Shown: in pieces, positions 1 through 64,000 of the stretch
Position numbering within the stretch: position 1 is the stretch's first letter
How the letters are laid out: every line of letters starts with the position of its first letter
From: Eledone cirrhosa
Taxonomy: Eukaryota
Reading direction: 5' to 3'
Assembly (NCBI GenBank): GCA_964016885.1
Contig: OZ024748.1
Coordinates: forward strand, 58,342,001 to 58,406,000
DNA length: 64,000 nt
Made by a program: the position numbers and the translations under genes
The notes under the pieces: generated by a model
Told to the model about the DNA's origin: nothing
Seen by the model: the letters and a program-made list of their open reading frames with translations, nothing else
Database searches by the model: none

Positions 1-330
1 ACAACATGTCAAAACAATGTGTCTTCAGCTGTTTTGAAGTAAATATTTTTCTCTACTGTTAACACAAGGCCACCAATTTACAGGGAAAGAAGAAGTATTT
101 TAAATCGACCCCAGTGTGTTATAGATTTGTTATGAATAATGAAAATCAATGTTGTTGGCAACGGCAATACTCCTTAGAGTATGAGAAGTATACTATAAAA
201 CAATCTTAGACATAAATGTTTGTTTTTATTAAATTAATTTTTAGCAATATATCATTTTAAGATTGCATGTTTTTCTTTTCGTATCTTCGAAGCATGTGGT
301 TATATGACAGTTTCCCATTTCTTTGCATTT

Positions 331-513
331 TGGCAGTATCGGTAGAGGGTTGGACGCCATCCTTTCTATCATAGTTACGTCTCTTTACGGTTTGAGTACA
401 AATCCCGCCAAGGTTAACTTTGCCTTTCATCCTTACGGGGTCGATAAAATAAAGTACCAGTAATGCACTGGGTATTTGTTGGCCTTGTGCCTAAAGTAGA
501 AACAATTATTATT
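331..513 (+). mobile_element. tRNA-derived SINE (octopod type, Meta-like core), short variant
   Basis: TGGCAGTATCGGTAG A-box-like, GAGTACAAATCCC B-box-like, core GCCTTTCATCCTTACGGGGTCGATAAAATAAAGTACCAG, (ATT)n tail; many copies in the window. Confidence 0.85.
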
Positions 514-680
514 AAATTCTGCGACATCTTTTAAGCTGCACTGGTTGGGTACAAGAGGGCAAAAAAGGCAGTGCTGCATCGTGTGGTCCTCCTCTCCGCA
601 TTCGCTGATGGTTGAGTCGGTTTTGTAGCCCCATCTGGCCATAGCAGCCTTTCATCGCCCCATTCCTGTTCTAAGATTAC
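510..680 (-). mobile_element. 3' fragment of an I-group (Ingi/Vingi-like) non-LTR retrotransposon
   Basis: NLRTGMGR*KAAMARWGYKTDSTISECGEEDHTMQHCLFCPLVPNQCSLKDVAEFN matches the RLRTG..KWG..C.CG..QT..H...C C-terminal zinc-knuckle pattern. Confidence 0.75.
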
Positions 681-3600
681 ATGAAGCGAGATCATGTGAA
701 AGAACAGTTCCCGTTTCATGTTTGAGAATGATAATTCAACTAAATCTTGCCGAAAAGATATATAATGCGATAGATGTCGGGTTGGCCCACACTAGTTTCT
801 ATATTTGTAGAATTTGTATGCTATCTGTGAATATCTGTTTTGCTCTAAATATCGTATATATTGCTTGTTGTCTCAACTGGATCAAGGGTATAAGATTGCA
901 TTACTGATGTCATATAGATATACATGGTGTACAGGGAAGAAACACTATTCAATCAGATTTATGAAGTAAAATCAAAGGCTCTGTGGTATATAATTTGAGG
1001 TATATATTCAGCGAATTCAATCCATATCGGTCTATGTATTGCACTGTAATCTATTCTTCGTCGAAAATGGTTTTCGATTGCAGCTTGATCTCGCGTTCTA
1101 TTTTCATCAGAAGATATCGAATTATTGGATCTTATTTGGACGGGCTTCGCTAATATATGAAGATAATAACTCTAGGATCTTATATCATGAACGCAGGGAA
1201 GACATGTTGAGTAAATCAAAATGCACTCGTTTTAAGACACTTCCCTTTGGTAACATCTAATTATATATTCCTTTACCTTCAACCACCGGCATGTCACATG
1301 TAAACGTTATACACATAATGGGCATGTCCATATATAGTAATGGCTAAACAGTGTAACGTTTAATATTTTATTATTCACCGAGTGTACTATATTATTGTCA
1401 TTCATCTCTCAATATGGTTGAACACATAACTCCTTGATACATGAAATCTACCTTATAATTCCTCGATATCTAAAGCAGTCGAACAATGTAACGAATAAAA
1501 CAATGCTTGATCACGTGATAAATGTTCTGACTAAGAAACGGAGCATTTCTTTTCTTTAGTTATAATCCCTTATACAAATAATAAGAAAAATATATCATTC
1601 ATATTGTGAGGCAATCAGTATTTCATTTTCCGACAATCAAAAGTTATCTAATGTTATAGGGAAAAAAATCAATATTTCTGTTTCCGAAAAATCACACACA
1701 CTTGATTGTTTTCCTTGTCGAGACTTGTGAGAACATACATTAATTTCCTGTATAAAAAGAGAAATAATGATCTACTACTATATACATTTGATATTGTTGA
1801 AGAGAAACGGAACGTGTACACACGCTCCTAAAGTTGTCATTTGCAGAACTACAGTTATATCAAATATGTGGGTGCTATTATATAAATAAGAGGATGCTAT
1901 TCTTCTGAATAACGTATATAAAGAAGTATATTACTTTCAAATACAGGGAATACAAGGTCATGATAACTTTTGGTCTATCTTTGTGTATAGCAACTATTAG
2001 AGGTCGATAAAATTGACTCTACATCAGGCATTGCCGGACGCAAATGGCAAGAGCTGACGAAAAGTGGTATTCTTATATTCCAGATCGATCAATGTGTTCA
2101 GGCAGTAATCAACGAATGTTGGATGTACTGGCTCTTTTCTGACCAGAAGAAGAGAAATGTCTCCATTTCCTCAAACCTAAGTGGAACTAGGAAGACAATG
2201 CATTCCAGGAAATCGACTGAAGCGTCAGTTGTTGATGTTATATTGTGGAAAGATGGAATCTAGCAGTCAATGAGATGAAGTAAATTCCAGCCAACGAGTT
2301 GCTTTATTATTTCCCTTTATCCCATTTAATGCCCACGGCTTGGAAATAATAAACAGGGTGTGATTGAGCAAAGTAGTACTTATGTCTACTGATATGTATC
2401 TCTAGTTATTGTGAAGGAGTAGCTGTTGATAATCAATGGGTGCGTATTTTATTGGGAATCAGTTCTGATTTCCAATACCTCTGTCTGCGAAACAAACCTC
2501 TACGTCGGAAACAAAAGTCTTGACCGCGAGATAAACATTCTTCCATTTCCTTTTAGCATTTAAGAAGCAAAAGATCGAGCGCGCCAGGCATTGACGCTTC
2601 TGTAATGGATTAAACAATGGAAGAACCCTAGCATTAAACATGGCAATGACGTAGCACCTCGGAGGTAGAACTAATCTTTCCCTCTCAACCAGTGAGCTTC
2701 ATTTGAAATAACTTCATTACATTTAAGCCAAAATTTACAGTATATAGTCGTACGGAATACAACGTTTATCTTTCGTCTGTACATAATTTCTTCTGTAATT
2801 TATAAACCAGTGGGAATCTATTCCACTACCACAAGGGAGAGGAAATGAGTATTATGGGTATTATGCCCATCCTAAAGAAAGGAAAATGTACACATTTGTT
2901 AATTTAATTTGAAAATGCGCTCAATATTATTCAAGAAACTAGGACACTTTGGGAAGTTATTGTAACGTAAATGGAGCATACCAAATGCACATGATTTGAT
3001 ATATGCAGCCATTTAACTTTCACGACCTTCATTTCTTTTCTTATTCACATTCTTTATTGCATTCATTTATATATTCAATTGTCTCAAGGATATTACTTTT
3101 AAGTCAAAATCTTCTATTATGGATATACCAATATATCTTAGTCAACATACACATTATGTCTTTTACTTCTTCTATATTCGCTCTCTCCCATTTTCGCTTT
3201 CCTAACTTTTCCCTAATTTTCTATCATAATATTTTGAGATATTTATACGTCTCTGCCACCGACAATTATGCATATTAACGCAAGCGGAAAAGGTTTATTA
3301 CTTTATCAAATATTCCTTTACGTAGCTGAATAAACGCAGTTAGTTTCCTATGAAATGAATTTATACAAGGACATTTTTATTAACCACAATATATTACCCT
3401 TATCTTATATATGAGGGGTAGTTCGTGTTATTTGCATCACGTATTCCCCTATCCCGTCTAAATTACTTGAGTTCCGTCAAATACAGCGTCATTGAAGAAA
3501 TCATTGTGGAATTCCTGTATGCCCTAAATATACAATTCATTTGTTTTTCATTTAATTAAGAGAATCAATATTGCTTAATTATCCTTTGACGCCAACATAT

Positions 3601-4167
3601 AACATGGTTGAACGCTGATAAATCGAGATTACTATTTACTTTCGATAATCAATTAAATGAAATTCCCGTTCCTCTACCTTGAATGCGGCGAGAGAAATTA
3701 TGAATATATATATGGCTAACATTTGATTTATGTAGTAAATATTAACATTACACTATACCGAAAAGCAAACGTGTCATTATGTTTATTACCAAACGGCAAT
3801 TATAACAAATTATATATGTGAAATATCAAATAGATAAGGGGAAATTAGCTTCACCTGTTCAGTCTACATTTCCGATATAATTGAAAATAATTTAATCATA
3901 TATAAGAACAGTATTCATTTCGCCGAAAAACAGGTTAATCGCTATCATCTACTTTCTAAAGGAAAATATTATTATATGTAGAAAAATTGTTGTAGAAATT
4001 ACAATATATAGTAGAGTAAAATGCATCGTAAATCTAATTGGAGTTTTGTGTAGACGGGTTTTAAATAAATCTCATCTGGAAAACGTGGAACAATATATAC
4101 AAAGTCCGTTATATAGGTTACCTCCGGAATAAATATTAATAAATATAGACATTCATGTGATCAAATA

Positions 4168-4233
4168 TATTTTATTATACATATTTCAGAAGTACTGAGC
4201 TATTTCATCAGTACGTCCTCATCAGATAAAATA
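4168..4233 (-). ncRNA. Type I hammerhead ribozyme (family H1)
   Basis: Minus strand: TATTTTAT-CTGATGA-GGACGTACTGA..TCAGTACTTCT-GAAA-TATGTA-TA-ATAAAATA; stem I and stem II pair. Confidence 0.8.
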
Positions 4234-4307
4234 AATTGATGTCTGACAGTCACTGCCAAGACTGGATTTGAACCATCAGCACACTCGAGGTATGTCAGGC
4301 ATTAATT

Positions 4308-4373
4308 TATTTTATCTGATGAGGACGTACTGATGAAATAGCTCAGTACCTCTGAAATATGTATAATAAAATA
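4308..4373 (+). ncRNA. Type I hammerhead ribozyme (family H1)
   Basis: CTGATGA 4316-4322, GTACTGA/TCAGTAC stem II, GAAA 4354-4357, quasi-palindromic stem III ATATGTAT, stem I TATTTTAT/ATAAAATA. Confidence 0.8.
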
Positions 4374-4546
4374 TATTTGATCACATGAATGTCTATATTT
4401 ATTAATATTTTGAATTAATATTAATAACTCCAGAAAACGCCACTGTTGAGTGCTTCTAATCTATTGTAAAACTTTATTCATTGATTAATTCAATGAACCT
4501 TGTTAAACTTTTAATTATATATATATATAGATATATATATATATAT

Positions 4547-4733
4547 AACGAAGGAAATGTGGTAAGGAACCAGGTGGACCATAACGCACCAAAGTACTCA
4601 ATACTTGAGGTAGTAGAGTGGGTAATAGGAACCAGTAAGACCCCGACAGCTGAGCTCAAGCCGTTTCGACGGCTAATTCTCGAATTAGCCGTCGAAACGG
4701 CTTGAGCTCAGCTGTCGGGGTCTTACTGGTTCC

Positions 4734-4736
<3 letters not shown>
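4547..4736 (-). repeat. Short interspersed element ending in a perfect palindrome with 55-bp arms (4625-4736); same family at 12500-12630 and 60976-61182
   Basis: ATAGGAACCAG..GGCTAATTC-TC-GAATTAGCC..CTGGTTCCTAT; flanked by (TA)n on both sides. Confidence 0.85.
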
Positions 4737-4766
<30 letters not shown>

Positions 4767-4805
4767 AGTAAGTCAAACATGTTAAATTTGGTTTCGTTTA
4801 TTATA

Positions 4806-4872
4806 AATTCTCTGGTATATATATTTCAGTAACAGCTATTATTAGCTGTGACCTCTTCAGGCAGTCTGAATT
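4806..4872 (-). ncRNA. Type I hammerhead ribozyme (family H2)
   Basis: Minus strand: CTGAAGA-GGTCACAGCTA-ATAA-TAGCTGTTACT-GAAA-TATATA-TA; stem III palindrome ATATATAT; stem I with an internal loop. Confidence 0.75.
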
Positions 4873-5617
4873 AATGAAGAAAGAACAGGTAAACATGGTG
4901 TTGAAATGTGTTCCACTGTCAATTCATCGATATGTCCAGCTCCTGGGTGTGTTGTTAGTCCTACGAGGAACTGGAATCATATACTAAACGAAGCCATGTT
5001 TGACTTACTTAACATGTTTGACTTACTTATTTTACATTACTCTGGAATAAACAAACAAACCTGCGTACTTCGTCGAGTGCTCCAACCTGCATACTGAGGT
5101 GTCGGTAAACAACCAACACATACTATATATATATATATATATTAATTTCAAAAGTTAGTTGTTAGCAAACGATCAACTAAAATTTGATTATCATATAAGA
5201 ATATTAAGAAAGTGATAATATGAAGACATAAAATAAAGTAATGGATTCTATGCAAGAAATGATTTATATAGAGTTTATATAACAGTGAGATGCAATGATG
5301 AATGGAAAAACAAAGAAACGTGTATGTTGTTTTTTTTGTTTTTTTGCGGAGATGGGATACAAACCTTGAACGAGTGAATAAGAACAATAGAAAAATAATT
5401 ATGCGTCAATCAGAGAACCTCATCACTACTCATAGCTACTACTATATCCAACTTTTCCAAGCAGTTATCTACAATCTGAAGTCATCTGGTTGATTATTAA
5501 TGATTTTAAACACACACACACGTGTGTGTGTGTGTGTGCAAAAGGTAAACAGAAATGAAGCAACGAACACAGTAAAATTAATAAATATATTTTTATGCTT
5601 GATATAGTTGGAAAAAC

Positions 5618-5658
5618 GTCTTCAACCTTTCGGATGTTGACCCTTCATCAGAAAATAG
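5618..5658 (-). ncRNA. Minimal hammerhead-like motif, probably degenerate
   Basis: Minus strand: CTGATGA-A-GGGT-CAAC-ATCC-GAAA-GGTT; Penelope-type minimal core, but the stem III palindrome is broken. Confidence 0.55.
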
Positions 5659-6139
5659 AATGAAACATTAAAGACATCAGTGTGTGTGTGTGTGTGTGCG
5701 TGTGTGTGTGTGTCTGTACGGGTGCGTTTCTATGCGCGTGTGTATGTGTGTGTGGATACATTATAATGTACAAAGCTAAGGTTCAAAATTCAGCGTTTTG
5801 TACAGACCAATTTGGGAATTCAATCGTAATTTAACGGAAAAGAAATGTTATTCCACAGATATAACCAACAGTATATATGAAAATATCTGACAACAATTAT
5901 TTTAATATGAGTATATTTTCCAAGCCGTTACATGAATACTATTTATTTATTGAGTTATCAACAGTGAACAATCCTCTACATATTTGTGAAGAGAAATCAT
6001 ATGTAGCATCTATTATTTTGTATAGAATGACAGGGAACCATAATGTCTGATACCTCCAACGAACCTACTTAATTTGAAGTTGGTTTACATGTTTCTATTA
6101 TATGTGTATCACTATCAAACTGGCATGTGTGTATATATA

Positions 6140-6192
<53 letters not shown>

Positions 6193-6227
6193 ATGTGTGT
6201 ATGCTTATATATAATTATATATATGCA

Positions 6228-6289
<62 letters not shown>

Positions 6290-6333
6290 TATATATGTAT
6301 ATATATATATAATATATATATAATGTGTGTGTA

Positions 6334-6367
<34 letters not shown>

Positions 6368-6448
6368 GTGTGTGTATGCATATATATCTATATCTATATA
6401 TGTATAATTAGAGACGTTGTCACACTAGAGATTCACCTGCGGTCTTAC

Positions 6449-6480
<32 letters not shown>

Positions 6481-6767
6481 CACACACGACACAATGTGAA
6501 CGATAATCAAATGAAAATAATAATTTTGAAAATGTACTCAAGTCCACCTACATACGAAAGGTGCGCCGTTCGATTCTTCGTAGGTGTCTATGTCACAATT
6601 TCCATCTCCAAAGATATTTAACTCGTTTTCCTTTGCTTATATCTATATTTATTTGAATATTTTTATAGTCAATTAGTGTGGAATATAGACATTTGAAATT
6701 TCAATTTGTTCCAATCAACATGATAGTCATACACTTATACTCACCCCCACCCCCACCCCCACCCACC

Positions 6768-6840
<73 letters not shown>

Positions 6841-8489
6841 CGCGTGTATGTGATGTGCGTAATTGTGCGTATATATATGATTATATGTGTATGCGTTTGC
6901 CAGGGCATGTTTGTGTTTGTTCAGATATACTTTCGTTCAAATATTTTAACCACCATTTGACATTGAAGAACTAGTTTAAAGCATGGATATCTTGTATATA
7001 TTAGAGAGAACACAAAGGCTGAGGCAGATGCCATGTGGTTTTTGTTACTTTGTGATTTTTATTCACACAGGAAGTTTTCGAAATCACTCACTTCTACTGA
7101 TTCACTGGATTCACTGAAATATCTTTGGATAATTTTCTTGAACTCTATGCACCGTTGGCAGAGATGCATCATTTCTTCTCCATGGAACAACAAGAAAATG
7201 TTCACCATTAAGTATGTTAGTACATCACTCATCTAAACAAACTCACATTTCTAAGGAAATTTCTTCTTATCATTCTCAACCAATTTATTTCTTGATTTCT
7301 TTATCACTGTATCAGTCACTGTATCAATTTTCCCTGCCTAAATATATTTAGAAGCTATGAACTAAAAGTAGTTCTCGCTTAATAACCCTCTCTGGAAAGC
7401 AGTAACGTATTTATAATTGTTACCATTTCTTTTTCTTCTAAATAAATGTTTGAAATAAATGGATGATAATCTTATATCTAACAGAAATCAACGAATGATA
7501 TTTGTTCCTCGTATCACTTAGGATCTGAAAAGAAAATATTATCAATCTGATAATTTCGATATATTTTTGAAAAGTAATAGTATCAAATCATATCACACGT
7601 TTTGGTTTTAAATGGCATATCAAAATAGATACACATTGAAATTGAAAAAAGAAAATAGGATAGAAATGATTGTATAGTATTAAAAACATTGATATCTTCG
7701 AATTTACCAAGAAATATATATGTCGTTCATTTAATATATATGTCGTTTTATTTAATTTGTAATTTTAATCTGGTTCGGGTTATAATGTTGAGGGTTATGT
7801 TTCCTAATTAACATTCACCCTCGAAGACATGCACGTGCATGTTCAGTAATAAATTGGATATTCACTAGAAAAAGATAAAATTAACAATACGATAATAAAA
7901 AAAAAATAGGAAGTTCTATGTCAGTATATGCGCACATGCATATATGCATACAAATACATTCATACATCTATACAAATGCATATACATACAAACATCCATT
8001 GTTACATACATACACTCTTTGAAATATACGTACGTAATATACTGATACATACATACAGAAATGTACTTAGATACACATATATGCAAATATATAACCATTC
8101 TTTCATATGTGCACTTAACTATGTACACAAATATATATGTACACTTAAATATGTTCAGTAAATCGTACACATTCTCATACAATACTTTTATCCAAACACA
8201 CGTACAAAAATACATACATACAGGAATTTTAGTCAATCCAAATGCCCATTTACAGTAACATGTGGAAAGTTTGTGCTTTTCTCTAAACATCTAAGAATGT
8301 TCGACTTGATGATGAAGTTTCTATAAGCAGTTGACAATTGGGGTTCTCTTGGAGGGGTGAAGATGTCACATATAGTGGACCAATAAAGAAGGTGAAGACC
8401 GGGATTGAAGACCTCAACAGTGTAAGCACAACCGGCATTATTTTGTGGTTTGGGACTACACATTAAAACAGATGCTCTCTTGTAAATGT

Positions 8490-8800
8490 CAGATGTGTAG
8501 TCGGTGTGAATATAACAAGAAAAATAATTTTATTTTCAAAAGATATGTAACTCTGAGAAAGAAATATAAAAGCAAAATTAAGTAATTAGATAATGGGGAA
8601 GTGGTAAGGAAGGGCAGATATAGCTGTATGGGAAAGTAAATGAAAGGACTATGAAAGGCATAAATGAGAGGAAAAAGGGGGGGGGGGACAACGTCGTTAG
8701 GTCCACAGAAGAAAGGGAGGAGGAAGAGTTGATGGGATCTGGGTCCATGTGGCGGCGGTGTTGTGACTGAATGAGACCTACGGATCATTGAATAGTAGAT
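8490..8800 (-). repeat. Dispersed repeat; homologous copy at ~38700-38960 (+)
   Basis: Shared TTTTCCTCTCATTTATG..TAGTCCTTT..TACTTTCCCATACAGC..ATTACTTAATTT; family not identified. Confidence 0.7.
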
Positions 8801-8986
8801 TGAAGACACACATTCAGCTTAATACCTACTATGTTACATGTTATATACTAGCGTGCCTGGATCAACGTATGATTGAAACTAAATATATGAACTACAACTC
8901 ACTGTGATATCTAGAATCTTTAAAATCTGTAAGATATTCTTACAATTCAAACGATGAATCATTGCACATAGAACGATGAAAGTTAA

Positions 8987-9316
8987 TCCTATTTATAATC
9001 TGGCGACAGGTAAAATAACCAGTTGAACATGAACGCAACGTTAACAGTAATAGGACAACATACACGCACGCACGCGCGTCGTCACATAGGTAAAGATAGA
9101 CGAACACTTTCATATGACGTTGAATATATATTTTCTGACAGCGAATGTTTTGATTTTTGAGAGTATCAATATTGATATTTTGTGGCAAGATAGGTGTATT
9201 AATGTAATTTTTTCAAAGGCTCAGCATATCTGGTGCGAATATTAGCCGAGTGATTCATAATCGTGGGCTCAACATCGGAAGTACTAAGCCCGCGCCGTCG
9301 ATGGATGGAAATAGAG
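8987..9316. mobile_element. Possible degenerate TTAA-flanked MITE (piggyBac-like)
   Basis: TTAA at 8983-8986 and 9317-9320 with imperfect terminal inverted match (TCCTATTT.. / ..AAATAGAG). Confidence 0.3.
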
Positions 9317-10129
9317 TTAAATATTAGAAAATATGAATCATTCACAAAGATTTAGTTCCTTTTTCCATAACGTATTACGTGAATATTCCGAATTTATTGT
9401 TGTTATTTTTTAATTTAAAGTCGTAATTCGTTAAATTCATTAGAAGTAATATAATATTCTGGACATATTTTCTGAAATATAATTCGTATTTCGTAATTAT
9501 ATAATTAAATATTATACAACTGAATCTCGGTTTTTAAAGCTGTGATTAGAAGACGTAGGAACGAATGTCAGAAGGGCCTATCTGTGGTATTTATTTTTAC
9601 TCGCTAAGTTGATTTCAATTCGTGAGTCAGAATATACCTCTGTAATATTGGGGTCTAAACCTTCTCTATCTCTTTCTTTTTCTCTCCCTGACTTCCTTTA
9701 GCTCTATTCCTATAACATTGGTGCCAGCACACAATCACATTTATGCTCTTTCTAGAAAAAATCGATAGTGTCTAGACCAAGGGACAGCTGAGCGCCGTCA
9801 GATTTTTAAAGTTTCAACAATCTGCTGTGTCTTAGGATGGTATCCCTGGGTCTCTATTAAGAATAACGATTCCCTGAATGGATACAGGAATAATAATTTG
9901 CCTTTCCAGGTGACTGCGAGTTAATAATATATACTAGTGTGTATGATTAGATATGTTATGGGTGTAACTTGTATCTTCCGGACAATTATGACCAGTAAAA
10001 TAAACACTAGGGTAAAGTATATTTGGCGAAAATCCTTTTAGGGCTGCGACTCTGCTTGATAGCAGTCGTACGGCAGAAAACCTTAAGGAGATTAATTAAA
10101 AACATACTCTACATTGACAGAATCCATCG

Positions 10130-10505
10130 GTAACCTCATGCCCCGTCCGAGTCAGAAAAGTTCTCCAAAACACAATAGAACCTTCTGTGTTCAGGGAAGG
10201 TGAGGTAGCCTGTGAGGCGTAGGACAAGCTGGGATTTAGCCCAGTTGACGTCCCTCATCCTTCTCCCCCTGATGACGTCACCCCCCCCCCACACACACAG
10301 TGTATGGGATGTCATCCAGTGCAGCCTGGCCTCAGACAGGCTCACGCGCCAGCTCGTCCAGCACCGCCTTGCCTGTTTTCGCGCGGCATCCAAACCCCAC
10401 AGTGGTGCCTACCTCCATGCCTAGCCCTCCTTATCCACTGGCATGCAGCGTGGATAACGATAGCTTGCGCATCGGCGTTTCCTTGAGGCTTGGCCTCTGG
10501 ATCTA
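10130..10505 (+). mobile_element. CRE-clade non-LTR retrotransposon fragment (post-RT region)
   Basis: GC-rich island translating to RLACFRAASKPHSGAYLHA*PS / DNDSLRIGVSLRLGL, matching the CRE-type SGAWL.A.P...L....FRIA..LRLG pattern. Confidence 0.75.
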
Positions 10506-10700
10506 CGAATCAGTAAATAAATCTATTTAATACGAAAAAAAAAAGTATTCATATTGTGAAATGTTTATCATTGTTTCAATACTGTGTTTTCTCTTTGTCG
10601 TAATTGTTTGTGACGTTTTATTTGTCGAATAATGTCTAGGTCACAACGATTCTAATTATTTCAAACACTTTGGCAAAATACATAAAAATTCGCAAGCCTT

Positions 10701-11074
10701 ATGGTGCCAAAACTGCTGAACGATGACCAGAAGGGCCGACACATGCAAGTGTGCCAGGAATCCTCGAGCGTCTTTAAACCGAACCAGACTTGCTAGGGAC
10801 AGTCATTACCGGTGATGAGTCATGAATATTCGAATACGACCCGGAGGGGACCCGTTTTGAAGACGTTGACGACATCAAAAAGGCCATCACGACGGAACTG
10901 CGGAGGATCCCGGAAGAATCCTTCCAGGAGTGCATGCAAGCGTGGCAGAAAAGGATGGAAAAGTGCATTAGACTCCAAGGGGATTACTTTGAAGGAGAAA
11001 GCTCTTAGTGTGAAGTTTGGGTTTGAAATAAATCTTTTGTGACATCAGTCCTGGAACTTTTCTGACACACCTCG
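10701..11074 (+). mobile_element. mariner transposon relic with internal deletion and right TIR
   Basis: MVPKLLNDDQK..VITGDES*IFEYDPE joined directly to GTRFEDVDDIK..WQKRMEKCIRLQGDYFEG; TIR CAGTCCTGGAACTTTTCTGACACACCTCG followed by TA. Confidence 0.9.
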
Positions 11075-11325
11075 TATATATATATATACACAAATATAAA
11101 TTTAGCGAGAATCGCATTTCGGCGGGTAGAAATTGGCGAAACGCAACTTCTGTATTTCGCAGACAAGCGCTCCGTGGATATGAAGATACCAGAGCTATAA
11201 ACATAAGTTAAAATGGTCATACAAACTGAGACGATGGTTAAGAAGCCATTAACCACCTTATCCAAAAAAGCGAACAAGCTAAACAGGTCAAAGAAAATAA
11301 GATATGATTGAAATAGTTACCCGCG

Positions 11326-11356
<31 letters not shown>

Positions 11357-11864
11357 ACTTAATCAGAAGGAAATTCTAAAAAAATCTCGTAAAAGTCATT
11401 TTAATATGTTTAATAACATTTTGTTTTCAGTTTGAGCCTCTTCAATTACCTTACAATTATCCTTTTAGATAATCTCCATATTGAATTCATATTATATTTT
11501 CTCAATTTGAAGTTTTCAATTTTTATTTATATTTATTTTTAATTTTATTATATCAGTCCATACTATACATTTAAAAAAAAAAACAGAAATGTAACTGAAA
11601 TTCCTGGGGTTTTTTTAAAGTAGAAACAGAATATTTAATTTTCATAGACGTGAAATTCGTTCATATTTTCGCTACTATCTATCACTGTCACTTCATTTAT
11701 AATAATTTCTATCATAATAAAATCTGAATGTATGACTTTAGGGAGATATTTAGATATTGGAGCATTAAAGAGAGACAATCAGGCAATCATATAACTTTGA
11801 ATATAACCAGCTTTTTAAAAATCATTACTCACTTAGGAGTATGCGATACCTGCCAAAAAATTAT

Positions 11865-12050
11865 TCCTACTTTTGGCACAAGGCTAGCAATTATCCCAGT
11901 GTATTACTGGTGCTTTATTTTATCGACCCCGTAAGGATGAAAGGCAAAGTTAACCTCGGCGGGATTTGAACTCAGAAGATAAAGGGCCGTAACTCTTTTC
12001 TACAAAGCATGGCGTCTGAACCTCTACCGATACTGCCAATCCACCGCCTA
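11865..12050 (-). mobile_element. SINE copy
   Basis: Reverse complement of the 331-513 family. Confidence 0.85.
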
Positions 12051-12343
12051 AGAAAATAATGTTGATCATGCAATGTCTGAGATTAAATTTTATTCAATAT
12101 ATTTAAATTACTCACATAATCAATTAGCTTGTGATGTTTGTAAATGAGATACAGATTTCTGTCAATAGTATGAATAATTGATCAGCGGTCATAAAATAAT
12201 CGTTTTCACCACCATACACATATTGGTGTATTTGTACTTGCTTCAAATCATATTAATAAATTCGTTACGCCAAGTGTTATATGAAATGGTAACTACCCGC
12301 TGGAAATTAAATAGTTTAATTAGAAATAAGCACACTGACATTT

Positions 12344-12471
<128 letters not shown>

Positions 12472-14499
12472 CTATATTACTACATCCTAACACTACAGGG
12501 TTAGTTCAGATCTAGCTGTCGACACCGCCGCAGCTCAGCAGTCGGGGTCCTGACTATTTTCCTCTTATCCACTCTACTGCCCTAAGTATCGAGTACTCTG
12601 GTGCATCATGCTCCACCTGCCGCCCTAAGGATATATATATATATATAGGTATTATTTGGGAGGGTTATGTTGCCAATAAAAACACACGCACCTGTTAGTT
12701 TTCACTTCAATTTATCATAAGTTTCCGGTTGGTTGGTTCGATAACCGGAGGGTTGTTTGTATATTGGCAAAGATATTTTGTCACACGTATATATATATAA
12801 ATACATTTATATATGTGTATGTGAGTGTTTAAAAATAAAATAATTGATTGAACCATTCAATTACAACGAGGTGTTACAACATTTATCTTGTGAGGCACTA
12901 TGTGGCTACTGGAAATCACCATTTGTTTCTATTTGATCTCATTAGAAACTGTCCGTTTGGCCGTTGGCCGATTGAATGAATCTGTCTCCCATTTTATATT
13001 TTGTGATCAGTTTACTATTTTGCAGAGCTTATTGATGATAAATTTCTGATCTGAAATCAACTATTTTAATAAACAAAACCTTTCTAAATATTGGATATAT
13101 TTAGCAAGTGTTATTAATGTATTAATGCCAAAGCAGAAATCTGATCACTGTGATAATTTCTTAATGGATTACATATTACTGAATACGTTTATTGATAAGT
13201 AACCTGCCTCAAGTATGACTAAATCAATTATCCGTAATGTGCACTATAGCTTTCATTCGGTATATTGCAGAATCTTACCACCACAGAATTGTGATTCGTT
13301 ACATAAGAAAATAAGTTTAGATAATCCACAATACTTCCTGTTCTATTGAAATTCTATAGATATTAATGACTCACACATTAAATCTCGTGTCAATAATGTG
13401 ACGAACGTGGAATCATTTATATTTATGACAGTAATACGAACGACATAATATTCTAGTGTGCAGATATGTCCGAAAGCATCAAATTTGAAATACATATAAT
13501 AAATCTATTTAATTAGAATATGGCCAGCATTTGAGTTAATTGTAACAATAATCTTCAGTGTAAAATATAATTATCTTCATCACAGTAAATATGACGGTCT
13601 TATATTTTACCGAATTTAAGAATTAATATTTTTATAGCTTTCATATTTTCCTCCATGATGTTAAAGTCACAATGAGACTGAAAATATTCCAGTGGTTATT
13701 AGAATTGATCTTGAGAATTTACCAACATCTTTGTCTTTTTACAATACAGTCTTGTATGTAATATCGGACGCACATTATAATGTGGAGTCCATGTGATTCA
13801 TAATATGTTTCTCTTATGGAAACCATCGATCTTTTAGAAGCATGTAATTTACGCCACTAATAACGTAAGAAAACGTAGCTAAACATAGAATATTTGTATT
13901 CTTCCTTCCGAAATTTAATTTCTAAAACTGAGAAGCGGGTGAGATATATTACGAAGAAATATTCAATTAAATTTGTAGTAGTATTATCGATCTTAGACAG
14001 AAATGGAGAATCGTAGAATTGTGTTCAGAACATAAGAACTTTTAAATATAGAATGTGAGGAAAGTCTTCTGCCGACAATCTGATAGATTGGATTCAAACC
14101 TGTCCTAAAATAACAAAGATATATTTATTAAAGAATGAGAATTGTTATGTGTTCGATAACATATGTTATGTTTATTCCTTGGTTGCTGATAATGCTATGC
14201 TTTTGTTTCTCGTATCAAACAAAATCTGCAAATACAATATTCGTTTATATGTGGCTTTTTAACGGAAGCTAAATGTCCACTGATTCTATATTTTCATCTT
14301 CTATATCTAAACATTTCTGCCTGACAAGGGAGATTTAAATATGAAAAATAGCAAAATATATTACCTGCATGATGACAAAATATATTACCTATATGATGAC
14401 AAAGCCTTGGTTAGTGACTAAATGTACAAAGTCTGGACTCCATTCAGCTTATATATCTAATGCATTTAGATGTTGATATAAAATGTGTGTATTGACATT

Positions 14500-15213
14500 A
14501 GGATATACATTCTCGCCGAGGTTAACTGCTTGTTTTCAGGTTAAATCTCATTGAAGTGGCGATCAGCACTATCAAACGACATTTGTAAGTGTTTGGCGTA
14601 CACTAATTTATAAAATATATTCATGTGCTCCTTTTCATTTAGCTTGGTAAGGGGAACAATGAAACAATTCATTTCATAAAACCACATAAATGTTAAAATT
14701 CTCCTGCGATGTGGTTCCGTAGATAAACGAATACTATAGTAGGTATAGAATATCAAGTATCATTCTGAGTTCAACAATGGCTAGATGCTGGGGAATGCTG
14801 GCCTAAAATAAATTTGGTAATCAAGTATGACATTTCTAGAAAAAAATAATTTCTACAAATTTCCTATTTGATGACTCAATACATTGTAAAATTCCTAAAT
14901 ATAAATGCACATAGCTATATATTCCATGTGAAAGCAAAATACTATATGAGTTATTTTTTAAATACATGTATATATATATATATACGCATATAAATGTTGT
15001 TATTGTAATTTTAAATTGGGAATGTTTACTTCTTTTTAAATAGAGATATTACCAGATTTTTAATTCCAAGTAAATGGAAAGAAACAGAGGTTCCCTGGTG
15101 CTCCATGGCTTTTAGCGTGTTATTTAACTATTTCTGTTCTATGCTTTATGTAAATATAATAAAATATATATAATGCTATCATTAAATTAAGTGGAATTGT
15201 TTCAAACCCATTG

Positions 15214-15249
<36 letters not shown>

Positions 15250-18200
15250 CGTTGTATTAGTACCGCTATAGATAATAGCGTTTGTTCGTTCTTACAAATT
15301 GTTTTATTGTATTTGTGGACATCTAAACAAAAATATATATTTTTTCAAATTCTATATAAAGCAACTCATTAGTCTAAAGGAACTCATTAGTCTAAAGGAC
15401 TTACTAATTCATTTTAATTTATATCACAAATTACATTTTTTTACTTTACTTTCAATTTATGTTAAGTTGTATTATTTTTTCTAATAAATTTTATAATACT
15501 ATTATCTTAATACATATAAATAGGAAAGGTGCTACATCTATTCACATTTAAAAGAATAAAATCTGACTCCTTAGATGATACACAAAACTAAAATTAATTA
15601 AGAGACGGAGTGGAGAAAATGAATAGATAAAATTCGATAAATTTCTGACAATTAAACAGATGTGAAATATTGCTTTACCTCAAAATAACATTTCAAATAT
15701 CTTTTTTCCAATCATGAAAAGCCTCTTCATTAATACAACCTCCATTTTAATGTGATGTCCAGGAAAATAGGAATCTATTTTAATTTGTGTATATAATTAT
15801 TTGAAGTGTTTTAAAATACTGTTTTATGAATCCTAGAGTACATCCGGGTTTAATGAATATTTCTCTTGCATTTCTTATGAGGTCTCTGTTCGAAAAGACC
15901 GAGATGCCTTTCTGTGCCTACAATATTGTGACTGATACTTGGGTCTTGAATATTCCGACCAGGTGGATCAGAGGTTAAACTTGAACTTAGAAACCTACAA
16001 GATGAGAGAGATATCGAAAAGCATCTCGTTTGATATTCTAACAATTCCGTAAATCCTGGAATGATAAACATATGATAAACATATTAAATATAATATTGCC
16101 ATCGACGAGGTTTGAACACAGACCTCAGACAGAACAATATTTAGCATTCCATCTGGGGTTTTAATAATCAATCCGTTTTGACAGGTTTATGCATTCATGC
16201 TTAGAATCTTCATTTGTTATCAATCCATGTGCATTAAAGGCCATATATAGATGAAATTGATTGGTTTATGTGATTTATATCTATGTACTTCACGGTCATG
16301 GCCATGGGCTTAGCATGGAATTATTGTATAATTTATAATCAAAGCTTCTATTTCATTTAAAACGGCATGAATGGTTGGAGTTAAGGGAAATCACTCCATA
16401 CGAGAATTGAAATGCATATTGCATAATGCGGGGTGCGATTTAGTAATATAAATCATGAAATATTATAACTCCTAACAATTCTAGTAGCATTTCGATTACA
16501 CCTTCAGTATGATTGAGTTATCCTAATCATCTAATTCTCATTTTGGAGATACAATAATGTTGGCTAAATAATGTGTAGTGAATAGTTCCTTTCTCATATC
16601 ATTCTGAATACAAATACCGCTGAGAGCCATTCTAATTTATTAGGGTTCCAAAGTCAATAAATTAGGTATCAAACATCTACAGATTTGCGTGAATATATTT
16701 TATTCTTCCTTAGAATGTCAAGAAACATTTGCTGCATCGATCTTTATAATCAAACTATTAAATAGTAACATAGGTCTTAGTATTCTACTGTAGTCTTTAT
16801 TTGATCAATATGTCGTGAAGAGTATTTAGCAGAGAGAAACGCCACGTATCGCTAGCGCAAATATATATTCATACATACACGCGAACGATCGCATGTATGC
16901 GCACACGCGCGCACACACATACACACATGATATGTGTCTGAATGTATATGCGTGTTTTCTCTCTACCTATAATATATCAATTCGAAATATATAGATCGTT
17001 AAATTAAGTTAGAAACCATATTATTAACGTGTTTAAGACGTTCGAACGACGGACAATAAGGTTTTAGATGTTTAGACCAAACTTCCTTAGGCTCTGGTAT
17101 GAAATCGTTCCGACGTCAACTTCTACGAAAATTGATAACCTTGATAGAATTTATTTGATTTATCGTGGTATTTCCCAGATTTTATCAGGTAAGAGCTTGG
17201 GATTGCAACTGACTGCCTCGAACACATATCCATATTGTTGCGTAGCGGTGTGTTGCGTAGCATCATTAGTTCTGGAGACTTTGATGCGAAAATGTCATGT
17301 CCATTCGCAAGATACAAGACAAATTTGACAACGTGCTCAGTACAACACGATAGAGGAAATGTTTCGTGTCTTTATTACATAATTAACTGTGAAGATTATA
17401 TTGCATAATTTTGGTGTTTTGTTCTTACCAACGATCCTATCTACGAATAACACCACAAGTTTTTTTGAATTAAATAATTAAGTTTTAATGGTGAATTTTA
17501 TAGTATTACGTTTTCTGAGTTATGAATAATTAGCTCTAAACATGGGATAATTCATGATCAGATCACATGCGTAAAACCCGGCTATTAGAGTACAGTTTTC
17601 AGTAGCTTATTGAATTATCTATAAGGATATATCTAAGATCCAAAGCATAACGAGAATCATACGTTATTGTAGGACGCCAATCAGATTTCTAACGATATAG
17701 CTTTATTGTTTTAACCGCATTTCCCCACAGAAAAATATCTTCATTAGCTTCAAAGAATATTAACGGCGATATAGTAATTAATTCCGAACTTCTGACATGA
17801 TATTGACGTAACTTTCACAATGTGTCTTTCAATAATACTAATTTCTATAATCAACGATTAATCGATGAGGTTCAAAGAACTGGAAATGTATTTTGTAAAG
17901 GCTACATCTAATGACAATTCAATTACGTTGGTTTGGAAATATCATTTAAATTTAAGCAGCAGCATTGTCATATTACTTTCAGGATAATAAAGAAGTTCAA
18001 ACAATTTAATTACGCACATTACGATTTAGGAAGAACCGCATCTCATAGGTTAAACGTGGTTACAAAGTAATTTGATTTGCATTTACAATTTAAATACCTG
18101 CCCATCAAATATATATCGTGGGTAGTTACATTTGTCATTAAAAGGGTAATATATTTGTGCACAAAAGAGTATTCATATATACAATATATAAAAATATACA

Positions 18201-18616
18201 AATAGATATACACACACACACATAGTTATATATATGCGTATATATATATATATATATATATATATAACTACATAAAGTACCATAGAAAAAGAAACATTCG
18301 TTTATCTATATTTCTTGTCAGGCATGATTACACACACACACACACACCACACACATTATCTAAGTATTTATTAAATACAAGTATGCATATATATAATATA
18401 CGTTAAACGTAGACAACTTTCTATAAGCGAATGATTACATAGGCATTGGCTACTGGTAATATTGTATACACACACACACCCACATATTTATATATATGCG
18501 TGTGTATACAATATTATCAGTAGCCAATGCCTATGTAATCATTTGCTTATATAAAGTTGTCTACGTTTAACGTATATTATATATATGCATACTTGTATTT
18601 AATAAGTACTTATATA

Positions 18617-18679
<63 letters not shown>

Positions 18680-19850
18680 TGTGTGTAATCACGCCTGACA
18701 AATATAGATAAACGAAAGTATCTTTTTCTATGATACTTTATGTAGTTTCTGATGAGAAGTTCATTGTAATAAATGTGAGTATAGAAGTGATATAGTAGAA
18801 CTACTCGGACATTTCTTTTCATGCAACTAAATAACAAAAGTATCTAGCTATCTCAACTCTAGTTGGATTTGCGCATATAAAGACTAGACAAACACAAAAT
18901 CACATCAGTCGTTTTTTTTTTCTTTGCGCTTCCATTCATACGATTCGTCCATCATCATTGTTGAGACAATAACAAGATTAAGTGTCATTTGAATAATTGT
19001 CGAAACAAAAATGAAACCAGTTTTTGTAACGGTTTTAAGTCAAGTTAAGTTTTCACGATTTCTTCCTTTATTCTCGTTTTTCTTCTACAGTTCCAAGATA
19101 TATAGCTTTAAAATAAGAAGGAAAACATACATAGCTTTATTTAGATGAAATACGAGTGTTTCGCTACTACAGTTTGCCATTTATTCATCTAATATATTGT
19201 ATCAGGTAAAAAGTAAAATAATATAGTTTACGTTTGTATATTTAGACAAAGAAGGCGAGAAACGAAATACGATAATTCTTTTTCCCATAATTATATTTTT
19301 CGCCTCCATGCACCTAACGTACTCATATTGATTACTCTCGACATCATACTGATTATTTGTTTTTGAATAATAAAGCAAACATAATCTATATTGTTTTTAT
19401 GACATTCACAATCAAGTTCTTTCAATACTGGTATTAATAACGAAATTGCAATATGTATCATTAAAACATTACATAATGGAAATGTACTTTTACCTTGTCA
19501 TATTTAAGCAAGTGTCGGCCATTATCGACTAAACTATTTTAAAAATAGAAGTCTTCTTTCTTTGAATATGACATTTATTTCACGTTGCTGTGGTTGTGTC
19601 AGCTGGGGAAAATATGTTTACCTGTAATTTAACACACTCTTTCAGACGGAATATTAATGAGATCTAAGCTAAGTGTATATAATTAGGAGGAACATGTATA
19701 CACATGCACATTAATATTACGAGGAAGCTGATAACACAGCTGGGAAGATCATCTTCGGAAACGATGTTAGTCCAACACACGCATAAACGAAAAGTGTAAA
19801 ATTAAATAAGATTACATTATAGTATTTGTTGTTTAATTACGTCATACAGT
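14500..19850 (-). pseudogene. Decayed LRR gene(s), TLR-like
   Basis: Minus-strand HVPPN/YTLSLDL (~19660-19700), SSLNLID*SLIIEISIIE (~17830-17880), VKYIDINHIN (~16270), IQDPSISHN (~15930). The number of genes is unclear. Confidence 0.45.
18266..18747. repeat. Long inverted repeat (arms ~18266-18475 and ~18499-18747) with an internal (CA)n/(TG)n
   Basis: Arms are close reverse complements; left end abuts (TA)n. Confidence 0.9.
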
Positions 19851-20029
19851 TTGAGGTCACTGAAAAAATATTTAAAGTCAAATATTAAAGGCTCCAAACA
19901 TTTATAGATTTAAGTGATTCCTGTCTGAAGACATGCTTGTTTGTATGGAGCGCAAATTTCATTATGGAACTATGTAGGTGATTTAGCCTAAATAGGTCCA
20001 TAATAAAAGGTATTCTGTGAATGACTCGC

Positions 20030-20500
20030 GTTTTCCCGGGGAGGCTGAGTTGGAACCATTAAATATGAGTGCTGGAATCAACCCCCCCCCCCTGGTCATA
20101 ATCTGCATTAACAGAATCGATAAGCGCAGACAGGCTGGAAATGATATCAAGATTGGTGGGTTGGTAGTAGAATCCTTTGGTTGGAAATTGTAGAGTGCAT
20201 TGTAATACTAAATTCATCGGAAAGTGATCTCCAACTTGTACTGGCTTGGTTTACTGCTGAATGCAGCACTGTGGTAATGAATACACTCGTACTTCCATGA
20301 AAGCCTGCTCGTTGAACTCTGAATATAATTGTTCTACTGAATCAGGTGGAGAATGTCAAGTATATCGGTACTGTTTTCACAGGTGAGGCTGAAGTAAATG
20401 CAAGAATCCATGAGCCTGTGCATCAGTGCACTAAATCATCAGAATGAGGGCTGTCGATGTAAACCTCAAACTCATCATCTTCTATTTAATGTACGTGCTT
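20030..20500 (+). mobile_element. RTE-clade LINE RT fragment, degenerate
   Basis: SSESDLQLVLAWFTAEC and LNQVENVKYIGTVFT..EVNARI. Confidence 0.65.
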
Positions 20501-20549
20501 ACACTGGAACGCCAGGGTATTTATCTATGAATGGTATTACATAGCCCAT

Positions 20550-21213
20550 TTATATATCACAGTTATATGCCTAGGCATAGAGAGGTAAACTAGATAAGGG
20601 CTAGAGAGTCTATAGATAATTCATATATCTATTGGTATTAAATACTAATAGCTTTGATAAAGAGAATAGGTTAGTCAATTTAATGTTTGATATAGAGTGA
20701 AATACGTGTTGTCATTCGTAAGAATATCTGACCGGTGCTACAACAATTAGCTCTGCATCTTTTATAGTCGTCCGAAAGATGCATCACAATTTCTAACAAC
20801 TCATAACACACACCAGCAGGATATCAATTCAAAGGTAATGAAACGTGAAAAGATAGTACATCCGATAGAATGATATCTCTGTATTTATCGTCTTTCTGTG
20901 AATGTGTATTTCATATAACACTTGAATATCTGCAGACAAACTACGTCAAAGGGGAATGGTATTTTTAACTAATATATAATATAAGCGGGCACTGATAATC
21001 ATTCATTACATATGCCACATTAACTCAACTTTATTCCTGCGTAAATAGTTTTAACTAAATCCGTCAAAAGAACCAGCTGCGAGAAAGTAAATGTTTAGGA
21101 GATCGTTGATTTATGCTTCCGCTTGTCATTTTTTTATATTTATATAAACACACACATATATTCACACAAACTTACGTATATAAAGACACGTACAATCACA
21201 CATATTTACGTAC

Positions 21214-21254
<41 letters not shown>

Positions 21255-21500
21255 CATATACGTGTTATTCTCTACAGCCGCCTTTCATAGCAGATAAAAT
21301 GTTTCAAAAGAAGGAAGAATATATAAAGTTGTTAAAATCTTTTCTCATTTTCACATTATAGTATGTAGTTTATATGTAATATAATTTGTATGATAGGATA
21401 CATTAAATACGTATTACATCTTTCCATTTCTTTTAGCTTTCATATTACATTGCAAAGCTCTATCAAAAATAAGTGAATATAATTTTGTAAAAACAAATTA
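20550..21500 (-). pseudogene. LRR/LRRCT-like remnant
   Basis: FLAAGSFDGFS (~21055-21090); PFDVVCLQIF (~20925-20955). Confidence 0.35.
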
Positions 21501-21519
21501 TATATATAGTAATAATTGT

Positions 21520-21814
<295 letters not shown>

Positions 21815-21901
21815 CGTGAAGACTAAACTCCAAAGAGGGCTCCATAAAGATAATATGTATATATCAAATATATAAAACCATAGAGCAAATATTTATTAAA
21901 A

Positions 21902-21994
21902 TTTAAGCAAATAATCGTTGCTTTCACCCATAACGGGATCTTCTGAAACTCAGAAGATCCCGTTAAGGGTGAAAGCAGCGCTTCTTTGCTTGAA
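21902..21994. repeat. Palindrome of a hammerhead-like sequence
   Basis: GCTTTCACCCATAACGGGATCTTCTGA-AAC-TCAGAAGATCCCGTTAAGGGTGAAAGC; the core reads CAGAAGA (non-canonical)-CCC/GGG-GAAA. Confidence 0.7.
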
Positions 21995-22007
21995 CTTCAA
22001 TCTGTTA

Positions 22008-22078
<71 letters not shown>

Positions 22079-22284
22079 ACGTACATACATATATGTATAC
22101 AGACGTACACTAGTGTGTATATATATATATACATACATGCACACATATATATATGCACGTATCGGTTTACTGAACATTTATTATAATGCTCGGTTTGTTT
22201 GTTTGTAAACAAACAAAGAGCCCGAATTACACCGTACAGTGTTTAGGCAACCAGGTAACCTTTTTGTTCAACACTGACACGGGA

Positions 22285-22327
22285 ACGATGTACTAGTTTC
22301 AAGCTTATTAGCTATCGTCAGCATCGT
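22285..22327 (-). ncRNA. Type I hammerhead ribozyme (H3), intact core
   Basis: ACGATG-CTGACGA-T-AGCT-AATA-AGCT-T-GAAA-CTAG-TA-CATCGT; perfect 6-bp stem I, ACTAGT palindromic stem III. Confidence 0.9.
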
Positions 22328-22732
22328 ATACCTTCCTGCCAGATGGTTGAACGTCTGAAAGTATATACTTTCCTTATGCATATTAACGGCTGAGCAGCCT
22401 AATTTGCATATCGAGTGAGTTCAGTCGGCCGGGCACACCAAAAACAATAAATGGAATAGAATGAAACGAAATTTCATTTCACACTCTTAGTACGACACTT
22501 ACTTAAATGTAAGTATGTATGTATACGTACATACATATATGTATACAGACGTACAGTAGTATGTATATATATATACATACATGCACACATATATATATAT
22601 ATGCACGTATCGGTTTACCGAACATTTATTATAATGCTCGGTTTGTTTGTTTGTAAACAAACAAACAGCCCGAATTACGCCGTACAGTGTATAGGCAACC
22701 ACGTCAGCTTTTTGTTCAACACAGACACAGGA

Positions 22733-22775
22733 ACGATGTACTAGTTTCAAGCTTATTAGCTATTGTCAGCATCGT
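22733..22775 (-). ncRNA. Type I hammerhead (H3) with core mutation CTGACAA
   Basis: Same layout as 22285-22327 but G8 is A; predicted inactive. Confidence 0.75.
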
Positions 22776-22923
22776 ATACCTTCCTGCCAGATGGTTGAAC
22801 GTCTGAAAGTATATACTTTCCTTATGCATATTAACGGCTGAGCAGCCTAATTTGCATACATACTTACATTTAAGTGCCGTACTAAGAGTGAGAAATGAAA
22901 TTTCGTTTCATTCTATTCCATTT

Positions 22924-22954
<31 letters not shown>

Positions 22955-22979
22955 CATATACATATACATATATATATAC

Positions 22980-23028
<49 letters not shown>

Positions 23029-23046
23029 CATATATATATACATATA

Positions 23047-24615
23047 GACGAACTGGGCCTCCTACTTAGACTTACCTACGACACTGACTACCTAGACAGC
23101 CATGACCTTAGATGTTTCTGCCCTAGTAGACCTATAAGAGGTAGACCCCCCACCATAACCTCAATGGCTAAAAAGACTCCCATAGGAAGGTGGATTGGGT
23201 GGACCAAAGCTATACGGACCCCCCAAAACACTGATCAGGTAAGAAAAATGGTCGCACATGCAATAGGGGCTAGTATCAAAACTACCCTAAAGGGCCACAT
23301 ATTTAAGTTCAATGAGAAAATCTACACCCAAAATGAGGGAGCAGCCATCGGCGTCAGCATAGCTGGCGATGTTGCCAACCTTTTCATGGTATGGTGGGAA
23401 AGGAGACTTAAAGATCTCCTTAATGAAAGCTCCATAGACCTCATCATGTACTCTCGTTATGTAGACGATATCAATATAGTTATAAGAACACCCCCACTAG
23501 AGAGCACTAACAAGTTTGATTTAGAACGTAGCACGATGGAAAGCATCCAGCAGATAGCTAATTCCATACACCAGAGTATAACTGTAACTATAGACTTCCC
23601 TTCCAAACACCCTAACAATAGACTACCTGTATTAGACACAGAACTCTGGATTAACACTATAGACGAGAGAGCCCAAATTCTCCACTCACACTATGCTAAA
23701 CCCATGGCCTCCAAATACCTGATACTCAAAAACTCAGCAATGTCCAGTAGTGCTAAGTTTAATATTCTGATCGCAGATTTGGTACGAGTGATGAAGAATG
23801 TGTCCAGCATGTGCGACCCAACAGAAATGGAAGGACACATCCAACACTTCATCAACCGCATGCAGTTCTCTGGCTACAACCAAAGAGACAGAGTCAGAGT
23901 ATACGAAGGAGCCATGGAAAAGTATAAGACCCTCATAGAACTGGACATGAAAGGAATTTGCCCACTATACAGGAGCAAATCATGGAATAGCTTAGATAGG
24001 GCTAGACATAAGATAGGGAAGGCCACATCATGGTACGACAACCAGAGATATCAGAGTGTCATGTTTGTGGACGCCACCCCTGGAGGGAAATTAGCTAACC
24101 AGTGTAGAAAGGCCCTGAGAAAGACCCACTTAAAAATAAAGGTGGTAGAAAAGCCAGGAACCACCATAAAATCCCTGATCAGCAAAACCTACCCTTTTAA
24201 GAAAACCCACTGTACCAATAGGAAATGTATCATATGTAAGGTGAACCCCCGGATAAACTGTAAAACTAGAAACGTAGTCTATAGCATAAGATGTACAGAG
24301 GGTACTTGCAGAAACACGACAACAACATACATAGGTGAGACAGCTCGTAGCATAGGTGAAAGGATAGACCAACACTGGGGGGAACTAAAAGGACGAAAAA
24401 ACGGGTCAGTACTATACGAACATGCTAGACAACATCATGACGGTAACATAGACAACATAGAAATTAGAATAATATCTAAACATAGGAATGACCCAGCAGA
24501 TAGGCAAATCAGAGAGGCCAGTGAAATAGAAATTAGAAGACCAAAGCTAAACAGAAAGAATGAGTGGAACAACAACAACACCCAAACAAACAACACTGAC
24601 CTAAGAGAAGTATAA
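23047..24615 (+). CDS. Penelope-like reverse transcriptase + GIY-YIG endonuclease (N-truncated; the ORF-track start at 22852 is a microsatellite read-through artefact)
   Basis: QNEGAAIGVSIAG (motif B'), YSRYVDD, LPVLD, Cys cluster CTNRKCIIC..C, VVYSIRC..YIGETARSIGERIDQH, REASEI..PKLNRKNE; no stops over ~520 codons. Confidence 0.92.
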   Translation, partial: DELGLLLRLTYDTDYLDSHDLRCFCPSRPIRGRPPTITSMAKKTPIGRWIGWTKAIRTPQNTDQVRKMVAHAIGASIKTTLKGHIFKFNEKIYTQNEGAAIGVSIAGDVANLFMVWWERRLKDLLNESSIDLIMYSRYVDDINIVIRTPPLESTNKFDLERSTMESIQQIANSIHQSITVTIDFPSKHPNNRLPVLDTELWINTIDERAQILHSHYAKPMASKYLILKNSAMSSSAKFNILIADLVRVMKNVSSMCDPTEMEGHIQHFINRMQFSGYNQRDRVRVYEGAMEKYKTLIELDMKGICPLYRSKSWNSLDRARHKIGKATSWYDNQRYQSVMFVDATPGGKLANQCRKALRKTHLKIKVVEKPGTTIKSLISKTYPFKKTHCTNRKCIICKVNPRINCKTRNVVYSIRCTEGTCRNTTTTYIGETARSIGERIDQHWGELKGRKNGSVLYEHARQHHDGNIDNIEIRIISKHRNDPADRQIREASEIEIRRPKLNRKNEWNNNNTQTNNTDLREV

Positions 24616-24885
24616 ATAAATAAGTAAATTAAATTAAATAAAATAAGATAAATAAATACATACACAAGCACATAAACACACACTAGTCACCCAGCAGACA
24701 ACACTATACACACTAGTCACACATCACACATCACACATAACACTATACACACACGCAAACGCATGCGCAAAGAAGACAAAATAAAATAAGATAAACAAAC
24801 AAGCAAATAAATAAATAAATATATAGACAGACTGAACAAAAAAAAAATGGCGTAGACATACAACACAACAGGAGGAACAATGAAT

Positions 24886-24936
24886 ATAACACCACTGACG
24901 ATGTTGCAGATGTGCAACGAAAGATTTATGTAAACT
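24886..24936 (+). ncRNA. Minimal type I hammerhead in the Penelope-like 3' UTR
   Basis: CTGACGA 24895-24901, stem II GTTGCA-GATG-TGCAAC, GAAA 24919-24922, GATTTA; stem I is weak. Confidence 0.75.
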
Positions 24937-25139
24937 ATATATATATGTGTTTGTCTATATTGTATCTGTATTATTTTTGACCGCCGGTCAGTCAATGGCA
25001 ACATTGAGGACCGAGTAAGTTAGATCGCAGATATATATATATAAAAGACAGCGAGAAGCGAAAACCAACCAAACAGTGAGTGTGTTCTGTTATTAATTCT
25101 GGCAATATTACGCAAATATGACCCTCCCCAAATATAACA

Positions 25140-25215
<76 letters not shown>

Positions 25216-25569
25216 ACATATACATATATATATATATGATGACATACATAGTTTGATAGTTTGAGAGAGAAGATAGAACGGTCCAAGCTGAAACCATTTG
25301 GCGCCTTGGTGACGATTTTACCTCTTTCTCTCTCGCTCACTCTCTTTCTTTCTCACATCATATATATATAAGCTGATTAGTTCTTTCGTTGTTTTTGGTA
25401 TAGTATGGTTGGGTTTTGCCTACCGCAATTTTCAATATGTCAAGCTTTTTAACGTAATGTTATTACTCTAAGGACCTACCCTTATTGAGTGCTTTGCTAC
25501 TCATTTCTCATTGTAGGTCTACGTTGCTTGGCCACAGCCAAAGCTTCGATTTTACTAAGCTTCCACTTA

Positions 25570-25593
25570 TATATGTATACATACATACATACA

Positions 25594-25680
<87 letters not shown>

Positions 25681-25739
25681 ATATATATATATATGTGTAT
25701 ATATATATATGTGTATATATATATATGTGTATATATATA

Positions 25740-25796
<57 letters not shown>

Positions 25797-25803
25797 GTGC
25801 GTC

Positions 25804-25852
<49 letters not shown>

Positions 25853-25857
25853 GCGTG

Positions 25858-25903
<46 letters not shown>

Positions 25904-25930
25904 TGTATGTATGTATATATATATACATAC
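25570..25930. repeat. (TA)n/(TG) microsatellite
   Basis: Direct inspection. Confidence 0.95.
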
Positions 25931-25932
25931 AT

Positions 25933-26285
25933 CCGGGAGAGATGACCCCTTAGCCTTTGTCAAGGCAGGATTCTAGGAGAAGGGAAACTCTGATATAACA
26001 CCTGCAATCCTGAAGGTATCCAATGATGTTGACTTGTTTTTCTTTTTGGTAAATATCATCTTGGCTAAGAGAGTGGGACTGGCTTTGTGCAGTGCATTTG
26101 CTCACTATAAAAGCTTCCCTGCACAGGGATTGCTTTGTATCTGGAGATCTCTCTGCACTTGTCGTTACATGGTGCCATTGTCCCAGCACTATGTGTCAAT
26201 AATTGTCACAAGTGTAGTGTTTGCAGCAGAGTTTTCAAGTCGCTGGTTGGACTAAAAAGTTACACTCGTTTAGCGCATCGGTAGG
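25933..26285 (+). mobile_element. RTE-derived non-autonomous element (5' UTR-like head joined to the C-terminal zinc finger)
   Basis: GGAGAAGGGAAACTCTGATATAA resembles RTE 5' UTR sequence; the 3' part translates to HKCSVCSRVFKSLVGLKSYTRLAH. Confidence 0.55.
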
Positions 26286-26341
26286 GGTTCTGTTACATGG
26301 ATATAAAGTAGTGGCCGTACTCGAAAACGAGTTGGCAGCCA

Positions 26342-26384
<43 letters not shown>

Positions 26385-26599
26385 CATTGGATATCAGTAA
26401 GAACATTTTTTTTATATCGATGTTTAACGGGCATCCACTGATGATTTATAAGTGCTCACCTGCATATATTCCTACGGACTATGTGTAGGCTTCTACATAA
26501 CCTGGACATAATTTTCCCAACTTGTAGAAAACTTATAATGAAACAATTGTTTGGAAAGGGAGATGTATTTTAATTATGTCTCATATAAAATAATACAAC

Positions 26600-28517
<1,918 letters not shown>

Positions 28518-29879
28518 TAAGTCCAATAAAGTTGTAAGAACTCCATGTAGTACTGAGGGAATAATATCAATTTCATCAAGTGATGAATTATTGTCTTTGT
28601 TGTTGGATTTCATCATATCAGAATCCGTTGTGCCTTCTAAATTAGTTACAGAATGGATATAAGAAGCATTCACATAGCGAGATTGATCTAGTTATGAGTA
28701 TGATTCAAAATTATTTTAGCTTTTCAATTTATTTAATAATATAACATTTCGCATAACAATATTCATAAGGAAACCACGAAGACTGTTATTATAATTTTAA
28801 TATCAATTATTACAAATCTGGTTGAAATATAAATATTTTACTTAATACATTAAGAATTGCTTTACAAGATATTAATGATTTTCTTCCAGTCAATAGTAAG
28901 TGTGTCATCGATACGTAATCTATAATTAGACTTTCACCTGGAGATGATATATCATATCAAGTGAAACGTTTATTACTATTTCTCAATGGGATCATGACAC
29001 ACGTATCAACCATTGTATATATATTCCCAAATTCAATCATCAATGATTTTATTTTAATGGAAACAAACATGAAAGACATAATTTTAGATTAATGCTGGGA
29101 AAGTGAATCCAGATTATAAATCATGTATATTTATTGATTTCTAACAGGCGCGTCTTGTATTTTCATTAATAGGATTTGGGTCCGAACGAGAAGAAATTCA
29201 GACATTAATATTTTGATTCTTGACAGTAAGAATGTTTTTATGCATAGCAAAAATAATGTAATATATTTCAACACGTAATGGCTATTCAAGTGAAGAAGGA
29301 TAAATAATTGTATAATATAATGTAATGGAAAATCTTATTTCGCCAACCCAGTATTATATTTGCTAAACATATTCGAGAATATTTGACAGGTTATCAACAG
29401 TGCGAATGTGTGAAGGAGGGCATTTTTACGGTTGTAGTCTATAACTATATATCCCCTCTATAAAAGTGTTTCTATTCATCATTGAAAACATTTCCCAAGC
29501 AATTCGACTGTGCTCTCAACGAGCTTCTGGAGAGTATACTCTAATTAATATGACATTCTTCATTGTATATATTGTCCGTATCATTTGCTTGTCAAAAACA
29601 GGAGTTGTTTCTTTTACTACACGTATATACATTTGTTAGAAACATTACAAAATGCCTGACAAGTGCACAAAAACGGACGAACCCTCTAAACAAAAATAAT
29701 GAATACCATGGGCTTTTCTAGGTTTCAGATTAAAGCTGTCCAAATTCATTGTTAGTCTTTATGCTGATTTAACGAATGAAATGATAAACAACTCAATCAT
29801 TTTTTAACTCTATATTGTTAGCATTAGTTATGGAATGCAGCATGACCCATTGCTTACGATATATTTTCGAAATAGTTAG

Positions 29880-30165
29880 GGCAGTGTTTATATACCACTA
29901 AGTCGGATCCTAGTAAAATGTTGTTTGCCATTACCACGTTGCATCCAATGCCCTGTGAGTAAAACCATAACTATGTAGACAACTATCGAATGGCCAGAAC
30001 TAGTTATACAAAGGACAAACTTTATAAAACGCTGTTATGATTTGTGTCCCTGCTATGTGTACACGAGTCTGTGGAATTCTAGACTACTTACATGTTAATT
30101 TCATGAGCAGGAACACCCGCTGATCAAACAATTAAGCACTCATCGATGAAATCGACGGAGGTTCA
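29880..30165 (+). mobile_element. Second, older SINE-like family; another copy at 37150-37435
   Basis: Both copies share ..CTGTGGAAT....TGTTAATT.CA.GA....TGAT...CTCATCG..GA; resembles an octopus SINE 3' region as I recall it. Confidence 0.55.
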
Positions 30166-31116
30166 TTTCTTTCACTTCCAATCTAACGTGATGTGTATAA
30201 ATTTGAATTGAAATATTTATGTAAATATTTATGTAAATATAAGTAAATTAATCAAATAAATAATGATAGATGGATTTGGGTGTAAAGTTCTCAAATTAAA
30301 ATATATTTTAATGAATGTGTGTTCTACAGAATGAAATGTGTTTGCTGTTTTAATAAATTAAGGCTAATCTATGAAGACTGGTTATAACCCGTCTTCATAC
30401 ATTAGCCTGAATTTATAATCCTGCTCATGAAATGATAATTATCAGAGTTCAATTTCCTAATTCAATACACCCGTAATGCTAACAATGCATGGGAATATTA
30501 GGCAGACCGACAAATAAAACGTTCGAAAGGAAATTGAGAACGAGAGTCATCTGCAATATGATTTCTTTGTTGAACAGTATTCATACACCGTATGTAATTA
30601 TGAATGTGTAAGGAAGTTAGATTTATTCATATCTAAAACACCCATCAATACGTCAGTAATCATCTCCATGTTAAAGCGATAAGAGAAAGCGTGAGAATAG
30701 ATTTCGTTGCCGCCCGATAGGGACTTGAAATCAGTATTTGTGCCATCCAGAGGGATAACGAAAACAGAGATATTGAATTTTATGAAATATTTCATTTATC
30801 GACAATGTGCTCTATTTCATAAGAAAATTGATAAATACACAACGAATGTATACGACGAAATAACTACCAGAAATCTGATAAATGCTACCATTATCTTTCC
30901 ATTCAAATGAATTTGTTCTATTTGTAATTTGTCGTGTCTCCCAAGTATTCCAAGTATTTGCTGATGTTACATTGATATGAATTAATCAAAATATCTAAAG
31001 GCAATCGATGAGAATTTTAGCGGATTAATTAAACCTCCAGCTGAAAGAATATTACGATGATGCTACTGCCGTTTGAAAATGATGGATGTCAACATACCAT
31101 ATTATTTAAGATATGT

Positions 31117-32790
31117 GCAGTGGATTGATAGTAAAAGTAGATCGTTAGACACCATGATTTGCAGCATAGAGTTACGCCCCATTTACGTTCTGAGTTCAAA
31201 TGACGCCAAGGTTAGATTTGCCTTTCATCCTTACGGGCTCGATAAAATAAAGCACCAGTAATAAACTGTGGTAATTGCTGGCCTTGTGCAAAAAGTAGAA
31301 ACAAGTTGTTACTTGATACTTTGACAGTGAGAACGAGCTAGGATGTAAACATACCTATTTCTCTGATAATATAGGCTGATATACCGGTAAACGTATCCAA
31401 AATTGAAACTACGAGTATGAAAAGCTCCATACGCTAAATAATTAAACCGCGGTATATAGTGTGGACTAGTGTGTATATGTAATTTCTCTTTCTCTCTATA
31501 CCACACACAAACACATTCTTATCATCCCTCTTTCATAAAGACATGATTCGACACCCACTCTCTCAAGGACACATGTTCAAAAATGCTAGTTTTGTTGCAA
31601 ATGCGGCTGAGTCCTATATACGAGACAGGTGAAATGAAATGAGTGATAATCGATTTTGTTGTGTACATAATAAAAAAAACATCATCTATTCATTGTAATG
31701 GTTATGATAGAGTATCATTACTTTATTATTATTATTATTTAGGGTGGTGGATTGACAGTATCGGTAGAGGGTCGGACGCCATGCTTTCCAGCATAGTTAC
31801 GCCCATTTATGGTCTGAGTTCAAATCCCGCCGAGGTTAACTTTGCCTTTCATCCTTAAGGGGTCGATAAAATAAAGTACCAGTCACACACTAGGGTTGAT
31901 TTAATCGAATTTCCCCTCACCTAAAATTGCTGGCCTTGTACCTATATAAGAAACCATTACTTCATTATTATTATGGCTATATATTTTTTGTTGTTGTTTT
32001 TTTTGTAGAGAAATAAGCGTTCTATTTTGTATTTAAAAATAAAATTATTATCATTACGTGAGCGAGTTCGGTGGGTTGGCAGTATCAGCAGAGCATCGGA
32101 TATGCTTTGTGGCATAGCGTTACATCCCTTTACGTTCAAATTCCACCGAGATTATCTTTGTTTGTTCATCCTTACGTGGTCGATAATATAATGTACCAGT
32201 AATACACTGGATTCAATTTTATTGAATTTCCTCCGCCCATCAAAATTACTGGCATTGTGCCTATAATAGAAATCATTATTATGTTAGTGAATAATAAAGT
32301 ACCAGTAATGCACTGGTTAATTGCTGGCCTTGTGCCAAAAATAGAAATAATTATTATGTTAGTGAATGGCGGTGAATTGGCAGTATCGGTAGAGGGTTGG
32401 ACGCCATGCTTTCAAGTATAGTTACATCCCTTTACAGTCTGAGTTCAAATTCCGCCGACGTTAACTTTGCCTTTCATCCTTACGGGGTCGATAAAATAAA
32501 GTACCAGTAATGTACTGGTAATTGCTGGCCTTGTGCATAAAATAGAAACAATTATTATGTTAGTGATTTCCCGTGGATTGGCAGTGTCGGTAGGGCGTCG
32601 GCCAACATGCTTCGTGGCATATTGTTACGTTCCTTTACGTTCGGCGTTCAGATCAGGACGAGGTTAGTTTTGTCTTTCATCCTTACGGGATCGACAACTG
32701 AAAGTATCAGTAACGTACTAAGGTCAATTAATCGACTGTTCACTTCCCCAATACTGTTGGACATTTGCCTAAATCAGAAACTATCATTAC
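31117..32790 (+). mobile_element. Cluster of SINE copies (31117-31310, 31742-31970, 32070-32282, 32295-32357 partial, 32368-32557, 32573-32790)
   Basis: Repeated family core, all in the same orientation. Confidence 0.9.
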
Positions 32791-33799
32791 GTTGGCGAGA
32801 GAGGTGGATTGCAAGAAACGTTACAGCCTCGTCCGAAATGATTTCCAGCATGTCTTCCTTTGTTATTTCGAAATCCCCCGTGCTTAACATGTTTAAGATA
32901 ATAATCAGTTCACTTCCACAATACACGCACAAAAAAGAAAAACATCTTTACTTTGTTCGTATTTTAGGAGCAGTTATTATTACATTGGTTAAATTGTGTG
33001 CCGAAATGGATGATTTGTGGACAAAAATTGCCTATTTTACTAGAAAAATTTATTTGCGGTAATTAGCTGTAAACAATGTATGTTCTGGATTCATTTCCAG
33101 GATAACATATGCACCACCAAATAATACATAGATTTAATTGACTCTATCCTTCCAACATCATTTTCCAAATTTCATTAATATTTTGAATTATTATTGATTG
33201 TAAACTGGCATAAAGATGCTGGACTTTTGACATGACCTAGTAGATATGTTATATCGACATCAGCGCTTGCGACAAGTGTACAATTCCAAATATTTATTTT
33301 GGATTCAAATTTGTTATACAAACAAAAAGCTGCTGTCACTTACTGGAAAAAATACGGTCAACAGACGAAGAATGAATTGTAATGAGATCATAACTGAGAA
33401 GCAACATCGAAACTGTTACTATAAACCATCTGCCTCATGTTTTAAATGAGTTTAACAGATTTAATATCCGAATATTTCAAGATTAAAATTAAATATTTCT
33501 ATTTATTTTTTCTAATATTCTATGACGTGCGCCATCTATTAGCTTTCCACTTACGACATTGTTTCTGTTTGGAAAGAAATATTGAACAAATATGAAAAAC
33601 ATATTTGTTAACATTTTCCTAATGAGACCTAATTTTAACCTTTTCGAGACAATTTTCTTTTCAATGCAACACACAGCCTATCTGTCCACATTTCTAAAAA
33701 AAAAAAACACATACCAACGTCTCCATTTTATAAACTAGTGACTTCACAACTTCCGTGATAAACATCAGTATAAAAATCATAAATTAAGTTATTATCGTA

Positions 33800-33975
33800 C
33801 AGTGTCGGACATACACCCCTTTACAATCTGAATTCAAATCCTGTCGAGGGTAGCTTTGAATATCATTCTTACGGTGTAGATAAAATAAAGTACCAGGAAT
33901 GCACTTTCGTTTATTTAATCGACTTTCCCTACCCCCAAATAGTTGGCTTTGTGCCTAAATCAGAAACCATTTTAT
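33800..33975 (+). mobile_element. SINE copy, long variant, diverged
   Basis: Family core plus the TTAATCGACT..CCCC segment. Confidence 0.75.
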
Positions 33976-34589
33976 TAATGTCAATAGCATATATGATATA
34001 AATACTCAAACCTGAAACTTGATTTTCATTAAAATATGAAAATAGAGACGAAATTTGAATGTAGATGGGTTATGAAAAGATGTGTAAATTTAGTGTAACG
34101 CTGAATACATGTATGAAACGCTTTTACGGATTAACCAAAGTTTTCTTTGCGTAAGTATTGATTTTCTATATAGACGCGTCTACATTTGGTTTGAAATTAT
34201 AAACTCGGCAATATGTAAGGCATTGTAATGTAATGCAAAACAATAAATGGTATTTAAACTCTTGCAAGTATTGTACTGAAACAATACGATGTGTGGTATG
34301 AAAGAGATACGATACAATGAACCAAATATAACTTTCAAAATATTCTAACTAAACTTTAAGAGTTTGTATAATACAAAGAGTTATTACTACAGGGAGGAGA
34401 GAAGACAAATACGTTATTCATGAATCTGAAAGTCAACGCACTGCTTACATTTCAATCCACAAAATGTAATGGAAAACAATTCTCTGCTAGACAAAAGTAC
34501 GAACTATACAATATTGTATAAATAGTATAATTTTTCAAACTTAGACACTATTAGCTTGAGTTATTTTTCAATTTGTATAGATTTAATTA

Positions 34590-34737
34590 TTATTGTTTCT
34601 ACTTTAGGCACAAGGTCAGCAATTAACCAGTGCATTACTGGTACTTTATTTTATCGACCCCGTAAGGATGAAAGGCAAAGTCAACCTCGCCGGGATTTGA
34701 ACTCAGATTGTAAAGGGACGTAACTATGCTGGAAAGA
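34590..34737 (-). mobile_element. 5'-truncated SINE copy with TSD
   Basis: Family core; AGATTTAATTAT on both sides. Confidence 0.85.
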
Positions 34738-34913
34738 TTTAATTATAATGATTGTTTCACATACTTGCTGCCATGTTTTACTCCTACATAGAACAACGTC
34801 TGCTCTCGAACAAATATTTAAAATTATTTGAAAATCTTAAGGAAAATTTTGTGTTACATCAGGAGATATTATCCGGTATAATATAGCATTGGTTTCCTAT
34901 TAGAAAAATAATG

Positions 34914-34950
<37 letters not shown>

Positions 34951-35054
34951 TTAACTAATTTTGAAAACCAAACAATGCAATAGAAAAATTTTAAATCGCC
35001 AATTTGTGTTTCCTATTCAACAATGCTTCAAGCAGGTTACAAAAGTTGTATTTA

Positions 35055-35129
<75 letters not shown>

Positions 35130-36496
35130 GATATATTCGATATGTCGCATACGAAATAATACACCCAATTTTCCACACAATACATTTAGTTAGCACCCCG
35201 AACGTTTAATTAGGAATATACTCACTTATTTCCTAATATTTGTTGAGTGAGTTGGAATTTGGCCGGAGTATCGCTAAAAACTTTCTCCGATAATGTATTT
35301 ATATATATATATATATATTTTCTTTTTCTCTGATCTCTTTGACTTTGTGTTGGATGATTGTTTTAAGAGAGATATTTTGCTTTTATCCCATAACCATTTA
35401 GTTATATGCAAACTGAGACTACCTCCTAAATTCTTGAAATCTGAAACAGATAGCAGATCCAGTTTGACCTACACATTAACGTAGGAAGCGGATATATGTT
35501 CATCTGAATTCAGTCAACTCTCCTACGATTCCTGAGGATGGAGGCAAAATTGCTCAACTCTGCCATTTTTTCTACATCCTTCAGAGGTGGCACTCGAAGG
35601 CGGTCCGGTGTTATGCTGGGTTTAAAGATGTAGGCTTACAAAAATCGACTTGGAAAAAGGTTTTCCGCCTTTCGTTAGTTGTTAAAGAAGGCCCGAAAAG
35701 TAGCAACTGTGAGAGTAAGACAATGTCCAAGATTAATGAGTACATAATAGCTACGAAAGGATTCAACAACAGAAACCTTTATCTGTTCGGTTGTCTTACA
35801 TCTTCCCTTGTTTCCGCTTTTCTTTATCGTTTTTATCTGCCTGCATTATCTGCCACCCATTGGCCTTAGATATCTGAGATTTTATTTTCATGTTTTCCCC
35901 TTTTTAATTTTTTATTACTTGTCTCACTAGATCTATTTGATTGCCACCACGAGGAGTACTCGAAATTTCCTCTAGTTTATCATGCCTTACTAGCTCCATA
36001 CGGAGCTTAAATTGAATGAATTAATTGGAGGAGTTTGGCTAAAGCCGGAATCCGAATTTAGATGATCAAAGCATGTATTTTGTAGACCATCCAACAACAA
36101 TGTAATAAGATCAACTGTCAGGTTCACAATTTACGTTTGACAACAACTTACATTCCTTTGAATACAATATTCTGAATTAGCATACTGAGCATATAATTTA
36201 GATTTGTGATCATTAGAAAGCTGCGAATAGACTGTCGAGCATAATTATAAATTGATATCATGAATGATTGGCACATTGAAAGCACTTCTTTAATTCCTTA
36301 TCTTTGTTAGGAAATCTATAAGCCATTCTCTACTACGTTATTATGGAAGGCAGGTTTGAGGATATTTTCTCAATATTAGCAGTTAAACAAATTTTAATTT
36401 ATGTATGTGTATAATTGTTTTTCAAAGTAATTAACTTACTTATTATGCACATGCTTAGTTTTGCTTCATCTCACCAACACTAAATATATCTCCCCC

Positions 36497-36569
<73 letters not shown>

Positions 36570-36617
36570 TAATAAAATAATGAATAAACAAAGAAACAGT
36601 TCCTTATATTAAAAAAT

Positions 36618-36756
36618 TCATCATTTTACGATCGTTTCTAGGATATATATGTTAGTGTTTGTATGCATATCCTATAGATCTATGTAATATTTTTACAAAC
36701 TATCAGAGGGAATATACATACCTACACATATATATGCTGTCTTCAGAAATAATGAT
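36618..36756 (-). ncRNA. Type I hammerhead with ~100-nt stem II (H4)
   Basis: Reverse-complement copy of 36771-36909. Confidence 0.75.
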
Positions 36757-36770
36757 TTCAATAAACAAAT

Positions 36771-36909
36771 ATCATTATTTCTGAAGACAGCATATATATG
36801 TGTAGGTATGTATATTCCCTCTGATAGTTTGTAAAAATTTTACATAGATCTATAGGATATGCATACCAACACTAACATATATGTCCTAGAAACGATCGTA
36901 AAATGATGA
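36771..36909 (+). ncRNA. Type I hammerhead with ~100-nt stem II (H4)
   Basis: TCATTATTT-CTGAAGA(36781-87)-[101-nt hairpin]-GAAA(36889-92)-CGATCG-TA-AAATGATGA; stem III palindrome ACGATCGT. Confidence 0.8.
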
Positions 36910-37484
36910 ATTTTTTAATATAAGGAACTGTTTCTTTGTTTATTCATTATTTTATTAATTTATCTTGACTCTGTTTTCCGTTATTTTTCACCGAAAAAAT
37001 TTTTTAAATACATCTTCTCTTTTCATGATATTCGGATTACATTGAGTTCTTCATACGGATTGGACACTACCCTACATTTTGGTAGATTTATCTACATATA
37101 TATATATATATGTATATATATATGAAGTAATCCGTATTGTCAGTAATTCGGCCCACGTTCGATAAGTGCTGATTTCGATTCCCGTACAGGGGCTCTGGGT
37201 TATGCTCTACAGTAAACAGTTTACTTCACCTGGCTTCAATACAATCAGCTGGCAAAATAATTCCTCTATTTTCAAGGATCCTTGTCACACGTGTCATTCT
37301 GAATCTTCCGGAGAAATACTACATTGAGGGTGTAGCTGACTGTGGAATAGTCACTCACCTGTTAATTCCACGATCTGGCATTTCCATTGATTAAGTCAAC
37401 CGGTGGACTCATCGTCTGAAAGGACGCAGGTCAAACATATACCCCCCCTCTCTTCTCTCCACTGATTCTGCCTATCTCTATGTG

Positions 37485-37554
<70 letters not shown>

Positions 37555-37831
37555 CGGTATGTGCGCATTTCTTCTAAGTTTAATTTGACTACTAATTACG
37601 TGCGGTTGACGATATATTTGATCGGATTCTGCATGCTGCCAAAGTGTTTGATAAATAATGGAACGGAGTTAACGCGAACTGGCTGCGATCAATTGTTTGT
37701 CGGAGATTTCCCCGTTAGAAAATTTACTCTTAAAGCTTGCTGGATTTGATTATGTATATGGTTGATTATGCTGATTAGAGGAAGAAGTAGTATATATTTT
37801 AATATCTAGTTGATTCTATAGACATGTTTTA

Positions 37832-37876
<45 letters not shown>

Positions 37877-37907
37877 AGTATCTATGTTGTGTTTATGAGA
37901 GGGAATC

Positions 37908-37996
<89 letters not shown>

Positions 37997-39304
37997 CTTA
38001 AATAATATATATACAAGAAGGGTTAACCCATATAAATTGATTGATCCGTTAACAGATATTTCGTGTCAATATACCCACAAAGCTCTGCAGGTTTTCCATA
38101 CCTCGTATAGGAAATATATGCTTGCTAACGTCTATAGAAGAATCATTGGATTTGGTTTATGATGTGGTAGGTAATTGCTCTAATCTTAGATGAAATCCTA
38201 TCGATCAACTGTCGCTTGAAATCCTGTGCTAGTTTCTCTTCATTCCTTCCGTACGTCTCTCATATCTCATTTTCATTGTCATGTGTGAAAATTGGGCAGT
38301 AAATTTGTGGAATCATTATGACGTGCTATAACATTATTTGTAGCATCTTCTCCAGCTTTTTTTATGAATTGCGATCAAATCCTGGTGAAATCAACTTTAA
38401 CTTTGATCCTTTCTCGCTCAATTAAATCGGCATTACAATCAAATGTATCGTTTTATTATTAGTTAATTAATATTTTAGTATATTTAATTTATTCTAAATC
38501 TTTCATATGTTACTACACATCTACCTCAGTGTGTAATCCTAAGCTTTTGTGCCACTATTGATTTCTATGTTGACTTACGATCTGTGGAGTCATCCATGGC
38601 CTGGGTTTCTCTACATCTCTTAAACAGTGTATTCTATAATTCCTTAAAAACATTGTGACTTTCTACAATTTTAAAACTAGTTTTGTCCGCGGAAATGTCT
38701 TTGCATATTTGGCGGTGGGCTACACCCGAAACACAGCCTTACTCTAGGCACAACGCCCATGATCCTCTTCCCCACCCCCTCCGTGGCCCCCAAATCCTTG
38801 CCGTATTTCTCTTCCTTTTTCCTCTCATTTATGGAATTTATAGTCCTTTACTCTACTTTCCCATACAGCCAGATCTATCCTTCTTTACCCTTCTCCCCTC
38901 TTTTCATTACTTAATTTGGTTTTTTTTTATCTTTCTAGGTCACATTTTCATCATTGTTTAATTTCTTTGTGTAAAATCATAAGAATGTTTAGATGTAAAA
39001 AAATGTTTTTAATCTATTGTCCTTTACATTTTTTTTTTCCGTTATCGTCGTTATTTTGTCTCTGTGTAGTTAATATCTATTTTATAGTTTATTGTTTCCT
39101 GAAATATAAAGAAATGTTTCTTGTTTCTGGTTTTTTTTTTCGCATCTAGCCGCCGCCTTCTGATTCTTTCTAAATATATTCCCCGTCTGACATTTCTTAT
39201 ATTTGATTGTTCTATTTGTGACCAACTGCCATCTCCTTTTGGGTGTGGGGGCGGATCATTCTACCTATAATTATATGTGGGTGGAGGATTCATAACGAGG
39301 TTAA

Positions 39305-39530
39305 ATATTTCTTCTTCTTCTACTTCTAATTCTACTTCTTCTTCTTTTTCTTTTTCTTTTTCTTCTACTTTTTCTTCTTTTCTTCTTCTTTTCTTCTTCT
39401 TTTTCTTCCTCTTTTTCTTCTTCTTTTCTTCTTCTTTTTCTTCTTCTTCTTTTCTTTTTCTTTTCTTCTTCTTTTCTTCTTTTCTTCTTTTATTCTTCTT
39501 TTCTTCTTCTTTTCTTCTTCTTCATCATTA
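39305..39530. repeat. (CTT)n/T-rich low-complexity tract
   Basis: Direct inspection; followed by a SINE 3' piece at 39541-39610. Confidence 0.9.
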
Positions 39531-39838
39531 TTATTTTTGTGGTAAAATAAAGTACCAGTAATGCACTGGTAATTGCTGGCCTTGTGCCTAAACTAGAAAC
39601 AATTATTATTTTTGTGGTATAACTAAATGTAAAAATCAATGGGGCACCTGATAAATGTTAGTTTCAATAATATGATGCATTGTTTATCAAGGCATTTAAG
39701 TAATAAATGGTGACTAGAGTGATTGATATATCAGATACATTGACTAAAAGCAGTACAATAACTCCCATTGTAATGTAGTCTTTGTCCTTACATCCGCGTT
39801 AAAGGCGGATATTGAACTAATTTTCTCTCTATGAGTTA

Positions 39839-39913
<75 letters not shown>

Positions 39914-40013
39914 ATTGGTAAACGGAAAAGAAAATGCTGACAAATTGTTCACAGTGAAAAATAGTTTAATATATATATATTCGTGTTTACTACCACACTC
40001 ACACACATATATA

Positions 40014-40049
<36 letters not shown>

Positions 40050-40719
40050 GTATATATATGTGTCTGTGTGTGTGTTTGTGTTTGTCTCAGTTTTTATGTG
40101 TGTGTGAGAGAGTTTCTGTGTGTGTTACTATGGATTTAATATGTAATTATGAAATGAATCATTGAAAATGGAATCAGAAATAGAGGTCATAAAACCCAAT
40201 TAAGGTATATGAAAGTGCTACGTCAGACAAATCATTTTTCTACTTGAATATATTTAATATCCATTAGCTATTATTGCTGGTTATATTCAAGGTAACTTAG
40301 AAACCATTCAGATTGTCATTCATTTAACTGACAGATATCAGAATTCGCTTTCTTAATTAGTATAAGGCTTCAGCTTTTACGAAGACACTTAATATATTAT
40401 GTAACTTTATAACTGACTTTGTCACGGGTGTTGATCTCATAAATGAAATAAATTAGCTCCTATCAATAAGAGACATCTTGTATTTGATTTGACTGAATAA
40501 AATCTGGAATCATTGTTCTCTCTCACTCAACTAGATTTTAAATGTTTCAATTGTCCAGCAAAAAATGTGTATTTATCTATGTAGAGAATCTAAAAAGCAC
40601 TATTAAAGCATTTTGTATTTATTTCGGTTTTCCAGGCTTCCGTATTCTTTAATACAGCTTCTTTTTCTTCGTTTTCGTCTTTTCTTTTTCCTTTTTCCTT
40701 TTTTTATTTTCTTCTTCGT

Positions 40720-40970
40720 GAGGGGTTCGTTGTGACAGAAAAGCAAGTGCACCTGATCTGGTTGAATCCCCAAGTGAGATTAACCCAGCTCTAGGATGTT
40801 ACTTAGCCATCATGCTCATGGTGTATCCCTGGGTCTCCTGCTGTTTGATTTTAACCGTATAATCTGTCACGCTATTCGATCCTGAGGCATTCTAACCACA
40901 TAAGCATACTATCGGAGCTGTGTTCTGTCAAGTTGGAGAAGTCGTATCTCTACCTGAAGAACCTTCCATT
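40720..40970 (-). mobile_element. RTE LINE 3' fragment
   Basis: LDRTQLR*YAYVVRMPQDRIA; homologous to 44200-44625. Confidence 0.7.
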
Positions 40971-41516
40971 ATCATGGGTGTTGTCACAAATAAAATGAAT
41001 TAGCTCCTGTCAATAATCGGAAGTGTATATTTAATGTATGTTGATAAAATCGTGAAACGTTGTTCAGTGTCACTCAGCTACATAGATTGTAAATGATCAA
41101 TTTGTTTACTAAGGATATTTGTATATCTGTGTAGATGTAAAAAGGACTTTTAACGCATTCAATTCGGACCAACGAAACTTGAGCACCCATTTGTGTTACA
41201 GTTGTAATTATATATATATATATATAGACACGATGATTAAAAATATAAATTAAATCGTAAATAAATACCTCTATAACGATATCACTAAGAGAATGTTTAA
41301 AGCGACCGTCCAAATACACGTGGGAGAGAGAAGTCACATCGTGTTTAAGGGCAGTGAACCAGTGGGCTCTGAGAGACGAGCTGCTAGAAAGGGCAGCCCA
41401 AAACCACTCAGAGAAGTCTGCTCAACCAAGGAGAGAGGAAAGAATGCTAATTCTCTTAGTGTTGTCTGAAATGTATAGCCTAACACACGCTGATGAACCG
41501 TGTTTTTCATTTCTGT

Positions 41517-41648
41517 CGGTGGATTGGCAGTATCGGTAGAGAGTCGGACGCCATGCTTTCCAGCATAGTTACGTCCCTTTACGGTCTGAGTTCAAATCCC
41601 GCTCAGGTTAACTTTGCCTTTCATCCTTACGGGGTCGATAAAATAAAT
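41517..41648 (+). mobile_element. SINE copy, 3'-truncated
   Basis: Family head and core. Confidence 0.85.
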
Positions 41649-43199
41649 AACAAGCTTCCTATACATAAAATCTGAAACTGTATTTCCATAAAATATACAT
41701 TATATAATAACGATGTTCAACGGTAGTGCAAGATTTGCTGTGAGTTGTCGGTTTTACTACCATAGAATTAGAGTGTATATATATTGACTGATTAATGGAC
41801 AAACCTGACTTTTACATTTAATTCTCAAATGTAAATTTCTCATTTTTTCTGCGAGACAGTGTGACGTTGAATCAGCTTAATTAACTTTAACTTATATGAA
41901 ATATAAAATGAATAAATATTTTGGTATGTCGTTTGAGATCTACCTAAATCATTCGCCAGTCAACCCGTTGAATGCTATTAATAATTTAGACAAATAATTT
42001 AGACAGAATTAATTGTGTCATGTTGTGGTCTTGTGTATTATGGGTTCAAATACGTGCATTTCATATAAAATCGCTACAAAGTAGATAACTATTAACAGCT
42101 AATTTTATTCTAACCATACTGAAATTGATAATACCGTAAATTTAGATACATATAGTTTTGTTACCGATGGTTCTAAATCGAATTTTACCTCACCACGTTA
42201 ATTGCATAAAGGTTATGTAATTACATTGCATTAAATATGGAAATACTAGTAATAATCAATAATCAATTGCATATTAACACCAATTTTGTACATTAGTATT
42301 TGCGGAGTTGATTAATATTAAATGAATAGCCTGTATGTTTTTTTTTGTTTCATTCTATCTATAGTTATATCTAAATTACCAGCTAGTTAAATAATCCATA
42401 TTTATTTTGCTGAAAATCTTAAGCCGTTTTCTAAATAAAATTATTTGCATTCATGAGAAATTACTGTTCAAATGGCATTTGCTTTATTCGATCCAGTAAA
42501 TATTTGAAAGCAGTAATGTGAAAGATATATATTTAATATATGTGAATGTCTGCATATAAGGAATTTCATGAAGCTTGAGTATTGAAATTTACAGTTGAAT
42601 GAAGATCTCCTTTTAAGCAAGTTCTCTTCAATCTGCTCCTGACGTGTGACAGAATTTTCTCAAAGGAGTTCTTGTTTGTCAGTGCTACGTATATCAACTC
42701 AAAGTAACTATATCTTTCTCGTATTATTGGTGACAGATTGGAACTCTGAATTGATTTCCAGAAGCTAAAATTAATCCAAAAGAGGTTGAAGTATAATATG
42801 TATTCACGAAATATGAAATACAGAAAAATGAAATTGATTCTGTATTCATGAAGTGCTATCACTGGAAGACATCATAGGAAAAGAATAACTGACGCAAAAC
42901 ACAAGTTTCCAGATTTTTCTTATATAGATATATATGTATGGTGGGGGGTGTAGATTCGCATAAAACTATTTTCTTCGTTGAAAATAGAATTCCTAATAAT
43001 ATATTTATTTCTATAAAAGACTAGAAACGTTGAATAGAATGTACAGTCTTTGTACGAAATCTCTGAAACCTACTTCATTTACTGAACTATCAACTTTGAT
43101 TTACATAACGTTCTGATGAATCCACCAATCCGTTCTAATATTTCATTTAGCAAAGTTGAAATTATGAATGGCACTATTGTCATTGAATTCATAGCAAAT

Positions 43200-43387
43200 A
43201 ATTGTTTCTACTTTTGGCACAAGGCCAGCAATTACCCAGTGTATTACTGGTACTTTATTTTATCGACCACATAAGGATGAAAGGCAAAGTTAACCTCGGT
43301 GGAATTTGAACTCAGAATGAAAAGGGCCGTAACTCTTTGCGTCAAAGCATGGCGTCCGACCCTCTACCGATACTACCAATCCACCGT
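43200..43387 (-). mobile_element. Full SINE copy with TSD
   Basis: TCATAGCAAATAAT on both sides. Confidence 0.9.
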
Positions 43388-44023
43388 CATAGCAAATAAT
43401 GTTGAAAGAAATGAGAGAATGCATCCAAGCTATACCGCTGATGAATGTGCTGTTAGCCCTTCACCTTAGTTTTAAAGTATAGTGAACTAAAGAGGAGGCA
43501 GAATATAACCAGTTTGAGAAATGTCTTTAGTTTCTAGATTTCCTCAATTTGCTTAACAAAGTAATATTTTCTGTGAAAAAATTAATCATTGAATTTTATT
43601 ACCAGAACTATAAGCAACATTGCGATAAATGATCCGTGAAATAAACCATGAAATTAACGATAAATGTATTCAATATTTAACTAGTGAAACATACTATGGT
43701 GGTTTTATCTATTGTTACATTATTTGCAAGAATTTCTCCAATTTACTGAAAACCGCGAATGTATAATTTCAGAGATATATATCAACATATTTTTTCAAAT
43801 GGAATATCATTGTAAAAGATGTAAGTTCAGAAATATTTACATCAGATTTATATGTGTTAAACTAAACCTGCTACCTATTTACTTAAATATATATTTGAAC
43901 GTGAAAACAACAAATAATGCTTTCATATGAGAAATTCTGACGAAACCTGATTGATCATAAAACAGAAGTAGCGACACAGAATAGAGAATATATGAATAGA
44001 AATTCAGAATCAAAATAAATAAT

Positions 44024-44146
44024 TGTTACTACTTTTGGCACAAGGCCAGCGATTATTCCAGTGTATTACTGGTACTTTATTTTATCGGCCCCATAAGGAT
44101 GAAAGGCAAAGTAAACCTCGGCGGGATTTGAACTCAGAATGGCAAG
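44024..44146 (-). mobile_element. 5'-truncated SINE with 17-bp TSD
   Basis: GAATCAAAATAAATAAT at 44007-44023 and 44147-44163. Confidence 0.9.
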
Positions 44147-44199
44147 GAATCAAAATAAATAATGCGCCAGCTTCAGTAATCAGATGAAGGGAGGTATGC

Positions 44200-44625
44200 G
44201 TGCCAACCCTTACCAATAGTCATGACTCTTGGGTAATGACCGAAAAAATAAGATCGCAAATACAACCGGCCGAAATGGGATTCCTTACAAGGGACTTTGG
44301 TGTAACGTTCCTCGATAACATGCTTTGTTCGTAGATCAGAGAATTACTCCAGGTAGAGTAGCTACTTCTCCGCATAGAGAGATCACAGCTCAGATACTAT
44401 GGCCCTGAGATTAGAATGTCTCAGTTAAGAATTGCTGGACAGATTTCACAGGCAAAAGAAATCCGGCAAGAGACCCAGGGGTAGACCCCGAGCAAGGTGG
44501 TTAGATAACATCTACAAGCTCGGCTGGTCACATTTGGGGATCCAACTGGATTAGTTGGAAACGGTTGCTTCTTACAGGACCCGCTGGAAGGTGTGTTTGA
44601 GGACTCTGTCCCCATGACCTTGTAC
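44200..44625 (+). mobile_element. RTE-clade (Rex3/Expander-like) LINE 3' fragment
   Basis: PTLTNSHDSWVMTEKIRSQIQPAEMGFL..IERSQLRYYG..GKRPRGRPRARWLDNI. Confidence 0.9.
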
Positions 44626-45457
44626 AAGAATCATTTCAACTAGGGATAACACAGTGATACTTCTCATGCCAAGCAGCAAATATCAATATATTATGTTTAG
44701 GGATATTAGCAGTGATAAGAGGTAGGCGTCTATAGAGGTCAAACTACATAATATTTCAAGACTCACACGTTACCCACCTATTTCGGTACACACATACACA
44801 TGAAAGGAAAACATGTCCAAATCGTCTGGAGATGTCGAACAAAAATAAATTTGTCCATCGACACGATGCTTTGTGATTAATATATGATAAACAAGAAATG
44901 ATTATATATATTGTGAGACACATTCAGGTGTGAATACTGTAGCGAGACATATATAAAACAAGATATAATGCACTTTAATTTATTAAACTATTTCTACAGG
45001 AAATGAAAATAATGATGAAATGTTTATATCTTTAAAGTGATACGACCTATTTGTTATTAGTTTTTCTGAAAACGATGAATATATTTCAAACTTTAACAAA
45101 ATAATACATGATAAAATCATTCTCTATTAAAATTAAAAAAAGAAAGAAATCTCATAACTAAAACTCAGACGCAATAAGTTAATTACTGTGGTGAATATTC
45201 AAATATAATCAGGCTATTTCCAGTACATAGATTCAAGGTGTAGCGCTACTAGAATTGTGGCACCGACAAAACCCACAAACATTTAAACACCATCAAAAAT
45301 AGTATTTTGTAAATCAATATGTTTGTATATTCACAGATGGAAACGGTGAGATTAAATAGCCTGATCTAAACATAAACATTTCTGTGCGATATGTTTTTCA
45401 AGATTAGATGAACTCATTGAATATTTATACAAATCTGTGTGTATATATACATATATG

Positions 45458-45488
<31 letters not shown>

Positions 45489-45774
45489 TCCATGAATTGT
45501 GACGTTTCTTTTGTTATTTTTGTTATTACCTTTAAAAACACAAGCACACACACATAAACATGTAAATTTATATATATATATATATATACACGTGTATATG
45601 TGTGGAGAGCAATGCATTATATTCACACTTATTTACACATCACTCGCCTTCATTCGCACTCTCTCTCTCTCACTCTCTCTCTCACGGTATATGTATTTGT
45701 ATATATGGATATGTTCATACACAGGAATACTCGCTGACTCAGACACGCACACATTATCACATTATATATATATA

Positions 45775-46092
45775 TAACTATCTGGCAGGAAGGTTTACGT
45801 TGCTGACGATAGCTAACAAGCTTGAAACTAGTACAGCGTTCCTTTGGCAGTGTTGAACAAACGAGCAACGGTGGTTACTAGACACTACGACTTAATACGG
45901 GATGTTTGTTTACAAACACACCGAGCATTATAATAAATGTTTGGTGAATCCATACGTACATATATATATGTGTGCATGTATGTATATATACATACTACTG
46001 TACGTCTGTATACATATATGTATGTACGTATACATACTTATATTTAAGTAACAGCCGTACTAAGAGTGGGAAATGAAATTTCGTTTCATTTT
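45775..46092 (+). mobile_element. Partial single unit of retrozyme-like family H3 with an intact hammerhead (45797-45839)
   Basis: ACGTTG-CTGACGA-T-AGCT-AACA-AGCT-T-GAAA-CTAG-TA-CAGCGT. Confidence 0.85.
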
Positions 46093-46149
46093 TTCTGTGT
46101 GTATATATATATATATATATGAGAGAGGGAGAGCGAGAGAGGGAGATGC

Positions 46150-46220
46150 AATCTTGCCTGAGGAAGAACCCTGTATGCATACCGAATTATCATACGGCCG
46201 AAACATTTTAATTAGGGAAA
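46150..46220 (+). ncRNA. Degenerate hammerhead-like motif
   Basis: CTGAGGA 46158-46164, CTGTATG/CATACGG stem, GAAA 46200-46203, CATTTTA. Confidence 0.45.
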
Positions 46221-46535
46221 ACAATACCAAATATAAATTAAAAGAAATCCTATTATATTTCCACATGCCTCAAACCAGGAACAAGACTCTTTATTAGGCT
46301 TCGCTTTTTTTCCAAGTAATTATATTATGCTATTGTTTCTGATGTATATATATATATCAATTCTTGTATGTGCGATGAAAATTACTGAACAAAAATTTAC
46401 TATGTTTATATACAGTGACATTATGCAAAATATATCCTTCAATGATTGCGTTTTTATTTTTTCATTTTGTATATGATATTCTCCAAACCACACATTCAGT
46501 CGTATATTTATATGCTCATGTACATAAATATATAT

Positions 46536-46569
<34 letters not shown>

Positions 46570-46710
46570 GTATGCATATAGTATATTATATATATGTATG
46601 TATATATGTATGTATAGTATGTATGTATGCATATTATATTATATAATATTATATATATATATATATATAAAAGAGAGTGGCACGCATATGTATGTACGTA
46701 TCTATGTACG

Positions 46711-46753
<43 letters not shown>

Positions 46754-48329
46754 ATATATATATACATATATATGATCTTCCTCTCATGAGAGACTAGGTA
46801 ATGTATCCTTCGATGTGAAGAATTAGAGTAAATATCTATTTCTTCTTGGCAGATAAGGTGATGGTACGTATATGTAAGTAAGTATGCGTAATATACATAT
46901 AGGTATATATATGTGTGTTTATATACATAGGCATACATATGCGAATGTGTTTATGTCTGTTTAATATGTGTTTGCGAGCGTAGTAAGCTACAAGACATAA
47001 TTTATTAGACATCACTGACAAACTGGAATACCGGAAGGCATTAGACAACATAATATTCCGATGTTCTTCTTTTGCAAGTCAACAATATTAATTAAGACTA
47101 TGAATCTCCAAATACACAAATCAGCTACGGTCAAGAATATACAGGAATGCAAATATGAAATAAACTATAACTATACAACTATAAATAGGAACATTCCATA
47201 TAGTATCAACTAATGTATTGCTTGCAAGGAAAACATGATAGGATTAATGTATATGAATAAAAGTTCTGCAAGGTAATATAGAAGTTTGTTTCAAAAAGTT
47301 ATAGATTAGAGTAATTAATAACTTGGAATATGTCTTTCTGTGCTTTAATATAAATATGTTCTTTCTGTAGAGATTAATGTTTTTTTTTGTGTGTGTATGT
47401 GTGTTCATTTATTTTCATGTCATTCTCAATGTATATTCCTCCTTTTCTCTAACTGTAACACAATCAATTTATGTTGTAGAAGTAGTTTTATTACGAACAT
47501 ATTTCTACTCTAGGATAAGTGCGATACTGTTTCTTTGACTTTGTTTTTATAGATTCAAATTAAAGTAAGACTAAATATTCATATTTGCTGAGAGCAAAGT
47601 CAAGTTGAAATATGTTTCATTCTTGATAATATCTGATTTTCAGGTAGTTATTTTTGTTATTTATTCTTGTTGTATAATTTATTTTGGTTTCTAACATGTA
47701 AGTAATTTTTCAAGAGGATTTTGTAAATTTCGCTGTGAATTTAGACTATGCAAATAAGAAATACATCGGATGGAAAGAATGTAAAAGTAAAATATTCAAG
47801 GTATTACAGATCATTGAATTATGTTTCAAAGTTTATTACTATTAATGATGTTAGGTTGAAGTATTTATATCCGATAAACCTTAACGTGGACAACTTCAAT
47901 ACAATTTAAATGCGTGTCTGTGTTTGTATGTACCCACCCACCCCTTTTTTGTCTTTTTTTGTCTTCTTTTCTTGAGTTTTTTCCTTCTAAAAATGTTTTA
48001 TTTCTAATTTATTGATACATTTTTATAAGTATGTCGAGATTGACACTTTCCTTTAATTACTATACTCCCTTACCTCTTTTACTTCCGCATCTAAATGTAA
48101 GTGTGTGTGGGCGTGTTTATGTGAGCGCCTCAATATTCATATACTTATGATGTATCTATTCCGTCTGTTGATTACAAACATACAGATACATTAGCCCTAA
48201 ATTTTAGATTTACACACACTTTTCACTATACGTATACATATGAGCATACACATATATGCACATCTGTGGGCGTATTTACATACATATACACACACCTAAC
48301 TATATTTTCTTCATGAATTTCAATCTCTA

Positions 48330-48602
48330 TTTCATTGGTCTATTCAAAATCTGTTCCCAAACAGACCTATTGTATTGAAATGTTGTTATTATCAATAAAC
48401 AAGCATCATTATTTCTGAAGACAGCATATATATGTGAAGGTATGTATATTCCCTCTGATAGTTTGTATAATTTTGTACATAGATCTCTTGAATATGCATA
48501 CCAATTCTAACACATATATGTCCTAGAAACAATCGTAAAATAATGAACTTTTTTGTTTAATATAAGGAACTGTTTCTTTGTTTATTCATTATTTTTTTAA
48601 TA

Positions 48603-48605
<3 letters not shown>
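48330..48605 (+). mobile_element. Family H4 pLTR fragment with long-stem-II hammerhead (48406-48546)
   Basis: CTGAAGA 48415-48421, GAAA 48526-48529, CAATCG-TA; matches the reverse complement of 57770-58040. Confidence 0.8.
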
Positions 48606-50101
<1,496 letters not shown>

Positions 50102-50207
50102 AGTTTGTAGGACTGGAGTATACATAATATAAGATCATAATATATAATCTCAGAGCTTTCACTTCAATTTATTATAAAGAATCTTGCTAAACAAATTCAG
50201 AAACGAA

Positions 50208-50242
<35 letters not shown>

Positions 50243-50282
50243 TATACATATATATATATATATGTATGTATATGTGTATATG

Positions 50283-50333
<51 letters not shown>

Positions 50334-50930
50334 GTTAGAGAGAGAGAGAAAGAGAATTATGATAGATAGACAGTCGGGCGAATTTATATACATATTTGTA
50401 TGTATGTGTCTTTCTGTATGTAGTACTTGGGATAATTGATTGATTTATTGATTGATTTTAGTATAATATTTGTTATTTACTTTCTTTTAGTGATCCCTTT
50501 CATGTTTCAGACTTTTGTATTTCTTATTCGTGTTTTTTTTTTATGGTTAAACAGCATGTGTGACGTCAGGCCTGATAGGGAAGAATTTATTTTAATCTAT
50601 TTTGTTATGCCACTGATATTGATAAAATTATCTTCTTCCAGCTTTGAACGTGTTAAGTCTATAATGGTCAAGGCTGATTCTTGGTGTCCGAAATTGCAGT
50701 AAGGGAAATATGCGAGTGTGAAACCTTTTAATTTTAGGTCGCTTGGCTAGGAATCTCCCTGTAATTATGACTAATTTCAACACTCCTTAAGGGTGTTAAG
50801 TAGGAAAGGAGAGGACAAATTTAACTCAACCAACAATGTAAAAATATAGTAGTTTCATGCATTGCATACACACATAATTATACCATTTGTACTGCCTCTC
50901 TGTTTTTTGTTCCTGTCTAATATTTAACTA

Positions 50931-50968
<38 letters not shown>

Positions 50969-51715
50969 CATACATACGTATATATACAACTTGAATTTGA
51001 GCCAACTTGAATAATCTGCTGAATCGGGACTGACTTGAAATTACACGAGAGCAATAACAAACGTAATCTGGAATTTATTTGTTGCTTAATCGTTCTAAAT
51101 TACTATTTAAGTGAAAATATATAATTTGATAATTATTGAAATTGCGTGACTCATGCAACATTTTAATAAGTCGGTATAACCTTTAAACCAGATGCTTCCA
51201 TTTGTCCAATGCTATAAGTTGTAAATAACGGAATGTTTGTATCTAAATATGCTCGATGTAGAAAAGAATTCAATTAACGAGAAGCATCTCAACTTTATAG
51301 TTTTCAATTAGCTATCATTCACTAACATAAAATCATGTAATTACTTCGAAGGTAAATGTTGCTTAGATATTGCATTTTATTTTGTTCATGTAATTTGGAA
51401 ATCGTACAGCAATTAAATTCTTATGTACATAATTGGATGTAAATAATCAAGAAATAAATTAAGAGTCGTTGTATCTAAATACTCGTTCGTTCCTTAAATA
51501 AAAAACAACAATATTTACATTTCGATCTGTAGCTGGTTCAGAATGCTAAAGATAGATTTATTTCGGAAGTAGAAACACTTTGCTTGTATAAGATATTTTT
51601 ACATTGATCGAACCACTCTGATGTAAACAAGAGTAAATAGGAGATTCAAGTATGTGGAAGCGCAATCTTACTACAATATACCCAGCTAAATATGCGTAAA
51701 ATAGTAAGTATATAA

Positions 51716-52078
51716 ATGTTTCTACTTTTGGCACAAAGCCAATAATTCCCCCATTGCATTACTGGTGCCTTATTTTATTGATCTCGTAAGGATGAAAGGT
51801 AAAGTTAACTTGACCTAGGTAGGATTTGTACTCAACGTAAACGACCATAACTCTATGCGCAAAGCATGGTGTCTGACGCTCTACCGATACTGCAAATAAT
51901 TGTTTCTACTTTCGGCACAAGGCCAGCAATTATGCCAGTAAATTACTGGTACTTTATTTTATAGACCCCGTAAGGATGAAAGGCAAAGTTGACCTCGGCG
52001 GGATTTGAACCCATAACATAAAGGGCCGCAACTCTATGCTGCACAGCATTGTGTCCGACGCTCTACCGATACTGCCAA
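51716..52078 (-). mobile_element. Two tandem SINE copies (51716-51895, 51897-52078)
   Basis: Family core occurs twice. Confidence 0.85.
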
Positions 52079-55000
52079 TGTAATAAATGGGTGATAATTT
52101 CCAGAACGCCTGTACAATGTGGTAGAAATAAATAAGGGGCAAACGATGACGAAAGAAGCAAAGAAATGATTTACCCAATATAATTCAACATATTTCAGGG
52201 CTAAAGCCCATATTGAGATCTAAAGACGGGAACGGTTAAAAAAAAAGACTGGTTAATGTGTCTCATATACGCATGCGGGGAGCTGTTATGTTAGGCACTC
52301 TGCTCCCCGCATTTCTAATCTGGTGTTCAACTATATAGTGTAACGCATTTTCTTCCATTTTATGATATTCCGATGTGTCAGTCTACACTAAATTTAATAT
52401 GAATTTCATTCCCAAAAGAAATATTTGTTATACTTGTGTACTCCAATATGTGTATGGTCAGATGGATTTCTTGCGGTTTAGAGTTTATATTATTAATATT
52501 ATTTCTTGTATTGAACACTTTTTCTTCAATGTTATCAGCACGATTCTCTACATAGCCATGATTTTATTTGCCTTCAAAATCCCAGTCTTTGCTACAAATA
52601 TTACGGCTTCGTCTACCGAAATTGTATGTTTGCAGGAAATAGACACTTTTGAGATTGTCTTTTGAAAATCAATAATCTGTAAACTTTATTCGTTGTCCAC
52701 AGTGCTAGAAATATATCTATTTATCTTCCAAATATCAGCGATTTCTTTAGAAGTTAGTTTCACATCTAACAGCGTATTATAATGAGGTAAGTATTCTTGC
52801 AATCAATTTTATACACATTTCATGTTATAAAATACTGCCTAAACAGAGGGAGAGTTCTGTTCCTATGTGAAAAGGCATATTTATGTTCTATCGGAAATGC
52901 ATACAGTGATGTCTTTCATCTTTATATATATACTTTGGAAATGTACAAATCTAATACTAGATGAAAATGCTCCTAATGCAGAGAATACTTTAGCTTAGTA
53001 GATAAATCATGGTGATTATTCTTCTGAAAAGCATGATTTCAGTGAACCATTCAATACGTAATACCTATTTAGTGTTCTAACATGATACATTTATTCCGAG
53101 AATATCCGGTAGAATGTGAGGTAGTTACTCATCTTTACATAACTAAACGTCAGTGAAATATTTATCAGTTGTAAATAATAACATTTCCAATTTCAAATGC
53201 AAAAACGACAAACTATAAGTTTGGCCAAAGGCATTGTGAATTGCTATATACGTATAAGAATCACGTCCTCTTATTTCATAGGAATATTTTCATGTTTTTA
53301 TTCTCAAAATGGGGAATTTTACCAGCTACTCATTGTGAAATATTTTCTATCGACTTTGATATCAATATTTTCAAAGCGAAATGCTACATTGCATATATAT
53401 TTCCAAAATGAGAACGTATAAAAATTATTGTTCTAAATAAATGGACTGAAAAATAGACAAGCTTTATATGAAAGGGCATGATGTTTGAATACGTATAAAA
53501 CTCACGTATATTTAAGTGGCGTGTAACCATATGTTTCCTTTATGATATGAAATATATACAGATTTATGTTAATAATAAGATGTTATTGAGATTTTAACAG
53601 TATTACATTTGTGAAATTACCATATCTCAACCATGATAAATGTTATATAATGCAAAAATATTATGAAGCGTTCGATATTACTTTACAGATAAATATACCC
53701 AAGTAAGTAACAAAATAACTATAACCATGCATATATTAAGTTAGAGAAAATAAATTGTAACAGTAGGAAATACAAACTGTATTAAAAGAATGTATAGACA
53801 CTTTCGAACAAAATAGTCTTGATAAAATCCTGAGAGTTTTCCGTAGGTAGAAGTCAGTATTACAACACTAAACAAATGTGATTAGATTTTAATTTTAGTT
53901 GTGCAACACAAATAACCATTCACCAAGTAGCATTTTGGGTTTAAAGGACAGAGGAATATCTATGTATGAGCTGGCCAGCCGCAGGTGTGAGCCTCATGAG
54001 ATGGAATGGCTCTTCCCTTACCTGGAAACGCCGGGGCTGTGGGTCGGCCAGCACGTGGGCCCCATTTTCTCATAATACAGAGAGATAGGGTAGGTGAGAG
54101 AGATGGAGGTGATGACAGTGGAAGTTCAGTTCTTCCGTGTTCGGAAACATTTGTCAAACTGTAGGTTTTATGAAGCAATTGTACCATAAATTAAACAAGT
54201 CATTTACTTTATTTACATTGCTGAACACATATAGTAGAAACATTTTGTATTATTCGAACAATGCCTTAGGGAACAAAAAACAGATTTTCCTTCCATCTCC
54301 TAGCATAGCGAATCGCAATAGACGGCGTCTGACATATTGTTGTTATTAATTAAAACATTATATTGATTAGCTGTTAAAATGACATCTGGTAAAACAGAGA
54401 GAATTGAGTGTGGAATAAATGAAATTAAGGAAGACGAGGAAAATGATTTATACTTAGGGATATACAAGTTATTGTAAAGATTTCATATTAAATGTCTGTG
54501 GGTAGCAATGTGTGTAATTTAGTTATGAGAATATCGATTTAGTAAATGCGTGTTTGTATTGATTTATATGAAGGAAATATGCTGGTAATAGGAGTGTCTG
54601 GATGCTGATCGTTAGTGTAAGTGTTGTCTGAGGTATAAATTTGATGTATGGATGATTTGTTGTACTGAACGGGGAATAAAACCCATAATAAAGAATAAAA
54701 ATCTCTCCCTATGTATCAGCATATAAATGTATATATAATTTAATTTTAGGTTTAATCAAATTGTATAGATGATCTTTCTCAGTAAAAGCTCAATAAAGAT
54801 AAATTCAAAGGATCAATGATATCATTTAATATTTATACATATATAACATATACAACTTTATGTGCTAAATAAAAACATTACTCACATGACGATTGTGTTA
54901 TATTTAAACGTTAGTACTTCGAAGTGTGACCATCCAATCATAGACAACATCGATCACCAATTATCGAATTAAAGTGATGCTCAATGAAGACCGTGAAACT

Positions 55001-55121
55001 CTTCGTCAGTATGTTTATGTCTTCGCTAAACTACATATATACCTGGGGCTGTTTAAAATTCCTAGTCTCTACCATTGGGAAAAAATAATTTTATGTTTCC
55101 TCGTGGTTTAAGTATAAGGTA

Positions 55122-55168
<47 letters not shown>

Positions 55169-55684
55169 AGTAGGTAGACAGAGCAGGCTCTGTGGACAGC
55201 TAAAAAGAACTCCAGACAATTCCATTTCACTCAGCTCAAAATTAATTTCTCTATATAAGTATAAAGCCTAGTTAGTTTTTCAATTGATGTATTCTAGTAT
55301 ATCGTTTAGAATCGCATCATCATATTTATATCTATATATATACATGACTTGGATAGAATGTAAAACGTCTATCCCAAACGCAGATCAGTCTAATATATTC
55401 AACCGTAAATTCCCAGGCATTAACACATCATCTGTATGTATGTGTGTTTCGAACTCAGCCAGCCATTATAATTCTCTACATCTGGTAAGGATATATTTAA
55501 ATTGGCGACCAGGAATTAGTTAATAACTATTAAGAAAGTTATTAGTTAGTTTCCAGGGTGGGTTAATTAATTCTCCAATACACAGATTACTTGCTATTTT
55601 CCCTAAGGGAATGCTTATTACATTAATACTTTATTACAATATATTTATATATCGTTATCGATAAACATACCTACATCTATCTAA

Positions 55685-55796
55685 CTATATATACATATAT
55701 ACACATATATACATATATACACACACAAACATATAAAATATATATATGTAAATTTATATATATATATATTTATTAAAATAACAGATTTATTATTAT

Positions 55797-55846
<50 letters not shown>

Positions 55847-55847
55847 T

Positions 55848-55906
<59 letters not shown>

Positions 55907-55907
55907 G

Positions 55908-55943
<36 letters not shown>

Positions 55944-55949
55944 CATATT

Positions 55950-56003
<54 letters not shown>

Positions 56004-56012
56004 CATATTTAC

Positions 56013-56044
<32 letters not shown>

Positions 56045-56135
56045 ATATATATATACATATTTATATATAATATATATATATATATATATACATATTTATA
56101 TATATATATATATTATATATATATATATACATATT

Positions 56136-56172
<37 letters not shown>

Positions 56173-56196
56173 TATATATATATATACATACTTACG

Positions 56197-56238
<42 letters not shown>

Positions 56239-56262
56239 TATATATATATATACATACTTACG

Positions 56263-56302
<40 letters not shown>

Positions 56303-56328
56303 TATATATATATACATACTTACGCTCA

Positions 56329-56359
<31 letters not shown>

Positions 56360-56389
56360 TAATATATATATTTATACATATTTACGCTC

Positions 56390-56423
<34 letters not shown>

Positions 56424-56426
56424 ATA
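55685..56426. repeat. (TA)n tract with a higher-order unit (TTACGCTCA x4)
   Basis: Direct inspection. Confidence 0.95.
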
Positions 56427-57272
56427 CATATTTAAGTATGTGCCGTACTAAGAGTGAGAAATGAAATTTCGTTTTCATTTTATTTCAACTTATCGTTTTC
56501 GGTATGCCTGACCGACTTAGCTCACTCGATATGCAAATTAGGCTGCTAAGCTGTTAATTCTCATAAGGAAAGTATATACTTTCGAACGTTCAACTATCTG
56601 GCAGATGGGTATACGGTGCTGATGATAGCTAACAAGCTTGAAACTAGTACATCGTTCCTGTGTCAGTGTTGAACAAAAAGGTGACATGGTTGCCTTAACA
56701 CCGTACGGCAAAACATTCAGGCTGTTCAGTTTGTTTACAAACGAACAAAACGGCGTTATAATAAGCGTCCGCTAAACTGATACGTGCATATATGTATGTG
56801 TACCTGTATGTATATGTATATATATATATATATGTGCATGCTACTGTACGTCTGTATACATATATGTATGGACGTATACACACATACTTACATTTAAGTA
56901 AGTGCCGTACTAAGAGTGAGAAATGAAATTTCGTTTTCATTTTATTTCAACTTATCGTTTTCAGTATGCCTGACCGACATAGCTCACTCGATATGCAAAT
57001 TAGGCTGCTAAGCCGTTAATTTTCATAAGGAAAGTATATACTTTCGAACGTTCAACTATCTGGCAGATGGGTATACGGTGCTGATGATAGCTAACAAGCT
57101 TGAAACTAGTACATCGTTCCTGTGTCAGTGTTGAACAAAAAGGTGACATGGTTGCCTTAACACCGTACGGCATAAAATTCAGGCTGTTCAGTTTGTTTAC
57201 AAACGAACAAAGCGGCGTTATAATAAGCGTCCGCTAAACTGATACGTGCATATATGTATGTGTACCTGTATG

Positions 57273-57305
<33 letters not shown>

Positions 57306-57362
57306 GTGCATGCTACTGTACGTCTGTATACATATATGTATGTACGTATACACACATACTTA
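56427..57362 (+). mobile_element. Tandem dimer of retrozyme-like family H3, 462-bp period, two intact hammerheads
   Basis: CTGATGA at 56619 and 57081; predicted GUA cleavage after 56649 and 57111; units near-identical; embedded in (TA)n. Confidence 0.9.
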
Positions 57363-57635
57363 CATATATATATATACATATTTATATATATATATTTATA
57401 TATATATATATATACATATTTATATATATATATTTATATATATATATATATACATATTTATATATATATATACATATTTATATATACATATTTATATATA
57501 TATATATATATACATATTTATATATATATATATATACATATTTATATATATATATATACATATTTATATATATATATATACATATTTACATATATATATA
57601 TATTTATACATATATATATATATATATATATATGT

Positions 57636-59270
57636 AGATAAATCTACCAAAATGTACGGCAGTGTCCAATGCGTATGAAGAACTCAATGTAATCCGAATA
57701 TCATGAAAAGAGAAGATGTATTTAAAAATCTTTTTCCGATGAAAAATACAGGATAACAGAGTCAAGATAAATTAATAAAAATAATGAATAAAAACAAAGA
57801 AACAGTTCCTTATATTAAAAAATTCATCATTTTACGATCGTTTCTAGGATATATATGTTTGTGTTGGTATGTATATCATCTAGATCTATGTAACATTTTT
57901 ACAAACTATCAGAGGGAATATACATACCTACACATATATATCCTGTCTTCAGAAATAATGATATTTGTTTATTGAAAAAAAAACAACAAAGATTTAATAT
58001 AATAGGTCTGTTTAGGAACAGGTTTTGAATTGACCAATAGAAGGGTAGTAAATGGTCAAGATGGTAAAATAGTAGTAATAGAACTTTACTTTAGGGGTAG
58101 AGGAAGGCAGATTTCAGTTTTGAATGGAAAGAGTATGATGAATGAAAAGATTATTTTAGGGATGAAAATAGGTCAAGTCTGTAAAAGGTACACGAAAAAT
58201 TGATGTTATAAAAGAATAATGCCAATGTAAATATCTAAGGAGAATAAAATTTTACGATAAATGTGTTAGTGAAAAATATCAATCTTATTTAAAATATAGG
58301 GAATTTACATCTATAAAAAGAAAATAAATTAATTAAATTCATAGGTATATTTATATTGATAAATTTATATTAATGCATATAGATATGATAAATAAGAGTT
58401 AGATGTAATTGAAGAGTGTTGCTAAAAACGAAGGGAAAATAAAAAATAATGATTATTATTATTGGGGGGGGAGGTAAATTTATTAGTGAGAAATAACAAA
58501 TTTATATAGATTATAAGGAACATAGAATCATAACCTGAAATTAAAATAGTTTATATGTATACTTAATGGTATAAATTTTAGGAAAAATAGCTGTAAAGGG
58601 AAATAAAATTATGTAGTTCATTAGTAGTAGAATATTAATTATAGGTTAACTAATTTAAAAAAAGTGTTATTATAATAATTTCTAAAGTGTATATTAATTA
58701 GGTTTATAATATTTAAAAGTTCTTCTCAGTTTATGATTACATGATATAATTAATTCCTGTCGTTTATTTAATAGGATATCCTTAGATTTCATTATTTCAA
58801 AAAGTTCCTGGGAACATAATCTACATTCATATCTATTATTTTGTTATCTATTATTATGACCTGACCCTTTTGAGCACACTCCAGGTCAGGGCATAATCTA
58901 TATTCCTCTTTCTATAATTATTAATTATTTCAGCTAAAGATGTTGTATTAGCTAATGCGGCATTTTTAAAACTGTGTTTGTGGGTATTAAATCTTCCTTT
59001 AAATTGGTTAGAAGTAGCTCCTATATATGAATAAATTGAGTCCTTAGTGTTAACTTTACATTTATATAATATGTTATTAATAAGGCAATTTCCTTTTAAT
59101 GGGCAATTTGCTTTGTTTCTAGAGTTACAACCTTTCGTGAATGCTGTATCAGAGGAGATAGTCAAATTAGGTGTGGAATTTTCACGGCTTGTTGTATGTG
59201 AATGAGACGGTGGTTTGCTGTGGTTTATTTTAATATTATGGTTAGTTTGATGTATTGGTGGTATATTCAT
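57636..59270 (-). mobile_element. 3' end of a second Penelope-like element: GIY-YIG remnant, ~1 kb 3' UTR and pLTR with hammerhead (57824-57962)
   Basis: CNSRNKANCPLKGNC..ILYKC..YIGATSNQFKGRFNTHKHSF..W, then after a frameshift CRLCSQE..LLNKRQELIISCNH (stop at ~58694); H4 hammerhead on the same strand. Confidence 0.88.
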
Positions 59271-60350
59271 GTTTTTTTTACATTTACAACAAAATATAAG
59301 TGCCTATAAGTGCCTATATTACAGATGTCAGTTCTATATTAAACATGATATATATAGAATTATGTTCATTCAACCTATATGAGTAATTACTTTAGGATAT
59401 TAGCAAATCTAATTTCTATGAAATCTAATTGTTAGAATCACCCAATATTGTTTCGGTGATTCTTATCAATTACGTCTTCCTAATGAAAAGATAAGTATAC
59501 TGCTAAAATATACTTAATTATGTAGTGCTAATAATTATGTTTGCATATAATCTTTTGTTTAGTTACTGTTTAAACTTTATAAACGTTCGCATGCCATTAG
59601 AAAATAAATATTTATACACGGTCATAAGGTTAAATACACGCTACGGATACGTAAATTATAGAAATTGACCATTTTCAAATCAAATTGGTCCATTTAATCG
59701 GTATTTATCTCTATAAATTGTAATGATAATTGTATGATAGATAATTATAACTCGAGATAAGGCAGTGGTGTATAGAAATAGAATCATCCTCCCTTGAATT
59801 ATGACTTGAACTTCTCCCAGTAAGAGGTATACCATTTCTTTCCAAATCATGTTAAATATTAATGAGAAAGTTATTAGCATATCGATCAATGCGGTACATA
59901 TCTGTATCCTTAGCGGCCTAAGCATGACAAAAATATCCGGGGTTTACTGATTGCTTGATATATATCCGCTCTGATATCTCAGTCTATTCAAATGCATACA
60001 TAGAACCGTAATTCCTGAGGGATTCGTAGGGACGCCATATTTACATACAGCGTTTCTGAAGCATTCTTAAACCTGGCAGATACCATCTCCTCTCCTGGTC
60101 AGAATACAGAAGATTTCTTCCAGAAGAGTTTAGAGAATAAGAGTAAGGAACTGGGAAAGATATATTGAGGAGGAATTGACCCTGCACTAGGCTGGTACTT
60201 TACTATCACCTTTATGTTATAGAATCGATTTGATTCGAGCTATTTTTAATAGCAAAAGTAAATAAGTTTATACATATATATATACTGAAGTAAGAGTTAA
60301 GTGAAATTAACCAAGAGTAAGAGCACTCAGTCCATAGGACGAGTTTAGTA

Positions 60351-60517
60351 TAAATAATTACAACAGTGACATAAACAGGTACTCAAGTTTCGTTGGGCTC
60401 TGAGCCCCAATAAATTCAGCCTGTCTTGAGAGGCTGTCATGAGAGGCTGGATGAATTGGGGCCCATAACCCAACAAAACATGAGTACATGTTTATGTCGC
60501 TGTTGTAATCATTTATA
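60351..60517. repeat. Inverted pair of degenerate hammerheads (family H5); related fragment at ~41168-41210
   Basis: Minus: ACAGG-CTGAATT..TTGGGGCTCAGAGCCCAAC-GAAA-CTTGAG-TA-CCTGT. Plus: CTGGATGA-A-TTGGG..CCCAAC-AAAA-CATGAG-TA. Confidence 0.7.
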
Positions 60518-60826
60518 TATATATATATATTAATTGAACGTATTAAACACATCCATGAACCCCCTCTTTCAGAAAGATTTCTTTACAGTTTTATCCCAAA
60601 TTCATTTCAATTTTCATAAATCATATATTACCAGAAAGCAATTTTCTTTATGACTAGAAGATAGTATTGTAATAAAGCTATATATTACATAGAGATATAA
60701 ATATTTCAAATATAATGAAAGCAGATTTGAATAATTATTTTCAGACTAATGAAAATCTTCTGTAAACGAGCATGAGAATTTCAATTCGATATTTCATATT
60801 TTATTTTATTCATTTTGAAATAAGGG

Positions 60827-60866
<40 letters not shown>

Positions 60867-60975
60867 TATAAAAAGTCGGGAGTCGTCGGCTGAGCTCTTG
60901 TTTCAACATTTAGTTCCAAACACTGTCTGTCTCTAAAATGGTTCTATCCGATGTTTATATATATATATTTATATA

Positions 60976-61182
60976 TAGGAACAAGTATGACCCCGACGGG
61001 AGAGCTCAAGCCGTTTCAACGGCTAATTCTGGACGTCCAGAATTTGCTGTTGAAACGGCTTGAGCTCTGCCGTCGGGGTCATACTTGTTCCTATTACCCA
61101 CTCTACTACCCTAAGTATTGCTAAGTATTGAGTACTTTGGTGCGTTATGGTCCATCTGCTTCCTTACCACTTTTCCTTCGTT
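60976..61182 (+). repeat. Same family as 4547-4736, with a palindrome (60976-61093) centred on GGACGTCC
   Basis: Reverse-complement similarity to 4547-4680; (TA)n flanks. Confidence 0.85.
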
Positions 61183-62598
61183 TTATTTATATATATATAT
61201 ATAAACAAACATGAATGTGTGTTTGTGCGTGCCTCTGCGCATGCCCCTGTGTGTATGTGTGTGTGTCTGTGTGTGTGCCAAGACTGCCAAACAGAAAACG
61301 ATATATAGCTTTGTTATAATCAGTCCCAGGTCGTTCTATTTGTACAGGGATTGTCTATTTAACTTATTATTCTTAACTTTATGGTGTTTGTTGCTGCAGG
61401 CGTTTGGCTTCCGCTTGGCCCTGATTGAGCATATCTATGTAATCAGGAGTTCCATCCATCACAATTCTGTTTGTTAAGGCCAATCTCTATCTACATATTG
61501 CAATTATTTTAAGCATCTTCCTAAGTCATTAGGTTTTGATTTGTGGGGGAATTAGCCGATATGCATACTACGTCAAGCGACCATAGAGAGGCCCCATTAT
61601 ATAAATTGAAAGAAACTGAGATCCATTAAACATGTTGGCATCTTTGAAAATGAAAGATGTTGTTACATATATCCATTCGCCATTTTACATATGTCTATAA
61701 AACATTCAGATTTGGCTAATAAGGCGTTGTGGCCTAATAGGGAAATATGTTTAAATTCACACAGAACCCCTTGCGTATGCACTGCAAACCACAGCTTACA
61801 TTACATAGTATAACAAAATATTTTGTCATCTTAGTATGCAATGTAAAATATATTTCGTCGTTCCAATTGTGATAACATAAAAATGTAAAATATGAGGAAC
61901 CATCTAAATTCGTGTAGACAGCAATGTTCTTATTTATATCTTGAAACGTAGCTAATTATCATTATATCATTTCTTTGACTATCAGTCATATGAGCTATTT
62001 GGTTTAGAACTGCAACATAACGGAATTTACTGACCAATATCTCATCTCTTATACGACGTCATTTGCTGATGAGGAAGGAATCTAATACAGTTGTAAACTA
62101 CATCCAATATATGTTACTGAAATATATATCCTATGATAAAATGACGTCCATATTCTAAGTATTGTTTCCAAGTAGGAGCTAATATGATTGCTTCTCAGAT
62201 AACATGCATGGATAATCAAATAGTATTCAACTGAATTAAAAGGAAAACATAAAATTTCTAGACACATAAACCTCTCAATCACTATTATTATCATTTTCGT
62301 CGGTGCAGTTTCAGTTATAGATACTTCATCATCTGAAACACTTAAACTTTCAAAATATTTAGCTTTTCTTGAACTAGAAATTACCCAGAAACATATATAC
62401 ATATGTTTCATAGAAGACAATTGCAATCTTGAATGTCCAATAATATTATTTACTTATCAAATCCGATGGTTAAATGATAAATGAATAGAGTATTACATGA
62501 CATAGACTGTCAATTACATTTATTCCTTAGGAATTGTCAATGCCCTGATGGCCTTTTCAAATAACGCCACTTGTATACGTAAGTATATGTTGTCTGCA

Positions 62599-62649
<51 letters not shown>

Positions 62650-64000
62650 TGTGTGTATGTTTAAATAGCTCTGGTAATATTTATGCTTGTGGGAGCGATA
62701 ACTTATTTAATATATGGATTTAGCTCACATGTTAAGGAATGATTCATGAACGTGTTCGTATAATTTCTTATAAAGATATATAAGATGTCAAATAATTATT
62801 TGGAGTGTGTTATGATTTAGTCACTGACTCTTAAAATTCTAACTACTGAGGTATTTTGCAGTGTTTAGAAGTGTGATCGCATCCTTAATTTGGAAATACA
62901 AAATGACAGCTGTCTAATAAATACTATTTCGGCATCTACACACATGCGCGCATTTTATTCATGAATGACCCTGTTTCAGACTATGATCTAATAAAATAAC
63001 GAAGAAATAGGTGACCGTTTTCCTTGCGAGCACATCCTTATGTTATTAACGAAATAGATAGTTGTGTGAAACGATTCCTGTACCTCACTTAATCGTAGGA
63101 ATAAACGTTTAAATTCATTCTAAAAAAGGTGATCAGAAGTTCTGAGAGGAATAAAACTAGTTTATATATTTAACTCAGACATATGGCCGTAAAGGTTAGT
63201 AATGTATTGATGCGGATTAAATCAAATTTGTTAATCGTTTTCATATTTTTATATTTGTGTCTATTTTCATATTTTGTCGATTTGTATTTATATTAATGAC
63301 TAGCAATGCGATGTTGGGGTGTTTCGAACTCGGAACATAAAATTGTCTAACTACATACTTCAAAAACAATTTTATAGTTCACTTCTGTTGTTTACGCTCC
63401 GACGATCTAACTAAACTAATTCAGCAATCTAAAGTTTCAGTCTCCGCATCAGTTCCTATTATCTCTAACATAATACGCAACTTCAATTAACAATTTATTA
63501 TGTTCAAATAAATAAATGCGAAGCGCATCTGTCGTTTGTTTAATGGAAATAGTTATTATTCCCATTACAAGACGGGAAGTTGCATCTCTTTCTGAAGTCA
63601 ATTTTCAAAAGTTATTTGCTTCAAATTTATAATGGTTTAACGCCAACAATACCAATAGGGAATTTATCCCATATTCCCGCCATTATCGTTCGCTCCTCTA
63701 TATTAACAAAGAAAATATTCATTGTTGGTTTGCTATTTGCAAATATTTCATTTAGATTACAATACACTTTAAAACCATGAAATTCATGTTACATTTTGTG
63801 GGATTAGAGACGGGGGGATTTTTTTCGTTAAGATCTAAGAGAAAATTATTAGTTAATTGAATTTGAATTAAGAGAGAAGTTAGTGTGTACTCATTAGGAC
63901 TGCTCTATTGTCTTGATGTACTGAGCTAAATGTTGCAATAATCATCATCATTCGCAGCACACCCAAATTATATATCATTTTCTGTCTAAACTGGGACCCG

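Follow-up and report, generated by a model that had tools for sequence, protein, structure and literature searches.

A hammerhead motif with a stem II of about 100 nucleotides in a Hydra-clade Penelope-like element of Eledone cirrhosa

The window, the whole stretch of 64,000 nucleotides that was analysed, comes from an AT-rich genome of 3.0 Gb and carries on its forward strand a type I hammerhead motif, read from the sequence from stem I to stem I at 36772-36909, with a stem II of 101 nt. The motif lies in the pseudo-LTR (pLTR) of a Penelope-like retrotransposon of the Hydra clade. In the reading preferred here, which is given a probability of about 0.6, the hammerhead cuts, albeit slowly, as a dimer or with the help of a protein, and the long arm is a selected structure with a tip that docks a protein. 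What is new is a structural variant of the Hydra-clade hammerhead; the biology of hammerheads at transposon ends was already known.

The hammerhead and its copies in the window

Hammerhead positions are numbered by convention (C3, G8, A9, G12, etc.). The motif is composed of the following parts:

36772-36780 (+): stem I, 5' strand, TCATTATTT, pairing with 36901-36909
36781-36787 (+): core box 1, CTGAAGA (C3-U4-G5-A6-A7-G8-A9)
36788-36888 (+): stem II, 101 nt, with C10.A11, 2 pairs, a C.C mismatch and about 33 pairs in four helices
36822-36850 (+): distal module of stem II, GAU/AUC and UGUA/UACA helices with a 4x3 internal loop between them
36889-36900 (+): core box 2 GAAA (36889-36892), stem III and GUA (36898-36900), in the order GAAA, CGATCG, TA
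36892-36899 (+): stem III palindrome, ACGATCGT
36901-36909 (+): stem I, 3' strand, AAATGATGA, pairing with 36772-36780

The NUH triplet and the CUGANGA and GAAA boxes of a type I hammerhead are present, and the constrained fold and the family covariation described below both place three helices around the core, with an open stem I. The original prediction had put CTGAAGA 101 nt away from GAAA, joined by a long imperfect hairpin, with a 9-bp stem I. The spacing is as predicted, stem I (TCATTATTT/AAATGATGA) has its nine pairs, one of which is G.U, and the helices named for the hairpin are present, the four copies in the window all folding better than their shuffles (z -4.27, -4.03, -5.71 and -3.53). 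Forcing these copies into the hammerhead shape costs 1.2, 1.7, 1.1 and 3.0 kcal/mol relative to the fold of minimum energy, and the longest unbroken helix in the arm is about 13 bp. The stem III palindrome, described as perfect, is so at 36892-36899 and is broken (ACAATCGT) in the copy with its core at 48415, which lacks the palindromic self-pairing of stem III. In the monomer stem III has only 2 pairs; the self-duplex of the palindrome (ACGAUCGU) amounts to -10 kcal/mol.

At the foot of stem II, the G10.1-C11.1 closing pair is replaced in all three families that carry the arm (see below) by C10 opposite A11, which do not pair, followed by the two pairs and the C.C mismatch. This non-canonical C10.A11 may reduce hammerhead activity. 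A loop I-loop II contact of the usual kind cannot be made, since about 35 pairs separate loop II from the core; a substitute tertiary contact at the conserved C.C mismatch is a guess. Cleavage is predicted after the GUA at 36900 and, judged from the sequence, is quite probable.

Four copies had been listed originally. The three others in the window, with cores at 36746 (-), 48415 (+) and 57952 (-), are real, and the genome total is far larger (at least 3,704). The insertions concerned are given below, together with a fifth long-armed hammerhead:

36564-36756 (-): inverted 5'-truncated copy with a short (63-nt) tail and a (TA)n end; hammerhead core at 36746
36756-37096 (+): 5'-truncated pseudo-LTR copy with a long (195-nt) tail and a (TA)n end
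48299-48601 (+): copy from a different subfamily, with 85% identity to the full element L032; hammerhead 48406-48546
57635-59303 (-): 5'-truncated element with a broken GIY-YIG end (59285-58697), 3' UTR and hammerhead (57961-57824)
26438-26551 (+): long-stem-II hammerhead of another family, the fifth in the window; 95 nt, branched

The first two form a single insertion (36564-37096) of two 5'-truncated copies that face away from each other, an inverted pair of 193 bp with 3 mismatches, a 14-nt spacer and (TA)n at both ends. Back-to-back truncated copies ending in (TA)n are a known arrangement for Penelope-like elements (PMC8557442). The 36746 copy has its 5' end cut off, leaving 7 stem I pairs. 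Stem II of the 48415 copy measures 104 nt, and the 57952 hammerhead lies downstream of the broken GIY-YIG end, in an element whose long tail runs into (TA)n. The stem II at 26438-26551 consists of two hairpins on one basal helix. A (TA)n tract lies about 190 nt downstream of this hammerhead. The type is very common in the genome, where tandem copies often lie about 0.7-1 kb from one another, and its TACATA..TTGTA loop is similar to the distal module listed above with the order flipped.

Other hammerheads and repeats were noted in the window. An inverted pair of another family, with a 31-nt stem II and an 8-bp stem I, is found at 4176-4225 (-) and 4316-4365 (+). Short hammerheads with a 14-nt stem II and a U.U foot lie at 22291-22321 (-) and at 45803-45833, 56619-56649 and 57081-57111 (+), in a repeat of units of about 450 bp that are either retrozyme-like or tandem pLTRs. 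A SINE-like dispersed repeat of about 190 bp, with copies 80-90% identical, occurs at 330-512, 11854-12065, 21510-21702, 31101-31304, 32366-32558, 34581-34736, 41514-41647, 43194-43405, 44017-44147 and 51712-52079. Two (TA)n-rich tracts of 1.7-1.8 kb (26737-28515 and 48608-50332) adjoin hammerhead-bearing insertions.

The host element and the ends of its copies

Ten 9-kb stretches around near-identical copies were examined for full elements. Elements with a pLTR-ORF-pLTR organization (hammerhead, RT-EN ORF, hammerhead) were found at L032, L090 and, for a sister family, L156. In L032 the cut sites are at 3171 and 7104, and the ATG follows the first of these by 344 nt; L090 and L091 contain open frames of 830 and 808 codons. 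The single ORF encodes an RT followed by a C-terminal GIY-YIG domain (YRDD, IVY..YIG), as in the Hydra clade. It carries RWR, DKT, MGSxDSA, YRDD and a CxCX5C linker (CNCRNKANC), and its endonuclease has one Cys between IVY and YIG, a CxxC (CRLC) and a CxH (CNH), with no CCHH. The motif list given for the Hydra clade comprises a CxCX5C linker, RWK-like and DKT motifs, CxxC and CxH in the endonuclease and no CCHH (PMC8557442). On these ORF motifs the element is a member of the Hydra clade, and the insertion in (TA)n, the direct and inverted pLTRs and the one-sided tail are also those of that clade. The length of 3.9-4.1 kb between cut sites and the stem II of 97-110 nt depart from the typical Hydra size and short hammerhead, which are usual traits and not diagnostic ones. 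Atlas neighbours of the ORF at 0.96-0.98 carry GIY-YIG, RVT_1 or HTH_animal annotations on part of their members; the ORF itself was not recognised by Pfam or PDB, where it gave no match.

Assignment to the Neptune clade was rejected, as the CX2-5CxxC linker and CCHH of that clade are absent from the ORF and the Hydra motifs are present. The Neptune-clade linker and CCHH are found in an unrelated Penelope-like RT-EN ORF of the window (22807-24615, +), which has a CX4CxxC linker and two Cys inside GIY-YIG and whose relatives (L091, L096) have a hammerhead with an 18-nt stem II downstream. A non-LTR retrozyme identity was likewise rejected, since the copies are the 3' ends of coding elements and not short non-coding tandem repeats.

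Two further observations concern the structure of the copies. In most young copies, about 200 bp directly upstream of the hammerhead are duplicated in tandem (L032:6745-6975), and the first unit ends in a decayed box 1; the 57952 copy in the window lacks this duplication. At L036:1408-1742 (-), the long tail of a family A copy (see below) crosses a short (TA)n tract and continues as RT sequence from a different family of Hydra type (46% identical), which could be a nested insertion or a chimera.

The family of the 36772-36909 motif (family A) was searched in the genome with a pattern of both boxes exact and 88-113 nt between them. At least 3,704 matches were obtained, against 0 with the reversed pattern. 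The best 42 matches to the window copy are 98-100% identical, which indicates that the family is young. That the core boxes would be conserved across copies was thus foreseen correctly: C3 is changed in only 42 scattered copies of the family. In four cases a C3 mutation is common to both pLTRs of one insertion (G000 C1:151791920/151792965, C2:194750548/194754481, C7:85975784/85975918 and C8:42727675/42727808), so that both arms came from one cDNA or were homogenised later. Strongly shortened arms occur in 6 copies, each with its own deletion and none at the intron-like boundaries described below.

The ends of 87 distinct copies with enough flank were mapped. Their ends lie 55-75 nt past the cut site in 47/87 and 185-200 nt past it in 20/87 (together 67/87), with exact ends at 63 and 195 nt. 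Of the remainder, 15/87 end beyond 200 nt, as 5' pLTRs running into the ORF or as spurious (TA)n matches, 3/87 are intermediate, 1/87 ends at 53 nt and 1/87 has no alignable tail. As the copies extend past the cut, the RNA that was reverse-transcribed must have been uncut at the 3' hammerhead. In an element of Anolis, the RT initiates internally, at two positions of an uncut RNA, and the ribozyme needs protein in order to cut (PMC11167929); the copy ends at 63 and 195 nt match these internal starts.

The long arm in sister families and its possible roles

Two sister families, A' and A'', keep the long arm (97-110 nt over the families), with proteins 55-72% identical to that of family A. A' has 249 matches, with protein pieces that are 65-69% identical, and A'' has 140, with a full element and a protein of 55-72% identity:

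L156:313-4560 and L034:6410-6561 (-): A'' elements, U3-A8 core

When the arms of A, A' and A'' are read gap-free outward from the core, each has C.A, two pairs, C.C and then seven pairs, and 6 of the 9 paired positions next to the core differ on both sides between families. These two sister families settle the matter of selection for the proximal part of the arm. In A'', two stem I pairs are changed on both sides as well, and core box 1 reads UUGACAA, so that C3-G8, kept in A and A', has become U3-A8. This swap occurs naturally and is active in vitro (PMC3088659, PMC4209133). A CTGATGA ten bases downstream, in the 5' strand of stem II of A'', is a decoy and not its core.

Covariation across copies, put forward originally as a check, was found across the three families and not within family A. 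When 31 copies were aligned to a family A model, 23/44 pairs changed on both sides, and covariation reached 0.333, compared with 0.169 for shuffled (0/500) and at most 0.104 for slid alignments; this alignment is fitted to the structure and represents three related lineages, not 31 independent events. Most of the covariation is in the helix next to the core. Within family A alone, covariation is not above that of shuffles (1/44 pairs, 245/500), the copies being too alike for this comparison to be informative. Variants present in at least 4 copies break or keep the predicted pair in 6 and 4 cases, respectively, in A, and in 5 and 1 in A'; those that break a pair are mostly at helix ends and in the apical loop.

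The distal module behaves differently from the proximal helix. Among family majorities, grouped from 29/31 alignment rows, 21/24 of its columns are identical in the three families versus 11/35 in the proximal helix; in box 2, stem III and GUA (36889-36900) all 12/12 are. The module is thus nearly invariant where pairing alone would permit change, as would be expected of a binding site or a tertiary contact. The GA on both strands of the distal loop region (36823-36827 with 36850-36858) would, speculatively, suit a K-turn-like pattern, and does so better in A' than in A.

The preferred reading combines these features. The pLTR hammerhead would cut after 36900, since the boxes are intact and the U3-A8 change is covariant, and it would likely do so slowly. 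That it would need a dimer or the help of a protein is suggested by the palindromic stem III of two pairs and by published Penelope ribozymes. The arm is likely a selected structure, with the conserved tip at 36822-36850 docking a protein, since the distal loop is invariant in sequence and the proximal helix covaries freely; the element's own RT/endonuclease is the best guess for that protein. An RT-binding signal was among the roles originally proposed for the hairpin, and an RT- or protein-binding signal at the distal module would fit. Other long-armed families in the genome have no obvious distal module, which is a counterpoint to docking. The Hydra elements described in the literature have short arms and still transpose, so the clade in general can do without a long one. 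Cleavage does not generate the template's 3' end, since reverse transcription begins on uncut RNA at 63 or 195 nt beyond the cut site. It would more likely trim or destroy read-through and tandem transcripts, and the upstream hammerhead of a full element would cut 344 nt before the ATG.

The first alternative, that the long arm is a tolerated expansion, has perhaps one chance in five. The ribozyme would then require only the start of stem II, a few pairs long; the remainder would have no partner and would stay paired just so as not to disturb the core. Hammerheads accept varied stem lengths (PMC3088659), stem II lengths in unrelated sequences of this genome are continuous from 13 to about 110 nt, and the bulk of the covariation is near the core, all of which agree with it. 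Against it, no other part of the arm is as conserved in sequence as the distal module, in families with proteins of 55-72% identity, and arms that were shortened have not spread (6 unique copies versus 3,704), although deletions may simply be rare.

A somewhat more doubtful alternative is that the arm is a retained spliceosomal intron, of which the acceptor AG provides A11 and the catalytic G12 and the donor is hidden by the hairpin. The following stretch resembles the consensus for donor, branch point and acceptor:

36806-36889 (+): intron-like stretch, 84 nt, with AG|GTATGT at 36806, CTAAC at 36872 and a TAG ending on G12

Among 72 distinct family A copies, AG|GTATGT is present in 63/72, TAG in 72/72 and CTAAC in 53/72, a set biased to near-identical copies in which 19/72 lack CTAAC. 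The three signals occur jointly in 14/20,000 shuffles, by criteria picked after the sequence was seen. Donor-like GTA, which A' and A'' have at the corresponding position, and YAG are found in all three families, whereas CTAAC is missing from 33/33 A' copies (0/33). A' moreover reads AC|GT, splicing would restore GAAA in A and destroy it in A', the pyrimidine tract is weak, and YAG follows in any case from R-Y pairing plus A11-G12. Other long-armed families read AAT, CTG or GAA ahead of GAAA. No intron-less genomic copy was seen among the short-gap matches, which is expected under either view, and contigs of 4 runs of one study, none of them listed as RNA, contained no 36805-36890 joint (the donor region was skipped as repeat once). 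The pLTR of Penelope is described as having a 75-bp intron that ends at ribozyme helix I and is retained in genomic copies, and such a precedent favours an intron here. Under this improbable scenario the unspliced RNA would be the template and the spliced RNA, with the ribozyme rebuilt or dead, the mRNA; a hairpin that the element's protein, bound to the conserved tip, keeps closed would hide the donor, and splicing would switch between the two. If true, it would explain why Penelope-like elements keep introns, and the long-armed form would make up a large class of hammerheads so far overlooked, to which some elements now regarded as ribozyme-less may belong.

Three observations were made alongside. 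One low-depth X4 contig joins 36787 to 36888 with undetermined letters between and is likely of another family. At L035:7483-7555 and L119:1162-1232, stem II is 50-52 nt long and has intron-like ends (GTATGG or GTAAGG ... pyrimidines-CAG). L105 folds in a similar way to this L035/L119 family, without intron-like signals.

A Dicer/Drosha or ADAR substrate tied to host small-RNA silencing or editing, part of which had been proposed originally and which the roughly 35 bulged pairs, the size of a microRNA precursor, would suit, is very improbable: a sense-strand A>G excess is absent from the genomic copies, both in the 72 of family A (A>G 6 per 36 A, 0.17; T>C 10 per 36 T, 0.28) and in the 33 of A' (7 per 33 A, 0.21; 10 per 35 T, 0.29), the longest unbroken helix has only about 13 pairs, the would-be small-RNA arms are the sequences changing most between families, Rfam microRNA matches fall below threshold, most of them with the inverted junction at their centre, and the inverted pair (193 bp, 3 mismatches) is a far longer duplex and thus the better double-stranded substrate.

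Detection, known systems and significance

The expectation that such an architecture would be missed by standard descriptors was right. Rfam gave 0 matches in the window at gathering score and, at E<=10, 49 sub-threshold matches, mostly to microRNA families and none to a hammerhead family. The published descriptor for Penelope-like hammerheads allows a foot mismatch and has a stem II of 3-7 bp with a loop of 3-10 nt (PMC4209133). By these limits (stem II near 25 nt), about 10,000 pattern matches in the genome would be missed, a sum of 3,704 for family A and 4,716 and 2,049 for patterns with 82-112 and 47-77 nt, respectively, which overlap slightly (reversed controls 0, 30 and 82). For each non-A pattern 30 loci were folded, plus 20 more; they represent several unrelated families, including a branched 93-97 nt form (26438-26551 type) and an 83-nt form that follows another CxCX5C endonuclease (L127). 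The families with arms of 62-65 and 93-97 nt have no confident ORF assignment. As 19/30 folded loci of the 82-112 nt pattern have at least 4 unbroken stem I pairs and 11/30 do not, the count of 4,716 overstates the intact ribozymes; the A'' rows among these matches came via the wrong box, the decoy CTGATGA. The roughly 6,700 matches outside family A suggest that the genome holds further long-armed families. In a metagenome scan, 3 related loci turned up, of which 2 are near-identical; none has a hammerhead, and the 3' flank is short in each. No related locus was found in viral contigs.

The closest known relatives are the Hydra-clade hammerheads (Craig et al. 2021, PMC8557442), which are of type I, lie near the 3' end of RT + GIY-YIG elements, insert in (TA)n and have a short palindromic stem III, as here. 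The foot of stem II in the published Hydra rows has mostly one unpaired base on each side, mostly U.U, and C.A here. That a Penelope-type hammerhead with so long a stem II is unusual, as had been claimed, follows from all 26 Hydra rows of File S2, where at most 26 nt separate CUGANGA from GAAA, compared with 97-110 in the present families. Hydra elements are also generally under 3 kb (PMC8557442), versus about 3.9-4.1 kb between the two cut sites here.

The minimal hammerheads of metazoan Penelope-like elements (Cervera and de la Pena 2014, PMC4209133) share with the present ones their location in pLTRs, tandem and opposite-strand pairs, a weak palindromic helix III, the lack of a canonical loop-loop contact and, in Schistosoma, the U3-A8 variant found here in A''. 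Their helix II is 6-8 bp and their helix I 4-5 bp long, the latter being 9 bp here. The longest stem II among Penelope-like rows of File S2 is that of PLE-X1 of Selaginella, with two motifs marked as deviating and lengthened to about 48-54 nt, half the present length; this is a plant element of the endonuclease-less Chlamys type, for which neither covariation nor a role is known to be reported there (PMC8557442). In the Poseidon element PAc of Anolis (Frangieh et al. 2024, PMC11167929), two RT starts downstream of the hammerhead define the tail, as here; the element is of another clade, its short canonical stem II overlaps the start codon, and the tail is 30-40 bp in Penelope versus 132 nt here. 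Non-LTR retrozymes (PMC7229834; 10.64898/2026.07.22.740005) also have type I hammerheads in animal repeats and are likely derived from pLTRs. They are short non-coding tandem repeats (PMC7229834), and the present family has a coding, autonomous form. In the part of the literature searched, no hammerhead of a Penelope-like element was found to have a stem II of around 100 nt, an earlier mention being possible. The original prediction was correct in its reading of the motif and lacked the Hydra-clade placement, the arm in sister families and the splice-like signals.

Craig et al. list eight Naiad cases with a second box 35-50 nt away as 'half core' (PMC8557442), and some elements termed 'ribozyme-less' may have long arms too. 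Published accounts term the role that hammerheads play in Penelope-like elements unclear or a mystery. A conserved 100-nt arm would offer a handle on this role, as binding would be separable from catalysis, and the three natural covariant families would allow the arm to be trimmed and swapped.
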